Assembly: GCA_038868995.1 (NCBI GenBank) | Contig: JAWCRZ010000003.1 | Coordinates: 2,109 to 66,108, forward strand | DNA from: Candidatus Woesearchaeota archaeon | GTDB lineage: Archaea > Nanobdellota > Nanobdellia > Woesearchaeales > ARS49 | Reading direction: 5' to 3' | Length of the DNA: 64,000 nucleotides | Part shown: piece after piece, positions 1 through 64,000 of the stretch | How the letters are laid out: the number at the start of each line of letters is the position of its first letter | Position numbering within the stretch: position 1 is the first letter of the stretch | The notes under the pieces: model-generated | Told to the model about the DNA's origin: nothing | Seen by the model: the letters and a program-made list of their open reading frames with translations, nothing else | The model's database searches: none | Program-made: the position numbers and the translations under genes

Positions 1-207
1 TGGAATTGTTAGTTTTAGTTTCAGTTGTTCAAGCAACTTTCCGCAAATCTGTTGAATTGTCTTAAGTGGCAGTATGCTTGCTCCGATTGCCTGTGTGATG
101 CCTCCTGCTTCGCGTGCGGCAATTCCTGTGCCTCGTATCTTGTCCAGAAGCGATGTTTTTCCGTGGTCCACGTGGCCCATGATGGCCACTATTGGCTGCC
201 GTATCAT
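1..207 (-). CDS. infB: translation initiation factor aIF5B (IF-2 family GTPase), N-terminal part; continues beyond left edge
   Basis: Reverse translation from ATG at 207 gives [43 protein letters not shown]. It has the G1 P-loop GHVDHGKT and the GGITQxIGA motif. The frame is open to position 1. Confidence 0.8.
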
Positions 208-386
208 GCTTTTGTTTTTTTTATGTTTCATTAAAAATCTTTTGAGGGGAAAGAGCCACTCATGAAACGTAACTATAAGTTGTTACTATGCAATACTAAA
301 AAGACAGAAACCTTTATATATGGGTTATACTTTGTGAGTGGTAACAACTCTAAAACTTACGAAAATATCGTCGGGGGGAATTACAA

Positions 387-1349
387 ATGAAAGCATTAAC
401 GACACTGTTGTTTTGCGTGATGTTTGTGTTGTCATCCGTCATGGTTTCAGCACAGAGTCACGTGACTCCGGTTGCCATTGAGCAGGCGGAAATTGACGGC
501 ACAGAAATCGAGCCATTTGGTGTTAACCAGCTGGACCTCGAGCGCGACCAGGAATTCGAGCTGCGCCTTGAATTGATGGCCTGGGAAGAGGCAAAAGATG
601 TCGAAATCCGTGCATTCATTTCTGGCTACGAATATAATGATGTGAAATCAATTGCAGACCAGATTGGTCCATTTGACTTCAGGGAAAACGTAACGTATGT
701 CAAGAAACTCCACATTTCCCTCCCTGATGATGTTGATGTTGATGACTACCAGTTGCGCGTTATCATTTCTGACAGAAATGGCTGGGAATTGGTTTACAAT
801 TACCAGTTGCAGGTGAACACCAAGCGGCACCTCCTGAAGATTGATGATGTCTATCTCAGTGCGCACTCAGTGCAGGCAGGTCAGGCAGTTACTGCAGTTG
901 TCCGCCTTGAAAATCAAGGCCAGAAGGACGAAAAAGACGTCAAAGTCGCAGTCAGCATTCCTGGCTTGGGCGTGTCAGGTGTTGATTATATTGATGAAAT
1001 CGAGAATGATGAGGAGGAGGAAACAGAGGAAATATTCCTCCGCACTCCTCGATGTGCAGAGCCGGGCGTGTATGACGTAAAGATTGATGCCTGGTACAAT
1101 AAGGGCCACAGCAAGGTGTCTGGAGAGAGCAAGCTGACTGTTCTTGAGAACCCGGCCTGTGCGCCTGAGCCGGCACCAGTGGTTGTTGTTCAGCCGGCAC
1201 AGAATGCAACGTCAGCCGAAGCTCCGGCTTCTTCTGCATCTGCAGGCAAGTTGCGCAGCGCATTGGAAATTATCCTGTTGGTGCTTGTTGCGCTCTTGGT
1301 GATTGTCGGCCTGATAATCGGCTTCTCCCGCATGCGCGGAGAGGAGTGA
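387..1349 (+). CDS. secreted surface protein with N-terminal signal peptide and C-terminal TM anchor, function unknown
   Basis: 320-aa ORF. It has a hydrophobic N-terminus ending VSAQS, an acidic stretch, a Pro/Ala-rich linker and a C-terminal hydrophobic helix followed by RMRGEE. A TATA-like box lies upstream. Confidence 0.6.
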   Translation: MKALTTLLFCVMFVLSSVMVSAQSHVTPVAIEQAEIDGTEIEPFGVNQLDLERDQEFELRLELMAWEEAKDVEIRAFISGYEYNDVKSIADQIGPFDFRENVTYVKKLHISLPDDVDVDDYQLRVIISDRNGWELVYNYQLQVNTKRHLLKIDDVYLSAHSVQAGQAVTAVVRLENQGQKDEKDVKVAVSIPGLGVSGVDYIDEIENDEEEETEEIFLRTPRCAEPGVYDVKIDAWYNKGHSKVSGESKLTVLENPACAPEPAPVVVVQPAQNATSAEAPASSASAGKLRSALEIILLVLVALLVIVGLIIGFSRMRGEE

Positions 1350-1369
1350 TTTTTTTTTATTCTCTTTTT
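1350..1369 (+). terminator. oligo-T tract directly after stop codon (archaeal-type termination signal)
   Basis: T9 run followed by ATTCTCTTTTT, immediately after the TGA at 1347-1349. Confidence 0.4.
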
Positions 1370-1371
1370 AG

Positions 1372-1405
1372 GGTTAAGTCAAGTTTCTGGTGCTGGCTGT
1401 CCGCC
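1372..1405. mobile_element. internally deleted remnant of the family-1 hairpin MITE (left terminus only)
   Basis: GGTTAAGTCAAGTTTCTGGTGCTGGCTG is identical to the left terminus of the copies at 17091 and 55747. It is flanked by the direct repeat CTTTTTAG (1364-1371 and 1406-1413). Confidence 0.6.
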
Positions 1406-1416
1406 CTTTTTAGTTA

Positions 1417-1427
1417 CTTTTTTAAAC
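1417..1427 (+). promoter_or_regulatory. TATA-like box for alaS
   Basis: CTTTTTTAAAC is centred about 28 nt upstream of the ATG at 1450, the same spacing seen at most genes in this window. Confidence 0.4.
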
Positions 1428-1449
1428 AACTTCACTTCTGTTCTCGTCT

Positions 1450-3963
1450 ATGGACGAGTCAAAAATCAAAGAGGAAGTGCGTTTGAATGCTTCCTTGAAT
1501 CCTGAAAAGTTTTTCCCTGTTGATACGCTGAAGAAGCGAGGTTTTTCCCGTCATCAGTGCTCTAAATGCCTGCGTTTCTTCTGGTCTGTCCACAAGCAGG
1601 ATGTTTGTGGCGACCCTGCCTGTTCCGGCGGCTTTCGCTTTATTGGCCATCCTATGAAGAGGCAGCTTGATTATATTCAGGTCTGGCAGGAATTTGCGCG
1701 TATTCACAGGAAGCTTGGTTATACTCCAATAAAGCGCTATCCTGTTATAGCCCGCTGGAATCCCACAACTGATTTTACAATTGCCTCTATTGCCGCGTTC
1801 CAGCCGTTTGTGGTTTCTGGTGAAATCGCTCCTCCTGCAAATCCTCTTGTTATTCCTCAGATGTGTGTTCGGTTCCCTGATATTGACAATGTTGGCATTA
1901 CAGGTCATTGTGTTGCTTTTGTGATGATGGGCCAGCATGGCTTTTTCCCTCCAAAGCAGTATGATGTTAACAAGTATTGTGATGACCACCTGGTTTGGCT
2001 GCATGAGGGGATGGGCTTGCAGATGCAGGATATCACTGTCCATGAGGATGTCTGGGCTGGCGGAGGCAATCTTGGCCCGTGTATGGAGTTTTTCTCGAGG
2101 GGCCTTGAAATTTCCAATCAAGTGTATATGCAATATGAAATCACTTCTTCAGGATTGAAAGAGCTGAACATCAAGGTGCTTGATATGGGTCAGGGCCAGG
2201 AGCGCGTGGCTTGGTTTACTTCTGGCAAGCCATCTATTTATGAGTGTGTCTTTCCTCCGGTCATAAGGAAGATGCGTGAGGTGACTGGCGTAGAATATGA
2301 TGAAGAGTTCATGAAGAAATTCACTCCTCTTGCTCCTTATCTCAACATTGGGGAAGCGAAGGATATCAATGCTGCGTGGAAGTTTGTCGCAGACAAGCTT
2401 AAGATGGATGTTAAATCCTTGAGAGACAAAATTCTGCCGCTTGCTGCCTTGTATGCTGTTGCCGAGCACAGTCGTGCGCTTCTTTTCGCGATTAATGACG
2501 GTGGCCTTCCTTCAAATGTTGGCGGCATGTATAATTTGCGCGTCATTCTGCGCAGAGCGCTCGGATTCATTGAAAAGTACGGCTGGAAGCTTGGTTTGCC
2601 GGAGATTTGCAGGTGGCATGCTGATTATCTTGAGCCACTGTATCCTGAATTGCAGGAAAATATTGATGAAGTGTGTGAGATTCTGGATGTTGAGCGCAGG
2701 AAGTACGAGGCGACTCGTGAAAAGACAAAGTCCTTGCTGCCTCGTCTGCTTGAAAGGAAGCTTTCAACTGAAGACCTTATTACTATTTATGACAGTCAGG
2801 GAATTGCTCCTGAGCTGATACGCGATGAGGCGGCGAAAATTGGAAAGGATGTTGTAATTCCTGAGAATTTTTATGCATTGGTTGCTGCCAGGCATGAAGC
2901 AAAGGAGCAGGAGCATGCTACTGTGCGTGCTGAGTCCCTGCCTATTCCTCCAACTGTTCCGCACACCAAAGCATTGTACTTTGACGATTATGCCAAATCC
3001 TCTTTTGACGGCAAAGTCGTTGAAATCATTGGTAACAATGTCATCTTGGACCAAACTGCTTTCTATCCCACTTCTGGAGGCCAGTTGTCTGACCGCGGAA
3101 CATTGGAAGGTAGCAAAGTTGTAGATGTCTTCAAACAGGGTCCTTATATCGTTCACGTGCTTGATGGAAAACCCAAGTTTCATGCTGGAGATACAGTGCA
3201 TGGTGATGTTGATTTCGAGCGGAGGGTCCAGCTTGCCCAGCACCATACTGCTGCGCATATTATCAATGCTGCTGCCCGTGCTGTCCTTGGCCCACATGTT
3301 AATCAGGCCTCTGCGAAGAAGGATGTTGACAAGGCACATATTGACATTACTCATTATGAAAGTTTGACTGACGAGCAGCTTGAACGTATTGAAGAGGAAG
3401 CCAACAGGATTGTTCGGCAGGGCATTAAGACGAGATTGCATTTTATGCCGCGTGAAGAAGCTGAAAAGATTTATGGAATGGCTATTTATCAGGGTGGAGT
3501 TGCTCCAGGCAAGCAATTGCGTATTGTCGAGATTCCAGGCATTGATGTTGAGGCGTGCGGTGGCACTCATCTCAAGAGTACTTTGGAAGCTGGCAGAATC
3601 AAGTTGTTGAAATCATCAAAAGTAAAGGATGGCATAGTGCGTATTGTATTTGCTGCCGGTCGTGCAGCTGAGAATGTTGCCAATGCTGAGAAGCAGGTGC
3701 TTGACAAAGCTGCTGCCCTTCTTAAATGTGATGTGCATCAAGTTCCAGGCCGTGCTGCTGAGCTTTTTGAAATTTGGAAGAAGGCAAGGAAAGCATTTCA
3801 GAAAAAGCAGCCATTGCCTGACTTGACCCTTAAATCAACTGTTGCAACCGCGACTGATATCATTCAGAAGACAGCTGAAGCCCTTCAAACCCAGCCGGAA
3901 GTTGTTGTCAAGACAATTGAGAGATTCTTGGCTGACTTGGAGAAGTTCAAACTTCAACGCTGA
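1450..3963 (+). CDS. alaS: alanyl-tRNA synthetase, archaeal type
   Basis: 837 aa. The editing-domain motifs HHTAAHIINAA and CGGTHL are present, with archaeal AlaRS N-terminal architecture. Confidence 0.95.
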   Translation: MDESKIKEEVRLNASLNPEKFFPVDTLKKRGFSRHQCSKCLRFFWSVHKQDVCGDPACSGGFRFIGHPMKRQLDYIQVWQEFARIHRKLGYTPIKRYPVIARWNPTTDFTIASIAAFQPFVVSGEIAPPANPLVIPQMCVRFPDIDNVGITGHCVAFVMMGQHGFFPPKQYDVNKYCDDHLVWLHEGMGLQMQDITVHEDVWAGGGNLGPCMEFFSRGLEISNQVYMQYEITSSGLKELNIKVLDMGQGQERVAWFTSGKPSIYECVFPPVIRKMREVTGVEYDEEFMKKFTPLAPYLNIGEAKDINAAWKFVADKLKMDVKSLRDKILPLAALYAVAEHSRALLFAINDGGLPSNVGGMYNLRVILRRALGFIEKYGWKLGLPEICRWHADYLEPLYPELQENIDEVCEILDVERRKYEATREKTKSLLPRLLERKLSTEDLITIYDSQGIAPELIRDEAAKIGKDVVIPENFYALVAARHEAKEQEHATVRAESLPIPPTVPHTKALYFDDYAKSSFDGKVVEIIGNNVILDQTAFYPTSGGQLSDRGTLEGSKVVDVFKQGPYIVHVLDGKPKFHAGDTVHGDVDFERRVQLAQHHTAAHIINAAARAVLGPHVNQASAKKDVDKAHIDITHYESLTDEQLERIEEEANRIVRQGIKTRLHFMPREEAEKIYGMAIYQGGVAPGKQLRIVEIPGIDVEACGGTHLKSTLEAGRIKLLKSSKVKDGIVRIVFAAGRAAENVANAEKQVLDKAAALLKCDVHQVPGRAAELFEIWKKARKAFQKKQPLPDLTLKSTVATATDIIQKTAEALQTQPEVVVKTIERFLADLEKFKLQR

Positions 3964-4222
3964 ACACAGGTTCAGTAATCTTCTCTGATTTGCATTCCGG
4001 ACATTTGCTTGGTCTTTTATGGCGTTCTCTTTTCTTGAAAACAAATCCGCACCCTCTGCACGTGCTGGGCTCCATTACCAGGCGTGCAGGTCTTACAGAT
4101 TGAGCTATGTGTTCCAAATCAATAAGAATGTCCCTTGCATCTGTGTGGAACCATTCTGCAAGTTCTCTGACAGTCATTGATTGTTGTGAGAGTAGTTTGA
4201 TGATGTCCTGCCTTCTGGTCAT
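3947..4222 (-). CDS. small transcriptional regulator, winged-HTH fused to a C-terminal Zn-ribbon
   Basis: 91 aa. The N-terminal RRQDIIKLLSQQSMTVRELAEWF is HTH-like. The C-terminus carries CRGC...CPEC (four Cys). It overlaps the upstream gene by 4 nt (ATGA). Confidence 0.6.
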   Translation of the reverse strand: MTRRQDIIKLLSQQSMTVRELAEWFHTDARDILIDLEHIAQSVRPARLVMEPSTCRGCGFVFKKRERHKRPSKCPECKSEKITEPVFSVEV

Positions 4223-4890
4223 CTGAACAGTTTGTCTAAAATATCAAGCGTGTAGAGCACGATTGCTTCTGCCTGTGTCTTGCTGGGGCTGAAACTGTCT
4301 TTTTTCGTGTGCACGCTGAACACTCTTACCTGATTTATCAAATGAATCTGATTTGGCAGTCCGGGGTCTAACCTGACTCCATGTTCTGACAATTTTGCTA
4401 TCAGCGTGCCCAGTCCGGTTCCCGGAGCTTTTTCCAGCAAATCATTTCCGGTCGCCTCAAAGTATTTTCTGTGTAGTGCTGTCTCCATCACTCTGCCGCA
4501 CAGCACAACAGCACTTCTGTAGCATCCCGCATTGATGCACTTTTGTATTTCCAGCAAATCTGCAGTAACGTCTTCCTTTATTTCTGCTGGCAGTTTTGGC
4601 ATTTTGAAGCTCTTTTTCTGTTCATTTGTCTCACCTGCTATCATATCTGCCAGTTTTTCCACATACCCGATAATTTCCTCTGTTTTTGCAACAGCAAGTT
4701 TCTGCGCAATAGAGTGGGCTTCAGGATTATTCTTTGTTTCCTGCAACAGCCGCTGTATTGCTCCTTTGAGCATCAGCCGTGCTCCTTCCTTTTTTTGTTT
4801 CTTGAAATTGGTAATCAGGCCTTTGCCGTAATCTTCTTGCGCTTGCTTGGCTGCCTGTTGTATATCGACGAGAATGTGGTGGATGTCCAT
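4219..4890 (-). CDS. helical protein with DUF4145/HEPN-like C-terminal domain
   Basis: 223 aa. The N-terminal half is coiled-coil-like. The C-terminal half has an R-x4-H motif (RVFSVH) in a helical context resembling DUF4145. The family assignment is from memory only. Confidence 0.4.
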   Translation of the reverse strand: MDIHHILVDIQQAAKQAQEDYGKGLITNFKKQKKEGARLMLKGAIQRLLQETKNNPEAHSIAQKLAVAKTEEIIGYVEKLADMIAGETNEQKKSFKMPKLPAEIKEDVTADLLEIQKCINAGCYRSAVVLCGRVMETALHRKYFEATGNDLLEKAPGTGLGTLIAKLSEHGVRLDPGLPNQIHLINQVRVFSVHTKKDSFSPSKTQAEAIVLYTLDILDKLFR

Positions 4891-4942
4891 GTTATTAACG
4901 ACACCATAAACATTTATATAGTTATTGATTCTCGACTATATT

Positions 4943-5557
4943 ATGAAGCAAGTGTTATTTTTCGTGTTATTATTGCTCGTTGCATGCGCTCCTGCAGCGC
5001 CGCTGCCGCCAAAGACGACCGCTCCTCCTTCAGGCGAGCCTGCAGTTACTGCTCAGGAAGAGGTTGTTTCTCCGCCGCAGGAATTGCCTCCTGCAGTAAT
5101 CACTACTGGTGATGATGAAACTCCTTTGGTGTCTGCTGGCAGGAAGATTGACCCGTACAGCGAGCTTGGCTGCGGTCAGTTGCTTACTGCGCAGGAGTTT
5201 GCAGACGCCTGTGGAAAAGACCCTGCATCATTCCTGGTGACGCATAAGACCGGCACGCGCAATTGTTACGTTAATGCTAAGGATTATCAGGATAACCGTC
5301 TGACTGCGGGCGTTTCATTGACCGGCTTTAAGGACGCTTTTGAGGCGAGGGAGGAGTTTGACCGCCGCCTTGTTGTCCTGAAGGTTGGTGCTGACAAGAG
5401 TGTCGGAGAGCGCGCTTATACTTTCCCAAAAGCTGACCGTCATATTATTTACTTTGTCCGCAACCACTTTATCGTTGAGGTTGGTGCTGATACTCGCTTG
5501 TGCTCAAAAGATGACCTGTTGAATGTCGCACGCATTGTTGACAGTCATCTCAATTAA
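4943..5557 (+). CDS. secreted lipoprotein-like protein, unknown function
   Basis: The ATG at 4943 gives MKQVLFFVLLLLVACAP, a signal peptide with a lipobox-like Cys, followed by a Pro-rich linker. The track ORF starts at an upstream TTG (4925). Confidence 0.55.
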   Translation: MKQVLFFVLLLLVACAPAAPLPPKTTAPPSGEPAVTAQEEVVSPPQELPPAVITTGDDETPLVSAGRKIDPYSELGCGQLLTAQEFADACGKDPASFLVTHKTGTRNCYVNAKDYQDNRLTAGVSLTGFKDAFEAREEFDRRLVVLKVGADKSVGERAYTFPKADRHIIYFVRNHFIVEVGADTRLCSKDDLLNVARIVDSHLN

Positions 5558-6719
5558 AACCGCTTAGAACTTTTTGTTTTTCTCTCAATAATTTGCTTTT
5601 TTGTAAAATTGGTATAATATCAATGCCAAATTTCTTTTTTGCAAGCAGTTTTGCGTAATTGAGCATTAATTCTTTGCTTGCAAATTTTATCGGCTTGGCC
5701 GTTAGCGCTTTTCTTGTCGCTTCTCTCGTCACCCAGACACCCAATGGTAGAACATATTCATCTGTGATGAAGCGCAATGCCAGTACTGTATTCTGTTTTT
5801 TCTGTTGCAGCAAATGTTCAGCTATTGCCATTCTTACAGTATAATATCCGCCTGCGCAGTTTTCTGCATAATCCTTCCTCCCATTAAACCCTTCATAATC
5901 CGTGCTGTATTCCAATACGCCTGGTTTTACGTACATCTCAAATAATTCGTAGCTCCATTGCTCTGGGAAAAAGAGCAGAAGATAATAGTTTCCCAAATAA
6001 TTTCCAAAGTATGCGGCATATTCTCCAATCTTCTGTTCTCTGACTTTTTCAAGGAAATTTTTCGCCAGAATGTCATCTGTCGCTGTTATGCTCCATCTGG
6101 TTGGCACTAATTTGCGTTGTTTTCCAAACACTCCTACTGAAAGCATTCTGCTTAATGCATTCTCATCAAATGAGTGCTCATAAAGCGTTGTGACTGCTTC
6201 TGCTGCCCGCACATCAGTATCGTCAAAGAATTTCTGCACTTTCGTCGGCACGCGCGGATTGCTTGCCAGCTTCAGCTGCTTCAATTTTGCCTGTGGTCCC
6301 ATTGGTGCAACCCATCTGTCCGTTTGCAAGTTTAAGCTGGGTTTTTTCTCAAGCTCTACTTCAATGTCAACTGGTTTTGCTGCCATTGCAACATCCTGTG
6401 CTATCTCCACCAGTTTGTCTGGCTTTTTGATGTTGCTGGTGAATCTGCTGTTGACCAAGCTTGCCCTGAATGCTGCAACATCTGCAATGCCCATATTCTG
6501 TTGTGCCCAGTGTCGTGGCGCGTCATATTCCCATGCGTTCTCATCATGTTGCTGCGGCGCCAATATTCCTACATTGACATAAGGATATCCAAATCTGCCG
6601 ACAAACGGCGCAGGTGCAGTGCCGGTAAACTCTTGCTGTCCAGTAAGCGGTTTTGCCTTGAAGAGGGCGTGCTGGAGAATTCGTTCTTTTTCCTTGTAGC
6701 TGACCCCCTTTACGTACAT
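5550..6719 (-). CDS. Nre-family (NreA-like, DUF650/DUF651) putative DNA repair protein
   Basis: 389 aa. The N-terminal segment APAPFVGRFGYPYVNVGILAP resembles the conserved Nre motif. The assignment is by recollection of the family signature. Confidence 0.45.
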   Translation of the reverse strand: MYVKGVSYKEKERILQHALFKAKPLTGQQEFTGTAPAPFVGRFGYPYVNVGILAPQQHDENAWEYDAPRHWAQQNMGIADVAAFRASLVNSRFTSNIKKPDKLVEIAQDVAMAAKPVDIEVELEKKPSLNLQTDRWVAPMGPQAKLKQLKLASNPRVPTKVQKFFDDTDVRAAEAVTTLYEHSFDENALSRMLSVGVFGKQRKLVPTRWSITATDDILAKNFLEKVREQKIGEYAAYFGNYLGNYYLLLFFPEQWSYELFEMYVKPGVLEYSTDYEGFNGRKDYAENCAGGYYTVRMAIAEHLLQQKKQNTVLALRFITDEYVLPLGVWVTREATRKALTAKPIKFASKELMLNYAKLLAKKKFGIDIIPILQKSKLLREKQKVLSGFN

Positions 6720-6750
6720 GACATTAACGAATTGAAAGAACTATAAAATC

Positions 6751-6903
6751 TTAATGCTGTATGTGTATCAATTGCTCTCCATGGAAGTGCGGCTCATCTT
6801 CTGCTGTTCTTTTGAACTGTGAGCATCGTTTTTTGTTCTCCCAGTAAAACCAGCATTTGTTGCCGAAGACCTTGTAGGTGTGGCAGTTTTCGCAGACGCT
6901 CAT
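6751..6903 (-). CDS. small Cys-rich protein (50 aa), not in ORF track
   Basis: Reverse frame gives MSVCENCHTYKVFGNKCWFYWENKKRCSQFKRTAEDEPHFHGEQLIHIQH. A TATA-like GCTATATAAACC lies about 30 nt upstream, back-to-back with the promoter of the protease gene. Confidence 0.3.
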   Translation of the reverse strand: MSVCENCHTYKVFGNKCWFYWENKKRCSQFKRTAEDEPHFHGEQLIHIQH

Positions 6904-6978
6904 AATCTTTTTCTTGGGCAATGTGGTTTATATAGCTTTTGCAATATATTTTTAAATTACTGCGCTGAACAAACAGGC

Positions 6979-7914
6979 ATGAAACCGGTTCATGCAGTGT
7001 TGTGGGGAGCGCTGATTTCGATTGTGTTGGTTGGAGCGCTTGGTTTTTGGCAGTCTTATGAACTGCGCGAGGCGCGTACCGAGATTGCTGAAGCGTTGCA
7101 GGCTTTGCGCACAGTTGATGCAGAACTAAGTGCTGGTTTGAAAGAAGTAAGCGAAGCATTCCGGACAAGCGAGCAGCAAACCGCCGATGCGTTTGGCAAG
7201 ATTAATGCTTCCTTGTCAAAGCTGGGGCAAAATATTAACTTGGTGTATGAGGAGAGCCAGCGCAAGACGCAGGAGCTTGCAGGCCGGCTGCAATTGGTTC
7301 AGCAGGAGAGTGCTGAGAAGATTTCTGAGCTTGAGAGCCGGCTGAAGTTGAATTTGAAGTCAGGTGATTTTTCAGGGATTGTTGATGATGTTATCAATGG
7401 TGTGGTGAGCATCAGGACAAACAAGGGGATTGGCTCTGGGGCGATTGTCACGTCTGACGGTTATATTGTGACGAATTACCATGTTATTGATGGGGCATCT
7501 TCAGGGGCAGTGAGGACATATGATGGCAAAGTGCACGACGTGTCGGTTATTGGTTACGATGTCAAGAAAGATATTGCTGTGTTGAAGATTGAGGGTTCAT
7601 TTAATCGTTTGCGGTTTTCAAATAGCGATGGTGTGACTGCCGGGGAGCGTGTTATTGCCCTTGGAAGTCCTGCTGGCTTGGAATTTAGTGTTAACGAGGG
7701 GATTGTCTCAGCGAGGCGTATTCTGGACAATGTTGAGTATTTACAGATAGATGTTGCTTTAAATCCTGGCAATAGCGGCGGTCCTGTTGTTGATGCTTCT
7801 GGTAAGATTGTTGGCATCAGCAATTGGAAATTGAAAGAGTATGAGGGTTTGAGCTTTGCAATTGCAGGCAATGAGGCAAAGGCAGTTGTTGCCAAGTTTG
7901 TGGAGCAAATCTGA
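6979..7914 (+). CDS. membrane-anchored trypsin-like serine protease (HtrA/DegP S1C family, no PDZ seen)
   Basis: GSGAIVTSDGYIVTNYHVI (His), DIAVLKI (Asp) and GNSGGPVVDASGKIVGI (Ser) are present. The ATG at 6979 gives an N-terminal TM helix followed by a coiled coil. The track ORF begins at an upstream GTG (6880). Confidence 0.8.
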   Translation: MKPVHAVLWGALISIVLVGALGFWQSYELREARTEIAEALQALRTVDAELSAGLKEVSEAFRTSEQQTADAFGKINASLSKLGQNINLVYEESQRKTQELAGRLQLVQQESAEKISELESRLKLNLKSGDFSGIVDDVINGVVSIRTNKGIGSGAIVTSDGYIVTNYHVIDGASSGAVRTYDGKVHDVSVIGYDVKKDIAVLKIEGSFNRLRFSNSDGVTAGERVIALGSPAGLEFSVNEGIVSARRILDNVEYLQIDVALNPGNSGGPVVDASGKIVGISNWKLKEYEGLSFAIAGNEAKAVVAKFVEQI

Positions 7915-8954
7915 TGTTAACGCTCTCAGAGGTTGCAAAAGTTAAGGAAGAACTAACAAATTGCCAGCGCCCGCTGTTCATCTTTCACGATGACCCCGAT
8001 GGTCTTGCAAGCTTTCTGTTGTGCTATCGTTTTGTCAAGGAAGGTCGTGGCATTCCAGTCAAGGCATACCCAAGAGTTACCGTCGAGCCGTATGCGAGGA
8101 AGGTTGAGGAATACGGTGCTGACAAGGTGTTTGTTCTTGATGTAGCAATAGTGGAGCAGGATTTCATCGATGCTGTAAACGTGCCTGTCATTTGGATTGA
8201 CCATCATTCTGTGCTTGAAAGAGACAGAGTTCAGTATTTCAATCCGCAAAAGCGCGGCGTTAATATTCCAACTCCTGTATTAATCTGGCAAATCACAGGT
8301 GAAGAGCGTCCTGAGGACTTGTGGATTGCTGCAACTGGCGCGATTGGTGATTGGTATTTTCCTCCGTTTGCTGCTGCTTTTCAGCAGGCGTACCCAGAGT
8401 TGCTGCCGCCAACATGTGCTGGTGTTGAAGATGCTTTGTTTAACACAAAAATTGGCACTTTGGTCAAGGTTTTCTCCTTTAATTTGAAAGGCGCAATGTC
8501 TGAAGTTACACGGTCAGTAAAAGTTCTCACAAGAATTGATGACCCGTACGAGATTTTGGAACAGCGCACTCCAAAGGGCAGATTGCTCTGGAAGAAATAC
8601 CTGCAGGTCAATAAAGTGTATGAAGATATGCTTGCTAAAGCTCTTAAGCGCGATTCCAAAGATCCGTTGTTTGTTTACACGTATCAGGATGACACTTTGA
8701 GTTTGACAAAGGACTTGGCAAACGAGCTTTTGTACAAGTTGAATAAGGTGATTATTGTTGGCAGGGAAAAGTCAGGCGAAGTGCGTTGTTCTTTGCGCGC
8801 TCCTGGCGGGATTGAGCTTTCAAAAGCCTTAGAACGCGCCCTGGTCGGAATTGATGGCTATGGCGGCGGCCACGCGCAGGCCTGCGGCGCAGGCATCAAG
8901 AAAGATGACTTCAAGCGTTTTCTGGAAAATTTGAGGAAAGAATTGAAGTTGTGA
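7914..8954 (+). CDS. DHH/DHHA1 family phosphoesterase (RecJ-like)
   Basis: The motifs FHDDPDGLAS, WIDHH and GGGHAQACG are present. Its start overlaps the protease stop (TGATG). Confidence 0.65.
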   Translation: MLTLSEVAKVKEELTNCQRPLFIFHDDPDGLASFLLCYRFVKEGRGIPVKAYPRVTVEPYARKVEEYGADKVFVLDVAIVEQDFIDAVNVPVIWIDHHSVLERDRVQYFNPQKRGVNIPTPVLIWQITGEERPEDLWIAATGAIGDWYFPPFAAAFQQAYPELLPPTCAGVEDALFNTKIGTLVKVFSFNLKGAMSEVTRSVKVLTRIDDPYEILEQRTPKGRLLWKKYLQVNKVYEDMLAKALKRDSKDPLFVYTYQDDTLSLTKDLANELLYKLNKVIIVGREKSGEVRCSLRAPGGIELSKALERALVGIDGYGGGHAQACGAGIKKDDFKRFLENLRKELKL

Positions 8955-8993
8955 TAACCTTTTTATACTCTATATAAAGAATTTTTCACATTC

Positions 8994-9064
8994 GCGTCGG
9001 TAGTATAATGGCAGTACATCAGCCTTCCAAGCTGATTGTCCGGGTTCGAATCCCGGCCGACGCA
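8994..9064 (+). tRNA. tRNA-Gly (anticodon UCC)
   Basis: Manual cloverleaf: acceptor GCGTCGG/CCGACGC, anticodon arm TCAGC-CTTCCAA-GCTGA, T arm CCGGG-TTCGAAT-CCCGG, discriminator A. No CCA is encoded. Confidence 0.9.
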
Positions 9065-9067
9065 TAC

Positions 9068-9712
9068 ATGGCAGAAACCATCCTGGCTATCGGCGCCCAT
9101 AACGACGACCATGTTATTGGTGCTGGCGGCGCTTTAACCAAATATGCAAAGGAAGGCAGGCGTGTCCGTACCATTATCTGTTCCTTTGGGGAGAAGTCGC
9201 ATCCTCATTTGAAGAAGGAAGTAATTATACGCCGAAGAGTGCAGGAAAGCCTGAAGGCAGATAAGGTTATGGGCTGCTCTGGAATTGTTTACCTTGGAGT
9301 AAGAGAAGGTCATTTTGATGAGGAATTTGCAACGCGGGATATTGCCCGGAAGATTGCATGGCTTATAAGAAAGGAAAATCCCTCAAAGATTTTCACTCAC
9401 GGGATTGATGATTTTCATCCCGACCATCAGGCGGTCCATCGTTTGGTGATGCGTCTTGCAAAAGAGGGGAAAATTAAGTGCCCAATCTACTCTTTTGAAA
9501 TCTGGTCTTTGGTGAAGTTGAGAAACCGCAACCTGCCGCGTCTGGTTGTTGACATCAGCAAGGAGCTCAATACTAAAATCAGGGCATTTCTTGTTCATGA
9601 GAGCCAGACAGCCACCATCTGGGCTTTGCTTTGGAAGCTTATTCTAAAGGACAAGCTTTCAGGTCTTATTCACGGCTATCGCTATGCTGAGGTGTTTTAC
9701 AGGTTAAAATGA
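9068..9712 (+). CDS. PIG-L/LmbE family N-acetylglucosaminyl deacetylase
   Basis: The ATG at 9068 gives MAETILAIGAHNDDHVIGAGG, an AHxDD motif, and HPDH occurs later. The track ORF start at 9008 would overlap the tRNA-Gly. Confidence 0.75.
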   Translation: MAETILAIGAHNDDHVIGAGGALTKYAKEGRRVRTIICSFGEKSHPHLKKEVIIRRRVQESLKADKVMGCSGIVYLGVREGHFDEEFATRDIARKIAWLIRKENPSKIFTHGIDDFHPDHQAVHRLVMRLAKEGKIKCPIYSFEIWSLVKLRNRNLPRLVVDISKELNTKIRAFLVHESQTATIWALLWKLILKDKLSGLIHGYRYAEVFYRLK

Positions 9713-10827
9713 AATTGGTTATTTCGACGGATTGCTTTCTGCCCCGTTGGGATGGCATTGCGCGTTATTTGTCGCAATTGTTGCCTGAGTTTGCAAGAGA
9801 TATGGAAATAACTGTCTTCGCTCCGAAATTCGAGGGCAGGGTTCCTTCATTTAAAGGGGTGAATGTTGTCCGTTTTCCATTGATTAACATCCAATTCGGG
9901 GATATTTTCTTTTGCAGTCCTGATAAGAGGTCAATGGAAAGTGCCATCGCTGCATCTGACATTGTATTCAACCAGACAATTGGTCCGGTTGGCGCTGCTG
10001 CAATCAAGATTGCAAGCAAATTGGGCAAGCCGATTGTCAGCTATATTCATAGTATTGACTGGGAGCTTGCAAGAAGGGCAGTCAAATTCAACAAAAATCT
10101 GGCTGCTTTGTACGTTAAAATGCGCGCACGGAGATTGTACAATAAATGCACACTTTTGCTCTGCCCTTCGAATGAGGTTGCAGATTTGCTTTCTCAAAAT
10201 AAGGTCAAGACGCGCAGGGAAATAGTGCATCTTGGTGTCCCGACTGAAAAGTTCTGCCCTCCTGCTTCAAAATCTGCTGCAAAGCGCAGCTTGGGCATTG
10301 ACCCTGGTTTCAAGATTGTTGGTTTTTGCGGCAGGATTGCAAGGGAAAAGGACTTGCCTACTTTGCACGAGGCTTTTCTCAAAGTTCATGCAAAGCATCG
10401 TGATACTGTGCTTTTGATTGTGGGCGAGGGCTTGGAAAGGGAGATTCCCGCTTCCCACACTGTTTTGCGCGTGGGCAGGCAGGATAATGTTGTTCCTTTT
10501 CTTCAGGCGATGGATATTTTTGTTCTTCCCAGCTTGACTGAAACTTCATCTCTGGCAACCATGGAGGCGATGGCTGTGGAATTGCCTGTAATAGTCACGC
10601 CTGTTGGCAGCATCCGCGAATACGTTGTTGACAAAAAGAACGGCTTGTTGTTTGACAGGCAGGATGTGACTGGGCTTGCTGAGAAGATTGAGTTTTTGTT
10701 GAAAAATCCGAAAATGCGCGTTGCATTGGGCAAAGCAGCAAGAAAGACAATTGTGTGTGATTATTCGTGGGAGCAGACAGTGCAGAAGATTAGGAAAGTT
10801 CTTACATCTTCAGACTTACCACGTTAG
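9709..10827 (+). CDS. glycosyltransferase family 4 (GT-B, group 1)
   Basis: 372 aa. The C-terminal half has FVLPSLTETSSLATMEAMAVELPVIVT, an E-x7-E type motif. It is coupled to the deacetylase gene by an ATGA overlap. Confidence 0.8.
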   Translation: MKLVISTDCFLPRWDGIARYLSQLLPEFARDMEITVFAPKFEGRVPSFKGVNVVRFPLINIQFGDIFFCSPDKRSMESAIAASDIVFNQTIGPVGAAAIKIASKLGKPIVSYIHSIDWELARRAVKFNKNLAALYVKMRARRLYNKCTLLLCPSNEVADLLSQNKVKTRREIVHLGVPTEKFCPPASKSAAKRSLGIDPGFKIVGFCGRIAREKDLPTLHEAFLKVHAKHRDTVLLIVGEGLEREIPASHTVLRVGRQDNVVPFLQAMDIFVLPSLTETSSLATMEAMAVELPVIVTPVGSIREYVVDKKNGLLFDRQDVTGLAEKIEFLLKNPKMRVALGKAARKTIVCDYSWEQTVQKIRKVLTSSDLPR

Positions 10828-13800
10828 ATAACCCTGTTTCCTGGTTCATGCTGACGCCGTAGAGAATATCACCTTCAGAAATTATGGCGTCGTTGTGTGA
10901 AATGACAACGTATTGTGCCTTGTTGCAATAGCTTCTGATTAGTTTCGCAAGTTTTTCGCTGTTGTGCTTGTCAAGCGCGGCGTCCACTTCGTCGAGAATG
11001 TAGAATGTTGCCGGTTCGTGCTCTTGGATTGCAAACAGGAATGCCAGTCCGGTGAGTGTTTTCTCTCCACCGCTCAAACTTCTTATATCAATAAACTTGT
11101 TGCCGCTTAGGCGTACGTTGAATTTTAGGCCTCCTGCAAACGGCTCTTCCTTGTTTTCAAGTTCAAGGTATGCTTCTCCTTTTGTTGTCAGTTGGTTGAA
11201 TATGCGCCTGAATTGTCCATCAACAGCTTGCAATGTCTTCAAGAACAGTTCTTTCTTGTTTCTTTCAATTTCATTCATCATTCCGACAACTGCATCTTTT
11301 TCTTTCAGCAGGACGTTCTTTTTCTCAAGCAATATTCCGTATTCTTTCTCCACCGTCTCATAAATCTCAAGTGCGCGCATATTGACGTTGCCTATTGTTA
11401 TAATCATTCTCTCAAAGTCAGCTATTTCCTTTTTGAGCTGTTCTTCCGGTTTTTCCATATCCAGTTCTACGCCTGAATATTGTTCGAATTCTGCATTCAG
11501 TCCAGCTGATTCTGCCTTTGCTTTTGCCTCTTCGATAGACAACAAATTGATCGTCATCTCTTCTTTTCTGCTCACTTCATCTATGTTCAATATTCTTGCC
11601 TCTTTGTCGCTTGCTTCCTTGTCAAGCTTGTTTCTTTTCTCAATTAATCCTTTGAACTGGCTTAAAAACTGCATTTGTTCTTTTTCCTTGCCAGACAGTT
11701 CTGATTCTTGCCCCGCAATAAGTTTGTTTAAATTTTCTATTTCCCCTTTGAATGCTTCTTCCTCTTTTTCCATGTCTTTTAGCAGCTTGCCCATATTCTC
11801 TTTGTCTCTGCCTAGAATATCGGTCAGCTGAACATCAATGCCTTTTTGTTCTCCTTCAATGCGTATTTTTTCCTGTTCAAGCTGTTTTCTTTTTTCTTCA
11901 AATGCATTCAGCTCCGCCAGAACTCTTGGATTCCTCAATTCAGCAATTTTGTTCCGGATGGTCTGCTTCTCAATTTTCAGGTCGGTGAGCGCTTTTGTTT
12001 CGACTGCTATCTGTTCTTCAAGCGATTCAATGTCTTTGCCTATCTGCTTGATGGTCTTGGTTAATTCTTCCTTGTAGTTTTTTGTCGCTTCCAAATCTCC
12101 TGTATCCAGATGCAAACTTTTTTCCTGTTTGATAATGTCTCCTTCTAAATTCGCCTTTAGCTCCCGCAATTTTGCTATCTTGTCCTCGTTTGCTTTTCTG
12201 TTTCTTTCAAGAGTGTTCAGTCTGTCTTCAAGCGCTGCAACCTGTTTTCTTGTGTCTTCAAGTTTGCCTTCTATTTCTTTTTCCTTGAAGCTTCCTGCTT
12301 TCTTTGCTCTGAAACCTCCTGTCATTGCTCCTGAAAGCTCACACATGTCTCCATCAAGGGTGACCATGCGTGCTTTACCGATGCCAATGCGCCGTGCTGT
12401 TTCAATATCTTCCACAATAAGCGTGTTTCCAAACACATGCGAGAATACATTCTTGAATTTTGGATCAAAATCCAGTAAATCTATGGCAAATCCGTGGACT
12501 CCTTTTTCTTTTGCCAGTTTTTTAAGTTCTTCTTTGACAGGGGTGGGCTTTATTTTGTTCAATGGAAGAAATGTCGCAAATCCAAACTTGCCTGCTTTCA
12601 GGAATTTGATTGCCTGTGCCGCTGTTTTGTCTTCGTCTACAACTATGCTGTGAATTTTCTGCGAGGCGGCTATCTCAAGCGCCAGCGCGTATTTGCTTTC
12701 CGAGCTTCCCAATTCAGAAACAGTTCCATATACTTCGCCGAATTTTTGTCTGTTCTCCAAAACTTTTTTTACAGCAATGTTTGCAGATATTTGTTCCTGC
12801 ACTGATGCCTGCTTGATGCTCAACTTGCTTTCTTCTTCTCGCATTGAGTGCAGTTCTGCCCTGCCTTTTGCGAGCGTATTTGCGTCTTTGCTGTCCTGAT
12901 TCAGAAGTTCATTGAGTTCAAGGACAATTTTCTTGAATTGTTCTTTCTTGTTCTTCAGCTCCCGTAATTCTTCTGTATGTGCGCTCTCAAGTTCTTTGAC
13001 TTTTGCTATTTTCTCGTCCATTGTTGCTATCTGGAATTCTGCCTTGTCTTTTTCGCGCACGAGTGCCTGTTGTTTTTCACGCAGTATTTGTATCTCCCGT
13101 TGTTTTTCCTCTGCTCTTTTGTCAAGTTCTTCAAATTGCTTGTCGATATCGGCATCATCCTGTAAATCATGTTTTGCCTTGAATTCCTTTATTTTTGAAT
13201 CCAGTTCTGCAATGGTTTTGCCCATTGCTTCCAGCTGTGCTGTCTGCTGTCTTTTCTGCTCGTTGAGTTCCTTTATTTTGTCATCAACTTCTTCCATGTT
13301 CTTTTGCAGCTGTTCTTTGCGCTGGCAGATTCTGTCAATTTCTGTCTTGCAGGTGCTTATGCGCTGTTTGTGCATCGCTAACTGGATTTTGAGTTGTTCG
13401 ACTTCCTTCTGGATTTTTATCTGTTCAACTTCCCCCCTTCTTTCAATTTCAGAATTTATCTCCTGTATTGTTTTTTTGCATTCTGCAATCTCGTTGCGCA
13501 ATCTTTGTATCTGCTGCTGGTATTTTGCAAGCTTTTCTTTGTGCTCTGAGCTTTTGTCCTCTAATTTTTTAAGTTCAGCATCTTTCTTGTTCAACTGTCT
13601 TTTGAGATAGCTTGCCTTGTTCTGCTTTATCTTGTCATTCAATTCTTTGTACTTCAGTGCCTGGTCCCTGTCTTTTTTCAGTTCTTTCAGGTATGATTCT
13701 CTTTCTTTCAAAATAATCTCTGCCTCGTTCAATTTCGCTCCGACTTTTTCAAGCTCATTTAGCGCTTGCTGTTTTTTCTCTTCATATATTCCAATGCCTG

Positions 13801-14356
13801 CTATTTCTTCAACAAGCTGTCTAAGTTCAATGCCGCTCATCATTACCAGCCTTGTTATATCTCCTTGCAGAATTATGTTGTAGCCTTCCGGGTTGATTTT
13901 TGCAGCACTTAATAACTCAAGTATTTCCTGCCTTGTTTTTGTCTTGCCGTTTATCTTGTATTTGCCTGTTCCGTCAGCTCTGACTATTCTTGTTATTTTT
14001 ACTTCCTCTTCCTCAATCGGGAATATTTTTTGCCTGTTGTCAAAGACAATGCTTACTTCTGCTTCTTTTGCCGGCTGTTTTGTCTTGCCGCCGTTGTAGA
14101 TTAGGTTCGCGCTTTTTTCTGCTCGCAATTGCTTTGAAGAACTCTTTCCAAGTACAAAACATAGTGCATCCAGAACGTTTGACTTGCCGCTTCCGTTTGG
14201 CCCAAGAATGACGTTGAAGTCGTCTCCAAACAGCAGTTCTGTGTATTTTCCAAAGCTCTTGAACCCGTTAAGGATTAGTTTTGTTATCTTTGTGGCTTTA
14301 GCTACTTTGGGTATTTCCGTCTCTGGTGTAGTTACTACCCCTGTTTCCATCTTCAT
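10802..14356 (-). CDS. smc: chromosome segregation protein SMC
   Basis: 1184 aa. It has the Walker A GPNGSGKSNVLDA, long Lys/Glu coiled coils, a hinge, the signature LSGGEKTLTGLAFLFA and the Walker B FYILDEVDAALD. Confidence 0.95.
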   Translation of the reverse strand: MKMETGVVTTPETEIPKVAKATKITKLILNGFKSFGKYTELLFGDDFNVILGPNGSGKSNVLDALCFVLGKSSSKQLRAEKSANLIYNGGKTKQPAKEAEVSIVFDNRQKIFPIEEEEVKITRIVRADGTGKYKINGKTKTRQEILELLSAAKINPEGYNIILQGDITRLVMMSGIELRQLVEEIAGIGIYEEKKQQALNELEKVGAKLNEAEIILKERESYLKELKKDRDQALKYKELNDKIKQNKASYLKRQLNKKDAELKKLEDKSSEHKEKLAKYQQQIQRLRNEIAECKKTIQEINSEIERRGEVEQIKIQKEVEQLKIQLAMHKQRISTCKTEIDRICQRKEQLQKNMEEVDDKIKELNEQKRQQTAQLEAMGKTIAELDSKIKEFKAKHDLQDDADIDKQFEELDKRAEEKQREIQILREKQQALVREKDKAEFQIATMDEKIAKVKELESAHTEELRELKNKKEQFKKIVLELNELLNQDSKDANTLAKGRAELHSMREEESKLSIKQASVQEQISANIAVKKVLENRQKFGEVYGTVSELGSSESKYALALEIAASQKIHSIVVDEDKTAAQAIKFLKAGKFGFATFLPLNKIKPTPVKEELKKLAKEKGVHGFAIDLLDFDPKFKNVFSHVFGNTLIVEDIETARRIGIGKARMVTLDGDMCELSGAMTGGFRAKKAGSFKEKEIEGKLEDTRKQVAALEDRLNTLERNRKANEDKIAKLRELKANLEGDIIKQEKSLHLDTGDLEATKNYKEELTKTIKQIGKDIESLEEQIAVETKALTDLKIEKQTIRNKIAELRNPRVLAELNAFEEKRKQLEQEKIRIEGEQKGIDVQLTDILGRDKENMGKLLKDMEKEEEAFKGEIENLNKLIAGQESELSGKEKEQMQFLSQFKGLIEKRNKLDKEASDKEARILNIDEVSRKEEMTINLLSIEEAKAKAESAGLNAEFEQYSGVELDMEKPEEQLKKEIADFERMIITIGNVNMRALEIYETVEKEYGILLEKKNVLLKEKDAVVGMMNEIERNKKELFLKTLQAVDGQFRRIFNQLTTKGEAYLELENKEEPFAGGLKFNVRLSGNKFIDIRSLSGGEKTLTGLAFLFAIQEHEPATFYILDEVDAALDKHNSEKLAKLIRSYCNKAQYVVISHNDAIISEGDILYGVSMNQETGLSNVVSLKM

Positions 14357-14396
14357 TTTTGGTATATTTAGGGTATATAAAGACTGTGGTAGAAAG

Positions 14397-14530
14397 GCTG
14401 TATTGAAAAGTTTTCAATGGGCCCTGGTCTCACAGCGTGAGACTTCCTTTTTTCCTCGCCTGCGCAGGGGAGAAAAAAGGAACCTTGGCTTTGCCAGGGC
14501 GGGGTCTGCGCTGAACCTTTCAATACAGCC
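14397..14530. mobile_element. family-2 hairpin MITE (134 bp) with 9-bp target-site duplication
   Basis: The termini are GCTGTATTGAAAAG and CTTTCAATACAGCC, forming inverted repeats. It is flanked by GGTAGAAAG at 14388-14396 and 14531-14539. Its core is homologous to family 1. Confidence 0.75.
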
Positions 14531-14539
14531 GGTAGAAAG

Positions 14540-14549
14540 TTATTTAAAG
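14540..14549 (+). promoter_or_regulatory. TATA-like box for the parvulin gene
   Basis: TTATTTAAAG is centred about 26 nt upstream of the ATG at 14571 and directly abuts the MITE duplication. Confidence 0.45.
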
Positions 14550-14570
14550 CCTATATTTGGCGCTACAGTT

Positions 14571-14852
14571 ATGACATCTAAAGTACACGCGGCGCATATT
14601 CTGGTGAAAACTGAGCAGGAAGCCTTTGGTTTGCTCTATGACATCAACCACGGCAAAGACTTTGCAGAAGTTGCCAAAGCCAAATCCCTCTGCCCTTCCG
14701 GCAAAAATGGCGGAGATTTGGGCTGGTTCGGCCGCGGCATGATGGTCAAGGAATTTGAACAAGCTGCCTTCGCAATGAAACCAGGAGAACTTTCAAAGCC
14801 GGTCAAAACACAATTCGGCTGGCATATTATTAAAGTGATGGAAGTTAAGTGA
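14571..14852 (+). CDS. parvulin-type peptidyl-prolyl cis-trans isomerase (PpiC)
   Basis: 93 aa. The sequence MTSKVHAAHILV...GGDLGWFGRGMMVKEFEQAAF...QFGWHIIKV matches the parvulin pattern. The longer track ORF (14184) runs through the MITE and is rejected. Confidence 0.85.
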   Translation: MTSKVHAAHILVKTEQEAFGLLYDINHGKDFAEVAKAKSLCPSGKNGGDLGWFGRGMMVKEFEQAAFAMKPGELSKPVKTQFGWHIIKVMEVK

Positions 14853-15078
14853 TTATTTTGTGCGATTGACTGCGATATTCCATCTGGTTTTTCTTATGTT
14901 GTGGATCTTGAATCCTGATTTCTTGAGGGATTTATTAATTCATTTTTTGAATGCGTAATGCGGGATTCTGTCCTTTTCCTGAGCAGACCTCGAGTATTTT
15001 CTTTACTCTTCTGTGTGAGAATAAATTGAGTTATTTTTTGTCCTTGTTCTGTATTTGTGTGGGTTTAACATTAACTTT

Positions 15079-15732
15079 TCAATATTCTCCGATTTTTTTC
15101 TGTTTTTTCAGTCCTGCCGCTTCTTTGTAAGTGCTCCAGCTGTGCCTGAAAATTTCCGGATGCTTGTCCCAGTATTTTTCCACAAATGCTTTGGTTATCG
15201 GGTTTGCAGGATAGCCTGGGCCTACATCCACTCCAACATGTTTTTTTATCTGTTCAATTGCTGCATCTCTTTCTACTTTCGCTAAAATCGATGCTGCTGC
15301 AACTACCGGATATTTGAAATCTGCCTTGTGTTCTGTTATGATTTTGGTTTTTTTGTGCAATAATCTCTCAACGATGTATTCATGGTAGGCTTTTGTGTTT
15401 GGGCTTGGGCAGTCAATTATCACTTTGTCCGGCTGTAAAATATTAACAAGCTCAACAGCTTTGTTTGCCTCTAGCCAGTTCAAATTGCTGCCATTGTTTC
15501 CTCCAACATTGTCGTCAATTTCTTTTGGCGAGAGCACAATCAACTGATATTTTACTATTTTCTTGAGCGCTGATGCAATTCTTTCGCGTTGTTTTGGTGA
15601 AAGCAGTTTGGAATCCTTTACGCCTAATTCCTTTAACTTCCCCTCTTCTTTCTCATCTATTAGAACTCCACAAAGCACAAGTGGTCCAACTACTGCCCCT
15701 CTGCCTGCTTCGTCTATGCCGCATAGTTTCAT
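15079..15732 (-). CDS. rnhB: ribonuclease HII
   Basis: The N-terminus MKLCGIDEAGRGAVVGPLVLCGV is the RNase HII catalytic motif. Length is 217 aa. Confidence 0.9.
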   Translation of the reverse strand: MKLCGIDEAGRGAVVGPLVLCGVLIDEKEEGKLKELGVKDSKLLSPKQRERIASALKKIVKYQLIVLSPKEIDDNVGGNNGSNLNWLEANKAVELVNILQPDKVIIDCPSPNTKAYHEYIVERLLHKKTKIITEHKADFKYPVVAAASILAKVERDAAIEQIKKHVGVDVGPGYPANPITKAFVEKYWDKHPEIFRHSWSTYKEAAGLKKQKKIGEY

Positions 15733-15752
15733 AAGGTCTTTTTTGCTGTTTG

Positions 15753-15762
15753 TCTTTAAAAT
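15753..15762 (-). promoter_or_regulatory. TATA-like box for rnhB
   Basis: The reverse strand reads ATTTTAAAGA, centred about 25 nt upstream of the ATG at 15732 and 3 bp from the MITE duplication. Confidence 0.45.
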
Positions 15763-15773
15763 CTTTGCCTGCG

Positions 15774-15898
15774 GGTGCTGTCAACTTAATGGTGCCGCGC
15801 TGGCCTGACTTTTCTTCTCCCCTTGCAAGTGCGGGGTGAGAAAAGTCATCTCGGCAACGTCGAGGCAGCGCGGCCAGCACCAGAGAGTTGACTTAACC
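15774..15898. mobile_element. family-1 hairpin MITE (125 bp) with perfect 9-bp target-site duplication
   Basis: It runs GGTGCTGTCAACTTAATGGTGC...CACCAGAGAGTTGACTTAACC and is flanked by TTGCCTGCG at 15765-15773 and 15899-15907. Confidence 0.85.
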
Positions 15899-15911
15899 TT
15901 GCCTGCGAAAT

Positions 15912-15921
15912 GTTTATATAC
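15912..15921 (+). promoter_or_regulatory. TATA-like box for the 15943 gene
   Basis: GTTTATATAC is centred about 26 nt upstream of the ATG at 15943. Confidence 0.45.
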
Positions 15922-15942
15922 ACTCGGAATTCCTGAAATTTT

Positions 15943-16299
15943 ATGTCAAGAACAAATCCGCGCCCATCTGCCGAAATTATTCAGTTTGTCGGTGTTTCTG
16001 ACCTTGATGCTGAGGAGCAGGCTACAGTACATGCCATAACAACTGAGCATTTTGCTAAAATCAAGCGTGACTTGCAGAACATTACCAATATGACTGTTCA
16101 CGTTAAATGTTATCAGAAAGAGGGGGGCAGGAAGAAGTATTCTATGCACGTCAAGGTTGCCGCGCCGACAAGAATTTTTGACAGTTCTAACGCTGATGAC
16201 TGGGAGCTTCCAAGAGCTTTGCACAAAGCATTTGAGGATATCCGTCATCAGATTCAGCACAAGTTGCATACTGATAGTACAAGGCCGGATAGACTGTAA
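15943..16299 (+). CDS. small protein with possible HPF/RaiA (ribosomal S30AE-like) fold
   Basis: 118 aa. The predicted strand-helix-three-strands-helix pattern and the C-terminal helix WELPRALHKAFEDIRHQIQHK are colinear with bacterial YfiA/HPF. This rests on pattern resemblance alone. Confidence 0.3.
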   Translation: MSRTNPRPSAEIIQFVGVSDLDAEEQATVHAITTEHFAKIKRDLQNITNMTVHVKCYQKEGGRKKYSMHVKVAAPTRIFDSSNADDWELPRALHKAFEDIRHQIQHKLHTDSTRPDRL

Positions 16300-16366
16300 T
16301 TCTTTCAACTGGACAGTGGACAGTTGTTCATAGCGAATTTAAGCCAATTCTTTCCCGATATTGAGT

Positions 16367-16915
16367 ATGCAACTAACCCCAGAACTTGTTCGAATTCACG
16401 CGCATCTTTGTGGAGACGGCAGCATTTGTGAATACAAATCTTCCGAAAAAGACCATAAAAGACGCGCGGCGGTTCTTTATTGGAATACGAACTCAGAACT
16501 CATAGAGTCTTTTAGACGAGATATGACTGCAGAATTTGGAGTGAAGATGACATATAGCCCTAAAAGTTGCAGAGTGGCAGTCCGGAGTTTAAGGATTGCG
16601 AGACGATTGCTGTCTTTGTCACAATATAAAACTCGAACTTGGCGTGTGCCCGAACGCATCAAGAAGGCTTCACGCGAGTTGCAGATTGAATGGATTAAGG
16701 CATTCTCATATGATGATGGGTATACTCCGAGGGAAAGAAAAGTTATACGACTCAAGTGCATGAACTACCATGGACTTAAAGACGTCAAAGAAATGGTTGA
16801 CAAATTAAGAATAAAAAACTCATTCACTGGACCTAATTGTGATGGGACTTGGTATTTGAATATTCACAAGCAAAAAGAGTTATTTGATTTTGTCAAGAAA
16901 CCTTCAAGAAAATAA
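16367..16915 (+). CDS. free-standing double-motif LAGLIDADG homing endonuclease-like protein
   Basis: There are two LAGLIDADG-like motifs about 100 aa apart: HAHLCGDGS and IKAFSYDDGY. An alternative TTG start lies at 16361. Confidence 0.6.
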   Translation: MQLTPELVRIHAHLCGDGSICEYKSSEKDHKRRAAVLYWNTNSELIESFRRDMTAEFGVKMTYSPKSCRVAVRSLRIARRLLSLSQYKTRTWRVPERIKKASRELQIEWIKAFSYDDGYTPRERKVIRLKCMNYHGLKDVKEMVDKLRIKNSFTGPNCDGTWYLNIHKQKELFDFVKKPSRK

Positions 16916-16939
16916 GAGGGGCCCTGGAAAGCCCCAGTA

Positions 16940-17045
16940 TAGCGGGAGGTGGAAGTTCAGCCGGCGCAGTCAAGCACACGGGCATTTGAACCACCGAGCT
17001 ATGGGTTATGAGCCCATCGGGAACTCCAGACTTCCCTACCCCGCT
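16940..17045 (-). tRNA. initiator tRNA-Met (CAU) containing a 31-nt non-canonical intron at position 59/60
   Basis: Acceptor AGCGGGG/TCCCGCT with an A1:U72 pair. The anticodon arm ATGGG-CTCATAA-CCCAT has three G:C pairs. The T arm GGTGG-TTCAAA[intron]T-CCACC is interrupted at plus-strand positions 16954-16984. The mature length would be 75 nt. Confidence 0.8.
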
Positions 17046-17070
17046 GTAATGATAACTGCTCTTTGTGCTG

Positions 17071-17080
17071 TTTTATAAAT
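17071..17080 (-). promoter_or_regulatory. TATA-like box for initiator tRNA-Met
   Basis: The reverse strand reads ATTTATAAAA, centred about 30 nt upstream of the tRNA 5' end (17045) and directly next to the MITE duplication. Confidence 0.45.
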
Positions 17081-17090
17081 GTTTGCTCAG

Positions 17091-17232
17091 GGTTAAGTCA
17101 AGTTTCTGGTGCTGGCTGGCCGCTCTGGTCCTCTGGACTCATTTTTCTCTCCTCCTCGCAGGTGCGGAGGAGAGAAAAATGACCTCAGCGAAGCTGAGGC
17201 TGAGCGGCCAGCACAATTAAGTTGACAGCACC
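17091..17232. mobile_element. family-1 hairpin MITE (142 bp) with perfect 9-bp target-site duplication
   Basis: It runs GGTTAAGTCAAGTTTCTGGTGCTGGC...GCACAATTAAGTTGACAGCACC and is flanked by TTTGCTCAG at 17082-17090 and 17233-17241. The central 17-bp stem is perfect. Confidence 0.9.
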
Positions 17233-17244
17233 TTTGCTCAGTAA

Positions 17245-17255
17245 CCTTTAAATAT
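17245..17255 (+). promoter_or_regulatory. TATA-like box for tRNA-Ser
   Basis: CCTTTAAATAT is centred about 30 nt upstream of the tRNA 5' end at 17280. Confidence 0.45.
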
Positions 17256-17279
17256 GCTCGATAAGGTGCTTTTCTTCAT

Positions 17280-17365
17280 GCCGGCGTGGCACAACCTGGT
17301 ACTGCGCGGGATTGCTAATCCCGTTTCTCGCAAGAGATTTCCCGGTTCAAATCCGGGCGCCGGCG
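17280..17365 (+). tRNA. tRNA-Ser (anticodon GCU)
   Basis: Acceptor GCCGGCG/CGCCGGC, anticodon arm CGGGA-TTGCTAA-TCCCG, a long variable arm (TCTC-GCAA-GAGA), T arm CCCGG-TTCAAAT-CCGGG, discriminator G. Confidence 0.9.
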
Positions 17366-17411
17366 TATTTTTGTCAGAAAGCTTTAATATGTTTGATGCT
17401 CTTGTTGAAAT

Positions 17412-17795
17412 ATGGAAGTTGATTCTGATACGCTTGACACTTTGCTCGCGCCTGTTGTAATTTCGTGTGATGGGAAGGAAGTGTTGATGCATGGCAATAC
17501 TGCTTTTTTTGTCTATTATGCAGGCAGAAAAGTTATGCTGAATGAGAATTATTTTCCTTTTAGGCGCGATGATATTATTGGACTATGGGGTTATAATGGC
17601 GCGCAGAAAAAGTATGTTTTCACTGCATACAAGCCGGATAGCATGCTTCCGAGCGTGCGCATTATTCCTGCTAAGAAGCAGGTTGTGGCTAATTATTCCG
17701 TGCTGGCTGATTCCGGCGAGATTGTAAAGGTTCAAAATCATGAGCGCATCATTGTCTTTTCCTTGAATATAGTCAAAAGGAAATTCATTGGGTAA
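17412..17795 (+). CDS. hypothetical protein
   Basis: 127-aa ORF with no recognisable motif. It occupies otherwise unassigned space and ends at the glucokinase start. Confidence 0.4.
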   Translation: MEVDSDTLDTLLAPVVISCDGKEVLMHGNTAFFVYYAGRKVMLNENYFPFRRDDIIGLWGYNGAQKKYVFTAYKPDSMLPSVRIIPAKKQVVANYSVLADSGEIVKVQNHERIIVFSLNIVKRKFIG

Positions 17796-17796
17796 A

Positions 17797-18738
17797 ATGC
17801 AAAAAGAGGTTTTTCAAATGCCGAAATCAGCAGTATTTGCCGCGGACATAGGAGGAACAAATACGAACATCGGGCTTTGTTCTGTTAATGGAAAAATAGT
17901 TACGATTCACAAAAAATACCGTTTTGAGACGAATAGAGTGAAAAATTTTGCAAATCTTGTAAAATCTGTTCTCAAGGATGCAAATGTCAAAATATCTGCC
18001 GCTTGTATTGCTGCTGCCGGTCCCGTCTCTGCAGACCGTACAAAATGCAAGATTACCAATGCCAAATTGACTGTTGATGTTGGAAAACTTCCATTCAGTG
18101 CAAAACTTTTGAATGATTTCGAGGCATTGGGTTACGCAGTTAATGTTCTGCAGCCGGGAGATATGAAAATTATCCGCAAGGGCAAAAGCAACAAGCAGCC
18201 AATTGCGCTATTGGGGGCTGGAACGGGTCTGGGAAAATCCTTGCTTTATTATCACAATGCCTATTATCCGCATGCTTCTGAGGGCGGTCACGCCGACCTT
18301 CCAATAACTGCAGAAGAAGCTGATTTCCTGCTTTGGTGCAAAAAGCCGGTTGTGGAGTATGAGGATGTTCTGTCTGGTCGAGGTATTGCGCATATTTACA
18401 AGTTTATGCTCACAAAGTATGAAGGCAGCGGTACCTCAGATTCTGCTGAAATAATGAGGGAAAATTCTCCTGCGGGAGAGCACACAAGAAAGCAGTTCAT
18501 CAGGTTTTATGCGCGTTGTGCAAAGAATTTCGTTCTTGACGGTCTTGCCAGGGATGGCGTTATTATAGGGGGTGGAATTGCAGCCAAGCATTCGTATTTG
18601 TTTAATGCTGATTTTGTAAATGAATTCATGCGCAATGAAACGCAGAAAGCGTGGCTTTCAAAAGTTCCGATAAAGGTTATTACGAATAATGATGCGGGCT
18701 TGCTGGGCGCAGCGTTTGCATCACGCGCACGCATCTAA
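17797..18738 (+). CDS. glk: glucokinase (Glk family)
   Basis: AADIGGTNTNIGLC is the ATP-binding motif and IIGGGIA occurs near the C-terminus, consistent with bacterial-type Glk. The track ORF starts at a TTG at 17788, and an alternative ATG lies at 17818. Confidence 0.7.
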   Translation: MQKEVFQMPKSAVFAADIGGTNTNIGLCSVNGKIVTIHKKYRFETNRVKNFANLVKSVLKDANVKISAACIAAAGPVSADRTKCKITNAKLTVDVGKLPFSAKLLNDFEALGYAVNVLQPGDMKIIRKGKSNKQPIALLGAGTGLGKSLLYYHNAYYPHASEGGHADLPITAEEADFLLWCKKPVVEYEDVLSGRGIAHIYKFMLTKYEGSGTSDSAEIMRENSPAGEHTRKQFIRFYARCAKNFVLDGLARDGVIIGGGIAAKHSYLFNADFVNEFMRNETQKAWLSKVPIKVITNNDAGLLGAAFASRARI

Positions 18739-19728
18739 TTGTTTTTTCATCTCTTTTGGCTTTATTTTTGTTCCAATAAAAACAACTCGTGTCTCTTTTT
18801 TTTCTCCTTCTTCCCATGGTCGTGTAAAGTCCATATCCCAGTGTTTGCCGACTTTGTTGAATGAAACTCGCAACTCATCTCCCGCGCCTGGCTTGCTTTC
18901 CTTTATGCATATGATTCCTTTTGCGCGGAAGATGTTTTCCGGCAGGTTAATCCAGAATTCCTGGAATTTGTCTGAGTCAACTGGACCAATTATAAACGAA
19001 GCTGTTTGCACGCCGGCATGGTGTGCGTGGTCGTGTTCCTTTTTGTTCCATTCGAGTTGTTTGTTTGGGTCAAACTTTCCAACACCGAGCAATAACTTCA
19101 GGTTTGCCTGTCCTTTGATTGTCTCTATTATTTGCGCTTTTGGAACGTATTTCTTTATCTCTTTTTTTACCTGTTCAGCTTTATTCTTGTCCACCAAATC
19201 CACTTTGTTCAGCAGAACAATATCTGAACATTGCAGTTGTTCAAGTGCTGTTGCATTTCTTTTGAGGTTGTCATCAAAATATACCGCATCGATGATGCAG
19301 ATTATGCTGTCAAGTTCTGTCTGGTCAACAAGCGGCTGTACGTTGAATGTCTGTGCAACAGGAATTGCTTCTGCCAGTCCTGATGTTTCTACCATTAGAT
19401 AATCTATTTTGCCTGTATTTATCAATTGCTGTGCTGCTTCCAGCAAATCTCCTCTCACAGTACAGCATATGCATCCGTTGGGTAGTTCTATCATTTTCTC
19501 TTTTGTCGTCATCATCAGGGCCCCGTCTATACCGACTTCTCCGTATTCATTCACAATTACGCCGACGCGCAGTCCGTGCTCTGCTGTCAGGACATAATTT
19601 ACAAAAGTGGTTTTTCCTGCCCCTAACGCGCCTGTTACTATTGTGACGGGTATTTTTTCCATTTTTCCCTGTTGCGCGACATCTTGAGCCGGGAGAAGAG
19701 TTTTATTCCTGTGACCGAAGGGAGTCAT
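18721..19728 (-). CDS. CobW/COG0523 family metallochaperone GTPase
   Basis: It has the P-loop VTGALGAGKTTFVNYVL, a GCICCT metal-binding motif, and a His-rich stretch HDHAHH before the C-terminal domain. An alternative start at 19662 (MEKIPVT) is possible. Confidence 0.85.
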   Translation of the reverse strand: MTPFGHRNKTLLPAQDVAQQGKMEKIPVTIVTGALGAGKTTFVNYVLTAEHGLRVGVIVNEYGEVGIDGALMMTTKEKMIELPNGCICCTVRGDLLEAAQQLINTGKIDYLMVETSGLAEAIPVAQTFNVQPLVDQTELDSIICIIDAVYFDDNLKRNATALEQLQCSDIVLLNKVDLVDKNKAEQVKKEIKKYVPKAQIIETIKGQANLKLLLGVGKFDPNKQLEWNKKEHDHAHHAGVQTASFIIGPVDSDKFQEFWINLPENIFRAKGIICIKESKPGAGDELRVSFNKVGKHWDMDFTRPWEEGEKKETRVVFIGTKIKPKEMKKQLDACA

Positions 19729-19818
19729 AGGATTAAATGCTTCTCGAGGCTAAACGAAGAGCGCCTTTTCAAAAGTTTGTAGGTAAGCTTTTTAAATTAT
19801 ACTTTTCATTGCAGTCGT

Positions 19819-20472
19819 ATGCAAAAAACAGTGGTGATGTCTGTTGGCGGTAGTTTAATCAATCCCGGCAAGATTCAAGTCGGCTTTCTTAGGCACCTTA
19901 AAAAGTTTGTGAGCAGGAGCCAGCACAAGTTCATTATTGTTTGTGGCGGTGGTTATAATGCCCGCGCCTATCCTTCCGCTGCAAAACTTTTTGGTGTGGA
20001 TAATGTCGGGCGTGATGAAATAGGAATTAAGGCGACTGTTCTTAACGCTGAACTTCTGCGCCAGATTTTCAGGGCAATGCCTGTGCAGCAAATGCCAAGA
20101 AGAATTTCTTTTAGAAAGATTATGGTAGCTGCTGGCTGGAAGCCGGGCTGCTCTACCGATTACGACGCTGTTCTGTGGGCAAAAAAGTTTGGTGTGAAGG
20201 ACGTTATCAATCTCAGCAACACTGATTATATTTACACAAAAGACCCAAAAAAGTTCGAGGATGCAAGGCCTTTGAAGAAAATCTCGTGGAAAGCATACAG
20301 AAAAATGATTTCTGCAAAATGGTCTGCAGGGCTTTCAACGCCGTTTGACCCAATTGCTTCAAGGGTTGCTGAAAAGTGGAAAATGAGGGTTTTGTGCATA
20401 AATGGAAAAAAGCTTAATGAGTTGTCAAAAGCTTTTGCAGGAAGGAAATTTGTTGGCACGGTGATTGGATGA
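19819..20472 (+). CDS. pyrH: UMP kinase, archaeal type
   Basis: 217 aa. The N-terminus VVMSVGGSLINPG and IIVCGGG indicate the amino-acid-kinase fold typical of archaeal PyrH. Confidence 0.8.
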   Translation: MQKTVVMSVGGSLINPGKIQVGFLRHLKKFVSRSQHKFIIVCGGGYNARAYPSAAKLFGVDNVGRDEIGIKATVLNAELLRQIFRAMPVQQMPRRISFRKIMVAAGWKPGCSTDYDAVLWAKKFGVKDVINLSNTDYIYTKDPKKFEDARPLKKISWKAYRKMISAKWSAGLSTPFDPIASRVAEKWKMRVLCINGKKLNELSKAFAGRKFVGTVIG

Positions 20473-22406
20473 AAAAGCTTCTTATGCTGCTGTTACTGGT
20501 CCCGCTGGTCCTCGCCCAACCGACTGATTGGTTTAAGGCGGGCTTGGTTAAGACGAGGATGGAAGCATCCTCTGTTATTGAATTGCAACCGCGCGGACCA
20601 AATCCTTTTGTTGAGTCAATCCGGACAGACGTTATTTTTGTTCCTCAAAACTCCGAGTTTTCTGCTGTGAGGAGTTTTGATGCGACACCTTCTGCCATTG
20701 CCACTGGCGATCGTGTCCGGTTTGAATGGCGCGCTCCGCAGATAGGAAAATTGTCATACAAATACCAGGCAATTGTTGAAACCGCTAATAATGCTCCAAG
20801 GGTTGCTGCAAAGATTCCATATCCTTTTAAAGTGCCTCCTAATCTTGAAAAGTATGTCAAACCTACACAAAATATTGATTCTAACAATCCAAAGGTGTTG
20901 GGTCAGGCGTATGCCTTGGCACAGGGTGAGGATGACTTGTTTTTGTTGGTAAGCAAGATTGCAATATGGACCAAGAATAATGTTAGGTATAACCTAAGCA
21001 CGCTGACGGCTGATGTTTCCCAGCCGGCCTCCTGGGTGCTCGAAAACAGGTATGGTGTTTGTGATGAGATTACCGGCTTGTTTATTGCTATGCTGCGTGC
21101 ATTGAAGATTCCGGCAAAATTTGTTTCTGGCATTGCATTCACCAATTCTGTTGAGTTTCCGCAAGGGTGGGGCGCGCACGGCTGGGCTGAGGTGTATTTT
21201 CCTGGTGTTGGCTGGGTTCCTTTTGACCCTACTTTCGGTGAATATGGCTGGGTTGACCCGAGCCATATCAAGCTGAAGGAAAGTTTTGATCCTCAGGAGC
21301 CGACTACTGTGTTTGAATGGAAGGCGCGGGATGTCGATGTCAGGGTTGAGGACTTGAAGCTGGGCGCTGAGAAAATCGACCAGTCGGGCAGTGTGCCTTT
21401 TGAGCTTAAGTTGTCTGCCGCTCCGTTGAGGCCGCGCGTTGGCTTTGGCAGCTTCAATGGTGTTGTCCTGAACATTGAAAATCTTGCTGACTATTATGTT
21501 GGGGCTGAGTTCAGCTTGTCTCGGGTTACTGATATGACTATTCTTGACGGGGAATCAAAGCAGATTGCCCTGCCTCCGAAAGGGCGTGGACGTCTGTTTT
21601 GGAAGGTGAAAGTGCGGGAAAATCTTGACCCGCATTTCCAGTATGAACTGCCGATTCGCATTTACACAATTAGGAATGATACTGTTGAGACCGCGTTTGG
21701 AGTTGGCCAGTGGGATATCGTGTTTTCGCAGGCGGACATAGATACTGAAATAACCAGGCTTTCGGCAACCCAGCGCGATCCGTTGCAGTTGGCGTGCGTG
21801 CTGAAGGATGACATGATTTGGGATGATGTTGGCAGGGTTGATTGCCTTGTACAAAACAAGGGAGAAAAAGAGCTTCCTGTGAAAGTGTGTTTTGGGCAGT
21901 GCCGTGAGGCGATTGTTCCAGGTAATTCAAACTTGCCTGTATCCTTTGACATTCCAATGCCAGGCCCTGGCCAGAAGGAAGTTGTTGTGACTGCTTCTTC
22001 CGGTGACTTGGAGAAAAAGGCAGTGCTCACCTTGGTGCGCTTGGAAGAGCCGCGCATTGCCATTAAGGATATATCATTGCCTGAGCGCATCCTGTACGGG
22101 GATACTTTTACTTTGCTGTTCACTTTGTCGCGTGAAAGCATCTCGCTTCCTGAAAACGTCACTGTTAATGTCGAAGGTGGTGGAGCAAAGGCAAAAGTTG
22201 AGGTTGGTGACCTTTTAATCGATCAGGAAGTGCACGTCAACATCCGCTCTGACCAGTTGTATTCCGGTAATCCGTTGTTTGACATTGATGTTACGTATCA
22301 GGATCCATTCGGCCAGCAGTATCACGAAAGCGCTTCTGCTTCCACATTTGTTTCAGATGTGCCATGGTATAAGCGTTTCCTCGGCTGGTTTATTGACCTC
22401 TTTTGA
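20469..22406 (+). CDS. secreted transglutaminase-like domain protein
   Basis: It has a signal peptide. The transglutaminase core is YGVCDEITGLFIAMLRALKIPAKFVSG...HGWAEVYFPGVGWVPFDPT, giving the Cys-His-Asp triad. It overlaps pyrH by ATGA. Confidence 0.8.
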   Translation: MKKLLMLLLLVPLVLAQPTDWFKAGLVKTRMEASSVIELQPRGPNPFVESIRTDVIFVPQNSEFSAVRSFDATPSAIATGDRVRFEWRAPQIGKLSYKYQAIVETANNAPRVAAKIPYPFKVPPNLEKYVKPTQNIDSNNPKVLGQAYALAQGEDDLFLLVSKIAIWTKNNVRYNLSTLTADVSQPASWVLENRYGVCDEITGLFIAMLRALKIPAKFVSGIAFTNSVEFPQGWGAHGWAEVYFPGVGWVPFDPTFGEYGWVDPSHIKLKESFDPQEPTTVFEWKARDVDVRVEDLKLGAEKIDQSGSVPFELKLSAAPLRPRVGFGSFNGVVLNIENLADYYVGAEFSLSRVTDMTILDGESKQIALPPKGRGRLFWKVKVRENLDPHFQYELPIRIYTIRNDTVETAFGVGQWDIVFSQADIDTEITRLSATQRDPLQLACVLKDDMIWDDVGRVDCLVQNKGEKELPVKVCFGQCREAIVPGNSNLPVSFDIPMPGPGQKEVVVTASSGDLEKKAVLTLVRLEEPRIAIKDISLPERILYGDTFTLLFTLSRESISLPENVTVNVEGGGAKAKVEVGDLLIDQEVHVNIRSDQLYSGNPLFDIDVTYQDPFGQQYHESASASTFVSDVPWYKRFLGWFIDLF

Positions 22407-22534
22407 GAGTCAAGTTTCTGGTGCTGGCTGCTCTTGTCCTTTGGACTCATTTTTCTCTCGCAGGTGAGGAGGATAGAAAAATGACCTCGGCGAAGCTGAG
22501 GCAGAGCGCCCAGCGCCATTAATTTGACAGCGCC
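22407..22534. mobile_element. family-1 hairpin MITE (128 bp, left tip shortened)
   Basis: It runs GAGTCAAGTTTCTGGTGCTGGCTG...CCATTAATTTGACAGCGCC. The flanks CTCTTTTGA (22398-22406) and CTCTTCTGA (22535-22543) match at 8 of 9 positions. Confidence 0.75.
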
Positions 22535-22546
22535 CTCTTCTGATAA

Positions 22547-22557
22547 GCTTTATAAAC
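22547..22557 (+). promoter_or_regulatory. TATA-like box for the 22579 gene
   Basis: GCTTTATAAAC is centred about 27 nt upstream of the ATG at 22579 and 3 bp after the MITE duplication. Confidence 0.45.
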
Positions 22558-22578
22558 ACCTGTTCTTCTTTTTACGGC

Positions 22579-24408
22579 ATGTCAAAGAGTGTGGTGGAAA
22601 AGCTTGTTCCTGACACCTCTGTTATCATTCAGGGGCTGGTAAGCGAGCAGTTGACCAAGGGAGAATTGCAGGTTGGAGAAGTCATTATACACGAGGCTGT
22701 TCTTGCCGAGCTTGAGCACCAGGCTAATGCAGGGCGTGCTTCCGGCTATGTTGGTCTTGATGAGGTTAAGCGCTTGCACGAGATGTCTGAGAAGAAGCGC
22801 ATTTCTGTGAGGTACGCAGGTCATCGTCCGGGAGCAGGTGAAATAAGGTATGCCAAGCTTGGAGAGATTGACAGTATTATCCGCCAGCTTGCGTATGACG
22901 AAGACGCCTCTTTGTTCACAGCTGATAAAGTTCAGGCAAAGGTTGCAGAGGCAAGGGGCATTAAGGTTATCTTTGTTCCGCAGAAGGAGTATTGCCCAAA
23001 GCCGTTGAAGATTGATAATTATTTTGATGAAACAACAATGTCTGTTCATTTGCGCGAAAAAGTTCTGCCTATGGCAAAGAAGGGAGCGCCGGGCAACTGG
23101 GTGTTTGTCCCGATTAAGAACAAAGCAATGACTTCTGATGAAATCAAGGATATTTCGCGCGAGATGATTGAGGAAGCTGGCTGCAGAACTGATGGCTTTT
23201 TGGAAATCCAGCGCGAGGGCTCAACAATTGTTCAATTGGGATTGTACAGGACAGTTATTTTGCGCCCGCCTTTCAGTGACAATTGGGAAATCACTTGTGT
23301 CAGGCCTGTCAGAAAGCTTACTTTGAAGGATTATGAGATGTCTGAAAAATTGCGTGATAGAATCTCTTCACAGGCAGAAGGCATTCTTATTGCGGGTGCT
23401 CCTGGAATGGGCAAGTCAACTTTTGCGCAGGCATTGGTTGAGCATTACGCTGAGGCAGGCAAGATTGTAAAGACGGTTGAGGCGCCTAGGGACCTTGTTT
23501 TGCCTGACACAATAACCCAGCTTTCTTACAGCAGGAGTTCTCCTGAGGAAGTGCATGATGTCCTATTGCTCTCGCGTCCAGATTACTCTTTATTCGACGA
23601 AATGCGTAACGTACCTGATTTTTTGTTATTCACTGACATGCGTCTTGCCGGTGTCGGCATGATTGGTGTAGTTCACGGCACTAATCCGTTGGACGCCATC
23701 CAAAGGTTTATCGGCAAGATTGATTTGGGAGTTATTCCGCATGTTGTTGATACTGTTGTTTTTATCAGCAAGGGAAGGGTTGACAAGGTGTTAAGCATCT
23801 CAATGATTGTGAAAGTTCCTGCAGGCATGACAGAAGCAGACCTTGCCCGTCCGGTTGTTGTCATCAGCGATTTTGAAACTAACAAGGCAGTTGCAGAAAT
23901 TTATTCATATGGAGAAGAAACAGTGGTCGTTCCAGTTCAGGAAACCAGGCCCACCGGCGCGCACGGTCTTGCTGCAAAGCAGATTGAGAGGATTTTTCAG
24001 AAATACAGCGAGAATGTTAGGGTTGAAATGATTTCCGACCAGAAAGCAGCTGTTTACGTTCCTGAAAAATACATTCCTTCAATTATCGGCCAGGGCGGCA
24101 AGAACATTCAGGCATTGGAACAGCAGTTGGGCATTGGCCTTGATGTGCGCCCTTTGGGCGCGGAGCCAAGAAAGTCCGTCGGCGCAGGAATTCCATATAA
24201 GGTGTCTGGCAGCAGCAAGCATGTTGAATTTCTGCTTGGCGACCAATATTCAGGCAAGGATGTTGACTTGTTTGTCAATGACGAGTATCTTGCAACCTTT
24301 GCTGTAAGCAAGAAAGGCGTAGTAAGAATTAAGAAATCCAACAAATTGGGCAAGGTTGTGATTGATGCTATGGACCACGGCGAAAAAATCTCTTTTGTAG
24401 GTGCGTAA
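22579..24408 (+). CDS. PIN domain - PilT-like ATPase - KH domain protein (COG1855-type)
   Basis: 609 aa. It has an N-terminal PIN-like region (VPDTSVIIQG), a Walker A IAGAPGMGKSTF, and a C-terminal KH motif IIGQGGKNIQALE. Confidence 0.75.
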   Translation: MSKSVVEKLVPDTSVIIQGLVSEQLTKGELQVGEVIIHEAVLAELEHQANAGRASGYVGLDEVKRLHEMSEKKRISVRYAGHRPGAGEIRYAKLGEIDSIIRQLAYDEDASLFTADKVQAKVAEARGIKVIFVPQKEYCPKPLKIDNYFDETTMSVHLREKVLPMAKKGAPGNWVFVPIKNKAMTSDEIKDISREMIEEAGCRTDGFLEIQREGSTIVQLGLYRTVILRPPFSDNWEITCVRPVRKLTLKDYEMSEKLRDRISSQAEGILIAGAPGMGKSTFAQALVEHYAEAGKIVKTVEAPRDLVLPDTITQLSYSRSSPEEVHDVLLLSRPDYSLFDEMRNVPDFLLFTDMRLAGVGMIGVVHGTNPLDAIQRFIGKIDLGVIPHVVDTVVFISKGRVDKVLSISMIVKVPAGMTEADLARPVVVISDFETNKAVAEIYSYGEETVVVPVQETRPTGAHGLAAKQIERIFQKYSENVRVEMISDQKAAVYVPEKYIPSIIGQGGKNIQALEQQLGIGLDVRPLGAEPRKSVGAGIPYKVSGSSKHVEFLLGDQYSGKDVDLFVNDEYLATFAVSKKGVVRIKKSNKLGKVVIDAMDHGEKISFVGA

Positions 24409-25677
24409 ATGCTGGACATTAATTATATCCGCAGGTATCCAGATGTCGTGCGCGAAAACCTGCGGCGCAGGCAGGTTCCTGAATACCTCGTCTATTTGGA
24501 TAGCTTGCTAAAAACAGATGAGCTTTGGCGCAGCTTGAAGCAGAAGGTGGATCAAGCCAGGGCAAGAAGGAACAAGATTTCTCAGGAAATAAACGAAGCG
24601 AAAAAATCAGGCAAGGACGCCTCCAAAATTATCAGGGAAGCCGCTGAAATTCCTAAAATTATCGCGCAGGCAGAGAAGGAGCTTGCTGACTTGCAGGAAA
24701 AGATGAAGACCTTGCTGTATAAAATCCCGAATCTGGTCCATCAAAGCGTGCCGTATGGAAGGGACGATACCGAAAATAAAGTCATTAAAACTGTTGGCAA
24801 AAAACCGTCTTTCAGGTTCACTCCTTTAAGCCATGTTGACTTGATGATGAAAAACAATTGGGTTGACTTGGACCGTGCTGCCAAAATCGCCGGCGCCAGA
24901 TGGTATTTCCTGAAGGGTGATTTGGCAATTCTTGAGCTTGCATTGGTCAAGTATGCCATGGATTTCATGCGCAAGAAAGGTTTTACTCCTGTTATTCCTC
25001 CTTATATGATGTCTCACAATGCTTACAATGGTGTTGTTTCTCTTGATGATTTTGAAAACGTCATGTATAAAATTCAGGGGGAGGACTTGTATGCGATTGC
25101 AACTTCAGAGCATCCGTTGACAGCAATGCATATGGACGAGGTTTTGGAAGAAAGGGACTTGCCTGTCAAACTGGCTGGCTTTTCAACGAATTTCAGGAAG
25201 GAAGCAGGTGCGCACGGCAGGGACCAAAAAGGCATTTTCCGTGTGCATCAATTCAGCAAAGTCGAGCAGATTGTTATTTGCAAGCCGGAGGAATCCTGGC
25301 ATTTCCATGAGGAATTGTTGAATAATGCAGTTGAGTTTTTTGAGAGTTTGGGCTTGCATTTCCGTGTGGTGAATGTCTGCACCGGCGATTTGGGCATTAT
25401 TGCTGCGAAAAAATACGATTTGGAGGCGTGGTATCCTGTGCAGGATGCCTTCCGTGAGGTTGTCAGCTGTTCCAATTGCACGAGTTATCAGGCAGTGCGC
25501 TCTAACATCCGTTTCCAGCACGGCAACGAGCGTCTTTACGTGCACACCTTGAACTCTACCTGTGTTGCAACTACGCGCGCTCTTGTTGCTATTATGGAGA
25601 ACTTTCAAAATGATGATGGTTCTGTTGAAGTGCCGAAGGTGCTGCAAAAGTATGCTGGCTTCAAGATTATGAAATAG
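24409..25677 (+). CDS. serS: seryl-tRNA synthetase
   Basis: 422 aa. It has an N-terminal coiled-coil arm and class II motifs (FRKEAGAHGRDQKGIFRVHQF, motif 3 region TLNSTCVATTRALVAIMEN). Confidence 0.95.
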   Translation: MLDINYIRRYPDVVRENLRRRQVPEYLVYLDSLLKTDELWRSLKQKVDQARARRNKISQEINEAKKSGKDASKIIREAAEIPKIIAQAEKELADLQEKMKTLLYKIPNLVHQSVPYGRDDTENKVIKTVGKKPSFRFTPLSHVDLMMKNNWVDLDRAAKIAGARWYFLKGDLAILELALVKYAMDFMRKKGFTPVIPPYMMSHNAYNGVVSLDDFENVMYKIQGEDLYAIATSEHPLTAMHMDEVLEERDLPVKLAGFSTNFRKEAGAHGRDQKGIFRVHQFSKVEQIVICKPEESWHFHEELLNNAVEFFESLGLHFRVVNVCTGDLGIIAAKKYDLEAWYPVQDAFREVVSCSNCTSYQAVRSNIRFQHGNERLYVHTLNSTCVATTRALVAIMENFQNDDGSVEVPKVLQKYAGFKIMK

Positions 25678-25703
25678 TTTCACAGCGGAAAAAAGAGGCG
25701 GAT

Positions 25704-26006
25704 ATGGCGGAAATTCCCTGGTGGGTTTGGACTGGCGTTGGTTTGTTTGTAGCCATTAGTGCCGCTTTTTCAGGTGGCAAGCTGACTTTGTTTGCCTGGG
25801 TTGGTCTTTTGTTCATTGCCATCGGCATCGGCAAAATCGTCTACTTGTTTGTCGCGAAGGAGAAATCATCTCCAAAAGAGCAGCGAATTGTTCACCCGCC
25901 GCATGTTCAGCCCGTTATGCCGCAGGGCCATTTCTGCCCTAGATGCAGGGTTACAGTCATGCCTACCGACCATTTCTGCCGTTATTGCGGGACACGGTTG
26001 CGGTAG
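25704..26006 (+). CDS. small membrane protein with C-terminal zinc-ribbon
   Basis: 100 aa. It has two hydrophobic helices followed by CPRC...CRYCG. Confidence 0.5.
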   Translation: MAEIPWWVWTGVGLFVAISAAFSGGKLTLFAWVGLLFIAIGIGKIVYLFVAKEKSSPKEQRIVHPPHVQPVMPQGHFCPRCRVTVMPTDHFCRYCGTRLR

Positions 26007-26048
26007 ACCACCGCAAATATTTTATACCCTCGCTTCTGCATTTTTGAT

Positions 26049-27119
26049 ATGGGGTTGCGTGATTTGCCTGCAGGCGAAGGCCTGTTCAAAAATGAGGAGT
26101 CGTTGGATCCTGAGTGGTTGCCTAAGAATTTGCCGTTCAGGGAGGCGCAGCATCATCAGATTGCAAACTGCATAAAGCCGCTCTTGCAGGGGCGCACAGG
26201 AAGAAACTGTATAATCTCCGGTGCTCCTGGAATTGGAAAGACCGCCGCAGTGAAGCTTGTCCTGAAGGAATTGGAAGACAATCCTGACGTAAATGCTCCA
26301 GACATATACGTTTTGTACGTCAATTGCTGGCAGAAAAACACGACTTACAAGATTTTTGTTGATTTTTGCGAGCAATTGGGCTATAAGTTCACCCAGAACA
26401 AGAATACCGAAGACCTTTTCAAGATTATAGAGAACATTGTCAATAAGAAAGCGGCTGTTTTTGCGTTTGACGAGGTTGACAAGGTTGAAGACGTTGATTT
26501 CCTTTATCATATTTACACAGACATCCTTAAGAAAACAATTCTGATGATTACCAATCATCCCTTGTGGTACGCTTCTGTTGACGAGCGCATTCGTTCAAGA
26601 TTGATTCCTGAAAAAATTGTTTTTCAGCAGTATTCAAGGGATGAAATCAGGGGAATTCTCAAGCATCGTATGGATGCTGCATTCTCCGCCAACCGGTGGG
26701 ACGATGCTGCTTTTGAGATGATTGTTGACAAGACCGTTTCAGCAGGCGATGTTCGCATTGGTCTTCACTTGTTGAGGGAAGCAGGTATGGCTGCAGAGGA
26801 TGAGAGTGCGAGGAGAATTACAGTATTTCACGCCGAGCGTGCTCTGTCCAAACTGTCGGAATTTTCAATTAAGCCGGAAGAGGCGTTGTCTGAGGATGCG
26901 CGGGTAATTCTCAAGCTGGTTAAGTCCCAGTCGGGCAGGATTGGCGACCTTTTCAGGGCATACCAGGATCAGGGCGGAACTGGAACGTATAAGACATTCC
27001 AGAGACGGATTGAAACTTTGGAAAAGGGCGGTTTTGTTGAGACAAAGAAGATAGTTGGAGGCAAGGAAGGCACCACCACTTTGGTCAGTGGCAAGAACAA
27101 GTCATTGGATGATTATTGA
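26049..27119 (+). CDS. cdc6: Orc1/Cdc6 replication initiator
   Basis: It has the AAA+ Walker A ISGAPGIGKTAAV, the Walker B FAFDEVD, and a C-terminal winged-helix region. Confidence 0.9.
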   Translation: MGLRDLPAGEGLFKNEESLDPEWLPKNLPFREAQHHQIANCIKPLLQGRTGRNCIISGAPGIGKTAAVKLVLKELEDNPDVNAPDIYVLYVNCWQKNTTYKIFVDFCEQLGYKFTQNKNTEDLFKIIENIVNKKAAVFAFDEVDKVEDVDFLYHIYTDILKKTILMITNHPLWYASVDERIRSRLIPEKIVFQQYSRDEIRGILKHRMDAAFSANRWDDAAFEMIVDKTVSAGDVRIGLHLLREAGMAAEDESARRITVFHAERALSKLSEFSIKPEEALSEDARVILKLVKSQSGRIGDLFRAYQDQGGTGTYKTFQRRIETLEKGGFVETKKIVGGKEGTTTLVSGKNKSLDDY

Positions 27120-27751
27120 TTGAGTTCTTCATCGCGCAGGTCAAGCACTTCTGGCTCTGTAAACTCCAGTATCTCGTGCTTTTTTGGCAGGGCTTCAGCG
27201 GCTGCTGTAATGTCTTTTAGCGTTTCCTCTATTCCTTCGGTCACAAGCTCGATTTTTACAGTCGCGTGTGATTCCAGAAGCGTGTAATCTTTTGTGCCGT
27301 ATTGGTGGACGACAACCCATTCCTCCATTTTTTTTAGCAGTTCTGGAAGCTGTTTGTCAAGTTTTTCTTTTTTTTGGAATTCGTGTACAGCTATGTCGCG
27401 TTTTCCGTTGGTTGTGCAATATCCAATTGCAACCCATTTCCCGTTTTTTTCTGCAGGCACCTTATCTGCAATGCTGGTCAGGCAGTCAAATCTGTTGGAT
27501 CCGCGTTCATGCACTACTGTGCGTCCGTTGTATGTTGCGCGTACTTCTTCTGTGAATAGTTTTTCATATTCTTTTTTGTTAGCGTAAATCTGTCGCGGGT
27601 GGATTATGGCATTGCCGCTTTTCGTTCGCCCCCTGTACTCAAGAATAAAAACTGGTCTTCGCATCGGTCCTTCAATGTTTAAACCTTTCGCTTTGGAAAT
27701 GAGGTCTTTTATTGCTTGGTCTTCAACCACGCGCTTGTATAAGTCCCGCAT
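27113..27751 (-). CDS. hypothetical protein with acidic C-terminal tail
   Basis: 212-aa ORF, convergent with cdc6 and overlapping it by 7 nt. No recognisable motif. Confidence 0.5.
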   Translation of the reverse strand: MRDLYKRVVEDQAIKDLISKAKGLNIEGPMRRPVFILEYRGRTKSGNAIIHPRQIYANKKEYEKLFTEEVRATYNGRTVVHERGSNRFDCLTSIADKVPAEKNGKWVAIGYCTTNGKRDIAVHEFQKKEKLDKQLPELLKKMEEWVVVHQYGTKDYTLLESHATVKIELVTEGIEETLKDITAAAEALPKKHEILEFTEPEVLDLRDEELNQ

Positions 27752-27828
27752 GTGTTCACTTGAGGGTTAAAATAGGTTTGTCGTATTAAAACTTAACCTT
27801 TAAATACTTTCCAGATAGTTGCTGTCAT

Positions 27829-28422
27829 ATGCCAAAAAAGGTGAGTTTGGAAGAGGTTAACAAAAAGCTTGACAGGTTGCTTGCTGTCCAGAAGCGGTTG
27901 ATTGCAAAAGAGGAGCGTATTGCCAGGGCAGAGGAAAAGGTTGAAAGGGAAGAGGAAACAGAGTTGCAGAAGCTTAAGGAGCTTGAGTCGTTTGAGCGCG
28001 AGATTATAAGAGAGGTTGGTGCTCATCCTTTGCGCCAGCTTACATATAAGGATGTTGTGAAGGGTTGTATTGGCGCGTTTATCGGGGTTGCCGCGCATTA
28101 TTCTTTTGTCTATGGTGTTAAGGTTGCTGCAGAGATTGACATTTTGCGCGCAACCCTGCTGTTTCCAATATCATATGCCTTTGGCGGAATTTTTATGTAT
28201 TTGACTGGCTTCAGGCGGATTAAAGACCCGAAAATTATGTCTTTTTTGCCGGTACGGCTTACTGTGTTGTATGTTGTTGCGGTTATTACATCCATTCTTG
28301 TCTTGTGGCTTTTCAATCCTGAATTTTTGCACGAGTTTTGGCCTACTTACAAGCAGGTTGCAACAGTCAGCTTGAGCGCGGTTATTGGCGCTTGCACCGC
28401 TGACTTGATTGGAAAAGAATGA
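27829..28422 (+). CDS. membrane protein: N-terminal coiled coil plus a multi-TM domain paralogous to 34213-34689
   Basis: 197 aa. The TM domain ends ...GACTADLIGKE, compared with ...GAAAADLLGKY in the 34213 gene. It may be DUF2391-like, which is from memory. Confidence 0.5.
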   Translation: MPKKVSLEEVNKKLDRLLAVQKRLIAKEERIARAEEKVEREEETELQKLKELESFEREIIREVGAHPLRQLTYKDVVKGCIGAFIGVAAHYSFVYGVKVAAEIDILRATLLFPISYAFGGIFMYLTGFRRIKDPKIMSFLPVRLTVLYVVAVITSILVLWLFNPEFLHEFWPTYKQVATVSLSAVIGACTADLIGKE

Positions 28423-28820
28423 TAAGCGAAAAGGAATTTCATGCATTGCAGGAAGCAAAGATTGAGCGTGCCAAGCGTTTGCTTAATATTGTCACGCGCA
28501 TTGGTGCTGCTGAAATTGCTGGTGAAAGGGAAGTGCTGGAAAAGGGCATTCATATTCTTGCTGACCATTTGCCGTTGCTGTTAGACAAGATTAAGGCACA
28601 GCAGAAATTGTGCGGAAAGGACAACCAGTGCATTGCGTTGATTGATGAGGAGATTTCTGCATTGTCCGGCCGAAATAAGGAATTGGGGACCAGCTTGATA
28701 GAGCACGTCAGGCAGGCGGAGCGTGGGATTGTGCGTTTGCAGGTGTTTCCAGTAAGCCAGGCGCTTATCCTTATTCTGGGTCGTGAAAAGTCATTGAAGA
28801 AGCTCTATGCCGCTGCATAG
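28419..28820 (+). CDS. hypothetical helical protein
   Basis: 133-aa ORF coupled to the upstream membrane protein by an ATGA overlap. Confidence 0.45.
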   Translation: MISEKEFHALQEAKIERAKRLLNIVTRIGAAEIAGEREVLEKGIHILADHLPLLLDKIKAQQKLCGKDNQCIALIDEEISALSGRNKELGTSLIEHVRQAERGIVRLQVFPVSQALILILGREKSLKKLYAAA

Positions 28821-29111
28821 CACTGGACACTGGACATTTTCCTTCTTGAGCTATTTAAAGCCAACCGGCTGATGTTCTTTCTGAGGTGATACAAATGGAA
28901 AATATCCAGGAAATATTTTTTGAGCAAATAAAGGCATTGACGCGGGAGACCTGCAGGCAGGGATTGAGGCTGAGATAATGGCGGACATCTATGACGACAA
29001 CGCCATCGACTATTTTGAGGACGATGACGACCTTGATTCTGCCGATGCTGCCTTTATGCACGGCTACCTGTCAGCATAAAATTTTTATTTTGTCTCATTT
29101 GAAGCTTTTCT

Positions 29112-29675
29112 ATGCGCATTGTATCAAAGAACGATGTCATTAATAGCAGGCCTGAATTTGTAAAGGAAATACTTGCAGGCGCTGTCTTCATTTACCCAAC
29201 AGACACAATCTATGGTATTGGCTGCGATGCTACAAACGGAGCCTCAGTTAAGAGAATACGTGAATTGAAAAATCGTGATAAGAAGCCGTTCTCTGTTATT
29301 GCTCCTTCAATCGAATGGGTTCGTGAACATTGCATTCTGTCAGATAAGGCAAAAACGTGGTTGCTTAAATTGCCAGGGCCGTATACGCTTGTTTTGAAAA
29401 TGAAAAATCCAACAGTTGTCTCTGCTCAAACAAATATGGGAATGAAGACAATTGGCGTGCGTCTTCCCGACCATTGGATTGCAGAATTTGTTGCAAGTGT
29501 TGGAAAGCCAATCATTACTACCTCAGTTAACAAGGCGGGCAAGCCGCCTGCTGCAATAAAGCAGGAACTCGAAATGTTCGACGTTGACTTCATTATTTAC
29601 GAGGGTGACAAGCAGGGTAAGCCCAGTACCATTGTTGACCTGACTGGTGGCGAAAAAATTATTCAGCGCCAGTGA
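29112..29675 (+). CDS. tsaC: L-threonylcarbamoyladenylate synthase (Sua5/YrdC/TsaC family)
   Basis: It has the YrdC-domain motifs IYPTDTIYGIGCDATN and ITTSVNKAGKPP. Confidence 0.85.
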   Translation: MRIVSKNDVINSRPEFVKEILAGAVFIYPTDTIYGIGCDATNGASVKRIRELKNRDKKPFSVIAPSIEWVREHCILSDKAKTWLLKLPGPYTLVLKMKNPTVVSAQTNMGMKTIGVRLPDHWIAEFVASVGKPIITTSVNKAGKPPAAIKQELEMFDVDFIIYEGDKQGKPSTIVDLTGGEKIIQRQ

Positions 29676-29793
29676 TTTTAAATATCTCTTCTCTGTTTAT
29701 TGCAAGATTTTATGCGTTTTAAAAAGTTGATTCTGGTTTTGGTTGCTGTCTTGGTGTTCGATGGTTGCTGAGGCGTATGTTTGCCGGACTATC

Positions 29794-29830
29794 GAGGCAG
29801 AGCGGCCAGAACCATTAATTTGACAGCACC
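29794..29830. mobile_element. right-arm fragment of family-1 MITE
   Basis: GAGGCAGAGCGGCCAGAACCATTAATTTGACAGCACC aligns with the right arms of the copies at 22407 and 55747. No matching left arm or duplication was found. Confidence 0.6.
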
Positions 29831-29842
29831 GTCCGATAGAAA

Positions 29843-29855
29843 CCTTTTTAAATGG
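29843..29855 (+). promoter_or_regulatory. TATA-like box for aIF5A
   Basis: CCTTTTTAAATGG is centred about 28 nt upstream of the ATG at 29877 and 12 bp after the MITE fragment. Confidence 0.45.
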
Positions 29856-29876
29856 ACTATTTTCTTTCCCTTTTCC

Positions 29877-30278
29877 ATGACGACGAAAGTAGTTGGGGCT
29901 GGAAGCGTTAAGGAGGGCAGTTTTATCGTTATTGACGGGGTTGCCTGCAAGGTTGCAAGCGCTGAAACCTCAAAATCGGGAAAGCACGGTCATGCAAAAG
30001 CACGGATTGTGGCTATCGGCTTGCTTGACAATAAGAAGCGCGAGATAGTGCTTCCGGCACACGACAATGTCGAAGTTCCTATTATTGAGAAGAAGTCAGC
30101 ACAGGTGTTGAGCGTATCTGGCGACATGGCTAATGTTATGGATGATGAGACGTACGAGACATTTGACTTGAAGATTCCTGAAGAGCTTAAGGGTTCTGTC
30201 GTGCCAAACTGCAAGATTCTCTACTGGACAATTCTGGGTGAAAAGGTAATGAAGCAGTTGAAGGGAGGCGCTGAGTAA
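29877..30278 (+). CDS. eif5a: translation initiation factor 5A (aIF5A)
   Basis: The ATG at 29877 gives MTTKVVGAGSVKEGSFIVIDGVACKV...TSKSGKHGHAKARIV, which includes the hypusination loop. The track ORF start (29781, TTG) runs through the MITE fragment. Confidence 0.9.
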   Translation: MTTKVVGAGSVKEGSFIVIDGVACKVASAETSKSGKHGHAKARIVAIGLLDNKKREIVLPAHDNVEVPIIEKKSAQVLSVSGDMANVMDDETYETFDLKIPEELKGSVVPNCKILYWTILGEKVMKQLKGGAE

Positions 30279-30439
30279 TGGTGAAGTTTCCTGAAGCGGA
30301 CGCGCGGATGTTCAAGAACAAGTTTGTCTGCAGGAGATGCAAGGCCGTTATCCGTGCTCCCTCAAGAAAGATTGCTGAGGGCGAAATCAAGTGCCGCGCA
30401 TGCGCTGGAAAGAAATTTAAACCAAAGCGCAAGAAGTAA
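30278..30439 (+). CDS. rpl40e: ribosomal protein L40e (eL40)
   Basis: 53 aa, not in the ORF track: MVKFPEADARMFKNKFVCRRCKAVIRAPSRKIAEGEIKCRACAGKKFKPKRKK. It has a C4 zinc ribbon and a TAATG overlap with aIF5A. Confidence 0.85.
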   Translation: MVKFPEADARMFKNKFVCRRCKAVIRAPSRKIAEGEIKCRACAGKKFKPKRKK

Positions 30440-30444
30440 TTGCC

Positions 30445-31617
30445 ATGAGTGTTGACGGCATTGCAGCAATCATTTTTGTCATTCTGCTTGGCTTGTTTTT
30501 GTGGAAAAAGCGTAATCAGGTTCATCTGCAAAAGGCGCTGTTTCCAATTTTGTATGTTGTGATGTACAAATCGTCTTTTGGCCTGCGCTCTATGGAGCGT
30601 ATTTCAAAAAAATTCCCAAGGATGCTTCGCCTGCTTGCCGACATTGCTGTCATTCTGGGCTTTATAGGTATGGTCTTTATTTGTGCGCAGCTGCTGCTCG
30701 TCACAGTTGAGGTGTTTACAAAGCCAGGTGGCATACCGGGCATTCAGCCGGTGCTGCCTATTGAGGCAAAGGGTGTCTTTTTTGTTCCGTTCCTGTACTG
30801 GATTTTGAGCATTTTCCTGCTTGCATTGTTTCACGAGTTTGCCCATGGTGTTGTCGCACGTGTCTATAATATTCCTGTTAGGAGCAGTGGTTTTGCTTTT
30901 CTCTGTATTGTCCTGCCTGTCATTCCTGCTGCTTTTGTCGAGCCCGATGAGAAGGTAGTGCAGAGGCGTTCTTATCGTCAGCAGCTTGGCGTGTTTGCTG
31001 CCGGTCCTATTGCGAATATGCTTTTTGCCGCAGCAATGATTGGTGTTTTTTTTCTGGTGTCTCCTATTCTGTCATCTGCTTTTGAGCCACAAGGTGTTGA
31101 GGTGGTGAAGATAACTCCCGGCGGTCCTGCTGCCCTGGCAGGAATTAAGGAAGGTGACATTATTACCTATATTGACAATGTTCAGGTATCTTCAGTTGAG
31201 AATATGACTGCAATTCTCAAGCAGGCAGCGCCCGGCGACCATCTGTTGTTTCAAACATCTGCTTCATATGCCGTGACTCTTGGTGAAAACCCTCAGAATG
31301 CTTCTAAGGCTTTTCTTGGGGTGCAGACTCGTACCCATCTTGTTCCTAAAGAAGTTTTTGTTGAGCGCTATGGCGCCTGGCTTCCGTTGTTGCTTAAATG
31401 GGTTGCTGGCCTTATTTTCTGGCTGTTTATGCTGAATGTAGGTATTGGCCTTTTCAATCTGTTGCCAATTGGCCCGCTTGATGGGGGCAGGATGTTCCAA
31501 TTGGTTTGTTTCAAATTGTTTAAGAACAAGTCCACTGCTGTCCGCGTCTGGGCTTTTGTTAGCGTGTTTTTCGTTGCTATTATTCTGGCAAATATGCTTG
31601 TTGGCTTCTTCCGCTAG
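30445..31617 (+). CDS. site-2 protease family (M50) membrane metalloprotease with PDZ domain
   Basis: HEFAHGVVA (HExxH) sits in a TM helix. There is a PDZ-like segment ITPGGPAALAGIKEGDIITYIDN and a LDGG motif near the C-terminus. Confidence 0.85.
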   Translation: MSVDGIAAIIFVILLGLFLWKKRNQVHLQKALFPILYVVMYKSSFGLRSMERISKKFPRMLRLLADIAVILGFIGMVFICAQLLLVTVEVFTKPGGIPGIQPVLPIEAKGVFFVPFLYWILSIFLLALFHEFAHGVVARVYNIPVRSSGFAFLCIVLPVIPAAFVEPDEKVVQRRSYRQQLGVFAAGPIANMLFAAAMIGVFFLVSPILSSAFEPQGVEVVKITPGGPAALAGIKEGDIITYIDNVQVSSVENMTAILKQAAPGDHLLFQTSASYAVTLGENPQNASKAFLGVQTRTHLVPKEVFVERYGAWLPLLLKWVAGLIFWLFMLNVGIGLFNLLPIGPLDGGRMFQLVCFKLFKNKSTAVRVWAFVSVFFVAIILANMLVGFFR

Positions 31618-33077
31618 CCCTTTACATTCCCAATCGGCTTGAACGCGACTATTTTCTTGCTAATGCCTGCCTTATCCATTGTGTCCACTACTTCAGAAAT
31701 TGGTTTGTAGGCAAAGCCAGCTTCTTCCGCAAGGCCTGAATAGCTGGCTGTTCTGACGTAAATGCCTCTTTTCTGCATTTCTTTTTGCAGTTGCTCTCCG
31801 CGCACTTCTTTCCTTGCTTTTGTCCTGCTCATCGTTCTTCCGCTTCCATGTGCAGTGCTGCCGAATGTCTCCTCGAGTGCTTTGTCGGTTCCCAAAAGCA
31901 GGTAGCTTCCTGTTTCCATGCTCCCTCCCACAATCACCGGCTGTCCAATCTTTCTGAATCGCGGTGCAAGCTCTGTTCTGCTTGGCCCGAAGCATCTTGT
32001 TGCGCCTTTTCTGTGTACTACAAGCTTTTTCTCTTTTTTTCCCAGCGTATGCTTTTCAAACTTTGCTACATTGTGTGCAACGTCGTATACAAGATGCATT
32101 TCCATTTCTTCAGGGCTTTTTTGGAATATGTTTTTGAAGCATTCGCGTATTCTGTGCAGTATGACCTGCCTGTTTGCGAATGCGGTGTTTGCAGCGCAGG
32201 CCATTGCATGGTAATAGTTCTGTCCTTCTTTGCTTGAGAATGGCGCGCATGCCAGTTCTGGGTCGCGTACTTTTATTTCATATTTTTTCATTGCTTCTGA
32301 GAATATTTTAAGGTAATCAGTGCCGATTTGGTGTCCAAATCCCCTGCTCCCGCAGTGCACCATGATGCATATTTGGTCTTCACTTGTTATGCCTAGCTTT
32401 TCAGCAACTTTCTTGTCAAATATCTGTCCTGCGTATTGGATTTCAAGATAGTGGTTTCCGCTTCCAAGTGTTCCGAGTTGGTTGATGCCCCTGCTTATTG
32501 CTTTTTCGCTTACTTTGTCCGGTTCTGCGTGGTCTATGCATCCGTAGTCCTCTGTGCGTTCAAGGTCTTCCTCCCATCCGTACCCGTTCTCAATGCACCA
32601 TTTTGAGCCGTTTTTCATCACTTCTCTGAATGTTTGCGGCGTGAGCTTTACAAAGCCCTTGCAGCCGACGCCTGAAGGGACTTGCTGGAAAAGCATATCA
32701 ACCAGTACTTTTAATTTTGGCTCCATTTCTTTGTATGTCAGGTTTGTTGTTACCAGCCGCATGCCGCAGTTTATGTCAAAGCCGATTCCTCCTGGAGAGA
32801 TTACTCCTTCGTCTGGGTCAAATGCAGCCACTCCTCCTATTGGAAACCCGTAGCCCGAATGTGCATCTGGCATGCAAAGTGCATGATTCACAATGCCTGG
32901 CAGGCATGCAACATTGGTCAATTGGTCGTACACTGCCAAATCCATTTCTTTGATGAGTTTTTCAGTTGCGTAGATGCGTGCTGGCACGCGCATTCCTTTT
33001 TTGTACGCCATGGGGATGTCCCAGATGACGTCTCCTTTTCTTTCAAACTCAGGCACTTGAACATTGCGTTGCATCAT
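31614..33077 (-). CDS. rtcB: RNA-splicing ligase RtcB
   Basis: Conserved segments are present: CMPDAHSGYGFPIGGV, GFDINCGMR, GSGNHYLE, HCGSRGFGHQ, AHGSGR. The start at 33077 gives an ATGA overlap with the archease stop. The track ORF begins at 33104. Confidence 0.95.
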   Translation of the reverse strand: MMQRNVQVPEFERKGDVIWDIPMAYKKGMRVPARIYATEKLIKEMDLAVYDQLTNVACLPGIVNHALCMPDAHSGYGFPIGGVAAFDPDEGVISPGGIGFDINCGMRLVTTNLTYKEMEPKLKVLVDMLFQQVPSGVGCKGFVKLTPQTFREVMKNGSKWCIENGYGWEEDLERTEDYGCIDHAEPDKVSEKAISRGINQLGTLGSGNHYLEIQYAGQIFDKKVAEKLGITSEDQICIMVHCGSRGFGHQIGTDYLKIFSEAMKKYEIKVRDPELACAPFSSKEGQNYYHAMACAANTAFANRQVILHRIRECFKNIFQKSPEEMEMHLVYDVAHNVAKFEKHTLGKKEKKLVVHRKGATRCFGPSRTELAPRFRKIGQPVIVGGSMETGSYLLLGTDKALEETFGSTAHGSGRTMSRTKARKEVRGEQLQKEMQKRGIYVRTASYSGLAEEAGFAYKPISEVVDTMDKAGISKKIVAFKPIGNVKG

Positions 33078-33496
33078 ATGTCCAGCACCACCGTTGCCTG
33101 CCAAATGCCTTTTTTCTTTTCAACCATCCAGTAATGCATTGTTACTGCTTTCACGTCTTGGTTGAGCTCTTGCTCATCCGGTTTTATGGTGTCTCCGGTC
33201 AACAATGCAGTAACTTCCATTTTTTTTTCATCAACTTTCACTTCTGCCTTGTTGAAAACAATGGCATCCTTGTCTTTCAAATATATCATCTCCTCCAAAA
33301 AATCAAACAGCAGCTTGCTTGCATCCTTGTTCTTTATTTTAATCTCTTTTACAACAACCGGCTTGATGCTTTTCGGGTTTGCCATGCTTTCAATAACTGC
33401 GTCTGCAGCGCTTTGGAATAATTCGGTTAAATTTTTTCCTGTTGCCCTGAATGCAACATCTGCAATGGCTATGTCTTCGATGAATTTGAATGGCAT
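33074..33496 (-). CDS. archease (RtcB activator)
   Basis: 140 aa. The N-terminus MPFKFIEDIAIADVAFRATGKNLTELF and the C-terminus KAVTMHYW are typical of archease. Confidence 0.85.
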   Translation of the reverse strand: MPFKFIEDIAIADVAFRATGKNLTELFQSAADAVIESMANPKSIKPVVVKEIKIKNKDASKLLFDFLEEMIYLKDKDAIVFNKAEVKVDEKKMEVTALLTGDTIKPDEQELNQDVKAVTMHYWMVEKKKGIWQATVVLDI

Positions 33497-33519
33497 TAAG
33501 AAATTGCATCTTGGCGCAT

Positions 33520-34188
33520 TTATAAAAGTTTCTTCACGATTTCTGCTATTTTGGAGTGTATCTCATCAATTGTCATCAGCCGTTCTCCTTCCATGCAGCT
33601 GATAAGTGTGAATTTTTGTGGAAAAAGTTTTGTTATTTCAATATACACTTGTTCTGCGCGTTTCAAATGCTCAATATCTTTCTCGTGCAAATCTCTTTTT
33701 TGGCCTCCAACATAGGCCCTGCTGTCTTTTTTGTCGACAAGTTGTTGCGCGATTTCTGCTGGGATGTGCAAAATTATGTTCAAATCCGGTCTTGGTATTC
33801 CGAGAATACCGTACTCAAGGTTGTCGTTCCAGGCAAAATATTCCTGTCTTTTTTTGGCGTCACCAATTTTGCCTCCTTGGTGTGCCATGTTTGAAGCTAC
33901 GTATCTGTTGCTGACTACGATTTTTCCTTCTTCAAGCGCCTGCCTTATTTTGCTTCCTGCTTCAAACCTGTCGAGTGCGTAGAAAAGCGATGCTGTGTGC
34001 GGAGGCAATTGTCCATATGCGCCGTTCAGATACCTTTCAACAAAATAGCAGCTTGGCTGCCCGTATTGCGGAAAGTCAAATACCGCCACGTTTTTTCCTT
34101 GGCTTCTCAGAAATTCAACCAGTTTTTGTGTTTGTGTTGCTTTTCCAGTGCCGTCTGTTCCTTCTATTACAATAAAAACCCCTTTCAT
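33520..34188 (-). CDS. tmk: thymidylate kinase
   Basis: It has the P-loop FIVIEGTDGTGKATQ and the DRY-like region SNRYVASNMAHQG. Confidence 0.85.
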   Translation of the reverse strand: MKGVFIVIEGTDGTGKATQTQKLVEFLRSQGKNVAVFDFPQYGQPSCYFVERYLNGAYGQLPPHTASLFYALDRFEAGSKIRQALEEGKIVVSNRYVASNMAHQGGKIGDAKKRQEYFAWNDNLEYGILGIPRPDLNIILHIPAEIAQQLVDKKDSRAYVGGQKRDLHEKDIEHLKRAEQVYIEITKLFPQKFTLISCMEGERLMTIDEIHSKIAEIVKKLL

Positions 34189-34212
34189 GTATTTGCTGGA
34201 ATTGATGTTCTA

Positions 34213-34689
34213 TTAATATTTTCCTAAGAGGTCCGCTGCTGCCGCTCCTACTGCTGTTGGCAAACTGATGGCAATGACGAGTTTGAAAACGCTGTATGGG
34301 TCTGCCACGAATTTGCCGACTCCATATAGAGACAAGAGCATGAATGATGTGAACAGCGCGATGAAGTAGTATGCGAAGAATCTTTTTGCCCAGAACTGGC
34401 CGAACTTTCTTTTCTGTTGCTCTGCTTTGGGAACTCGTGCATAACCGACAAAGTAGATCTCTGCAGTGAGTATTATCCATGTTGCAAGCGTGAGCATTAT
34501 GAGTTCCCAGTTTGTGAGTGCAAATCCAACATCGAACAGCAGTCCTTTGAGCACGAAGGTGAACCCGAAGAAAAGTGCGCCAAAGAATGCAGTGATTACG
34601 TGACGCATGTCGAAATGGGTTGGTGTCTTTTCCACCATGTGCAGTCGTATTGTGCGCACGTTTTCTGCTATTTCATCTATTTTTTTCAT
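34213..34689 (-). CDS. multi-TM membrane protein, paralog of the 27829 gene's TM domain
   Basis: 158 aa with about four hydrophobic helices. The C-terminal motif AAAADLLGKY is shared with 27829-28422. Confidence 0.5.
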   Translation of the reverse strand: MKKIDEIAENVRTIRLHMVEKTPTHFDMRHVITAFFGALFFGFTFVLKGLLFDVGFALTNWELIMLTLATWIILTAEIYFVGYARVPKAEQQKRKFGQFWAKRFFAYYFIALFTSFMLLSLYGVGKFVADPYSVFKLVIAISLPTAVGAAAADLLGKY

Positions 34690-34690
34690 T

Positions 34691-34942
34691 CTAGTAAAAC
34701 TCTACTTGTGGAAAGTCCTCTTTTTTCTCTTCGGGCGGTGCCTGTTCTGGCGTGCTTGGTGCTGAGTCAAACATGCTCATGAGGTTGGGCACTGCAGGAC
34801 TTGGGCTGTCAAAGATGTTTTGTTGGACTGGTTTTTCGGGCTCATTTGTATAAACTTCATGGCCTACCAGCCCCATCAGTAATTTGATTGCTTTTCGTAT
34901 TTCATCTTTTGAATCTGTTTTGGTGTCAATTGTTATTCTCAT
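34691..34942 (-). CDS. small hypothetical protein
   Basis: 83-aa ORF tightly packed between neighbouring genes (1-nt gaps). The C-terminal half is Pro/Ser-rich. Confidence 0.4.
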   Translation of the reverse strand: MRITIDTKTDSKDEIRKAIKLLMGLVGHEVYTNEPEKPVQQNIFDSPSPAVPNLMSMFDSAPSTPEQAPPEEKKEDFPQVEFY

Positions 34943-34943
34943 T

Positions 34944-36203
34944 TTAGCAGGGTATTCCTGTCTTTGAAATTTCGCTTTTGAGTTGGTTGACGTTGAATGT
35001 GAAGGTTGCGCTGAGCGTTGTTGCGCGGCGTGCTGTGTCAGTGCTTAGTAACATTTGGTTGTTTAGGTAGTTGAAGTATGTTGTTTGTGCTGAATAGTCC
35101 GCCCCGCAGACCGGAAGGTTTGCATTTACGTTTGTGCAGCCGTCTATTACCGGCTCAATGATTGACTGCACTGTTGTACAGTAATTTTTTGCTGTTCTGG
35201 TTATGTAGTCAAGCCATTCGGTGAAGCGCTTGTTTCCTTCAGGAGGTGTAAACGTAATTTGTTGCTGTGCAAGGGGTGTTGGAGATACAAGGTTGCAAGT
35301 CGGCTGGTACGGGGTAAAGGTGGGGTCTGGGTAGAGCAGTGATATTTGGTACTGCAAGTATTGTAGGTCTGCCTGCGCTAATGCGAGCTGTTGTCCTTGT
35401 AGCTGGCTGCAGGTCGCAACTGCGTTTTCGAGAGATTTGATGTATGGTTCAACAGCGGATATTTTTATTTGGCAGTCGTTTTCCTTGTATATCTGGTCGG
35501 GGAACGGCACGTTCACGCTTGGTTTTGTTGGGCACGCCAGTCCTTGTACTCCTATGATGATGTTTGAAGGCGCCGGTGGTATTGTGATGCATCCTTGTGT
35601 GCTGCAGTATTGGTCTTGTCCGCAAACAGCAGTGGTTATCCATTGGTCTCCAATGCATGCTTGGAGGTTGTTGCCTCTGCAGCGCCTTTGTCCTGGCGTG
35701 CAGTTTGGCCTTGTCGGCTTGCAACCATCTGTCGTGCAGTAGCTTCCTGACCTGCAGGTCGCCATTACTTCCCATTGTCCGTTGATGCATCCTTCAAGGT
35801 TTATTCCTGAGCATCTTCTGTCGCCTGTCCTGCATCCTGGCTGTATTGCCTTGCACCCGCTTAGAGTGCATGTTGTTCCGGGCCTGCATACCGCCATTGT
35901 TATCCACTCGTTTCCTATGCATCCCTGAAGGTTTGTTCCAACGCATCTTCTTCCGCCTTCTTTGCACGCCGGCTTTGGAACTGGAAGTATGTGCACTTCG
36001 TCGTCTGGATAAATTGGTTTTGGCTTCGGATATGGCTTTATTTTTTCCGGTGAAGGAAGTATTCTCATCTCTCCGTCTTCCAGGATTGCGTTTCCGGAAA
36101 TCTTTGCGTGTGCAAATACAATAAGTGCGGTGACAACAAGAATGCTGATGATGGCGTACAAGGCAAACGTCTTGACTTTCATATAACCTCTTTTGTCCAA
36201 CAC
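34944..36203 (-). CDS. membrane-anchored secreted protein with three tandem Cys-rich modules
   Basis: 419 aa with an N-terminal TM anchor. There are three modules of about 42-45 aa with the pattern C-x6-C-x7-C-x11-C-x6-C-x4-C. Confidence 0.6.
   Translation of the reverse strand: MLDKRGYMKVKTFALYAIISILVVTALIVFAHAKISGNAILEDGEMRILPSPEKIKPYPKPKPIYPDDEVHILPVPKPACKEGGRRCVGTNLQGCIGNEWITMAVCRPGTTCTLSGCKAIQPGCRTGDRRCSGINLEGCINGQWEVMATCRSGSYCTTDGCKPTRPNCTPGQRRCRGNNLQACIGDQWITTAVCGQDQYCSTQGCITIPPAPSNIIIGVQGLACPTKPSVNVPFPDQIYKENDCQIKISAVEPYIKSLENAVATCSQLQGQQLALAQADLQYLQYQISLLYPDPTFTPYQPTCNLVSPTPLAQQQITFTPPEGNKRFTEWLDYITRTAKNYCTTVQSIIEPVIDGCTNVNANLPVCGADYSAQTTYFNYLNNQMLLSTDTARRATTLSATFTFNVNQLKSEISKTGIPC
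35589..35966 (-). repeat. intragenic tandem triplication encoding the Cys-rich modules
   Basis: Residues about 80-205 of the 34944-36203 protein are CKEGGRRCVGTNLQGCIGNEWITMAVCRPGTTCTLSGC / CRTGDRRCSGINLEGCINGQWEVMATCRSGSYCTTDGC / CTPGQRRCRGNNLQACIGDQWITTAVCGQDQYCSTQGC. Confidence 0.6.
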
Positions 36204-36240
36204 ATCGAAAATTCACTATAAATACTTTGCTAATTGTAAA

Positions 36241-36311
36241 TGGGGCTGCGGAGGATCGAACTCCGGTCACAAGGTCCCGAACCTTGTATCTTGCCACTGG
36301 ACCACAGCCCC
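36241..36311 (-). tRNA. tRNA-Pro (anticodon CGG)
   Basis: Acceptor GGGGCTG/CAGCCCC, anticodon arm CAAGG-TTCGGGA-CCTTG, T arm CGGAG-TTCGATC-CTCCG, discriminator A. Confidence 0.9.
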
Positions 36312-36312
36312 G

Positions 36313-36384
36313 TGAGCCCGGCCAGATTCGAACTGGCGACCTTCTCCCTGTGAAGGAGACGTCATACCGCTAGACCACGGGCTC
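36313..36384 (-). tRNA. tRNA-Val (anticodon CAC)
   Basis: Acceptor GAGCCCG/CGGGCTC, anticodon arm TCTCC-TTCACAG-GGAGA, T arm GCCAG-TTCGAAT-CTGGC, discriminator A. It lies 1 nt upstream of tRNA-Pro. Confidence 0.9.
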
Positions 36385-36439
36385 CTGTTTTGTTTGCTCT
36401 ATAGAAGGGTTTAAAAGGTTTTTCAGGCAGAGACGGTTT

Positions 36440-37024
36440 ATGGAATGGGTAAACCATATTTATTTGAGAAATGTCGGTGGTTTGAAACAGCAGTTTAAGT
36501 CAAATAAGCCGTTTCCCCATCTTGTGCTTCCAGGTTTTTTTACTGGCAAAATCAATCGTGTTGCAGAGCAGGTTCTCAATGAGAAATTTGTTGAGCAGAA
36601 CTCTGATTTGTTCCAGTTCCAGCAGACAGACGATTGCAGGAAGGCAACACAGCCCGCTGTCAGGGATTTTTACAAGTTTTTTTCTTCAAAAGAGTTTATT
36701 TCTTTTATTTCACAAATAACCGGCGTGAAACTGGAATGGATTGATATGTCTGCTTTCATCTATGATGATACCGATTACCTGCTTCCGCACGATGACCGCC
36801 TGGAAGGCAGGAAAATAGCGTATGTAGTTCAGGTTGGCGATAATTTCAGCTTAAAGGATGGAGGCGCGCTGCAGTTTTTCAGGGATAAAAAAGTTGTAAA
36901 ATCCATTTTGCCCACATACAATACCTTTACTATTTTCAAAGTGTCTTCAAAATCCTGGCACCAAGTGCAGGAAGTGATGTGCAACAAGAGGCGTGTTTCA
37001 TTTGCAGGTTGGTTCCATGGCTAA
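36440..37024 (+). CDS. 2OG-Fe(II) oxygenase, prolyl-hydroxylase/Tpa1-OGFOD1 N-terminal-domain-like
   Basis: 194 aa. It has the N-terminal PFPHLVLPGFF, an H-x-D motif (LPHDD), and a distal His (SWHQV). Confidence 0.65.
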   Translation: MEWVNHIYLRNVGGLKQQFKSNKPFPHLVLPGFFTGKINRVAEQVLNEKFVEQNSDLFQFQQTDDCRKATQPAVRDFYKFFSSKEFISFISQITGVKLEWIDMSAFIYDDTDYLLPHDDRLEGRKIAYVVQVGDNFSLKDGGALQFFRDKKVVKSILPTYNTFTIFKVSSKSWHQVQEVMCNKRRVSFAGWFHG

Positions 37025-37547
37025 GCTCAATCCAGTATATAATGATGCGGTTGTTGCACAGGCAGCCGCTCATTTGAAAAAAAAGGGCAGTGTTCAGTTA
37101 ACTGAAATTCTCGTGCCCGGTGCATTGCGTGTTTTTGAAAATCTTAAATGGAAAAGAGCATATTATCCTGATAAATTCTCATTGCATTACTCCCATCCTC
37201 CTGTTGTTTGGAAGGAATTTCAAAAGCTTGTTTCAAAGCTGATAGGCAAGAAAGTGCATTGCAGCATGCAGTGCATTGCTCTTATGCCTGGCGATTATTC
37301 GCTTTTATACGATGCATTGAGGCATGGCAAGGGCTTTATTTTTATGTTCGATGTAAACACTGTTCCCGAGAGCTGCGGCGGCTATACAGTGTTTCTAAAG
37401 GGTAATGAGGAGGTTGTTCGTGTTGTTCCGAAGAGCAACACTTTTACAATTATAAATCAGTCCGGCTTGAAATCATTCCACAAGTATGTTAACCATCATG
37501 CCAAGAATCCAAGGATTTTTTTATGTGGTGTTGCGCTAGCTAAATAA
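37017..37547 (+). CDS. second double-stranded beta-helix-like protein lacking obvious metal ligands
   Basis: The ATG at 37017 overlaps the upstream oxygenase by 8 nt. GDYSLLYD sits where the H-x-D motif would be. This resembles the degenerate C-terminal domain of Tpa1/OGFOD1, which is inference. Confidence 0.4.
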   Translation: MAKLNPVYNDAVVAQAAAHLKKKGSVQLTEILVPGALRVFENLKWKRAYYPDKFSLHYSHPPVVWKEFQKLVSKLIGKKVHCSMQCIALMPGDYSLLYDALRHGKGFIFMFDVNTVPESCGGYTVFLKGNEEVVRVVPKSNTFTIINQSGLKSFHKYVNHHAKNPRIFLCGVALAK

Positions 37548-37578
37548 TTATATATCTCTTGTTTTGTTTTTTTTTGCA

Positions 37579-38148
37579 ATGCACTTAAGCAAAGAAATGG
37601 TGAAAAAGTTAATTCTCGAGCAGAACGCCATTACAAATTATTCTGATATTGAAGGCCAGCTTACCGCAAACGGCTTTGACGCGCGCCTTGCTGCTATTGT
37701 TGAGATTGAGAACGGTGGACGGCTTGCAATTTCAAAGAAGGACCATGTTGCGCCAAAACTGGGCAGTGCTGTTGTACTGAAGGGTTTTGAAGACCGGCTG
37801 TCTGGCTATGAAATGAAGGACGTGCAGGTCGTAGATACGGGTGTGGTAAAACTTGAGCGGCTGAAGCCCTATTTCGTGATAACCTGTGAAAAAGTGAATA
37901 CGCCAAGCAATTTGATGCTGCAGATTGCTCCAAGGACTTCCTTGTTCCGTCTTACGCAGTCCTTGCTTGGCTGCGGCCTTTCAGAAGCTGGCTATCAGGG
38001 TTTTCTTACTTTTATGATGGTGCCGCTGCTTGACAGTGAGATTGAGCTTGGCGCAAGGTTTGCTCAGTTGTCTTTTATCCGGTTGGATGGAGAGGCGTGT
38101 TACGGGCAGCAGAAGGAGTCAAGCTATCAGGGCGGGAAACTATTCTAG
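37579..38148 (+). CDS. dCTP deaminase/dUTPase superfamily protein
   Basis: The pattern NGFDARL...PYFVITCEKVNTPSNLMLQIAPRTSLFR...AGYQGFLTFMM...GARFAQLSF matches the dCTP deaminase fold. The track ORF begins at a TTG at 37564. Confidence 0.6.
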   Translation: MHLSKEMVKKLILEQNAITNYSDIEGQLTANGFDARLAAIVEIENGGRLAISKKDHVAPKLGSAVVLKGFEDRLSGYEMKDVQVVDTGVVKLERLKPYFVITCEKVNTPSNLMLQIAPRTSLFRLTQSLLGCGLSEAGYQGFLTFMMVPLLDSEIELGARFAQLSFIRLDGEACYGQQKESSYQGGKLF

Positions 38149-38939
38149 CCATAAATGCGCTGAAAGTTCAGCCAGACGTTGTTGGCAACTTCTTCAGGAG
38201 TGAAATTCTTCAACTGTGCGATTTTTTCAATAACTCCTTTGACATTTTCCGGCATGTTTGGAAAGCTTCCGTCTGGTGATAAATATGGCCCGTCTGTTTC
38301 CGTTGTTATCTGGTTGATTGGTGCCATTTCTGCCATTATTTGGAAATGCTGGCTGCGCGCGATGCTTGTCGGTATTGAAAAAATGTATCCGGTGTCTGCA
38401 GCTCTTTGTATCAGACTTTTTTTCCCTTCAAAGCAGTGGAGTACAACTTTCTTGAGTGTGCTTGATGTCAGCATGTTTATGCAGTCCTGTTCTGCTTTGC
38501 GCGTGTGGACAATAATTGGTTTTCTTAATTTTTCGGCAAACTCGATGATGCTTGCAAAATTATCCCGTTCCTGTTTTTGCAGTGCAGGATCTTTTACCCA
38601 GTGGTAGTCAAGTCCGATTTCTCCTACTGCTGCAATTTTATCTTTGTTTTTTTTGATAAACTCGAATTCGTTGTTCAAATCTATTGGTCCTTTGTGAGTG
38701 GTTAGTCCTGCTTCCACGTCTTGTACTATTCCAATAGCGTCAACAGGATATATGCCTAAACTTACACGTACAATATCTGGATATTTCTTTGCTATCTCTA
38801 ATGCTTCTCTGTTTGTTGGGGGGTTTATTCCGGAACAAATTATTGCTTTGACTCCTGCCTTCCTCGCATTGTTAATGACTTTGTCTAAGTCGGAATATGC
38901 CTTATGCATTAAGTGGCAGTGGTCGTCTATCAATATCAT
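38145..38939 (-). CDS. tatD: TatD family metal-dependent hydrolase/DNase
   Basis: It has the N-terminal ILIDDHCHL (HxH), EIGLDYHW, and later His and Asp motifs. Length is 264 aa. Confidence 0.85.
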   Translation of the reverse strand: MILIDDHCHLMHKAYSDLDKVINNARKAGVKAIICSGINPPTNREALEIAKKYPDIVRVSLGIYPVDAIGIVQDVEAGLTTHKGPIDLNNEFEFIKKNKDKIAAVGEIGLDYHWVKDPALQKQERDNFASIIEFAEKLRKPIIVHTRKAEQDCINMLTSSTLKKVVLHCFEGKKSLIQRAADTGYIFSIPTSIARSQHFQIMAEMAPINQITTETDGPYLSPDGSFPNMPENVKGVIEKIAQLKNFTPEEVANNVWLNFQRIYG

Positions 38940-39769
38940 AAGTGCTTCTTGAAGAATTCGCGCACGCGCTGTTTATATTCTTTGGGGTTTGCAGCGTAGC
39001 TCATGCCGTGGTCGATTCCAGGTATTATCCATATTTCTGCCATTTCTTTGTTTGTTGCATAAATTTTCTGTGACTGTTGTGGAGGAATCTGGCTGTCTTT
39101 GCCTCCGTGTATCAGCAACGTTGGCACGGTTACATGTGCAACGTATTTTTTGCTGTCTATTCCAAGGAAAATCCTGCCGTAAAGTTCTGTCATCCATACA
39201 AAAGGCGCCTTGAATGGTCCGAGGTAGGAGTACATTCTGCTGATGATGTCGTGTATGCTCGCATATCCGCTGTCTGCCACGATTGCCCTGATGTCCGGGT
39301 TGTTTGCTGCAATGAATGTGAATGCGCTGAGCGAAAACCCGTATGCCCCGAATATCTGGTTGATGTCTTTGCGTGTTTTCAGATATCTGACTGCCGCGTT
39401 GAAGTCCTCAATTTCCCGGGCGCCGCCGGTGGTTATATTGCCTTCGCTTTCTCCAAAGCTTCTGAAATCAAAGAAAAATAGATTGTAGTCCGGGTACAAG
39501 AACAGGGCAACGGGGAGGATGTTTCCCTTGTCAAATGGATAGCCGTGTCCTATAATAATTGTAGGGGCGTTCTTTTTTCCAAGAACCAGCCAGCCGGCGA
39601 GCGTGTAGCCGTCTGCTGTTTTGAACTTTATTTTTTCGTATTCGATGCCGTAGCTTTCAGGGGTTTCCCTGCTGCGGTATTTTGGAGGGTGTGTGTTCAG
39701 CCAGAAGTTGAACAGTGAGAAAAGTGCAATGAACAGGACAATATATAGCAGTATTTTCAAGGCGTTCAT
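38936..39769 (-). CDS. membrane-anchored alpha/beta hydrolase
   Basis: It has an N-terminal TM helix, a nucleophile elbow GFSLSA, and C-terminal GGKD and DHG motifs. Confidence 0.75.
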   Translation of the reverse strand: MNALKILLYIVLFIALFSLFNFWLNTHPPKYRSRETPESYGIEYEKIKFKTADGYTLAGWLVLGKKNAPTIIIGHGYPFDKGNILPVALFLYPDYNLFFFDFRSFGESEGNITTGGAREIEDFNAAVRYLKTRKDINQIFGAYGFSLSAFTFIAANNPDIRAIVADSGYASIHDIISRMYSYLGPFKAPFVWMTELYGRIFLGIDSKKYVAHVTVPTLLIHGGKDSQIPPQQSQKIYATNKEMAEIWIIPGIDHGMSYAANPKEYKQRVREFFKKHL

Positions 39770-40731
39770 ATGACTTTGTAAATTTCAATTGCAAGGAAGA
39801 TGAGGTATAATACGAGGAATGTCAGTCCGTGTTTCCAGGTAAGCTGTTTTTTGTTCATCCAGGCCATCATCAGTGTGATTGCCGTTGCAAGGAAGAATAA
39901 TGCATTTGCTGATTGTGCAAGGTTTATTTCAATCGGCTTTATTAGCGCGACAATTCCAAAGAAGAGAAGGAGTTCTATAATGAGCGAGCCGAGCAAATCT
40001 CCCAATCCAATGCTGGGGTGTGCTTTGAACAAACTTCGCAACTCAATTGCCACGTCTGGAATTGTTGTGCCTATTCCGATGACTGTGAGGGCGATAAAGA
40101 ATGATGGCAGTTCAAAATAGTTGGCTATCTGGACTGAGCTGAAAATGAGCCATCTTCCTGCAAGCATCAGCGCTGCAAGGCAGCCGAGGAAAATGAATGC
40201 GTCCCTCCAGAGCGATTTTAGCTCTATGTTTCTTCTTATGCGTCCCAGCGTGCCTTCCATCTGCCATAGCTTCATAAGATAGGCGATGAATGCGGCCACC
40301 ATGATGATTCCGTCTGCTCTGCTTAGCTGGCCATCGAGTGCCAGAACAAATGGCAGTATTAGTGCTATCCACATCAGGAGGCGTTTTCTTGTGAAAATGT
40401 TTGGCTCTAATTTGATTTTTTTGCCGATAACTGCAATAACTCCGAGTGCGAATGCTGCGTGCACCATGTTTGTTCCTATGATTGTTCCAAAGCCGATGCT
40501 TTCGTATCCTGTTAGGAATCCGGTGAGTGAGCTGATTATTTCTGGCGCCGATGCTGCCATTGCGACAACCACCAGTCCTATAATTGCGTCGCTTAGTCCT
40601 AATCGTCTGGCATAACGTGATATTCCATATACGAGCAAGTCAGCGCTTTTGAATAATATGAATAAGCTTGCAATTAGCACTATGCTGTTGAAAATCAGTG
40701 GGTGTGCAAGTTCTGCAGGTATGAATGGCAT
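39766..40731 (-). CDS. Ca2+/cation antiporter (CaCA, YrbG-like)
   Basis: It has two alpha-repeat motifs, GLSDAIIGLVVVAMAASAPEI and GDLLGSLIIELLL. The start at 40731 avoids overlap with the upstream gene. The track start is 40812. Confidence 0.75.
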   Translation of the reverse strand: MPFIPAELAHPLIFNSIVLIASLFILFKSADLLVYGISRYARRLGLSDAIIGLVVVAMAASAPEIISSLTGFLTGYESIGFGTIIGTNMVHAAFALGVIAVIGKKIKLEPNIFTRKRLLMWIALILPFVLALDGQLSRADGIIMVAAFIAYLMKLWQMEGTLGRIRRNIELKSLWRDAFIFLGCLAALMLAGRWLIFSSVQIANYFELPSFFIALTVIGIGTTIPDVAIELRSLFKAHPSIGLGDLLGSLIIELLLFFGIVALIKPIEINLAQSANALFFLATAITLMMAWMNKKQLTWKHGLTFLVLYLIFLAIEIYKVI

Positions 40732-40733
40732 TG

Positions 40734-41951
40734 TCAGAGCTCCGGCGGAGGTGGCGGCGAGGTGAAGAACTCGCAGTCCTGTTTTGTTGCAATGTCTGTG
40801 ATAAGCATGCATATGTTTTTATCGCCTGTCACAAGCCCGTATGCGGCATAGCAGTCGTCTTTTGATGGTGCTGTTTCGCATGCCTCTTTGTTGGCTTGCT
40901 GTCCTGCGATTGTGCCGATGCAGTTTGATTTCTCCTTGTAATCGCTTATTATGGCGCACAGGCCTGCGTCGTTCTTTCTTGCTGCAACAGTGCTGTAGCA
41001 CATGTCTTTGCTGTATGTGTCGGTTATCTTTCCGCAGTATTTTTCATCGCGCTGTGCTGCTGCCAGGTCTGCGTTGTAGTTGTTCAGGCACGTGTTGAGG
41101 GTGTTTGTGCATCCTTCGCTTGTGATGCCATGTGCCATTACTGCATAGCACCATTGGCCAGGGCTTTTTTCAGTGCATGCTGTTGTTTGTGGCGTGATTG
41201 TTGTGCTGGCTGCCTGTGCGATTGCCTGCGGCTCTCTTATGCCTAACAGCAAAAGGATTAGGAGGGCAAAAAGCAGGATGAAAATGCTTGGCAGAAGAAT
41301 GCTTATGAGTGCTCTTGCCTTGCTTATTCCGTGCATTATTGAAATGCCGGTTATTATGACTGCGAGTGTCCAAACTCCAATCACTATTTGTCCGGCAATT
41401 GGTATGAGTGATATCAGCATTCCTGGGATTGCGAGCGCTGTTGCGTATGCCAAGACTCTGTACGTTTGGTAAAACCGTCCTGTGCCTCCGAGTGCTATTG
41501 TTGAAACATGGAATATGCCTGCGCCTATGAAGGTGAAAGCGAACAGGAATATGATGAAACCAAATGTAATAACTGGCGTCAACAGCAAAACTGACTCCCT
41601 AACTAGTATTGAAAGGATGGGATATGCTTGAACCAATACTTGCAGTGCTATCACCCAGATTGAAGACAGCATTGCGCCGAGTATCAGCCCGGTAATCGCA
41701 ATGAAAAGCACCGGCTCTCCCATTCCTGTTTCCTCTTTTGCTGCACTGAATAATTGTCTTGGCGCCAAAATTGCTTTGCCTGCACGCCAGAAGTAGCCGC
41801 GCTTTTCAATTGGTGGTATTGCTATTTCTTCAAATGCTTTCTTGATGTCATCTTCAGCATAACCCGCATCTCTTAGCGCTTGTTTTACTTGTTCTGGCTT
41901 GAATCCTTTGGAGAGAACACTCTGTATGTACTCTATCAGCTCTTTTTTCAT
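40734..41951 (-). CDS. multi-TM (Yip1-like) membrane protein with extracellular Cys-rich repeats
   Basis: 405 aa. It has an N-terminal soluble helical segment, five or more TM helices, and a C-terminal series of roughly 17-aa repeats, each ending in Cys (DxC..., KxxC...). Confidence 0.5.
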   Translation of the reverse strand: MKKELIEYIQSVLSKGFKPEQVKQALRDAGYAEDDIKKAFEEIAIPPIEKRGYFWRAGKAILAPRQLFSAAKEETGMGEPVLFIAITGLILGAMLSSIWVIALQVLVQAYPILSILVRESVLLLTPVITFGFIIFLFAFTFIGAGIFHVSTIALGGTGRFYQTYRVLAYATALAIPGMLISLIPIAGQIVIGVWTLAVIITGISIMHGISKARALISILLPSIFILLFALLILLLLGIREPQAIAQAASTTITPQTTACTEKSPGQWCYAVMAHGITSEGCTNTLNTCLNNYNADLAAAQRDEKYCGKITDTYSKDMCYSTVAARKNDAGLCAIISDYKEKSNCIGTIAGQQANKEACETAPSKDDCYAAYGLVTGDKNICMLITDIATKQDCEFFTSPPPPPEL

Positions 41952-42031
41952 TAGATGCTTTCCAATAAAAGTTGATTTATAAAGGTTATTGATTCGTAAA
42001 CCTTATATATTGGCTGTCTTCCCATCGAAGC

Positions 42032-42439
42032 ATGCCAGTAGTCGGATTGCAGTTCAATAAGATTACCGTTGAAAAGGTAGCCCCGGTAAAAGGCAAAGTT
42101 TCTGTTAACAATAACGTTGCAATTAAGGATGTTGAAAAAACCGACTTGTCGATTGGTGCTTCGAAGCAGGGTGCTTTAAAGTTCCATTTTGAGTTTACCG
42201 CTAATTATGAGCCAAAGATTGCAAACATTACGATTCTTGGTTTTTTGACTTTTTTTGAAAAGCCCGAGCAGGTAAAGTCCATTGCAGATGGTTGGAAGAA
42301 GGACAAGAAGCTTCCAAAGGAAGTAATGTCTAGTGTCCTTAATACAGTATTATCCCGTTGTAATATAGAGGCAATGCTGTTTGCACGGGAAGTCAATCTT
42401 CCTCCGCCAATTCCTTTGCCCAAGGTTCAAGTTAAGTGA
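42032..42439 (+). CDS. hypothetical protein
   Basis: 135-aa ORF upstream of cdc48 with no motif recognised. Confidence 0.45.
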   Translation: MPVVGLQFNKITVEKVAPVKGKVSVNNNVAIKDVEKTDLSIGASKQGALKFHFEFTANYEPKIANITILGFLTFFEKPEQVKSIADGWKKDKKLPKEVMSSVLNTVLSRCNIEAMLFAREVNLPPPIPLPKVQVK

Positions 42440-42508
42440 TTTTCTTCACTTATTAGGGAAAACTTTTTATATGGCAATTGATATAATAATATGTGATTTT
42501 GAGGGGTT

Positions 42509-44758
42509 ATGCAAGATATTAAACTGAAAGTTGCAGAAGCTATACAGGACGACGTTAATAAGGGAATTGTTCGTGTAGACAGCAGTTTCATGCGCGAGAT
42601 AGATGTCCGTCCGGGTGATATTGTTGAAATTGAGGGCGCGCGCAAGACGGTCGCGATTGTTGACCGTGCCTATCCAGGGGATATAGGCCTTAATATTATC
42701 CGTATGGATGGTCTTGCAAGGAAGAACGCGCGTACTTCTATTGGAGAGCTTACTTCTGTGAGAAAAGCCAAGGTAGAGCCGGCCAAAAAAGTCATAATCG
42801 CTCCAGCGCGCGAGGGCATCGTTGTCCGCGCTTCTCCAATCTTGTTTAAGCAGAATTTGCTTGGCCGCGCTATGACAAAGGGTGACATTATTGCTTTGGG
42901 TGGCCCTAGAAAGCGCAGGAATTTTGATGACGTGTTCAATCTGCTGGAAGATCAAATGATGGCTGTTGGCTTTGGCGACTTGAAGTTTATTGTTGCCGAG
43001 ACCACTCCAAAGCAGCCGGTTATTGTAACCGAGCAGACCGAAGTTGTTCTTAATCCTGAAGCGATTGAAGTTAATGAGGAGGCTTTGCCAGGCGTTACTT
43101 ATGAAGACATTGGTGGCCTTCAGTCGGAGATTACCAAGATTCGTGAGATGATTGAGCTTCCCTTGAAGCATCCTGAGATTTTTGAGCGCTTGGGTGTTGA
43201 GCCGCCAAAGGGGGTTCTGCTTCATGGTCCGCCAGGAACAGGCAAGACATTGCTTGCAAAGGCGGTCGCAAACGAGACAAATGCGCATTTTATTCTGATT
43301 AATGGTCCTGAAATTATGTCAAAGTATTACGGCCAGTCAGAGGAAAACTTGAGGAAGAAGTTTGAGGAAGCTGAGAAAAACGCTCCTGCCATTATTTTTG
43401 TTGATGAAATTGACGCTATTGCTACAAAGCGTGAGGAGACAAAGGGAGAGGTTGAGCGTCGTGTTGTTGCGCAGCTTCTTGCATTGCTTGATGGTCTTAA
43501 GTCAAGGGGAAAAGTTGTCGTTATTGCCGCGACCAACGTGCCTAATATTCTTGACCCTGCTTTGCGCAGGCCTGGCAGGTTTGATAGAGAGCTTGAAATC
43601 GGTGTTCCAAACAAGGAGGGTCGTCTCAATATTCTGAAGATTCATACGAGGAATATGCCGTTGGCAAAGGATGTTAACCTGAAGGAGCTTGCTTCAGTCA
43701 CTCATGGTTTTGTGGGGGCTGATCTTGCTGCTCTGGCAAAGGAAGCTGCAATGATTGTGCTGCGTCGTGTGTTGCCCGATTTGAAATACGACAAGGATGA
43801 GCCTCTGCCTAAGGAAATTCTTGAAAAGCTGTTTATTTCAAAGAAGGATTTCCGTGATGCTTTGAAGGTTGTCAGGCCATCCGCTCTCCGCGAGGTGCTT
43901 GTTGAGATTCCGAATGTGAAATGGTCTGATATTGGCGGCCTTGAGGGGCCGAAGCAGGAGCTGAAGGAGGCGGTTGAATGGCCTTTGCAGCATCCTGACT
44001 CGTTCAAGCGGCTTGGCGTGAAGCCGCCAAAGGGCATCTTGCTGTACGGTCCGCCGGGCACTGGCAAGACAATGCTTGCGAAGGCTGTTGCGAATGAGAG
44101 CCAGGCGAATTTTATCTCAATTAAGGGTCCTGAGCTTCTTAGCAAGTGGGTCGGTGAGTCGGAGAAGGCGGTTCGTGAGGTTTTCAAGAAGGCAAGGCAG
44201 ACAGCTCCGACAATTATTTTCTTTGATGAGATTGATTCTTTGGCTCCGCGGCGCGGAATGAGCAGTGATACCAATGTGACCGAGCGGGTTGTTAATCAGT
44301 TGTTGACCGAGATTGATGGCCTTGAGGGTATGAATGACATTGTTATCGTTGGAGCCACCAATCGTCCCGATATGCTTGATACTGCTTTGCTTCGCCCTGG
44401 CAGGTTTGACCGCATTATTCTGCTGCCGTCTCCTGATTATGCCGCCCGCCTTGAAATCTTTAAGGTGCACACCAAGGGCATGCCTTTGAAAAATGTTGAT
44501 ATTGAGGAGCTTGCTCGCAGGACGGAAGGTTATGTTGGTGCTGACATAGAGGCGGTCTGCCGTGAAGCGGCAATTCTCGCCTTGCGCGAAAACATTGGCG
44601 CAAAGGAGGTGCTTATGGAGCATTTTGAGGAAGCGATGAAGAAAGTGCATGCTTCCGTTACCAAGGATGTTGAAAAGATGTATGTTGACTTGCAGGAGCG
44701 TTTCAGGGGCGCACGTGCCAAGGAAATGAAGCAGGAGCTGCCGATTTATTTCGGTTAG
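42509..44758 (+). CDS. cdc48: CDC48/VCP-like AAA+ ATPase
   Basis: 749 aa. It has an N-domain and two AAA modules, each with GPPGTGKT Walker A and DEID Walker B motifs. SRH regions are present. Confidence 0.95.
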
Positions 44759-44789
44759 TTTTTATATCTCTTCTTTTCTCCCGTTCACA

Positions 44790-46298
44790 ATGGTCTCACA
44801 TTTGATTGCTGATTTGCAGAAATTTGACGAGGCGCTCTCGCGTGAGCATTATCTGAATAGTTCTGGTCAGAAGGATGAGCTTGAAAGCTCCAAGATTTAC
44901 AGACGGTTCAAGCATTTGTTCTCAAAGGAGCATATTGCTGAGGCATACAAAAACATTTCGAACAAGCAGGGACGTCTGCTCTGGGATGCTTTTGTAGGTA
45001 ATTTTATCGGCAATCAGCTGAAGGGCATTTCTGACAAGTCAAATTCTTACGAGGCGGCAGCCATGATAGATGTTAACGGCCAGCAGGTTCCTTTCAGGCA
45101 GGTTTCAATGCTTGTAATGAACGAAGACATCAGGGAAAAGCGCAAGATGCTGTATGATGCCGCCAGGCCGGTCAAGAAAAAGTTGACTTCTTTTGAAAAG
45201 CGTTCGTGGAAAAAAGTGTACCAGCTCGTTCAGGAACTTTCTGGCAAGTCGTATGTTGATTATCTTTCATTTGTGAAAGACGTGAATTATGATGGCCTCA
45301 GTGTTCAGTTGCGTGATTTTCTTGTTAAAACAGAAGAATTGCACAAGTCGCAGATGGAGAAGAATATGGCATCTATTGGTGTTCGCCTTAAGGATGCGCA
45401 GCCATATGATTATGCATATTTTGCACGTGCAAAGCCGTTTGACGCTTTTTTCAAGAAGGAAAAGCTGGTTGAAACTGCGAAAAACTTCTGGAAAGACATT
45501 GGTTTTGATATCGACAATCAGAATAACGTCGTTGTTGATGTTGAGGAGCGTCCAAAGAAGGTGCCGCGTGCTTTCTGCATGCCTGTCAGAGTTCCTGAAG
45601 AGGTTATCCTTGTTATCAAGCCGCAGGGCGGCCAGGATGACTATCAGGCATTCTTCCACGAGTCAGGTCATACCGAGCATTTTGCCAATACTGATGCAAA
45701 TCTGCCGTATGAGTTCAGGAATCTTGGCGACCATAGCGTATCAGAAAGTTATGCTTTTCTGATAGAGTATCTGCTTGCCAACACTTTATTCCTGCAGAAA
45801 TATCTTGGCATGTCTGAAGTTGACGCAAAAAGATTCTCCCAGTTTATCATGGAACAGAAATTGCAGGCATTCCGACGATATGCTGCAAAAGTTCTGTATG
45901 AGCTCAAGCTCCACAGAAATGATTTGACAAAACTTGACGATAACTTCCAGCCGGAGAGCGGAAAATATTCTTCTTCTGCAAAAATGTATGTTGATATTCT
46001 TACAAAAGCAACCAAAATCAATTACAAGCCTGATAGTTATTTGCTTGATGTTGATTCCGGTCTTTATGCTGCTGACTATTGCCGCGCCTGGATGTTTGAG
46101 GTGATGATTCGTAAAAAACTTGAGGAAAAGTTTGGAAAGGATTGGTTTGGGAAACCTGAAGCAGGCGTCTTCTTGAAGGAAATGTGGCGGTGGGGCAGTT
46201 CTGGAAAGAGCGTGAACGAGCTTGCGAATATGATTGGGTACGATAAGGTTGACATTTCTTATATAACGCAAGACTTTATTGACTTCTTTAAGCAGTAA
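44790..46298 (+). CDS. putative zinc metallopeptidase (M3/oligoendopeptidase-like)
   Basis: 502 aa. It has an HExxH motif (FFHESGHTEHF) with a downstream Glu (SVSESYAF). Confidence 0.5.
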   Translation: MVSHLIADLQKFDEALSREHYLNSSGQKDELESSKIYRRFKHLFSKEHIAEAYKNISNKQGRLLWDAFVGNFIGNQLKGISDKSNSYEAAAMIDVNGQQVPFRQVSMLVMNEDIREKRKMLYDAARPVKKKLTSFEKRSWKKVYQLVQELSGKSYVDYLSFVKDVNYDGLSVQLRDFLVKTEELHKSQMEKNMASIGVRLKDAQPYDYAYFARAKPFDAFFKKEKLVETAKNFWKDIGFDIDNQNNVVVDVEERPKKVPRAFCMPVRVPEEVILVIKPQGGQDDYQAFFHESGHTEHFANTDANLPYEFRNLGDHSVSESYAFLIEYLLANTLFLQKYLGMSEVDAKRFSQFIMEQKLQAFRRYAAKVLYELKLHRNDLTKLDDNFQPESGKYSSSAKMYVDILTKATKINYKPDSYLLDVDSGLYAADYCRAWMFEVMIRKKLEEKFGKDWFGKPEAGVFLKEMWRWGSSGKSVNELANMIGYDKVDISYITQDFIDFFKQ

Positions 46299-46330
46299 AT
46301 TTTTAAACCGTTGTCTTTCTTAGTAAGTCG

Positions 46331-47602
46331 ATGAAACCAAAAGCAGGCGACAGGGTAAAGCTTACAACTTCTGACGGTGAATTTGAGGGTATCTTATTGC
46401 CAAGGCCTGAGCTTTTGTCTCAGGACATTACTGTTCTCAAGCTTAAAACCGGCTATAATATAGGAATTGAGTCTAGGAAAATTAATAAAACTGAGATATT
46501 GGAAGCGTACAAAGCTCCGGTTGCAAAGGCAAGAAAATTAAAGCCAAATCCCGACTTGCCAACTGTTGCAATTCTCTCAACTGGTGGCACTATTTCATCA
46601 CGTGTTGATTACCGCACTGGTGGCGTTTATGCGGACTATGCTGCTGAAGATTTTGTTGCGATGTGTCCCGAACTTGAAGGCATTGCCAACATCAGGGCAG
46701 CGAAAGTGATGAGCGTTATGTCCGAGGACGCCATGTCTTCCGACTGGGTGCGTATGGCAGAGGAAATTCTCAATGTTATCAAGGATGTTGATGGCATTGT
46801 TATCACTCACGGCACTGACACTATGCACTTCACCAGTGCTGCATTGTCTTTTATCCTCAAAGACCTGAACAAGCCGGTTGTCATTACCGGCGCCCAGCGT
46901 TCCATTGACCGTGGCTCTTCTGATGCTTTCATGAATCTCACTTGTGCAGTTATTGCTGCTGCAAAATGGGATGGTGCGGGTGTAGTAATCTGCATGCATG
47001 GCACCATGTCTGATGATTTTTGCAATCTGACGCGCGGTACAAAAGTCAGGAAGATGCACACATCAAGGCGCGATGCCTTCCGCGCGATTAATGATGAGCC
47101 GTTGGCAAAGATATTCACTGATGGAAGAATCGAAATCACAAATGAGGATTATCAGAAACGTTTCAAAGCTGCGCCGTCTATCCGTAAACTTGACCCGAAA
47201 GTTGCTTTGGTCTATTCTTATCCTGACATGGACCCTGGAATTATCGAATATTTTGTCAAGCAGAAAGTGCACGGTATGGTGCTGGTGGGCACCGGTCTTG
47301 GCCATGTTCCAACAAACAATCCGAAATCTCTTGAGCCGGCTTTGAAAAAGGCAGCGAAAGCCGGAATTAAAGTTTGTGTTTGTGCGCAGACATTGTATGG
47401 CCGTGTTCACCCTTATGTCTATGCAAACCTGCGAAAGCTAAGTATTGGCATTGGTGCGATTTATCTTGCTGATATGCTTCCTGAAGTTGCTTATGTCAAG
47501 TTAATGGTTGCATTAAAGCAGAAAAATCCAGAAGAATTCATGTTAACAAACATTGCAGGGGAAATCAGCAGTCGGGAAGTCGATGACTGCTTCCTGAGAT
47601 GA
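46331..47602 (+). CDS. gatD: Glu-tRNA(Gln) amidotransferase subunit D
   Basis: It has an N-terminal beta-barrel-like domain followed by an asparaginase fold, with ILSTGGTISS and HGTDTM motifs. Confidence 0.9.
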   Translation: MKPKAGDRVKLTTSDGEFEGILLPRPELLSQDITVLKLKTGYNIGIESRKINKTEILEAYKAPVAKARKLKPNPDLPTVAILSTGGTISSRVDYRTGGVYADYAAEDFVAMCPELEGIANIRAAKVMSVMSEDAMSSDWVRMAEEILNVIKDVDGIVITHGTDTMHFTSAALSFILKDLNKPVVITGAQRSIDRGSSDAFMNLTCAVIAAAKWDGAGVVICMHGTMSDDFCNLTRGTKVRKMHTSRRDAFRAINDEPLAKIFTDGRIEITNEDYQKRFKAAPSIRKLDPKVALVYSYPDMDPGIIEYFVKQKVHGMVLVGTGLGHVPTNNPKSLEPALKKAAKAGIKVCVCAQTLYGRVHPYVYANLRKLSIGIGAIYLADMLPEVAYVKLMVALKQKNPEEFMLTNIAGEISSREVDDCFLR

Positions 47603-47826
47603 AGCCAATACAAGATGTGCTTAACCGGATTAAGTGGGATAAGAAGCTCAAGCCAGGTGATTATACTATAGAATATCTTGACTTTGGCAAGCTCAAGGCA
47701 ATGGCATATACTGATATCAAAAGAATTGAAGAGGGCTTTATGATTGTCGGGGCAGACGAAGCGCATATTCCCCTGCACAGAGTCAGAATAGTGAGAAAAA
47801 AAGGAGAAATTGTATGGCAAAGATAA
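47599..47826 (+). CDS. DUF504/UPF0248 family small protein
   Basis: 75 aa. It has NRIKWD and the C-terminal IPLHRVRIVRKKGEIVWQR signature. It overlaps gatD (ATGA) and gatE (13 nt). Confidence 0.65.
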   Translation: MKPIQDVLNRIKWDKKLKPGDYTIEYLDFGKLKAMAYTDIKRIEEGFMIVGADEAHIPLHRVRIVRKKGEIVWQR

Positions 47827-49628
47827 AGTGCGGTTTGGAAATCCACCAGCAGCTTGATACGAAAAAGCTGTTTTGTGAATGTGATTCTGTTATTCAGGAG
47901 AATAATCCGCTTTACACAATTATGCGCAAGCTCCGTGCAGTTGTTGGTGAAACAGGGGAGGTTGATGTTGCTGCTGCTCAGGAGGCAATGAAAGGCAAAA
48001 AGTATTTGTATGAGGGCTATGACGAAAACTGCTGTCTGATTGAGCTTGACGAAGAGCCGCCGCGTGGTTTGAGGAGCGAAGCTTTAACTGCCGCAATACA
48101 AGTCGCAAAACTCTTCAAGGCAAAATTTGTTGATGAAGTTCAGGTAATGCGCAAGACGGTTGTTGACGGTTCAAACACTTCTGGCTTTCAAAGGACTGCA
48201 TTGGTTGCGTATAATGGCAAGATTGACTCAACGCTTGGCATTGTCTCAATTCCTTCTATTATTGTGGAAGAAGACAGTTGCAGGATTATCAACGATGAGC
48301 CGGACCAGTCAACATTCCGTCTTGACCGTCTTGGAATTCCATTGCTTGAAATCTCGACTGCGCCTGACATTGTTTCTCCTGGGCACGCGCAGGAGGTTGC
48401 AGAAAAGATTGGCCTTTTGTTGAGAAGCACTGGTAAGGTCAAGCGCGGTCTGGGCACTATCCGTCAGGACCTTAATGTCTCGATTGAGGATGGCGAGCGT
48501 GTTGAGATCAAGGGCGCTCAAGATCTTAAGTTGATTCCAAAGCTGGTCGAGCTTGAAGCGCTTCGCCAGCAGAACCTGCTTGATATCAAAAAAGAGCTTG
48601 AAAAGCGCAATGTGCGTGATGTAATCGCGCAAATTATGGATTGCACCAGGTTATTGATAAATTCCAAGGCCAAAATCATTCAGTCGACAATTGCAAAAGG
48701 TGGTGTTGTTCTTGGCATTAAGCTTTCAGAGTTTAAGGGGCTTATTGGAAAAGAAGTCCAGCCCGGCAGGCGTCTCGGCACTGAGTTTTCTGACCGTGCC
48801 AGGGTTGCTGCTGGTGTAGGCGGTATTTTCCACAGTGATGAGTTGCCCAATTATGGCATCCTGCCAGATGAAGTTGATAAAATTGCTAAGCATCTTGACT
48901 GCGGTGCTCGTGACGCCTTTGTTCTTGTTGCAGATATGAAGTCAAAGGCAGAGCGTGCTTTGCAGGCCGTTATTGTGCGTGCAAAGGATGCATTGCATGG
49001 TGTTCCAAAGGAGGTTCGCCGTGCAAATGATGACGGCACAACTGCTTTTATGCGTCCGATGCCCGGCGCTGCAAGAATGTATCCTGAAACTGATGTTCTT
49101 CCTATTCGTTTGACAAAGAAAATGATTGATGAGGTTGAGCTTCCAGAGCTTATTGAGCACCGAATTGCCAGATATGAAAAGCTCGGTCTTGGTCATGACC
49201 TTGCAGAGCTGACTGCAAAGTCAGACCGTTCTGCATTGTTTGATGACTTTGTCAAGTCGTTCAAAGGGCTGAAGCCGGCGTATATTGCAGAGCTTTTGAT
49301 GACTGCGGAGCGCACCATCAAGCGCCAGTTTGGCATTGAAATCTGTCCTTCAGACGAGGATTATTGCGCTATTTTGCAGGCGCTTGAGCATGAAGAAATC
49401 TCAAAAGAAAGCATTCTTGAAATATTAAAGGAAAAAAAGCCGGTCAGGGATATTCTTCACAAGTACCGTTTGATGTCCGAGGGAGAATTATTGCGAGCCC
49501 TTACACGGATTGTTGAGAACAATAAGGGATTGCCATTTAATGCTTTGATTGGCAAAGCCATGGCAGAGCTGAGAGGCAAAGCTTCAGGCCAGAAGATTGT
49601 GGAACTTCTCAAAAAACTAGCGCGTTAA
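47814..49628 (+). CDS. gatE: Glu-tRNA(Gln) amidotransferase subunit E
   Basis: The N-terminus reads KCGLEIHQQL and the architecture is GatB/E-like. Length is 604 aa. Confidence 0.9.
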   Translation: MAKIKCGLEIHQQLDTKKLFCECDSVIQENNPLYTIMRKLRAVVGETGEVDVAAAQEAMKGKKYLYEGYDENCCLIELDEEPPRGLRSEALTAAIQVAKLFKAKFVDEVQVMRKTVVDGSNTSGFQRTALVAYNGKIDSTLGIVSIPSIIVEEDSCRIINDEPDQSTFRLDRLGIPLLEISTAPDIVSPGHAQEVAEKIGLLLRSTGKVKRGLGTIRQDLNVSIEDGERVEIKGAQDLKLIPKLVELEALRQQNLLDIKKELEKRNVRDVIAQIMDCTRLLINSKAKIIQSTIAKGGVVLGIKLSEFKGLIGKEVQPGRRLGTEFSDRARVAAGVGGIFHSDELPNYGILPDEVDKIAKHLDCGARDAFVLVADMKSKAERALQAVIVRAKDALHGVPKEVRRANDDGTTAFMRPMPGAARMYPETDVLPIRLTKKMIDEVELPELIEHRIARYEKLGLGHDLAELTAKSDRSALFDDFVKSFKGLKPAYIAELLMTAERTIKRQFGIEICPSDEDYCAILQALEHEEISKESILEILKEKKPVRDILHKYRLMSEGELLRALTRIVENNKGLPFNALIGKAMAELRGKASGQKIVELLKKLAR

Positions 49629-50303
49629 TTTTGAATGTTTCTCATCCTGCTCGAAATAATGCGCTTTTTCTGCTTTTTTGCGCGTTAGCCGCAGTATAAT
49701 CATGATGAACATTCCCGCCAGTATGCCTATTGTGTTAAATATGAAGTCCCACCCCTCGTTTATCCATCCGCCGCCAAGCGCGTCTATCAAGTCGCTTCCT
49801 TCTTTGCCTTCAATTCCATCCCCGGGTCCGAACTGGAATGTGCCTTCTCCGAATCCGAGCTGTAAATAGCCGATGAATTCTGAAATCTCAACCACTGCTC
49901 CCACTCCGGTTGCCGCCAAAAACACCGCCATCCACAGGAGCAGGTTTTTCTTTGTGCAGAACTGGGAGTCCATCCATTGTCCAAAGAAACGTGAGAACAG
50001 AAGTGCAAATGGCAGCGCTCCGAAGAAGTGTGTCAAATGGTCCCATTGTATTGGCACTGGCGAAATGTGATACCATCCAAAAATGCCGCCAGCGTGCAGG
50101 ATGTGCCCGATTATCAGGAGCGTGAATATAGGCATGTTCATTCTGAACAAGTTATATGTCCATCTGTAAAACAGCGTTAAAATGATGAACGTTGCCAAGT
50201 CAGGAATAAAGCCGTATACCCCGTTTATCAGCGCCAGGGGTATCATGAGTATGAAAATTAGCACGCTGATTATTGTCAGTGCATTAAGGTAGCTGTCCCC
50301 CAT
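49617..50303 (-). CDS. multi-TM membrane protein, unknown function
   Basis: It has hydrophobic helices throughout. The start is trimmed to the ATG at 50303 (MGDSYLN), because the track start at 50552 would overlap the divergent GT2 gene by 176 nt. Confidence 0.45.
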   Translation of the reverse strand: MGDSYLNALTIISVLIFILMIPLALINGVYGFIPDLATFIILTLFYRWTYNLFRMNMPIFTLLIIGHILHAGGIFGWYHISPVPIQWDHLTHFFGALPFALLFSRFFGQWMDSQFCTKKNLLLWMAVFLAATGVGAVVEISEFIGYLQLGFGEGTFQFGPGDGIEGKEGSDLIDALGGGWINEGWDFIFNTIGILAGMFIMIILRLTRKKAEKAHYFEQDEKHSKLTR

Positions 50304-50376
50304 AAGTGAAAATGGCTGGTTATTGTATATATAATTAGCGTAACCTTTATAAGGAGTTGTAAGGTATTTTTCCTTT

Positions 50377-51609
50377 ATGTTGCAGTACATAATATGGGGT
50401 ATTTCCTTTGTGACCCTTTGGCTGATATTAATCTGGCTGAACTTTTTGTACGCAAAGCCGGCTAAAAACAAGCTTGGGAAACTGCCGAAAATAACTTTTG
50501 GCATTCCTGCCCACAATGAAGAATCCACAATTCTCAAGGCAGTTAAATCCATTCTTGCCGCTGATTATCCTTTGGAGAAAAAGGAGATTATTGTGGTTGA
50601 TGACGGCTCCATTGACAATACTGCTTCTGTTGTTAAGGCATTTGCTGCAAAAAATCCTGCGGTTAGACTTATAATGAAGAAAAAGGGAGGTAAGGCCTCT
50701 GCTTTGAACGCGGCACTTGACAGCGCATCTGGTGAGTTTTTTGCTGTTGTCGATGCCGATAGCCGGATTTCTTTTAACAGCATTAAAAAGTCATTGGCTC
50801 ATTTTTCAGTTAAATCAGTTGGTGCTGTTATCAGCCGTGTTCGTGTTGACAATCCAAGGAACTTTTTGGAGCGCATTCAGCGGTTTGAGTACATTATGTC
50901 AAGCATGATTCGGAAGATTATGTGCAATTTTGGCACTTTGTATATGACTCCTGGTGTTTTGTCAATCTACCGCACTTCAGTCCTTAAAAAACTTGGCGGC
51001 TTTACTCGTGATCCTAAAAACTTGACTGAGGACCTTGAGATTGCGATGCGCCTGAAACATAACGGTTATGATATCCGTATGGAGAAGGAAAGCATTACGT
51101 ACACCCATGTTCCAGATTCCCTGTCAGGGTTGTGGAATCAGCGGATGCGATGGGCGAGAGGATACATTTACAATCATATCAAGTACAAGGACATGTTCTT
51201 TTCAAGCAAACACGGTATGTATGGTTTGTTCCAGATGCCGTTGAACGTGCTTGCCGTAATTTTGCTTATTGCAAACATCGGAATCATCGCTTATGACTTG
51301 TTGAACAGGTCTTTTGATTTCATCTTTAGAAGCATTACGATTCCTGATTATTTCTGGACAACAATTACCGACTGGCCTTCGGTGAAGGAGTTTGTTCTTG
51401 GTCATAACATTCAGGTGTATCTTCCAATTATGATTGCTTTTGTTTTGGGAATTTATTTGATTGTTTTCTCCCATCGTTTTTTCCATGAGAGGTTCAGAAG
51501 CCAGATTGCTCCATTGCTCGCTTATGTTGTTGTCATGCCTTATTTCTCTACAGTTAATTGGGTGTCTTCTATCGTACAGGAAGTTGCCCGTTCAAAGCGT
51601 AAGTGGTAA
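50377..51609 (+). CDS. membrane glycosyltransferase family 2 (processive, IcaA/cellulose-synthase-like)
   Basis: It has the VVDDGSID and VVDAD (DxD) motifs and Q-R-x-RW (NQRMRWARG), with flanking TM helices. Confidence 0.8.
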   Translation: MLQYIIWGISFVTLWLILIWLNFLYAKPAKNKLGKLPKITFGIPAHNEESTILKAVKSILAADYPLEKKEIIVVDDGSIDNTASVVKAFAAKNPAVRLIMKKKGGKASALNAALDSASGEFFAVVDADSRISFNSIKKSLAHFSVKSVGAVISRVRVDNPRNFLERIQRFEYIMSSMIRKIMCNFGTLYMTPGVLSIYRTSVLKKLGGFTRDPKNLTEDLEIAMRLKHNGYDIRMEKESITYTHVPDSLSGLWNQRMRWARGYIYNHIKYKDMFFSSKHGMYGLFQMPLNVLAVILLIANIGIIAYDLLNRSFDFIFRSITIPDYFWTTITDWPSVKEFVLGHNIQVYLPIMIAFVLGIYLIVFSHRFFHERFRSQIAPLLAYVVVMPYFSTVNWVSSIVQEVARSKRKW

Positions 51610-51610
51610 G

Positions 51611-51685
51611 CGCGCCGGGGAGGATTTGAACCCCCGATCTTCGGTTTAGGAAACCGCTGCTCTATCCAAGCTGAGCTACCGGCGC
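51611..51685 (-). tRNA. tRNA-Arg (anticodon CCU)
   Basis: Acceptor GCGCCGG/CCGGCGC, D arm GCTC-AGCTTGGATA-GAGC, anticodon loop TTCCTAA, T arm GGGGG-TTCAAAT-CCTCC, discriminator G. Confidence 0.9.
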
Positions 51686-51739
51686 ATGGTTTTGTCGCTT
51701 CTAGAAGATTATTTAAACTTTTACAATCGCCGTCGGTTT

Positions 51740-52663
51740 ATGTATGTCATAAAGCACCTTCCAGAGGACTTTGTAGTTGAGGAAGTCAGCACGGTCAAGC
51801 CGTCTTCCGGCTCTTTTGCGTACGTGAATGTCTGGAAGCGTGGCATTGCAACGCTTGAAGCAATGCAGAAGATTGCTGTTGCGTTGAATCTGCCCTTAAG
51901 GGAAATTTCCTGTGCTGGAAACAAGGACAAGAGGGCAGTGACTGAGCAGGTTATGGGCATTCATAATGTCTCTAAATATCGTATTGAACAGCTTTCTTTC
52001 ATTAACATGAAGCTTGCATTCCTTGGCTATGGTCCTGAGCCGGTGCATTTGGGCGACTTGGAGGGCAACAAGTTCAAAATCACAGTGAGAAATATTGACA
52101 AGCTTCCCAAAATCTCTGCAAGATTCCGCAATCTGTTTGGAGAGCAGCGTTTCAGCACTAGAAATGCAGAGATTGGAAAACTGTTGGTTAAACGCGATTT
52201 CGAGAAAGCCGCTTTGCTGATGGCAAAGCTTCACCCTGGAATTAAAAGAATCTATGCTCACCTTGACCGGCGTGATTATATTGGTGCATTGCGCTGCCTG
52301 CCGAGGAAATTGCTGCTGTTGTTCGTGCATGCCTATCAGAGCATGCTTTGGAACAGGGCAGCAATGCAGTCAAATGAGGAAGTTCTGCCGATTGTGGGCT
52401 TTGGTTCTGTTGTTTCTGATAATGTCACAAAAAAAATTCTTGCTGAGGAAAATCTGAAGCCATCTGATTTTGTTATTCGTGAATTGCCTGAAATAAGCGC
52501 TGAGGGTTCTGAACGGAATGTTTGGTCTGAGGCGAAGGACTTGAAAGTTGGCAAATTGGAGAAAGATGAATATTTTGAAGGCAAGTCAAAAGTGAAATTG
52601 GAATTTTTCCTGCCAAAGGGCAGTTATGCAACAGAGTTTATCCGTCAGAGCTTCGGGGTTTGA
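51740..52663 (+). CDS. truD: tRNA pseudouridine synthase D (TruD/Pus7 family)
   Basis: The ATG at 51740 gives MYVIKHLPEDFVVEE. The catalytic motif AGNKDKRAVTEQ is present. The track start (51686) abuts the tRNA. Confidence 0.8.
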   Translation: MYVIKHLPEDFVVEEVSTVKPSSGSFAYVNVWKRGIATLEAMQKIAVALNLPLREISCAGNKDKRAVTEQVMGIHNVSKYRIEQLSFINMKLAFLGYGPEPVHLGDLEGNKFKITVRNIDKLPKISARFRNLFGEQRFSTRNAEIGKLLVKRDFEKAALLMAKLHPGIKRIYAHLDRRDYIGALRCLPRKLLLLFVHAYQSMLWNRAAMQSNEEVLPIVGFGSVVSDNVTKKILAEENLKPSDFVIRELPEISAEGSERNVWSEAKDLKVGKLEKDEYFEGKSKVKLEFFLPKGSYATEFIRQSFGV

Positions 52664-52682
52664 GTTAAAATCGGTATGATTG

Positions 52683-53318
52683 CTATTCTTTGAATCGACT
52701 TTCTATTTCATCAATAATCCTGCATATTTCCTTGAAGACCGCGTTTATGCTTTTGTTGCCGTCTACACGCCTTACTATTTTTCTTGGCTTGTAATATTCA
52801 AGCAGCGGTTCTGTTTCGTCGTGATATTTTGCGAGCCGTTTTTTGATTGCTTCGGGCTTGTCGTCTTCGCGTTGTTCGAGTTTTCCTCCGCACCTGTTGC
52901 AGATTCCTTTTTTGCGAGGTGGGTTTTCAGTTCCGAATATTGCGTGGCATTGCGTGCATTCTCTTCTTTCTGACAGGCGTTTCACAGCTTCTGTGTCTGT
53001 TATGTCCAGCTCTATTACCAGGTCTATCTGCACTTTTTCGTCCAGCGCTTCTGCCTGCGCCAGTGTTCTTGGGAATCCGTCAAAAATGTTGCCTGTTTCG
53101 CTTAGGTGTCTTTCCACCATTTTGACTGCGAATTTGTCAGGAATGAATCCTCCCTTGTCGACGTGTTCCTTCATTTTGAGGATTTCCGGCTCTTTGTTGC
53201 GGATTCCTTCCCTGTATAATTGCCCTGTAGAAATGTGTTTCCAGCCGTATTTTTGTGCAAGCAGTTGTGCCTGTGTTCCCTTGCCGCTTCCTTGCGGCCC
53301 AATAAGGATAATGTTCAT
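52683..53318 (-). CDS. adk: adenylate kinase with Zn-binding lid
   Basis: The ATG at 53318 gives MNIILIGPQGSGKGTQAQ. The lid carries CTQC...CNRCGG. It overlaps the upstream gene by ATGA. Confidence 0.9.
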   Translation of the reverse strand: MNIILIGPQGSGKGTQAQLLAQKYGWKHISTGQLYREGIRNKEPEILKMKEHVDKGGFIPDKFAVKMVERHLSETGNIFDGFPRTLAQAEALDEKVQIDLVIELDITDTEAVKRLSERRECTQCHAIFGTENPPRKKGICNRCGGKLEQREDDKPEAIKKRLAKYHDETEPLLEYYKPRKIVRRVDGNKSINAVFKEICRIIDEIESRFKE

Positions 53319-53848
53319 CCAAGGTACTCCAGTAGTTCTTTTGGCTCGACGTGTTTCTGCCAGCACTCGCGCATTTTCCTGATAAGTGGCGCTATTTGTT
53401 TTTTGTCCTGCTGCCAAAGGTCGTGTATTTTGCGTATTAATTCCGCGTCAAGCTTATCATCCGCAATGACGTCTGTTTCCATAATTGCTCTGTATTGTTC
53501 CATCAAATGCCTGAAAATGTCAATTAGTTGTTTTTTCTCTCCGTTTGTGTAGCATCTGCATTCGTACATTGCTGTGAAGCTGTTCGGGTCAGGAGTGATT
53601 GCGCTTTCAAACAAGTCGAGTACTTGTTCAATTTTTTCTCCTATTTTGCGCTTGACCTGTCTTAAAATGAATGCTTTTTGTTCAATTAGCTCAAGTTCGA
53701 ATTCATTGTTTATTTTGTTCCATTCCGGCAGGATTGGGTGCTCTTTTCGTGCTTTTTCATATGCGTCTTTTATCATGGTTTTATTTCTCTTGCTGTCGTA
53801 TATAAAATTTGCGTCAGGAAAGGTTTTTATAGAGTTCTTTTGGAACAT
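53315..53848 (-). CDS. hypothetical helical protein translationally coupled to adk
   Basis: The ORF is trimmed to the ATG at 53848 so that it does not run through the tRNA-Thr. No motif was recognised. Confidence 0.45.
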   Translation of the reverse strand: MFQKNSIKTFPDANFIYDSKRNKTMIKDAYEKARKEHPILPEWNKINNEFELELIEQKAFILRQVKRKIGEKIEQVLDLFESAITPDPNSFTAMYECRCYTNGEKKQLIDIFRHLMEQYRAIMETDVIADDKLDAELIRKIHDLWQQDKKQIAPLIRKMRECWQKHVEPKELLEYLG

Positions 53849-53871
53849 ATTGTCAAACTTTCCCAAATTTT

Positions 53872-53944
53872 GCCACCGTAGCTCAGTAGCCAGAGCAGCT
53901 GACTTGTAATCAGCAGGTCGAGGGTGCAACTCCCTCCGGTGGCT
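53872..53944 (+). tRNA. tRNA-Thr (anticodon UGU) with atypical D and T loops
   Basis: All four stems are perfect: GCCACCG/CGGTGGC, GCTC/GAGC, GCTGA/TCAGC and GAGGG/CCCTC. The anticodon loop is CTTGTAA. The D loop AGTAGCCA lacks GG, and the T loop is TGCAACT rather than TTCRAAT. Confidence 0.8.
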
Positions 53945-54729
53945 TACCTCACCACACACGCCCCATCCTGGCATCCTTTCACGCATAGGTATTCAGCAAT
54001 GTATCCTGCCTTGTAAGAATCTTTGTCGCAAACCCCTTCAAGCAGTCCGTTCTCTCTGGGTATTCCTTGGCGTGCAATGTACTCAAAAGTGATGTCCTTC
54101 AAACACACATCCGTCCATTGCGTAAAGTTTGTTCCTATTTTTACGCGTGTTGTTGTTCCTTTGAGATATCTGTCGTTTCCATCGGAATCAATGCATCTGT
54201 CAGGAACCAGATCGGACGGATACTTTATTAGATACGCTTCAACTATCTCTCTTTCAACAAAGTCCGGTCTGAATGTCTCAACGTATACCAAAGTTGTGCC
54301 GCTGCTCCATAGTGCTGAGCGGTGGTCGTCAACAGTCAGGTATATTGCAATTAAATGTCCTTGGTGCCTGCTGATTCCTTTGTTGACGATGTCGTAAAGT
54401 TCCGATTTCAAAACTAAGTTTAGCTCTGCGCGTGTTGAAAATTTGAAAATTTGTACCAAAACAGTTGTGTCTGCTGCTTGGTAGCGTGCATCATATCTTT
54501 CAACAGGTATTATTCCGAATTTGTCCCGGACGGCGTCGGTTAGCACGGGCATGAAAGCTTCAATTGGTTTGTTAATTATGTGCGCGTTGATGTTTTCCAG
54601 TAATTTGGCATCTCGTATTGTTGTTTGGAGGACTTGTATTGGCGTTGCAGCGGGTGTTGGCTCAGATGTCAATTGCGGCTGTTGTGTGCACGCTATTATA
54701 AATAATAACAGCCAGTATCTTTTTCGCAT
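53944..54729 (-). CDS. secreted lipoprotein-like protein, unknown function
   Basis: 261 aa. The N-terminus is MRKRYWLLLFIIACTQ, a signal peptide with a Cys. Confidence 0.5.
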   Translation of the reverse strand: MRKRYWLLLFIIACTQQPQLTSEPTPAATPIQVLQTTIRDAKLLENINAHIINKPIEAFMPVLTDAVRDKFGIIPVERYDARYQAADTTVLVQIFKFSTRAELNLVLKSELYDIVNKGISRHQGHLIAIYLTVDDHRSALWSSGTTLVYVETFRPDFVEREIVEAYLIKYPSDLVPDRCIDSDGNDRYLKGTTTRVKIGTNFTQWTDVCLKDITFEYIARQGIPRENGLLEGVCDKDSYKAGYIAEYLCVKGCQDGACVVR

Positions 54730-54803
54730 AATGTGATGTGGTGAGTGAGTGTTAAAAAAGTTTATTAACTATGTAAAAATGAATGATTTGTGAGGTGGAT
54801 TAA

Positions 54804-55193
54804 ATGATAAAACTTGAAAGATATGGTGATTCATTTTACGCGGTGTTCCGCATTTTTGTCGGCTTGCTGTTTATGCAGCATGGCTTGCAGAAATTGTTTG
54901 GCTTGATTGGAGGTAATGCCGCTTCTGCGTTCAGCTTGATGTGGTTTGCAGGACTGATTGAGTTTGCTGGTGGCTTGTTGATAGCCGTCGGCTTGTTCAC
55001 GCGAATTGTTTCATTCATTGCAGGTGTTGAAATGCTTGTTGCGTATTTCAAGGCGCACTTTCCTCAGGGCTGGGTTCCGATTATGAACAGGGGTGAGTTG
55101 GCTTTGCTTTTCTTCGCGGCATTTCTGGTGTTGATGTCGCAGGGCGCTAAGAAGTGGTCTTTTGACAGTATTTGTTCAAGAAATAATCAGTAA
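54804..55193 (+). CDS. DoxX family membrane protein
   Basis: 129 aa. It has RIFVGLLFMQHGLQKLFG and four hydrophobic helices. Confidence 0.75.
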   Translation: MIKLERYGDSFYAVFRIFVGLLFMQHGLQKLFGLIGGNAASAFSLMWFAGLIEFAGGLLIAVGLFTRIVSFIAGVEMLVAYFKAHFPQGWVPIMNRGELALLFFAAFLVLMSQGAKKWSFDSICSRNNQ

Positions 55194-55702
55194 TTGCAGG
55201 GTCCTGGCGTCATGCCGATGATTCGTCCGGTCGAGCCGCAGATACGCTGGCAGACCATGCGCGCTTGTCCTTCATTGTCTGCGGTGATTGCTTCTGTTGG
55301 ACAGCTGCACGTGTAGCATTCCTGTCCTTGGGATGGATGCGGCATTATTCCTGCTTGGCAGTCGGCAAGGCATTGCCGCAGTGCTTCTCCTCCGAGTGGC
55401 TGTTGTCCGACTGATGGCCTTCCTGGTTCTGTTCCAAAGCATGCTGCCTGACAGTCGGTTACACTGCCGGGTGTTCCTATCATATATCTCCCCGGCTGGT
55501 CTTCTGTTGGTATCATTCCGCCGGCATATGCTTCGTATGGGCTTTGGAATTGGCTTGGGTCCAGTGGTATGCTGCCGTACGGTGGTCCGCGGTATGCCAT
55601 GCCTTCTGGTATTCCGTACAGCATGGTATATGTTAGTCCGATTGCCGCTATGAGCGCGAACGCAAGAAACAGGTATAGTTCTACTCTCCCTCTTTTTGGC
55701 AT
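55187..55702 (-). CDS. membrane-anchored Cys-rich protein, unknown function
   Basis: The ATG at 55702 (MPKRGRVELYLFLAF...) lies 26 nt downstream of a TATA-like box (reverse strand TTTTTAAATG). The C-terminal half has 12 Cys. The track start is a TTG at 55714. Confidence 0.5.
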   Translation of the reverse strand: MPKRGRVELYLFLAFALIAAIGLTYTMLYGIPEGMAYRGPPYGSIPLDPSQFQSPYEAYAGGMIPTEDQPGRYMIGTPGSVTDCQAACFGTEPGRPSVGQQPLGGEALRQCLADCQAGIMPHPSQGQECYTCSCPTEAITADNEGQARMVCQRICGSTGRIIGMTPGPCNY

Positions 55703-55746
55703 GGAAGGAAGCAATTATCGCTCATTTAAAAATTTTTTTAATCCAC

Positions 55747-55871
55747 GGTTAAGTCAAGTTTCTGGTGCTGGCTGCTCTTGTCCTTTGGACTCATTTTTCT
55801 CTCGCAGATGCGGAAAAATGACCTCGGCAAAGCCAAGGCTGAGCGGCCAGCACCATTAAGTTGACAGCACC
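55747..55871. mobile_element. family-1 hairpin MITE (125 bp) with perfect 9-bp target-site duplication
   Basis: It runs GGTTAAGTCAAGTTTCTGGTGCTGGCTG...CAGCACCATTAAGTTGACAGCACC and is flanked by TTAATCCAC at 55738-55746 and 55872-55880. Confidence 0.9.
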
Positions 55872-56144
55872 TTAATCCACAGTCAGCAATTCGTCCAGTT
55901 CTTTCTGCCATAGGGCGATTTGCTGGTTGATAATCTTGAGTATTAGGTTTATGTTTACTTTTTGGAAGGGGATTAGAATGTTTGCTTCAAATTTGAGTTT
56001 GAGGTCATGGTCGGCGAGCAATGGAAGTATTGCCTTGAGGTCGTCTGTGTTTTGGAATCATCTTTTCATCAATGCGCGGAGGGTATCTATTTGTTCTTGT
56101 ATGTCTGCTGGTGACTTTGTTGGGTAGCGGACATTTGTTGTCAT
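55872..56144 (-). pseudogene. 90-codon reading frame interrupted by one in-frame TGA (possible decayed small gene)
   Basis: Reverse frame gives MTTNVRYPTKSPADIQEQIDTLRALMKR*FQNTDDLKAILPLLADHDLKLKFEANILIPFQKVNINLILKIINQQIALWQKELDELLTVD. The TGA is at 56058-56060. The terminal TAA lies inside the MITE duplication. Confidence 0.25.
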
Positions 56145-56258
56145 ATGGCTTGATTGTATTGTGGAGTATTAAAACATTGTTAAAATGGTCTTTGTTTTTA
56201 TTGCACGCAACAACATTTATATAGCATCAGGGCTTTCGAATCCAAAAAGGTGATTGTG

Positions 56259-57389
56259 ATGAAACGCTTGCTGTTCCTCATCGTTCTTTTGGTTTCAGTT
56301 ACTGTTGTTTTTGCACAGTATTGTCCTTCTCCCAAGGTTGTTGATGGCGAACGTTCGCAAACGTTGCATCTGAACCGGCAGGAAACAGAGTTGTGGCTGA
56401 GATATGGCAATAATCAGAATGCTTTGCACCGTCTTGCTTCTCAGCAGGGTTATGTTGCCGTGCAGGCAGCCGAGCAGTTGAAGATGCTGGAGCGTATTTT
56501 GGCGCGCGTTGAGCAGGCGCATGAGCAGAACAAGCAGGCGATTGAGCGCCAGTTGTATCAGGACAAGTGCAAGAGCACATTTGCGATTAATGCAAAGGGC
56601 CAGTGCACTTCCCAGTTAATGCTGAGCCCTGACTGGAAGAAAAAGGCTGAATACTTTCCTGAGGGTGTCTATTCAGGCGGCTTAAAGGTTACAACTTCTG
56701 GTGTTGGCGAGTGCAGCTACCTTGCCCAAAATGTTATTGTGCCTGAAAAGCAGGGGCCGAAATACGTGATTGAGGATAGCGGTCCTTATTTTGACTGCAA
56801 TAATCCGCCTCCATTGTCGTTCTATTCACGCACTTACACAAGCGTTCACAAGGGCAGGAGCGTTATATTCCGTGTTTTTTCATATAATGACTGGGAAATT
56901 CATTGCGCGAATTTGGGAGCAAATTTCTGGGAACTCGTGAAGAAAGTTCAGTATCCTTCTTATCCTGTTGTTCAGCCTGCTCCTGTTACCGGAGGCGCTG
57001 CAGGTATTGGTAAGATTGAAACCATTCAGCGCCTTCCTGAGGGAAAGTTGACTGGCGTGTTGGTGCGCACGGATGGGAAAGGGTATCAGACGCGCTATAA
57101 TTATGTTGTGAAGAATGTTGCGTTGCGCCGTGACCAGAAGGTTGAGTTTGCGCAGGATGCGTCTGGGCTTGTGACGTCTATTGCGCCGGTGGATGATTCG
57201 ATTGGCAGGGTAGAGACGGTCAAAATGCTTCCAGGAGGCATGGTTTCGGGTGTTATTACGCGTGTTACAGGCGATGGCTCGCAGCGTTTGAATTTTTTGG
57301 TGAGCGACATGAAACTGCGGCAGGGTCAGAAGGTGAAGTTTAGGCAGTCGGCAACGGGCTTGGTTACCTCGGTTGAGTTGGTTTCTTGA
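56259..57389 (+). CDS. secreted protein with duplicated C-terminal ~62-aa domain
   Basis: The ATG at 56259 gives the signal peptide MKRLLFLIVLLVSVTVVFA. The C-terminal repeats are IGKIETIQRLPEGKLTGVLVRTDG... and IGRVETVKMLPGGMVSGVITRVTG.... Confidence 0.55.
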   Translation: MKRLLFLIVLLVSVTVVFAQYCPSPKVVDGERSQTLHLNRQETELWLRYGNNQNALHRLASQQGYVAVQAAEQLKMLERILARVEQAHEQNKQAIERQLYQDKCKSTFAINAKGQCTSQLMLSPDWKKKAEYFPEGVYSGGLKVTTSGVGECSYLAQNVIVPEKQGPKYVIEDSGPYFDCNNPPPLSFYSRTYTSVHKGRSVIFRVFSYNDWEIHCANLGANFWELVKKVQYPSYPVVQPAPVTGGAAGIGKIETIQRLPEGKLTGVLVRTDGKGYQTRYNYVVKNVALRRDQKVEFAQDASGLVTSIAPVDDSIGRVETVKMLPGGMVSGVITRVTGDGSQRLNFLVSDMKLRQGQKVKFRQSATGLVTSVELVS

Positions 57390-57774
57390 GTATGCTTGAT
57401 TTGTATTTTTCCGGCTGGTAGGCATGCGCTCTGATAATTTCAGGGTGTAGTCCTCTCTGCGCCAGAATTTCTTTCAGCTTTTCTTCATCCACTTGTTGGT
57501 CGTATCCGAGGCAGATGACGTCGGGTTTTTCCTGCTCTACAATCTTTAGTTTGTCTCTTTCGTTGCCGAGTAATGCCTTGTCAACAATTTTTTGCTCTGC
57601 AACGCGCGCAAGGCGTTCTTTTTCTTTAAATTGCGGATTTTTTCCTTCTTTTCTCGCATTTGACTCGCGCGCCACTACAACAAGATAATCGCCGTGTTTT
57701 TTCGCTTCTTCAAAATAATGTAGATGTCCTAAGTGCAAAAGGTCAAACGTGCCTGTGCACATTACTTTTCTCAT
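57364..57774 (-). CDS. ribL: cytidylyltransferase-fold nucleotidyltransferase, likely FAD synthase RibL
   Basis: 136 aa. [33 protein letters not shown] carries the (H/T)xGH motif. Its size and layout match archaeal RibL. Confidence 0.7.
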   Translation of the reverse strand: [136 protein letters not shown]

Positions 57775-58027
57775 GGTCGTATTGTATGTACGTCAGAAAT
57801 ATATCTGTCTTTCTTTTAAGGTTAAGTTATGTGGAAAGAACAGTGACGGATAAGCGCTGGTTGACGCGTGCGCAAACTCCCAGCTGCAACACGGGCCCTG
57901 TGCTGAGCGCTTGGCTAAACGCCTGGACCCCTCCTCGTTGTTCTTTTTACAGTTATAATTTCAAAGAACGAGTCCTGCCATCGTAATGTGTGTTATTGTC
58001 CGAAGGGCTCAAATGCAGAGATAAAAA

Positions 58028-58228
58028 TTATTTCGCTTTTTTCTGGAACTCGGTATACCCGCATCCGCCACAGTACAATCTGTCTTTGTGCTGTGCCATG
58101 AAGAATCCTTGGCCGCATTTTGGGCAGCTTTTGTTTTTCCTTTCTAATTTCTCGCCTTTCTTTTCGTATAATTTCCATGCGCCTTTTTCTGGGGGTCCTT
58201 TTTTCTCCGGTTTTTTTGCTTCTGGCAT
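58028..58228 (-). CDS. rps27ae: ribosomal protein S27ae (eS31)
   Basis: 66 aa. It has the zinc ribbon CPKCGQGFFMAQHKDRLYCGGCGYT. Confidence 0.9.
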   Translation of the reverse strand: MPEAKKPEKKGPPEKGAWKLYEKKGEKLERKNKSCPKCGQGFFMAQHKDRLYCGGCGYTEFQKKAK

Positions 58229-58234
58229 TTGTCA

Positions 58235-58525
58235 TCACTTCGCTGGTGCCTGTGCAGGCGCTGCTTTCTTTTCTTTTTTCTTCGGCTCTATCTTGTCAAA
58301 TTGTTCTTTAGAGGCATACGCGACTGCTTCAAAGCTCGCTTTTCCACCGCCGAATGAGCCATAGATATGTCTTATAGCAACCAATTCAGGTGCAACTCCA
58401 AGTTTTTTTCCTAATTCTTCCTGCAATTGTTTGTTGCTGGGTGTTGCTCCCTGGAATGTTATTTCTCCTGTTATTTCCTGCCTTTTCAATAATGGGTTTT
58501 CTTTCTTTTCTATTTTTAGTTCCAT
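58235..58525 (-). CDS. rps24e: ribosomal protein S24e (eS24)
   Basis: 96 aa. The N-terminus reads MELKIEKKENPLLKRQEITGEITFQGATPS. Confidence 0.9.
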   Translation of the reverse strand: MELKIEKKENPLLKRQEITGEITFQGATPSNKQLQEELGKKLGVAPELVAIRHIYGSFGGGKASFEAVAYASKEQFDKIEPKKKEKKAAPAQAPAK

Positions 58526-58714
58526 TTAGGTCACCTTGATGGCGTATTCGCCGTCTGCTTCTGCTCCGATTTTCTTTGCTATTCCTGATTGTTTTGTGTC
58601 AACAATGTAGATGCGTCCTTTCCAGTTGGTTACGGATTGTGATGTCTTGCAGTTTGGGCATTCTTCCCCTTCGAAGAAGTATTTGCATTTCTTGCACGCT
58701 TTTTTCTTGCTCAT
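58526..58714 (-). CDS. spt4: transcription elongation factor Spt4 (RpoE'')
   Basis: 62 aa. It has CKKCKYFFEGEECPNC followed by WKGRIYIVD. Confidence 0.85.
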   Translation of the reverse strand: MSKKKACKKCKYFFEGEECPNCKTSQSVTNWKGRIYIVDTKQSGIAKKIGAEADGEYAIKVT

Positions 58715-59292
58715 TTCTCTTTCTCCTTGGCTTTCTTCTCAGCTTTTTCTTCCTTTGCAGCCGCTTCTTCTGCAAGCCACTCGAGCTTGCCCAGCCCTGG
58801 CTGCCGCATTGTTAGGCCAATCTTTGGGTTGGTAACATCTTTGAATGATACTGCTATTACTCTTGCCCTGCACGTGTCTCCTACTTTTAATACTCTTTTG
58901 CTGTCTCTGCCTGAAAGAGTCTTGTCTTTTGCAAAACTGACAAAGTCGTCCATTGTCTGCGAGATGTGTATCATGCCGTCAATTGGACCCAGCGTGATAA
59001 ATGCGCCGAAATCTGCAATGTCCTTTATTTTGCCCTGGCACACTTCTGACATTTCTGGTGTGAATGCCAATAACTCAAAGGTCGTATCGTAATAGCTTGC
59101 GCCATCGCCCGGAATAATAACCCCTTCGCCAATCTCTTTGATGTTCGCAACGTCTATTACAACTCCAAGGTTTGGGTCTATTAAGCCGTCATATTTCTGC
59201 TTGACTGCCTTCAGAACTGCTTCATTTACATCGAATGCAAACAGCCTGGGCGGTACTCTGATGTGGTCTTTGACTTCTACTTTGTAAAACAT
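58711..59292 (-). CDS. rpoE1: RNA polymerase subunit Rpo7 (RpoE')
   Basis: The N-terminus reads MFYKVEVKDHIRVPPRLF. It has an S1 domain (GKIKDIADFGAFITLGPIDGMIHISQ) and a Lys/Glu-rich tail. Confidence 0.9.
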   Translation of the reverse strand: MFYKVEVKDHIRVPPRLFAFDVNEAVLKAVKQKYDGLIDPNLGVVIDVANIKEIGEGVIIPGDGASYYDTTFELLAFTPEMSEVCQGKIKDIADFGAFITLGPIDGMIHISQTMDDFVSFAKDKTLSGRDSKRVLKVGDTCRARVIAVSFKDVTNPKIGLTMRQPGLGKLEWLAEEAAAKEEKAEKKAKEKEK

Positions 59293-59376
59293 TTTGTGGT
59301 CTCCATCAATAACGGCAGGAAGAGAACCCCCGTTATCTCATCTGCAGATGGAAAACCAGCTGCCCCTTTATAAAGG

Positions 59377-59760
59377 TTACGCCTTCACAACTGCAAGCTT
59401 TTTCTGCCCTCTGATTATTACAACATCCTGTTTTTTCTTCTTGAGCTTTTGTTTCAGTGCCTTGTCCATAGTGGCTATTATGTGTCGTTCATCGGCTTTT
59501 TCAAGCAATAGCTTGTCTGTATGCCCGCCGGATGTTGCAATTATTGTTACGTGCTTTGTAAGCAATATTGTCTTCGCAAGTTTTGCCCATTGTCCTTCTT
59601 TTTTTCCACGCGCGATTATTGCATCCAATTCTTCCAGTGTCCTGTCAAGCACAGCAACTTCAAATGAAGTGTCCAATATTCTTGTCAGTTCTGCGTGTAT
59701 GTCTATCTTGTGCTTTGCGCATTCTATTAGGAAGTTAGTGTCCACGAGTACGGTTTTCAT
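59377..59760 (-). CDS. PIN-domain nuclease, Fcf1/Utp24-like
   Basis: The ATG at 59760 gives MKTVLVDTNFLIE. It heads the conserved PIN-Rpo7-Spt4-S24e-S27ae cluster. Confidence 0.75.
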   Translation of the reverse strand: MKTVLVDTNFLIECAKHKIDIHAELTRILDTSFEVAVLDRTLEELDAIIARGKKEGQWAKLAKTILLTKHVTIIATSGGHTDKLLLEKADERHIIATMDKALKQKLKKKKQDVVIIRGQKKLAVVKA

Positions 59761-60913
59761 GGCTGCGTGCTGCAAAAGTTGTTATGGTTGCAAGAACAAT
59801 GCTGTAAAGGATGAATGTGAGTGTCATGTCAATGACGGTTGCGATTTCCGAGAGGTCGTATACTGCCAGTACAAAGACAACTGCAACGGAAGCCAGTCCT
59901 TTTGGCGCGCTTAATGTCATGAACATTTTTTCTGATGTGCTGTAATTGTCTCCCCACGTGCCGAGCGATACTGCTGCAAACCGTATTGCGAGATATGCTG
60001 CAAAGAGAAGCCCTGATGTGATGAAAAATTCAAAGGTGTAGGGAATGTCAATGATGACTCCTGTCAGTACAAACACAAGCACGTATAGCGCTTTTGTTAG
60101 TACACTTTCTGCTGTGAGCAGTTTGAATTTTTCTTTTACATAAACGTTGCCAAGGAAAAGGCCGAGTGTTGATGCTGCCAATACTCCTGCTCCTCCGAGG
60201 TTTTCTGCAAGGACGTATGCCAATAGCGCTGCAATGATGACTGCCAGTGGCGAATATACTTCTGTGTATGCATGCTGGACAAGTTTGAAGAGAATTACCC
60301 CGACAAATATGCCTGCGCCTAATCCTACAATTATGTTGAGCAAAAATGGTACGAGCTGCTCAAACAAACTGCTGAGTGCCATTGACGGCACGCTTTGCAT
60401 CAGCTTGATGACCAGGAATGGCAGGATTACTGTGAATGGTGTGTTGAAGATGCTTTCAAGACGCAATAGTGTTTTTGGGCGCGTTTTTGTTATCAGTCCA
60501 AGTGTAATTTCTGGTGCTGTGCCTATCATTATTGTTGCAAGCAATAAACTGCTGTAAATTGACAGACCGAGAAGGAACTGTGCGATTGTAGTGAAGAATA
60601 CGGCCAGGAATACGACGACGCAGATTGTCAGCTTGAATGCTTTTGCACTGAAGGTGTCCAGCTCGCGCAGACGTAATTGAGTTGTCGAGTCAAAGCTGAC
60701 CATTGCCAGTGCCAATATTGCCAGTCCGTTTAGGAATGTTATTGGCACTTGCACGACTGGCTGTCCGTGGTAGGTAAGTTGTGCGAGCAGCATGCCTGCA
60801 ATCAGAAGCAGGAGGACATCAGGCACTCTTAGTTTTTTTCCTATCCAGGAGCAGAGCACTCCGACGAATAACAACACTGAGATGGAGGTGATTATTAGCA
60901 ATGCTTCCTGCAT
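59735..60913 (-). CDS. cation:proton antiporter (Na+/H+ exchanger family)
   Basis: 392 aa with about 11-12 TM helices. The Gly/Ala-rich helices are typical of CPA transporters. Confidence 0.65.
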   Translation of the reverse strand: MQEALLIITSISVLLFVGVLCSWIGKKLRVPDVLLLLIAGMLLAQLTYHGQPVVQVPITFLNGLAILALAMVSFDSTTQLRLRELDTFSAKAFKLTICVVVFLAVFFTTIAQFLLGLSIYSSLLLATIMIGTAPEITLGLITKTRPKTLLRLESIFNTPFTVILPFLVIKLMQSVPSMALSSLFEQLVPFLLNIIVGLGAGIFVGVILFKLVQHAYTEVYSPLAVIIAALLAYVLAENLGGAGVLAASTLGLFLGNVYVKEKFKLLTAESVLTKALYVLVFVLTGVIIDIPYTFEFFITSGLLFAAYLAIRFAAVSLGTWGDNYSTSEKMFMTLSAPKGLASVAVVFVLAVYDLSEIATVIDMTLTFILYSIVLATITTFAARSHENRTRGH

Positions 60914-61052
60914 GTGCTGTGTGCAGCGCGAATGCTATATAAACTTTCGTCACGACCGCCCGGGGTGCAAGGTCGATGCAATGTAGCACGCTCTGTATGA
61001 TTACTCAGTCCAAACTCTATAACTTTTTAAACAAGCCAGTGATAGCACACGT

Positions 61053-62276
61053 ATGCGTTATCAAAAGATTTTCAAAGAGGTTCTTGCCGAAATTGTTCCT
61101 TCAAGGGAAGAGCGCCAGAAATTGTTCAGTCAGGTGAACATGTTTATAGCGGACCTGAACAGGGAACTTGCACGCACTCGTGTCAGCGCTAAGGCGGTGC
61201 TGGGCGGCAGTTATGCCAAGGATACCTGGCTTTCTGGTGATTATGATGTTGACATTTTTGTTAAATTCAACCTTGCCCATAAAGAGCAGAATCTTTCAGA
61301 TATTCTTGAGCGCGCCTTGAAGAAATGGCGGCATGTGCGCATTCATGGTAGCCGTGATTATTTCTGGGTAAGTAATGGCATAAAATATGAAATTGTACCG
61401 GTGCTGGACATTCAGAAAACTGATGATGCTGAGAACGTGACTGATTTTTCTCCTTTGCACGTTGCCTGGGTGAACAGGAAGGGTTCAAGGTTCAAGAATG
61501 ATATCCGTCTGGCGAAAAAATTCTGCAAGGCAAGCAATTGTTATGGTGCTGAGAGCTATATTCGCGGTTTTTCAGGCCACGTGCTTGATATTCTGGTCAT
61601 TTATTACAAGGGCATCATTAATTTGTTAAAAGCAGCCAGGAATTGGAAGCCAAAGGTTGTGCTTGATTATAATAATGTGTACAAGGGCAGGGCTGCAATG
61701 ATGCTTAATAAGAGCAAGATAGAAGGTCCTTTGATTCTGGTTGATCCTGTCCAGCCGGGAAGGAATGCCGCTGCTGCGTTGACGCAGGAAAACTTTGACC
61801 GTTTTGTGGGAGCCGCAAAGAAGTTTCTTAAGAGGCCGAGCAAGGAATTTTTTGTTGAGAAAACCGTTGATTTTTCAGCATTGATAAAGAAAGGTCATCT
61901 TATTTTGGTTAAAGTTAAGACGTTGGACGAAAAGGAGGATGTTGCCGGTACAAAGTTTGTTCGCGCTTTTGAACACGTGCGTGCCCAGCTTGCTGATTTT
62001 AATGTTAAAGACGCTGGTTGGGTATGGGATAGAAGGGAAAACGGTGTCTGGTGGTTTGTTTTGGGCAAAAAGCAATTGCCTGCAATAATCGACTGGCCCG
62101 GCCCTCCGCTCAAGTTCTCTGAAGCTGTAAAAAAGTTCAAGAAAATCCACAAAAAGACATTTGCAAAGAAAGGGCGCGTTTGGGCAAAGGTGAAGCGTGA
62201 GGAAACAACTCCTGAGCAGGTGTTGAAGCGTGTCCTTAATTCCGATTTTGTCAAACAACGGGTGAAAAAAATATGA
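61053..62276 (+). CDS. cca: CCA-adding enzyme, archaeal class I tRNA nucleotidyltransferase
   Basis: GGSYAKDTWLSGDYDVDIFVKF is the nucleotidyltransferase G[SG] and DxD motif. Length is 407 aa with class I architecture. Confidence 0.9.
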   Translation: MRYQKIFKEVLAEIVPSREERQKLFSQVNMFIADLNRELARTRVSAKAVLGGSYAKDTWLSGDYDVDIFVKFNLAHKEQNLSDILERALKKWRHVRIHGSRDYFWVSNGIKYEIVPVLDIQKTDDAENVTDFSPLHVAWVNRKGSRFKNDIRLAKKFCKASNCYGAESYIRGFSGHVLDILVIYYKGIINLLKAARNWKPKVVLDYNNVYKGRAAMMLNKSKIEGPLILVDPVQPGRNAAAALTQENFDRFVGAAKKFLKRPSKEFFVEKTVDFSALIKKGHLILVKVKTLDEKEDVAGTKFVRAFEHVRAQLADFNVKDAGWVWDRRENGVWWFVLGKKQLPAIIDWPGPPLKFSEAVKKFKKIHKKTFAKKGRVWAKVKREETTPEQVLKRVLNSDFVKQRVKKI

Positions 62277-62740
62277 ATCCTCTTCTATGGGCTGCCTTGC
62301 TGAGCATGACTCCTGTTGTTGAGATGCAGGGCGGGATTCCTGTGGCGATTGCTGCCGGCTATCCCATCTGGGTTGCTCTGGCTGTCTGCCTAACTGCAAA
62401 TCTTCTTATTGTTCCTATTTTGTATTTCTTCCTTGAGGTTATTCACACGCGTATTCTGCACGTTAATCATACGTATCAATCCTTGTTTGACAAGGTGATG
62501 GAGCGCACGCGAAGAAAGACGCACAAATTGGTTGAGAAGTATGGGATGTATGGCGTGATTATTCTTGTGGCGCTTCCCGGTCCAGGTACAGGTGCCTACA
62601 CGGCAACGCTCGCCTCCTGGTTTTTTGGTATGAATAAGTGGAAGGCGTTCATCGCTATTTCAATTGGGATGTTTATTGCCGCGCTGGTTATTCTTGCAGC
62701 GACGCTTGGAATTATGAACGGCTGGAAGTTCTTTGCGTAA
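62273..62740 (+). CDS. small membrane protein (COG2426 small multidrug export-like)
   Basis: 155 aa. The N-terminus reads LLSMTPVVEMQGGIPVAIAAG and there are four TM helices. It overlaps cca by ATGA. Confidence 0.55.
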   Translation: MNPLLWAALLSMTPVVEMQGGIPVAIAAGYPIWVALAVCLTANLLIVPILYFFLEVIHTRILHVNHTYQSLFDKVMERTRRKTHKLVEKYGMYGVIILVALPGPGTGAYTATLASWFFGMNKWKAFIAISIGMFIAALVILAATLGIMNGWKFFA

Positions 62741-62792
62741 CTATATTTCAATTTACCAATAATGATTTTAATAAGTGTATTTTTCCAGAAGC

Positions 62793-63776
62793 ATGCACGT
62801 GTTTGACAAGCTTATTCCATTCTTATCAGAGCGTTTGCAGCGCCCCGGTTCTGCTGTTCTTGTCGGCTCTCACGAGCGCATTCCTATAAAGCGTGAGTTG
62901 TTCAGGCAGTTGGCTCCAATAACCAGCTCCCTGCTTGTTTTTGTTGACGGTGGAAATGGCGAAATTGTGAAAGGCCCTAACGTAAGTGTTCAGTTTGTCC
63001 GCTTGTATGCCACGTGGTATGAGCATGGTGTGCGTGTTTCACGGGAGCTGCGAGAAATGTACGTGGCAGTGCTTGCTTTTCAGAAGGGTCTTGACCTTGG
63101 TTTTGAGGCGACAGTTTTCAGCAATGAAGGTGCTGAGATGCAGAAGTTTTCTTTTGATGCGTATGATCCTGCTTTGTCTTTTGCAGGCAGGCGTGCCGAG
63201 CCGTCTGCTGTTGCCAATCACGTGAGAAAGCTTTTGGAGTTTCGTTTTGCTGATGAAATTTGCAGTAAAATGCCTTCTGGTATTTTGGTGCGTGATGGTG
63301 ATTTGGATGCGAGGGGAGAGGTTATGGAGGAGTCGTTTCGGCAGTTGCGTGTCACTGCCTTGCGCAAAAGCGTGGTTGTTCTTGGCTTGTCCAAGACATC
63401 CACGTTGTGCACTGATAGCGGTAATAGCGCGCTTGCCGTGCTGGGAGGGCTTGCGCCTGCTGGTGCGTGGTATTATTATGCTGGCGGGAATGTTGCGTTT
63501 GTGAAATTGCATCCCGGCTCAAGATATGTTTTCCGTTGTGATGTTTTTCCGCACGACCGTGAAAAATTGCCGGGTGCGTTGTCCGCCTTGGCTGCCAATG
63601 CAGCAGACCCTTCTTTGCTTGGCTATCCATATGGTCTTATTGATGCCGACAAATTCGCCCAAGTGACAAAAGATGAAACAGAGCAGCTGAGAGCTCGTTT
63701 TGCAGTGAAGTCAAGGGAGCTTTTCCGCAGTATCGAGGCAGCTGTCAATGCGCATGATGTATTAAACTCCTTCTGA
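62793..63776 (+). CDS. hypothetical protein, weak NurA-like nuclease resemblance
   Basis: The ORF starts at the ATG at 62793. VFVDGGNGEI resembles the NurA N-terminal Asp motif. No HerA partner is visible. The functional call has low confidence. Confidence 0.3.
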   Translation: MHVFDKLIPFLSERLQRPGSAVLVGSHERIPIKRELFRQLAPITSSLLVFVDGGNGEIVKGPNVSVQFVRLYATWYEHGVRVSRELREMYVAVLAFQKGLDLGFEATVFSNEGAEMQKFSFDAYDPALSFAGRRAEPSAVANHVRKLLEFRFADEICSKMPSGILVRDGDLDARGEVMEESFRQLRVTALRKSVVVLGLSKTSTLCTDSGNSALAVLGGLAPAGAWYYYAGGNVAFVKLHPGSRYVFRCDVFPHDREKLPGALSALAANAADPSLLGYPYGLIDADKFAQVTKDETEQLRARFAVKSRELFRSIEAAVNAHDVLNSF

Positions 63777-63835
63777 GTAATTACATATCTTTTTATGTCC
63801 CTTCTCGATAGGTTTGCCAAACGGAGGTTGATACT

Positions 63836-64000
63836 ATGGATGGGAAAGCAGGACATTGGGCATTCTTGATTGGTGTTGTATTGGCGGTTATTACGGGCTT
63901 TGTACCGCAGTTGCAGACGCCTACGGTCACCTGGATTCTGGTGTTGTTGGGTCTGATTGTCGGTTTCCTGAACATTACTGCCAAGGAAACGCAGGAATTC
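63836..64000 (+). CDS. membrane protein, N-terminal fragment running off the right edge
   Basis: The ATG at 63836 gives MDGKAGHWAFLIGVVLAVITGFVPQLQTPTVTWILVLLGLIVGFLNITAKETQEF. It has two hydrophobic helices and the frame is open to the window end. Confidence 0.4.
   Translation, partial: MDGKAGHWAFLIGVVLAVITGFVPQLQTPTVTWILVLLGLIVGFLNITAKETQEF

Follow-up and report, generated by a model that had tools for sequence, protein, structure and literature searches.

A 134-bp MITE between divergent smc and parvulin promoters in a Woesearchaeota-like DPANN genome shares its interior plan, and not its ends, with a co-resident element family

The spacer between the divergent smc and parvulin genes of this archaeon (214 bp) is occupied by a short non-coding insertion that is, by structure and by behaviour, a MITE. 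We refer to it as F2, to set it apart from the more abundant elements of family 1 (F1) in the same DNA; its own status as a multi-copy family is unproven. What is less ordinary about the pair is that one interior plan occurs with two unrelated sets of ends, and that the insertions keep a fixed spacing to TATA boxes. The reading that we favour, with a confidence only a little better than even, is that F2 is a MITE mobilised in trans by a DDE-type transposase of its own, and that its interior is related to that of F1 and amounts to a back-to-back terminator-like module. To our knowledge, mobile elements of Woesearchaeota, whose genomes are tiny, have so far only been counted in bulk surveys.

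The preliminary description of this DNA had placed a 134-bp element at 14397-14530, with inverted termini and a perfect flanking repeat, GGTAGAAAG, and each of these statements held up. The boundaries are supported by a repeat finder and by the empty sites in two relatives (L001 and L005) that are described below, and the inverted arms are 17 nt long and complementary at 16 of 17 positions. From 14388 to 14539 the layout is GGTAGAAAG / GCTGTATTGAAAAGTT ... AACCTTTCAATACAGCC / GGTAGAAAG; the tips are GGCTGTATTGAAARGTT, and the end pair reads GGCTGTATTGAAA...TTTCAATACAGCC (Table 1). When the whole window, that is, the entire 64-kb stretch of DNA that was analysed, was scanned for any segment of 50-600 bp with terminal complementarity of at least 12/14 and an exact flanking repeat, F2 was the sole match, and 30 composition-matched shuffled windows gave 0. 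The 134 bp have no capacity to encode a transposase, their reading frames being spurious only. Folded as DNA, the element reaches -36.5 kcal/mol (z = -6.1 versus shuffles), with a predicted outer stem and three hairpins. Compared with tRNA and Rfam covariance models it gave no match, sub-threshold miRNA-hairpin noise alone being returned, and an RNA gene or a tRNA-derived element was accordingly rejected as its identity.

Table 1. Coordinates of F2, its parts and its surroundings, and of the F1 copies in the window (TSD, flanking duplication; TIR, inverted terminus).
Feature	Coordinates	Strand	Remarks
F2 element	14397..14530	+	134 bp; 135 bp as 14396-14530 under symmetric parse; non-coding
Left TSD copy	14388..14396	.	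GGTAGAAAG; direct repeat 100%; 8 bp GGTAGAAA if G14396 assigned to element
Right TSD copy	14531..14539	.	GGTAGAAAG; direct repeat; single copy in empty sites
Left TIR	14396..14412	+	GGCTGTATTGAAAAGTT; repeat finder, 17 nt, 94% complementary
Right TIR	14514..14530	-	reverse complement GGCTGTATTGAAAGGTT; repeat finder
Small hairpin A	14427..14443	+	GTCTCAC-AGC-GTGAGAC, then directly TTCCTTTTTTCC; terminator-like on + strand
Long T-tract/A-tract hairpin	14444..14482	.	T6 14448-14453, A6 14473-14478; part of F2 closest to F1 core
Small hairpin B	14483..14499	-	CCTTGGC-TTT-GCCAGGG; on - strand precedes TTCCTTTTTTCTCC
smc	10802-14356	-	1184 aa SMC
smc TATA box	14374..14381	-	TTTATATA on - strand; conserved in L001 and L005
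Parvulin TATA box	14541..14548	+	TATTTAAA; conserved in L001 and L005
Parvulin PPIase gene	14571-14852	+	93 aa, parvulin-type prolyl isomerase
F1a	1372..1405	+	34-bp left-end remnant; CTTTTTAG on either side
F1b	15774..15898	.	interior inverted relative to ends; TSD TTGCCTGCG
F1c	17091..17232	+	full copy; TSD TTTGCTCAG; closest match to F2 interior
F1d	22407..22534	+	TSD CTCTTTTGA/CTCTTCTGA (22398-22406, 22535-22543)
F1e	29794..29830	+	right-end remnant, 37 bp; F1 end match
F1f	55747..55871	+	TSD TTAATCCAC

One base at the left boundary, G14396, has a double role, being both the final base of the 9-bp repeat and the first base of a symmetric terminus, GGCTGT...ACAGCC. If the 8-mer GGTAGAAA is taken as the duplication, F2 becomes a symmetric element of 135 bp, and if the 9-mer is taken, the left tip is one G short. 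Because both parses give the identical ancestral sequence on removal of the element, 8 and 9 bp are undecidable from one copy of F2. The proposal that F2 makes a duplication of the same 9 bp as family 1 thus stands for F1, which has perfect 9-bp repeats and unambiguous GG...CC tips in three copies, whereas for F2 the length is 8 or 9 bp.

This genome carries archaeal-type TTTAWATA boxes about 20-25 nt before start codons, and the target of F2 was the gap of about 16 bp separating two divergent TATA boxes. The duplication has spared both boxes, as well as the bases immediately before each of them. The best matches to the parvulin are 91% identical, the nearest named homologues being from Candidatus Woesearchaeota, and in the contigs of relatives fetched for these homologues the synteny around the gene is kept. 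In two of them, L001 (a JGI metagenome contig of 95 kb) and L005, the spacer reads ...GACTGT GGTAGAAAG GTATTTAAA..., with one repeat and no 134-bp segment; the context of this empty site is ...GGTATATAAAGACTGT GGTAGAAAG GTATTTAAATG..., and the flanks otherwise align base for base. The uninterrupted site with a single GGTAGAAAG in L001 and L005 means that F2 is a true insertion. We also observed that a frame at 14184-14852 is open across all of F2 and runs in frame into parvulin, so that a false N-terminal extension is possible in annotation. In more distant relatives, L003 (9582-10001) and L006 (9550-9999), the smc-parvulin spacer holds an extra ORF of 139-149 aa without a Pfam match, which is missing from the window, L001 and L005.

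F1 is represented in the window by four full copies (F1b, F1c, F1d and F1f) and two end remnants (F1a and F1e), with ends GGTTAAGTCAAGTTTCTGGTGCTGG / GGTGCTGTCAACTTAATGGTGCTGG and tips GGTTAAGTCAAG... and GGTGCTGTCAAC... (Table 1). Empty sites for F1b and F1d are present in the relatives L003 and L006. Neither F1 nor F2 termini were found in the relatives' loci, which indicates that both elements were recently active, and in this lineage only; the called genes of those loci include none with a transposase domain. The F1a remnant, lying between two copies of CTTTTTAG, may have arisen by internal deletion or be the footprint of an excision. F1d inserted into the handful of bases that separate the stop codon of an upstream gene of 645 aa from the promoter of the gene that follows, and its TSD includes this stop codon. 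Three contigs from the same strain (L027, L028 and L029, Logan SRR27730035) are 100% identical to the window. Set against window positions 22434, 1398 and 55843, four of their six contig ends fall inside F1 copies; the assembly breaks at non-repeat sites too.

Our comparison of the ends bears out the view that the F2 termini are unrelated to those of family 1: GG alone is in common, and of 5000 shuffles about 3100-3400 align equally well. A degenerate F1 end pattern run over the window gave no match on F2. Likeness to insertion sequences outside this genome was sought as well. IS903B, of the IS903 group in the IS5 family, has ends GGCTTTGTTGAATAAATC and a 9-bp duplication (PMC10569121). The F2 tip is identical to this end at 12 of 18 positions (GGCT-T-TTGAA-A), with 106-439 of 5000 shuffles as good, and the F1 right end resembles an IS1-family end to a degree equalled by 78 of 5000 shuffles (p 0.016), both comparisons having been chosen after the fact, and the p-value for IS903 being uncorrected for the choice. 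The duplication of F2 agrees with that of the IS903 group at 9 bp if the maximal repeat is taken, but is 8 bp under the symmetric GG parse. Nor is the IS903 target motif, WTTYA-N9-TRAAW (PMC2577343), matched at F2, the flanks ACTGT and TTATT of this single site agreeing with it at 2/5 and 3/5 positions. As assignments to transposase families, both are weak, and IS903 for F2 and IS1 for F1 were rejected at these values (p ~0.02-0.09 and 0.016), and we retain them as leads.

That F2 belongs to a family, as the preliminary description had it, was not upheld. The 64 kb of the window and a further 2.1 kb contain one copy of F2 and eight copies or remnants of F1 (1 to 8), no further F2 termini were found in the window with 3 mismatches allowed, and the collections searched contain none; nor did these searches bring up a cognate transposase or an autonomous element. 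A pattern with both F2 termini occurred 0 times in 185,579 species genomes; BLAST searches with F2 of plasmid and phage collections gave no match; and its concatenated six-frame peptides, meant to pick up copies annotated as spurious ORFs, found nothing at E <= 10 among 5.8 billion proteins. Patterns of F1 and F2 gave only single-seed chance matches, in unrelated viruses, when run against viral contigs. One JGI metagenome match, L009, was considered as a second F2 and rejected: the inverted repeat there continues outward beyond the matched part, the sequence between the arms is unrelated to F2, and the contig looks eukaryote-like. F2 is therefore an orphan in all the DNA searched, an outcome which had been named beforehand as counting against a second family; with 66 kb of host DNA, however, it is not decisive. 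A 20-mer of F1 likewise gave single-seed chance matches in unrelated bacteria when run against genome contigs, with no F1 outside this strain, and since F1 is equally absent from the collections, which lack the repeats of this lineage, the negative result for F2 is weak.

What F2 does have in common with F1 is the plan of its interior. As single-stranded DNA, F2 and the four full F1 copies take the identical fold (z -4.9 to -10), a cloverleaf whose outer stem is built from the termini together with GC-rich subterminal segments and closes a junction with three abutting hairpins. In both F1 and F2 the junction runs from a small GC hairpin through a long T-tract/A-tract hairpin to a second small GC hairpin, an order by which each strand comes to have a GC hairpin followed by T5-6. 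Support from covariation is thin, the RNAalifold analysis having 5 sequences and MAFFT having mis-registered the T-tract. Hairpins with perfect 9-bp arms containing TTTT number exactly five in the window, namely that of F2 and those of the four full F1 copies, and the same census of 70 kb of the relatives found none.

The interior had been described as homologous to the F1 core, with the proviso that its similarity should be compared with shuffled controls, and the controls differ in what they support. In local alignments with the F1 copies, F2 exceeds its own dinucleotide shuffles (z up to 5.1; 0-14 of 1000 shuffles as good, with the best orientation taken for each copy). When the cores are aligned globally and the controls are shuffles with unchanged three-hairpin layout and arm composition, z falls to 0.1-3.8, and from 7 to 939 of 2000 shuffles are as good. 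The strongest signal under this layout-preserving control is hairpin B, CCTTGGCTTTGCC-AGG, which is identical at 16 of 17 positions to the F1f hairpin when the latter is reverse-complemented. We also built an empirical null from the real sequence, comparing the F2 interior with every 160-nt window of the 64 kb on both strands. With colinear scoring, the full F1 copies take the first four places among 1588 windows, none of the 1550 background windows scores as high as even the lowest of them, and the alignments of F2 with F1 span 50-70 nt. The part of the earlier proposal that stands is thus the specificity of the resemblance, which beats dinucleotide shuffles and the real background alike; homology is unproven, as the similarity, hairpin B excepted, is mostly not above that of shuffles matched in layout and composition. 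The core resemblance is specific and above chance and resides mainly in architecture and composition, and with one F2 copy descent and convergence of the two interiors are inseparable.

Within F1 itself, interiors and ends are separable. The ends of F1b match those of other F1 copies at 89-100% when flipped, versus 58-68% unflipped, whereas its interior matches theirs better unflipped (66-69% versus 53-62%). A second copy of the F1b type lies at 1-85 of contig L028, 2.1 kb past the left edge of the window. Recombination or template switching across the F1 inverted repeats is a simple mechanism for such a flip of the interior. The idea that modules are exchanged between elements receives indirect support from this two-copy subfamily, in which interior and ends face opposite ways, as far as rearrangement goes, but a common descent of F1 and F2 is undemonstrated.

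A possible role of the shared core as a bidirectional terminator or insulator is something that we infer only from the order of its hairpins and T-tracts. Runs of 5-6 T are efficient sites of termination for archaeal RNA polymerase (PMC2253867). A terminator scan detected the + strand of F2 (14426-14444, with the tail TCCTTTTTTC) and both strands of F1c; on the - strand of F2, hairpin B and TTCCTTTTTT were missed because of one A.C mismatch in the stem. Runs of T5+ occur at 22% of native gene 3' ends in the window versus 12% of background, a weak enrichment. At the F2 site itself a terminator would have nothing to stop, as transcription from the promoter on either side is directed away from F2.

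In the reading that we favour, F2 is a non-autonomous MITE-type DNA transposon whose insertion between the divergent smc and parvulin promoters left a staggered-cut duplication of 8-9 bp. A DDE-type transposase that recognises GGCTGTATTGAAA ends would have mobilised it in trans, and this enzyme would presumably be distinct from the one that moves the more abundant co-resident F1. The interiors of F1 and F2 would, most likely, be related by descent or through reshuffling of ends and interiors. The feature conserved between them may be the back-to-back terminator-like module, which would stop transcription arriving from either side, and promoter-adjacent insertions could thereby be harmless or insulating.

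Other readings of the same evidence have to be set beside this one. F2 may be a one-off relic, the product either of a single insertion by a larger autonomous element whose interior was later lost in place or of a single accidental mobilisation. We doubt this but consider it possible, given one F2 beside eight F1 in the same DNA and the lack of a match in any collection or peptide search; the absence says little, however, when F1 too is without matches outside the strain, and an intact TIR (16/17), a perfect TSD and a compact cloverleaf like that of F1 resemble a finished MITE and not a random deletion. Convergence strikes us as somewhat unlikely. F1 and F2 would here be independent, for example internal deletions of different insertion sequences that had hairpin and T-tract terminators facing inward, and would be alike solely through a favoured functional or structural design. 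Consistent with such independence, structure-preserving shuffles largely absorb the sequence similarity, the termini are unrelated, and hairpins A and B differ between the families, except for hairpin B and F1f. Against it, no other locus in the 64 kb ranks as high as the four full F1 copies, with which F2 aligns colinearly over 50-70 nt, hairpin B agrees with the reversed F1f hairpin at 16/17 positions, and neither the window nor the 70 kb of relatives holds other such hairpins that might serve as an independent source.

A further alternative concerns the function of the core. It may be palindromic for the sake of transposition, a foldback or cruciform pairing the ends for the transposase, or hairpin-templated repair may have produced it as a by-product; in either case the T-tracts would be incidental. 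The whole element is indeed a near-perfect foldback with a strongly negative z in both families, the long hairpin is prone to indels in its apical parts when F1 copies are compared, and the local evidence for termination at T-tracts is weak. We nevertheless hold this to be unlikely, in that tracts of T4-6/A4-6 are retained in every copy while the tip of the long hairpin varies, and a separate GC hairpin precedes each T-tract on its own strand, which foldback alone would not need. It is highly improbable, finally, that the core resemblance reflects shared T-rich low complexity and nothing else. A background locus at about 58.2 kb does score equally under strict local scoring, by way of a 16-nt GGAGAAAAAAGGA run, but under colinear scoring no background window attains the level of the F1 copies, and both the confinement of the T-tract hairpins to F1 and F2 and their identical three-hairpin junction speak against it.

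The position of the insertions relative to promoters was examined at both families of sites (1364-1413, 15765-15907, 17082-17241, 22398-22543, 29794-29851 and 55726-55880, and 14374-14548 for F2). Each of the six F1 sites has a TATA-like 8-mer whose start is exactly 5 nt away from the duplication, and F2 lies 6 nt from the smc box on its left and 1 nt from the parvulin box on its right, all insertions thus falling within 1-6 nt; among random intergenic positions in the window, 0.8% stand at exactly 5 nt and 4% at 1-6 nt from the same TATA pattern, which was defined after the data had been seen. The boxes are the host's, as they are present at the empty sites, and both orientations of the elements relative to them occur. 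The pattern suggests that the elements either target the DNA immediately before BRE/TATA or are subject to very strong survivorship. Where spacers are very short, survivorship accounts for some of the spacing, but some of the sites are in spacers of 200-500 bp. A bolder version, which we put forward as speculation and judge decidedly unlikely, would have two transposase specificities and one terminator cloverleaf, with both elements aimed upstream of TATA boxes under the guidance of promoter-bound TBP/TFB or of the DNA distortion that it causes, and a selected insulator core that makes the insertions tolerable in a very compact genome. TATA-guided integration of F1 and F2 would be an archaeal counterpart of Ty3 targeting through TFIIIB.

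Among known systems, F2 compares most directly with F1: it has the same cloverleaf and GG...CC tips, was inserted a few nt from a TATA box and is missing from close relatives, but its terminal 17-25 nt are unrelated, its TSD is perhaps 8 and not 9 bp, and its TATA spacing is 6 or 1 nt as against 5. Like other prokaryotic MITEs, those of the archaea Sulfolobus and Haloquadratum included (PMC11602168, PMC10969869), it is small, non-coding, intergenic and strongly structured and has a TIR and a TSD; unlike them, it has a single known copy, and the searches brought no parent insertion sequence to light. With 7 MITEs, remnants included, in its 64 kb, the window has a density of about 109 per Mb, which matches the high value of 105 per Mb given for 'a Woesearchaea genome' (PMC11602168). 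We found no published description of F1 or F2 elements. The GC hairpin directly before a T-run on the + strand of F2 recalls SPRITE, the terminator-like dispersed repeats of bacteria (PMC10969869). Those repeats are bacterial, however, whereas F1 and F2 combine two convergent modules with TIR and TSD in an archaeal host, and their putative terminators are to be seen in the light of T-tracts alone being able to terminate in archaea (PMC2253867). The Correia elements of Neisseria, which undergo inversion (PMC10969869), are likewise MITEs concentrated just upstream of genes, and their inversion parallels the flipped interior of F1b, but their TA duplication, their promoters and their IHF sites have no counterpart seen in F1 or F2.

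For the biology of this lineage, the empty sites prove that DNA transposition took place recently in this Woesearchaeota-like genome of the DPANN group, and the F1 repeats fragment short-read assemblies of the organism. If more copies of F2 exist, the pair of F1 and F2 would show that interiors and ends of MITEs evolve or are exchanged separately, and would offer a candidate mobile bidirectional terminator in archaea. Of greater importance still would be the location of the insertions beside TATA boxes, provided that targeting, and not survivorship, lies behind it.

Follow-up and report, generated by a model that had tools for sequence, protein, structure and literature searches.

MITE insertions at a constant distance upstream of predicted TATA boxes in a Woesearchaeota-like archaeon

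Introduction

Integration of the retrotransposon Ty3 is positioned by TFIIIB, which includes TBP and a TFIIB-like factor, homologues of the archaeal TBP and TFB. In bacteria, the Mutator-like DDE transposases of TnGBS, ISLre2 and ISKra4 act on sigma-A promoters, inserting upstream of the -35 box, with 13-17 bp between it and the inverted-repeat junction, and generating duplications of 8-9 bp (Guerillot et al. 2014, PMC3942029). The authors of that study liken the promoter targeting of TnGBS-type elements to that of Ty3 and TFIIIB. In the same work, the archaeal element ISH6 is described as preferring an AT-rich, TATA-like 8-mer, which may bias it toward promoters (PMC3942029). Insertion in a fixed register relative to promoters has thus been described in bacteria and yeast, and no archaeal report was found as far as could be established. 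A fixed spacing to the archaeal TATA box is reported neither in a census of MITEs nor in a recent review nor in a survey of archaeal IS elements (PMC10969869 and PMC11602168 among these sources).

The elements described here lie in a 64-kb stretch of archaeal DNA, which was analysed as a whole and is referred to as the window. The closest described systems are TnGBS, ISLre2 and ISKra4, with which the new elements share insertion at a short and constant distance ahead of a core promoter element (here 14 nt to the TATA core, or 14 or 15 nt in family B), duplications of 8-9 bp and a promoter that stays functional. The terminal C of the inverted repeats of these elements is matched here as well (5'-GG...CC-3'), a feature that is not family-specific. 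These systems are, however, bacterial and autonomous, have an identified transposase, use the -35 box as a landmark and insert mostly in one orientation, whereas the MITEs of the window have an archaeal host and a TATA/BRE landmark, occur in both orientations and are non-autonomous. The lack of an orientation bias argues against simple membership in an ISLre2-type group.

Ty3, like Ty1 and Tf1, shows promoter-directed integration positioned by the initiation apparatus, which makes it a possible parallel to the MITEs described here. These elements differ in being retrotransposons with integrases, and the sites used by Ty3 are transcription starts and not the region ahead of a TATA box. ISH6 is an archaeal Mutator-like IS whose ends begin with GGT, which makes it similar to the elements of the window. 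In ISH6, the AT-rich motif (AANATNTT, 8 bp) is itself the duplicated sequence. In the window, the duplicated 9-mers are not rich in A and T, and the TATA box stands outside them at a constant offset. Among the termini found here, the family A end GGTGCTG fits the GGnnnTG pattern of IS1 and IS6, GGTTAAG fits only the rule of G1, G2 and G7, and the family B end GGCTGTA fits neither. IS1 makes duplications of 8-9 bp and favours AT-rich regions, while IS6/IS26 differ in making 8-bp duplications. To our knowledge, insertion at a fixed offset from promoters is not a known trait of either family.

With seven copies in 64 kb, the density in the window is ~109 per Mb, which is close to the 105 MITEs per Mb listed for a Woesearchaea genome in the census (PMC10969869, PMC11602168). 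The Correia/NEMIS elements of Neisseria are likewise small inverted-repeat elements located mostly just upstream of genes, but they target TA and carry their own promoters (PMC10969869, PMC11602168).

Host and gene map of the window

The window encodes the archaeal markers aIF5A, RtcB with archease, Cdc6, Rpb7 and S24e, and the nearest homologues of its RNase HII and aIF5A are labelled Candidatus Woesearchaeota / Nanoarchaeia. The host is a DPANN/Woesearchaeota-like archaeon, and the window is a section of a contig of 92.5 kb. The G+C content is ~45%, and the intergenic share amounts to 4-10%, depending on the way gaps are filled (coding density to ~96%).

A promoter matrix of 10 columns was trained on the upstream regions of the window's own genes and yielded the consensus (C/G)TTTWWAWA, with TTTWWAWA as the TATA core. 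The original prediction had centred TATA-like boxes about 26-30 nt before start codons and tRNA 5' ends. With the matrix, 30 of the 40 scoring genes have their best TATA match at a centre 25-28 nt ahead of the ATG, and the centre lies ~29 nt before the 5' end of both the tRNA-Ser and the initiator-like tRNA gene; the predicted boxes look like real promoter elements. A TATA-to-ATG distance of 25-28 nt is characteristic of leaderless transcription from TATA promoters, and mostly leaderless mRNAs are implied. Occupied and unoccupied promoters alike also have a conserved stretch at -7 to -1 relative to the core (not-T, R, W, A, A, M, S), which looks like a BRE. Throughout the window, promoter architecture is very uniform, and stop codons often stand just 1-5 nt before the TATA box of the next gene.

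The longest ORF of smc occupies 10802-14356 on the minus strand, with its first ATG at 14356. The true start is probably the second ATG at 14350, as indicated by the position of the TATA box and by the orthologue of the relative L117, which starts with M-E. The smc TATA core, TTTATATA at 14374-14381 on the minus strand, has a matrix score of 12.2, its centre lies 27 nt ahead of this second ATG, and the box is conserved in L117.

Several tRNA genes of the window have unusual features. The genes for tRNA-Pro(CGG) and tRNA-Val(CAC) at 36241-36384 (minus strand) abut with zero spacer. The initiator-tRNA-like gene (anticodon CAT, 16942-17046, minus strand) reaches only 18.8 bits with the Rfam tRNA model and was detected neither by ARAGORN nor by Rfam at gathering score. 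It carries an apparent insertion of ~31 nt after the T-loop, GGTGG-TTCAAAT-[GCCCGTGTGCTTGACTGCGCCGGCTGAACTT]-CCACC, which could represent a non-canonical intron. Genes for RtcB (31614-33077) and archease (33074-33496) lie nearby, and a LAGLIDADG-like ORF (16367-16915) adjoins the tRNA genes. In L117, the matching place holds a LAGLIDADG_3-type gene (8859-9500) of opposite orientation and lacks the initiator tRNA.

Two families of MITEs

Repeat searches and BLAST of the window identified seven loci. All copies had originally been taken for one element, but they belong to two families. Family A comprises four full and two partial copies, and family B is represented by the single copy at 14396-14530. 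The full elements measure 125-142 bp and are crossed by short chance ORFs only. They are non-autonomous DNA transposons (MITEs) of two related families, as follows from their small size, their inverted repeats, the duplications at their borders, the absence of an ORF and the empty sites in relatives.

Family A elements have the ends GGTTAAGTCAAG... and ...GTTGACAGCACC. Their imperfect inverted ends, GGTTAAGTCAAGTTTCTGGTGCTGGC and GCCAGCACCATTAAGTTGACAGCACC, form repeats with arms of 20-25 nt that are 80-84% complementary. The full copies are located at 15774-15898 (125 bp), 17091-17232 (142 bp, the longest copy), 22407-22534 (128 bp, with ~4 nt missing at the left end) and 55747-55871 (within the same 125-142 bp class), all given on the plus strand, as are the remaining copies. 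In the copy at 15774, the interior has diverged and the terminal hexamers are swapped, both in comparison with the remaining family members. The two partial copies are an internally deleted left-end remnant at 1372-1404 and a right-end fragment at 29794-29830; both are deletion products, which the original prediction had not recognised. Family B (135 bp) has a different inverted repeat, GGCTGTATTGAAA.../...TTTCAATACAGCC, of 17 nt and 94% complementarity, and it is absent upstream of the smc gene of L117.

Despite their different sequences, families A and B have one fold in common, in which a terminal stem encloses three hairpins (z-scores between -4.5 and -8.1, the latter in family B). In both families, the central hairpin has a run of T5-6 on both strands. 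This hairpin could serve as a two-way archaeal terminator.

No transposase was detected with Pfam and NCBIfam among all called proteins of the window; the transposase that moves the MITEs would be encoded elsewhere. A search of genome contigs with the overly degenerate pattern GTCAANTTNNNKGTGCTGGC returned 116 chance matches in bacteria and no related element, and an exact 20-mer had two chance matches in metagenomes, both in GC-rich bacterial coding DNA. Scans of viral sequences gave no match for family A and single chance matches only for family B, and BLAST of both elements against a phage collection gave no match.

Insertion sites and target-site duplications

The duplications of family A are 9 bp long, and their sequence differs from copy to copy. 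They are perfect at 15774 (TTGCCTGCG), 17091 (TTTGCTCAG) and 55747 (TTAATCCAC) and contain one mismatch at 22407 (CTCTT(T/C)TGA) and 1372 ((T/C)CTTTTTAG). The duplication of family B, GGTAGAAA(G), comprises 8 bp, or 9 bp if G14396 is counted.

Three copies separate divergent promoters. The family B copy lies between smc and a parvulin gene identified by Pfam. Its left duplication, GGTAGAAA at 14388-14395, is a direct repeat of 14531-14538, and the right duplication (14531-14538/9) is followed by the parvulin TATA core TATTTAAA at 14541-14548 (plus strand), the box being centred 26 nt before the ATG at 14571. The copy at 15774 is preceded by the TATA core of rnhB (15755-15762, minus strand), a 2-nt gap and the left duplication TTGCCTGCG at 15765-15773. 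To its right, the stretch 15899-15920 (plus strand) comprises the second TTGCCTGCG, the 5-nt spacer aaatg and the TATA core TTTATATA (15913-15920) of the gene for a 118-aa protein at 15943. At 17091, the arrangement consists of the TATA core of the initiator-like tRNA gene (17072-17079, minus strand), a 2-nt gap and the left duplication TTTGCTCAG (17082-17090), and, on the other side of the element at 17233-17254 (plus strand), the right duplication TTTGCTCAG, the spacer taacc and the TATA core TTTAAATA (17247-17254) of tRNA-Ser (17279-17366).

The remaining copies have a TATA box on one side. The left duplication of the 22407 copy, CTCTTTTGA at 22398-22406 (plus strand), carries the stop codon of a transglutaminase-like gene (20469-22406); the right side (22535-22556, plus strand) consists of the duplication CTCTTCTGA, the spacer taagc and the TATA core TTTATAAA (22549-22556) of the PIN-KH ATPase gene at 22579. 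The fragment at 29794 is followed by the target 9-mer GTCCGATAG (29831-29839), the spacer aaacc and the TATA core TTTTTAAA (29845-29852) of aIF5A on the plus strand. At 55747, the order is reversed, with the TATA core TTTTTAAA (55725-55732, minus strand) of the gene 55187-55702, the spacer aaaaa (read on the gene strand) and the left duplication TTAATCCAC (55738-55746) standing before the element and the right duplication TTAATCCAC (55872-55880) behind it. On the minus strand, this right duplication reads GTG GAT TAA and terminates an upstream ORF. At three sites, 22407, 29794 and 55747, the stop codon of the gene upstream is contained in the duplication. The remnant at 1372 is bordered by the duplications TCTTTTTAG (1363-1371) and CCTTTTTAG (1405-1413), the latter followed by the spacer ttact and the TATA core TTTTTAAA (1419-1426, plus strand) of the alanyl-tRNA synthetase gene at 1450.

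Spacing to the TATA core

At each of the six family A loci, exactly 5 nt separate the duplication from the best-scoring TATA core, as measured by program and visible in the aligned sites, and the distance from the junction to the TATA core is therefore 14 nt (9-bp duplication plus 5 nt) in every case. The 5-nt gap is on the right at 1372, 22407 and 29794, with none on the left, and on the left at 55747, with none on the right; at 15774 and 17091, it is on the right and accompanied by a gap of 2 nt on the left. For family B, the gaps are 6 nt on the left and 1-2 nt on the right. The distance from its left junction to the smc core is 14 nt with the full inverted repeat (8 + 6) and otherwise 15 nt, depending on which of the two, element or duplication, G14396 is assigned to. 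Because of a T-run, the position of the core at 1372 is uncertain by 1 nt, the alternative match scoring 6.2 vs 11.0. The distance to the start codon varies between 35 and 37 nt and that to the TATA core is constant; hence, the register follows the TATA box. There is no orientation bias, as the TATA box at 14 nt faces the ...AGCACC end at 17091, 22407 and 29794 and the GGTTAA end at 15774 and 55747.

According to the original prediction, the copies lie 0-12 bp from a TATA box. Its individual figures (3, 4, 1, 3, 3, 12, 6 and 3) are roughly right, but the constant gap of 5 nt was missed. The splitting of three divergent pairs, smc/parvulin, rnhB/15943 gene and tRNAi/tRNA-Ser, was confirmed. The distance of 13-25 bp that had been reconstructed for their TATA boxes before insertion needs correction, because the cores were 16 bp apart in all three pairs (14374-14548, 15755-15920 and 17072-17254). 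This common distance may be a coincidence or reflect a second contact. In close promoter pairs without an element, the cores are ~7 or 19 bp apart or overlap.

Empty sites in relatives

Relatives with 74-93% protein identity have empty sites, with the TATA box already present, at five of the seven loci: 14396, 15774, 17091 (right flank), 22407 and 29794. Neither a MITE copy nor another repeat of MITE type was found in ~80 kb of syntenic DNA from these relatives. The earlier statement that the duplication preserves the upstream flank is borne out by these sites, which show that the TATA box and the BRE-side sequence predate the insertions. The possibility that the element brought in the TATA box was rejected, since the boxes are already present at the empty sites.

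L117, whose RNase HII is 83% identical, has a conserved gene order and is uninterrupted at four places. These are the spacer between rnhB and the gene for the 118-aa protein (tttaaaatctTTGCCACCAaaatgTTTAAATA), the transglutaminase/PIN-KH junction (ctgTTCTGAcaaccTTTATAAAcacc) and the regions upstream of tRNA-Ser (ttcCTCAGtaaccTTTAAATA) and upstream of smc. The exact empty site for 29794 is found in L147 (aIF5A 93% identical) and reads gtgaacGTCCGATAGaaaccTTTTTAAA, its TAG being the stop codon of the upstream gene. At the 55747 locus, L144 and L146 have a stop codon, a short spacer and a TATA box, without a MITE.

Comparison with L147 also explains the partial copy at 29794. A deletion extends from about codon 27 of the upstream gene into the MITE (window 29713-29830 vs L147 9425-9963), and the window retains only ~27 codons, the signal-peptide part, of a gene that encodes 133-177 aa in relatives. 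The 29794 copy is thus the endpoint of a gene deletion, and the elements also contribute to genome reduction.

Two further observations concern the neighbourhood of these sites. The gene upstream of the 55747 copy (55872-56144, minus strand) is broken by a frameshift or stop codon into ORFs of 28 aa and 49 aa, whereas the gene of L144 encodes 133 aa; the split gene may be a pseudogene or an assembly error. In the transglutaminase/PIN-KH spacer of L147, an extra segment of ~78 nt (1213-1290), GC-rich and able to form a hairpin, lies between the stop codon and the TATA box and is unrelated to the MITEs of the window.

Origin of the constant spacing

An insertion was considered harmless when the 9-bp duplication restores any gene that is split, or any split promoter with 7 nt upstream. 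For the location of the copies, gaps were generously filled by extra ORFs, which left 1759 harmless placements in the window. Only 11% of these are 6 nt or less from a functional TATA core, and the finding of all seven copies among them has P = 2e-7; with a looser gene map, 7% of the harmless placements are beside a TATA box. The register was tested conditionally on the constraints of each of the six family A sites, and any one common spacing was accepted. Harmless placements number ~8 each at 22407, 29794 and 55747, from 4 to 12 in the divergent pairs and ~30 at 1372. The probability that all six sites share one spacing is 1.4e-5, which rises to 6e-4 under the strictest assumption that promoters need 11 native upstream bases. 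Occupied promoters have a higher matrix score than unoccupied ones (11.7 vs 9.9, P = 0.019), and ~7 of ~30 available promoter sites, about a quarter, are occupied. An additional target motif in the form of an AG-like end of the duplication was considered and rejected, as it is the general promoter consensus at -7/-6 and is common to unoccupied promoters.

The original prediction had left the choice between target preference and purifying selection. Preference is favoured by the 14-nt register and by the absence of all seven copies from sites away from TATA boxes, and selection alone fits poorly (P between 1.4e-5 and 6e-4). Under selection alone, insertion would be near-random, the surviving copies would be those that spare genes, stop codons and core promoters, and the closeness to TATA boxes would be a by-product of short spacers. 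Such a view can draw on the small intergenic share (just ~4-10% of the window) and on the duplication itself, which preserves both flanks and makes tight sites survivable. It also accords with the stop codon that stands exactly 5 nt from the core at 22407, 29794 and 55747, where the observed placement is, among ~8 harmless ones, the one furthest from the TATA box. Purifying selection surely acts as well and leaves the ~8 placements at these three sites. As a sufficient cause, it is nevertheless unlikely: the ~89% of harmless placements away from TATA boxes hold none of the seven copies (P = 2e-7), the spacing is identical under different constraints, including those at 1372 with ~30 open placements (P = 1.4e-5 to 6e-4), and the divergent pairs allow 4 to 12 placements, yet both family A pairs are split 2/5.

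Positive selection would require that the element provides a useful function at a fixed distance from the promoter, for instance through a regulator site in the inverted repeat or through a two-way oligo-T terminator or insulator formed by the central hairpin. The retention of one fold by both families in spite of their different sequences (z from -4.5 to -8.1) would fit such a function, as would the T5-6 run on both strands of the central hairpin and the location of three copies behind the stop codon of one gene and ahead of the promoter of the next, where no other terminator is present. We consider this quite unlikely, because three of the seven copies are located between divergent promoters, where there is nothing to terminate, and because the copies at 1372 and 29794 have no hairpins yet keep the spacing, as expected if it is set at insertion. 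Moreover, random insertion followed by selection would need to have reached about one in four of the available promoters in exact register, and the same promoters manage without elements in the relatives. Very unlikely is an origin of the spacing in the definition of the core, in misassembly at repeats or in the small sample. It is true that the training set of the matrix came from this window, that the DNA was assembled from a metagenome and that N is 7, with 1-nt ambiguities at 1372 and in family B. The core is, however, placed independently by its constant distance to ~30 start codons, and the spacing also holds when it is read straight from the aligned sequences. Chimeric joins and misassembly are excluded by the matching duplications on both sides and by a gene order that is shared with relatives across every element.

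Proposed promoter-keyed target choice

It is fairly probable that the transposase picks its target at a fixed distance from the archaeal core promoter and that this choice sets the common spacing. The proposal is based on seven sites in one genome (the 64-kb window), with predicted TATA boxes and predicted transcription starts, and from these sequences we infer that the spacing would result from target choice and not from selection. Its staggered cuts would fall near -14/-15 and -5/-6, counted from the TATA core. The duplicated 8-9 bp would then fill roughly -14 to -6 upstream of the core, and the junction would come to lie 14 nt away. By virtue of the duplication, the targeted TATA box retains 14 nt of native sequence, including the BRE-like stretch from -7 to -1, a back-to-back partner promoter retains 10-11 nt, and a stop codon located just upstream is regenerated. 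Since the BRE, the partner promoter and the stop codon are kept in this way, insertions are near harmless and persist even at a coding density of ~96%.

The promoter could be read as the DNA sequence or shape of BRE and TATA box or, alternatively, as a bent promoter occupied by TBP and TFB. A more specific and rather tentative version, which we regard as possible but doubtful, is that an archaeal transposase docks on the promoter while this is bent and bound by TBP/TFB, and that its cut is placed where the complex ends on the upstream side. Such a mechanism would be the counterpart of Ty3/TFIIIB and TnGBS/sigma-A targeting. If docking occurs in this way, the duplication would be a built-in safeguard of the BRE and of stop codons, and this would explain the presence of ~100 copies per Mb in a DPANN genome of ~1 Mb.

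Significance

If promoter-keyed target choice is confirmed, promoter-directed integration would extend to the third domain, on a promoter type that is common to archaea and eukaryotes. It would point to a transposase that reads either TATA/BRE DNA or TBP/TFB, and the MITE copies would serve as markers of active promoters in an organism that is uncultured. It would also explain how mobile elements can persist at high density in a very compact DPANN genome, where the duplication would repair what the insertion splits.

Follow-up and report, generated by a model that had tools for sequence, protein, structure and literature searches.

Several described systems resemble parts of the locus analysed here, and none of them resembles all of it. 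Position 59/60 is a listed non-canonical position of archaeal tRNA introns (PMC4090602), and Marck & Grosjean (2003) and Sugahara (2008) reportedly dealt with non-canonical archaeal BHB introns at 59/60 and 53/54. An initiator tRNA is affected in Thermofilum pendens, where tRNA-iMet(CAU) is encoded by a permuted gene whose parts are joined at 59/60 (PMC3218864). Regarding intron mobility, experimental precedent is provided by the free-standing endonuclease F-CphI and the ORF-less group I intron of cyanophage psbA (Zeng, Bonocora & Shub 2009, per PMC6083498), and trans homing has been described for T4 mobE and I-TevIII (PMC2790892). In Caldiarchaeum subterraneum, the gain of a tRNA intron has been attributed to a mobile element (PMC3293823). 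In the literature searched, which did not extend to subscription journals, we found no link between free-standing LAGLIDADG genes and archaeal tRNA BHB introns.

Here we analyze a 64-kb stretch of DNA (hereafter, the window) from a Woesearchaeote, a member of the DPANN, in which an initiator tRNA-Met gene with a T-loop intron adjoins a free-standing LAGLIDADG homing-endonuclease gene. As in other non-canonical archaeal BHB introns, splicing relies on proteins, the junctions are defined by an hBHBh' motif and the intron lies in the T loop, removal by EndA and RtcB being inferred in the present case. Unlike those introns, this one resides in a DPANN Woesearchaeote rather than in a crenarchaeon, interrupts the initiator tRNA, is polymorphic among close relatives and is physically linked to an endonuclease gene. 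With Thermofilum pendens the locus shares an essential initiator tRNA that matures through a BHB at exactly 59/60, but in the Thermofilum gene a circular permutation has placed the 3' half ahead of the 5' half and there is an additional 37/38 intron, whereas the window gene is collinear and contains a simple 31-nt intron. Taken by itself, the interrupted tRNA-iMet is thus a further member of a known group, since 59/60 and 53/54 are both known intron sites. A preliminary description, made from the sequence alone, had stated that 59/60 introns are known mainly from Thermoproteales-type crenarchaea and that their occurrence in the initiator tRNA of this lineage is noteworthy. Both statements require qualification, the former given a DPANN host (disrupted tRNA genes have been reported to be common in DPANN; PMC5829648) and the latter by the permuted Thermofilum pendens precedent. 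The same description missed the LAGLIDADG gene, whose stop codon is only 24 nt away from the 3' end of the tRNA; of the two genes, this is the one of greater interest.

The endonuclease gene also invites comparison with characterized systems. Like I-DmoI and related enzymes (PDB 1b24, 2vs7, 2dch), its product is a monomeric double-motif LAGLIDADG protein of about 180-190 aa, and the gene, like that of I-DmoI, is tied to a BHB intron that interrupts a conserved archaeal RNA gene. I-DmoI-type genes, in contrast, lie inside rRNA introns, whereas the window gene is located outside the tRNA, on the opposite strand, with the 14-nt exon 2 and a hairpin between it and a tiny intron that lacks an ORF; the sequences share only about 20% identity. 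The arrangement of a free-standing endonuclease gene adjoining a gene with an ORF-less intron is that of F-CphI/psbA and mobE/I-TevIII. In those cases the intron sits at the enzyme's cut site, protects its carrier and hitch-hikes on the conversion tract, all of which is only proposed for the window. The phage cases, moreover, have been shown experimentally and rest on a group I intron that splices itself, a protein-coding gene of the phage and an enzyme of the Endo VII or HNH type; the window combines an enzyme-spliced BHB intron, a cellular tRNA gene and a LAGLIDADG enzyme, and only its gene arrangement is observed directly, the remainder being inferred. As in Caldiarchaeum subterraneum, heterogeneity at a single tRNA locus links intron gain to an adjacent mobile element, but the Caldiarchaeum insertion, 1.8 kb long, encodes a recombinase and additionally disperses fragments of tRNAs, whereas the window and its relatives display a homing-endonuclease partner and precise, position-specific insertions.

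The features of the locus and of the processing enzymes encoded in the window are compiled in Table 1. Read on its own strand, the tRNA-iMet gene consists of AGCGGGGTAGGGAAGTCTGGAGTTCCCGATGGGCTCATAACCCATAGCTCGGTGGTTCAAA (exon 1), TGCCCGTGTGCTTGACTGCGCCGGCTGAACT (intron) and TCCACCTCCCGCTA (exon 2). The first exon comprises the acceptor 5' strand, D arm, CAU anticodon arm, variable loop, T stem 5' strand and the sequence TTCAAA, and the second contributes T60, the T stem 3' strand CCACC, the acceptor 3' strand TCCCGCT and the discriminator A. The initiator features named in the preliminary description are all present in the sequence: the A1:U72 end pair (AGCGGGG / TCCCGCT followed by A73), three consecutive G:C pairs in the anticodon stem (G29-31:C39-41; ATGGG / CCCAT) and a CAU anticodon in the 7-nt loop CTCATAA. 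The TTTATAAA box upstream of the gene, whose distance to the tRNA is maintained across all related loci, is probably its archaeal promoter, from which a precursor core of 106 nt would be transcribed. A 17-bp inverted repeat further considered as an upstream part of the locus was rejected, as it is a single copy of a dispersed MITE-like repeat.

Table 1. Coordinates of the tRNA-iMet locus, its BHB elements and the RNA-processing genes in the window.
Feature	Position	Strand	Remarks
LAGLIDADG homing-endonuclease gene, free-standing, double-motif (family A)	16361..16915	+	Convergent with tRNA
Hairpin GGGGC...GCCCC, G+C, followed by T-run	16918..16935		Between convergent tRNA and endonuclease genes
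tRNA-iMet(CAU) gene with intron	16940..17045	-	106 nt; sequence, ARAGORN on spliced form
Exon 1, tRNA positions 1-59	16985..17045	-	61 nt
BHB intron TGCCCGTGTGCTTGACTGCGCCGGCTGAACT at 59/60	16954..16984	-	31 nt; sequence, fold, homologues, covariation
Exon 2, tRNA positions 60-73	16940..16953	-	14 nt
T stem (h, exon side), GGTGG/CCACC	16991-16995 / 16948-16952	-	5 bp
Central helix, TTCA/TGAA	16987-16990 / 16956-16959	-	4 bp
Bulge AAT	16984-16986	-	3 nt
Bulge CTT	16953-16955	-	3 nt
h' (intron), GCC/GGC	16981-16983 / 16960-16962	-	Continued as 8-bp hairpin
TTTATAAA box	17072..17079	-	27-34 nt upstream of tRNA position 1
RtcB tRNA-splicing ligase	31614..33104	-	Pfam PF01139, E=8.7e-175
Archease, RtcB cofactor	33074..33496	-	Pfam PF01951, E=5.2e-34
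CCA-adding enzyme	61053..62276	+	Pfam tRNA_NucTransf2 and CAA_C

The exon-intron junctions form a strict hBHBh' motif, with the two bulges on opposite strands, and every element of the split T arm that had been put forward is found. The precursor centroid fold combines the cloverleaf with the BHB. Splicing in silico, with cuts 2 nt into either bulge, restores the T loop TTCAAAT and yields a 75-nt RNA that ARAGORN identifies as a perfect tRNA-Met(CAT) and that is identical to the intron-less orthologues of five related Woesearchaeota (L008, L010, L013, L014, L019). The spliced sequence, represented by the identical L010 gene, scores 55.3 bits against the Rfam tRNA model, well over the cut-off of 29, while the interrupted gene reaches only 18.8 bits. 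No tRNA-iMet was called on the raw window by ARAGORN, with or without intron options, or by Rfam at the gathering threshold, and the gene remained unlisted in a whole-window Rfam search in E-value mode because filters are stricter for long input. The search for split tRNAs was instead carried out with a SPLITS-like BHB-splice scan of both strands of the full window, which returned 917 strict BHB candidates; just one of them, the tRNA-iMet locus, produced a tRNA after in-silico splicing, so the match exceeds chance expectation. The window contains a single copy of the motif GGGCTCATAACCC.

Comparative data support the same structure. Among 12 distinct 59/60 introns, 91% of the cells are paired and 7 of the 12 pairs are altered on both sides, with two-sided changes at 3/3 pairs of h' and 4/5 pairs of h; none of 500 shuffles matched the observed values, and slid controls ranged from 32 to 55%. 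The BHB has hence been preserved through compensatory changes. Identity to intron-less orthologues, the covariance score and covariation together uphold the earlier proposal of a 31-nt intron at 59/60. We conclude that this is a functional Woesearchaeote initiator tRNA-Met gene with a 59/60 T-loop intron; its actual use in initiation and binding to aIF2 are inferred, as are cleavage by EndA and ligation by RtcB in vivo. No second initiator tRNA was found in the window, and a single match to the iMet 5' half was obtained in each of six intron-bearing GTDB genomes. The window holds only 64 kb of its source genome, and the one match per related genome constitutes indirect evidence of a sole initiator.

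Following established archaeal tRNA splicing, EndA would cut 2 nt into each 3-nt bulge, RtcB and archease would join the tRNA halves, restoring the T loop, and the CCA-adding enzyme, needed because CCA is not encoded by the tRNA genes here, would then finish the 3' end of the predicted 75-nt mature tRNA. Pfam confirms the earlier assignment of RtcB and archease, and no EndA gene (PF01974/PF02778) was detected among the window ORFs scanned with Pfam. The intron had also been taken to imply a splicing endonuclease with relaxed specificity, which does not follow from it alone: its strict hBHBh' mirrors the 37/38 geometry, and we infer from this geometry that the T-arm site 59/60 corresponds exactly to the anticodon-arm site 37/38. 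It is the 53/54 introns of relatives, which lack an outer helix, that argue for a broad-specificity splicing endonuclease in the lineage.

The endonuclease ORF may start at TTG 16361 (184 aa) or, more likely, at ATG 16367 (182 aa). Its match to Pfam PF14528 (LAGLIDADG_3) scores 21.4 bits, about 1 bit below the 22.5 cut-off, which is exceeded by the homologues P0049 (28.5 bits) and P0091 (34.7 bits). We identified 91 homologues of this family A, 447 representatives of the family being available at E<=1e-10. The motifs HAHLCGDG and AF..D[DE] are invariant; the catalytic acidic residues ending the two LAGLIDADG helices (D19 in HLCGDG and D118 in AFSYDDG) are invariant in 52 homologues, and the family profile matches intein endonuclease domains (E=5e-7). 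An AF2 model of the ORF (pLDDT 95.9, pTM 0.91) adopts a tandem alpha-beta-beta-alpha-beta-beta-alpha fold. Foldseek matches it to I-DmoI (E ~4e-9, TM 0.65-0.68), PI-PkoII (TM 0.77) and the TliVMA intein endonuclease domain; the transcription factor WhiA (8dy7_I, E=4e-7) is a further match. Both fold and motifs fit an I-DmoI-like monomeric double-motif LAGLIDADG endonuclease, cleavage activity being inferred. The hairpin between the two genes is likely to act as a two-way terminator; it lies within the insertion of approximately 630 nt that distinguishes the L033 allele from the empty L010 allele, and was therefore inserted along with the endonuclease gene. Family A and the second endonuclease family described below are both preceded by a ACTGGACA...TATTTAA motif, which was considered as the end of a mobile cassette. 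This was rejected, as unrelated small ORFs at 28822-28858 have the motif in front of them too, which makes a general promoter element more likely.

In related genomes the tRNA follows a conserved series of genes (SMC, PPIase, RNase HII, orf118). Intron-less alleles leave a gap of 12-39 nt between orf118 and the tRNA, and in intron-bearing alleles an endonuclease gene is inserted at this point. Homologous introns occupy the same 59/60 site in numerous loci (L002, L007, L011/L018, L033-35, L006/31/32, L028, L036-L041, L045), and the state of the T arm is polymorphic among close relatives, with no intron, a 59/60 intron, a 53/54 intron or both. Family A genes adjoin a tRNA gene in all 12 sampled lineages, often in unrelated gene neighbourhoods; this tRNA has a 59/60 intron in nine of the 12, and never one at 53/54. 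A second LAGLIDADG family, family B, which is unrelated to family A (hhalign probability 35%), adjoins an iMet gene with a 53/54 intron in 6/6 lineages, and double-intron alleles (L006/31/32) are associated with family B only. Endonuclease genes of either family are present in none of 17 distinct intron-less syntenic alleles, versus seven of the ten intron-bearing alleles that were sampled independently (Fisher p ~1.4e-4, by hand calculation and ignoring phylogeny). Loci L033-L049 were retrieved via the endonuclease and thus test whether the endonuclease implies a tRNA or intron, not the converse. One pair of alleles, L010 and L033, is almost identical around the tRNA and shows two differences, an exact 30-nt insertion at 59/60 and the ~630-nt insertion, which begins about 4 nt past the tRNA, both in L033.

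The endonuclease genes display stages of decay typical of a homing cycle: two in-frame stops in L011/L018, a truncated N terminus in L017 and, in L025, the loss of 838 nt of the endonuclease gene with retention of the intron. L002 and L028 have the intron and no endonuclease gene, and the distribution of the endonuclease on the host-gene tree is patchy. Comparison of L030 with L009 and the window was based on blastn HSPs. Conversely, three intact family A genes lie beside tRNAs without a 59/60 intron (L042/43, L044, L049), so the intron is not obligatory for coexistence with the endonuclease. Close to the site, at no more than about 6 bp, the sequences of these tRNAs depart from those of intron-bearing tRNAs, either in the T stem or by A57G; such differences could confer immunity, though the argument is post hoc. 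Relative to the window protein, family A identity amounts to 87% in L033, 67% in L007 and 65% in L011, with 46-86% for orf118, and the family A tree roughly parallels host genes in the four syntenic lineages; vertical inheritance combined with several losses cannot be ruled out. Co-inheritance of intron and endonuclease hence amounts to a strong association with exceptions in both directions (L042, L044 and L049; L002, L025 and L028) and with phylogeny uncontrolled. ORFs beside the intron-bearing L028 and L002 tRNAs were considered as a third endonuclease family; the L028 ORF, like that of L014, turned out to encode a 2H / 2'-5' RNA-ligase-like protein, and the L002 ORFs match neither endonuclease family.

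On balance we favour, with moderate confidence, the interpretation that the intron and the free-standing endonuclease form a collaborative-homing unit, an inference from comparative genomics that is not backed by a cleavage assay, a target site or a spliced read. The intron would be one half of a two-part selfish element and the I-DmoI-like LAGLIDADG gene the other. The proposed target of the endonuclease is the T arm, or its vicinity, in tRNA-iMet alleles without the intron; during repair, a single conversion tract templated by an occupied allele would carry over the intron together with the 14-nt exon 2, the hairpin and the endonuclease gene. In the carrier genome the intron would split the endonuclease target and, because it forms a BHB, host machinery would remove it without cost to an invariant, essential RNA. 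By analogy with the phage systems, this would be collaborative homing in which an archaeal BHB intron replaces the group I intron.

The rival that survives best is an ordinary intron with an unrelated neighbour, which remains possible. Under this explanation the BHB intron is neutral and vertically inherited, as is common in DPANN, and the LAGLIDADG gene is a selfish element, functionally independent of the intron, that either settles safely in the flank of a conserved tRNA gene or has the 3' flank itself as its target. It is supported by the three intact family A genes beside tRNAs lacking a 59/60 intron, by the introns of L002, L025 and L028 without any endonuclease gene, by a family A divergence similar to that of the host, and by the well-known role of tRNA genes as integration sites (PMC3293823). 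Against it stand the pairing of two unrelated endonuclease families each with its own intron position, the absence of endonuclease genes from all 17 intron-less syntenic alleles, and the near-identical L010 and L033 alleles, which differ by both insertions together.

Domestication of the ORF, for instance as a maturase-like pre-tRNA chaperone acting on T-arm introns or a WhiA-type DNA-binding regulator of the tRNA locus, is unlikely. WhiA is among the fold matches, the protein gene is tightly and specifically placed beside a tRNA gene, and LAGLIDADG maturases of group I introns do exist. Speaking against a host role, both catalytic acidic residues are invariant across the 52 homologues, patchy occurrence, pseudogenes and clean deletions are unlike a host function, and L002, L025 and L028 retain the intron in the absence of the gene; BHB splicing by EndA, furthermore, requires no maturase. 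A decaying pseudogene, with initiation served by an intact iMet elsewhere in the genome, is allowed by the 64-kb limit of the visible genome and by the failure of standard tRNA finders to call the gene, but is very unlikely given exons identical to functional intron-less orthologues, a conserved promoter box, a BHB upheld by compensatory changes across lineages and a single iMet 5' half in each of the six intron-bearing GTDB genomes.

Beyond collaborative homing at this locus, a bolder reading, slightly less likely than not, is that non-canonical archaeal tRNA BHB introns owe their origin and spread to a role as immunity partners of LAGLIDADG endonucleases with free-standing genes. The enzyme would target an invariant stretch of a tRNA gene, where a spliceable insertion would be the only target-breaking change sparing the mature tRNA; intron and endonuclease gene would then move jointly by gene conversion, and decay of the gene would leave an orphan intron. 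If true, this would supply a general mechanism for tRNA intron gain in Archaea, hitherto unexplained, with position-specific families (A with 59/60, B with 53/54) as its signature.

A practical consequence of the intron is that default tRNA finders are blind to the essential initiator tRNA of these genomes, and the apparent number of missing tRNAs is therefore inflated in DPANN genome bins. The origin of archaeal tRNA introns at odd positions is unresolved, and a specific mechanism that can be put to the test is suggested by the locus and its relatives, with natural filled and empty alleles differing by exactly two insertions, two independent endonuclease families each with its own intron position, and all stages of decay. 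Should the enzyme prove to cut the intron-less T arm, the reach of collaborative homing would widen from the group I introns of phages to archaeal introns spliced by enzymes, the finding would explain why invariant tRNA sites are affected, and it would provide new small LAGLIDADG enzymes with defined tRNA-gene targets.

The initiator tRNA-Met (iMet) gene, interrupted at position 59/60, escapes standard detection: ARAGORN with default settings called six other tRNAs in the window and missed it, as did Rfam at the curated threshold, and a focused Rfam search scored it at 18.8 bits versus a cut-off of 29. The intron-split initiator tRNA reported in the preliminary description is real and was read correctly. 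Every element claimed for it is seen in the sequence: the A1:U72 pair, G29-31:C39-41, the CAU anticodon, the T stem GGTGG/CCACC and, within the bulge-helix-bulge (BHB) splicing motif, the central helix TTCA/TGAA, the bulges AAT and CTT, and the intron-side helix h' GCC/GGC. Joined in silico, the exons yield a 75-nt RNA with a perfect tRNA-Met fold in ARAGORN, and in its centroid structure the precursor folds as a cloverleaf with the BHB prolonging the T arm. As a chance test, strict hBHBh' motifs with introns of 11-159 nt were collected from both strands of the whole window, spliced in silico and submitted to ARAGORN; only one of 917 candidates, the split iMet locus, produced a junction-spanning tRNA. 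We place very high confidence in the tRNA and intron reading.

Coordinates of features in the window and in related loci (L numbers)
Feature	Position	Strand	Remarks
tRNA-iMet exon 1	within 16940-17045	-	61 nt; AGCGGGGTAGGGAAGTCTGGAGTTCCCGATGGGCTCATAACCCATAGCTCGGTGGTTCAAA
tRNA-iMet intron	within 16940-17045	-	31 nt; TGCCCGTGTGCTTGACTGCGCCGGCTGAACT
tRNA-iMet exon 2	within 16940-17045	-	14 nt; TCCACCTCCCGCTA
TTTATAAA box	17072-17079		27-34 nt upstream of tRNA position 1; present in all loci compared
Endonuclease ORF	16361-16915	+	convergent with tRNA; stop codon 24 nt from tRNA 3' end
G+C hairpin	between endonuclease ORF stop codon and tRNA 3' end
orf118	15943-16299	+
MITE-like copy	~1375-1500	+
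MITE-like copy	~15770-15895	-
MITE-like copy	17094-17222	+	between divergent tRNA-iMet and tRNA-Ser(GCU) genes
MITE-like copy	22406-22530	+
MITE-like copy	~55750-55880	+
Promoter-like element	16308-16345
Promoter-like element	28822-28858
Two tiny ORFs	28886-28978, 28978-29079		preceded by promoter-like element
tRNA-Pro(CGG) and tRNA-Val(CAC)	36241-36384	-	spacer 0-1 nt; 3' end of one is 5' end of next
PF13563 gene, L028	105-665 nt after tRNA
PF13563 gene, L014	174-731 nt after tRNA
tRNA-like 3' half, L014	~10-90 nt past iMet	opposite	…GGAGTTCAAATCCAC…
Multiply split iMet, L040/L041	~3577-3800		about four apparent introns
iMet-like tRNA, L037	~4598-4740
iMet-like tRNA, L038/L039	downstream of 4567
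Second LAGLIDADG_3-like gene, L049	737-1780	-	347 aa; between RNase HII and orf118-like gene

RtcB and archease are encoded in the window, as had been claimed, together with the CCA-adding enzyme and TruD; EndA was not found among the window ORFs scanned, so its type cannot be told from the window. A strict hBHBh' alone does not call for the relaxed splicing endonuclease that had been inferred. Positions 53/54 and 59/60 are listed non-canonical tRNA intron positions (PMC4090602), in Thermofilum pendens the tRNA-iMet is permuted, with its junction at 59/60, and the iMet of Nanoarchaeum equitans is split (PMC3218864). Many disrupted tRNA genes have been reported in DPANN archaea, one Woesearchaeote included, and have been linked to alpha4-type EndAs with an extra 'L3' loop; gaps in the tRNA sets were read as suggesting that further disrupted genes had gone undetected (PMC5829648). 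Set beside these known oddities, the split initiator gene alone is no surprise.

A search with a pattern of the D and anticodon arms, covering GTDB at one genome per species as well as JGI metagenomes, retrieved 16 loci from each source, the named genomes among them being Woesearchaeota or Nanoarchaeota bins. The order of the genes for SMC, a parvulin-type PPIase, RNase HII and the 118-aa orf118, and on the other side of the tRNA for CobW, an amino-acid kinase and a transglutaminase-like protein, is common to the window and the related loci, with syntenic proteins 50-87% identical. From this common order, the tRNA locus is orthologous and the window (45% G+C) comes from a Woesearchaeote. Five third-party assemblies labelled 'uncultured Methanosarcinales archaeon' (L002, L005, L009, L010, L013) have the gene order of Woesearchaeota bins and of the window and are 60-85% identical to them at the protein level; the labels are probably wrong. 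The uninterrupted genes of L008, L010, L013, L014 and L019 match the predicted spliced window product base for base. The intron-less L010 gene scores 55.3 bits against the Rfam tRNA model, and the interrupted genes of L033, L009 and L031 give no Rfam tRNA match at the curated threshold. Each intron-bearing GTDB genome yielded a single pattern match, which argues, as far as incomplete bins allow, for the split gene being the sole copy.

Among 33 sequences (the window and L001-L032), 18 have no intron in iMet; the 59/60 intron alone occurs in the window, L002, L007 and L011/L018, the 53/54 intron alone in L009, L016/L020/L029, L017 and L025, and both in L006/L031/L032 and L028. Across 12 distinct 59/60 introns of 17-31 nt, including loci fetched later, the central helix hardly varies, as the T loop supplies its 5' strand, and h' is formed by differing sequences (GCC:GGC, TCT:AGA, TAA:TTA, TGA:TCA, GTT:GGC). 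Paired cells make up 91% of the BHB, with two-sided changes in 7 of 12 pairs and a covariation score of 0.417 versus 0.120 in shuffles, a value reached by none of 500; control registers slid by 1-3 columns pair at 32-55%. These counts indicate that the BHB of the 59/60 introns is under selection. The motif is strict and, as inferred from geometry, lines up with the canonical motif: the T stem corresponds to the anticodon stem, 54-57 to 32-35, 58-59 to 36-37 and 60 to 38. In the 53/54 introns positions 48-51 pair with the intron, as supported by one compensatory change (CGGT:GCCG to CGAT:GTCG in L047); lacking an outer helix, these are of the relaxed HBh' type.

The preliminary description missed the ORF neighbouring the tRNA. 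This ORF scores 21.4 bits against LAGLIDADG_3, under the Pfam cut-off of 22.5, and has 91 homologues, several with PF14528. Its motifs R-I-H-A-H-L-C-G-D-G and W..F..D, including both catalytic acidic residues, are invariant in an alignment of 52 sequences, and the profile of its family (family A) matches intein endonuclease domains in PDB (7qsu, E=5e-7). The AlphaFold model (pLDDT 95.9, pTM 0.91) is a tandem alpha-beta-beta-alpha-beta-beta-alpha fold matching I-DmoI (E ~4e-9, TM 0.65-0.68), PI-PkoII (TM 0.77), the TliVMA intein endonuclease domain, PI-PfuI and I-Tsp061I. Together these lines identify a free-standing, monomeric, double-motif LAGLIDADG endonuclease; membership of the family is firm, and cleavage activity is inferred, without biochemical evidence. 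An exhaustive profile search returned 447 family A representatives at E<=1e-10. The adjacent orf118, a conserved iMet neighbour pushed away from the tRNA by the endonuclease insertion, has a weak S30AE/ribosome-hibernation-factor-like Pfam match (E=8e-4, below cut-off).

At intron-less syntenic loci orf118 lies 12-39 nt from the tRNA, and at intron-bearing ones an additional ORF is inserted between them. The inserted ORFs belong to two unrelated families (profile comparison probability only 35%). Family A, of ~184 aa, occurs in the window, L007, L011/L018 and L033-35, each of which has a 59/60 intron. Family B, of ~265 aa, scores 29.1 bits in Pfam and bears the motifs FCGLMAGDGHI and IRGLADTDFC; it occurs in L009, L016/20/29, L006/31/32 and L017, each of which has a 53/54 intron. 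Searching the intron-less loci for either family with tblastn gave no signal even at E<=1. We fetched the contigs of nine more family A homologues (33-87% identity) through the endonuclease, and all nine adjoin a tRNA gene, many in unrelated gene neighbourhoods. Six of these tRNAs carry a 59/60 intron (beside P0001, P0014, P0017, P0049, P0064 and P0091, the last a tRNA-Ile(GAU)) and three do not (P0078/L042, P0086/L044, P0025/L049). The P0049 gene (L037) lies on the same strand as its tRNA, its TAG stop overlapping tRNA positions 1-2. Family B in new contexts (P0101/L047, P0126/L048) again lies at the 3' end of a 53/54-intron iMet gene. In total, a tRNA adjoins family A in 12 of 12 lineages, with the 59/60 intron in 9, and the 53/54 intron lies alongside family B in 6 of 6. 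The pairing of two LAGLIDADG families, each with its own T-arm intron site in an essential tRNA gene, is apparently undescribed; the literature searched, which was incomplete, offered no account connecting free-standing LAGLIDADG genes with BHB introns in archaeal tRNAs.

Several of these loci show further peculiarities. The L040/L041 iMet gene beside P0017 seems to be interrupted in the acceptor/D region, D arm, anticodon loop and at 59/60; a separate 88-aa LAGLIDADG_3 fragment flanks its other side, and the annotated endonuclease ORF runs through exon 2 on the opposite strand. In the iMet-like tRNAs of L037 and L038/L039 the T stem is GCG(T)GG/CCCGC, where the T seems to be bulged out, and the anticodon loop reads CCCATAA (C33). 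In L049, which has a second LAGLIDADG_3-like gene, the family A gene adjoins an intron-less iMet.

A promoter-like element, ACTGGACA (often doubled) followed after 8-24 nt by AGCGTATTTAAA, lies ~25-30 nt ahead of the start codon in both endonuclease families (L007, L009, L020, L029, L031, L033, L036, L044, L047, L049) and also precedes two tiny window ORFs; it probably serves these archaea more widely as a regulatory or promoter motif. A MITE-like family, ~125 nt long and bounded by the terminal inverted repeats GTCAAGTTTCTGGTGCTGGC...GCCAGCACCATTAAGTTGAC, has five copies in 64 kb, and the copy next to tRNA-iMet folds as a long hairpin (-68.5 kcal/mol, z = -7.2) and is absent from all 49 related loci.

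Intron and endonuclease states are scattered on the RNase HII and orf118 tree, where the empty L010 is almost identical to L033-35, which carry intron and family A. L010 and L033 share 99% identity across 230 nt upstream of the tRNA and 92-93% across ~1.4 kb downstream of it, and differ by an exact 30-nt insertion at 59/60 and, only 18 nt away, a ~630-nt insertion of hairpin and endonuclease gene starting ~4 nt past the tRNA. In L011/L018 two in-frame stops interrupt the family A gene, and in L017 the family B gene is missing the first 40 residues. L025 corresponds to L017 with 838 nt of the endonuclease gene removed, retaining the intron and a 13-codon remnant, and L002 and L028 retain introns without the endonuclease gene. 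Filled and empty alleles and stages of decay form the pattern expected of a homing-endonuclease life cycle. A 2H-phosphoesterase/2'-5' RNA-ligase-superfamily gene (PF13563, E=5e-13) adjoins iMet in L028 and L014; an RNA-end-processing enzyme beside the twice-split L028 tRNA may be no coincidence. The tRNA-like 3' half in L014 adjoins a stretch, GTGCTTTGGTGCAC, resembling the core of the L002/L007 59/60 intron, and could be another T-arm-split tRNA with a related intron.

The gene arrangement, the intron-endonuclease association, the fold and the filled/empty polymorphism are shown; the mechanism is a proposal. The endonuclease would cut intron-less alleles in or near the T arm, and repair from the filled allele would copy, as a single tract, everything from the intron through exon 2 and the hairpin to the endonuclease gene. 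The carrier's own target would be interrupted by the intron, which, because it forms a BHB, could be removed costlessly by host EndA and RtcB. The reasoning is that the initiator T arm, being nearly invariant, is an ideal homing target, with no mutational escape and a spliceable insertion as the available immunity. The arrangement fits collaborative homing, as demonstrated with the free-standing F-CphI and an ORF-less group I intron in cyanophage psbA (PMC6083498), and the proposal is related to that of tRNA intron gain driven by a mobile element in Caldiarchaeum (PMC3293823). For the full statement, tRNA intron plus homing partnership, the balance of evidence is modestly favourable, in the absence of biochemical or RNA evidence.

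The main rival, which is less likely, is that the endonuclease gene has no relation to the intron and merely occupies a favoured landing site. Against it, in the syntenic alleles that were sampled independently, an endonuclease gene occurs in 7 of 10 intron-bearing versus 0 of 17 intron-less ones (Fisher p ~1.4e-4, calculated by hand and uncorrected for phylogeny). A weakness is that the endonuclease itself served to retrieve half of the contexts. The homing model is also weakened by three intact family A genes that stand beside uninterrupted tRNAs. The T arms of these differ near the site from intron-bearing ones (GGAGG/CCTCT, AGTAG/CTACT, and TTCGAAT versus TTCAAAT, the last between otherwise matching tRNA-Ile genes), conceivably immunity by substitution, though this was read into the data post hoc. 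In the syntenic set, divergence within family A approximately follows that of the hosts, so ancient presence with repeated loss is still possible. That two endonuclease families each pair with their own T-arm intron position opens the origin of non-canonical tRNA introns to experiment.
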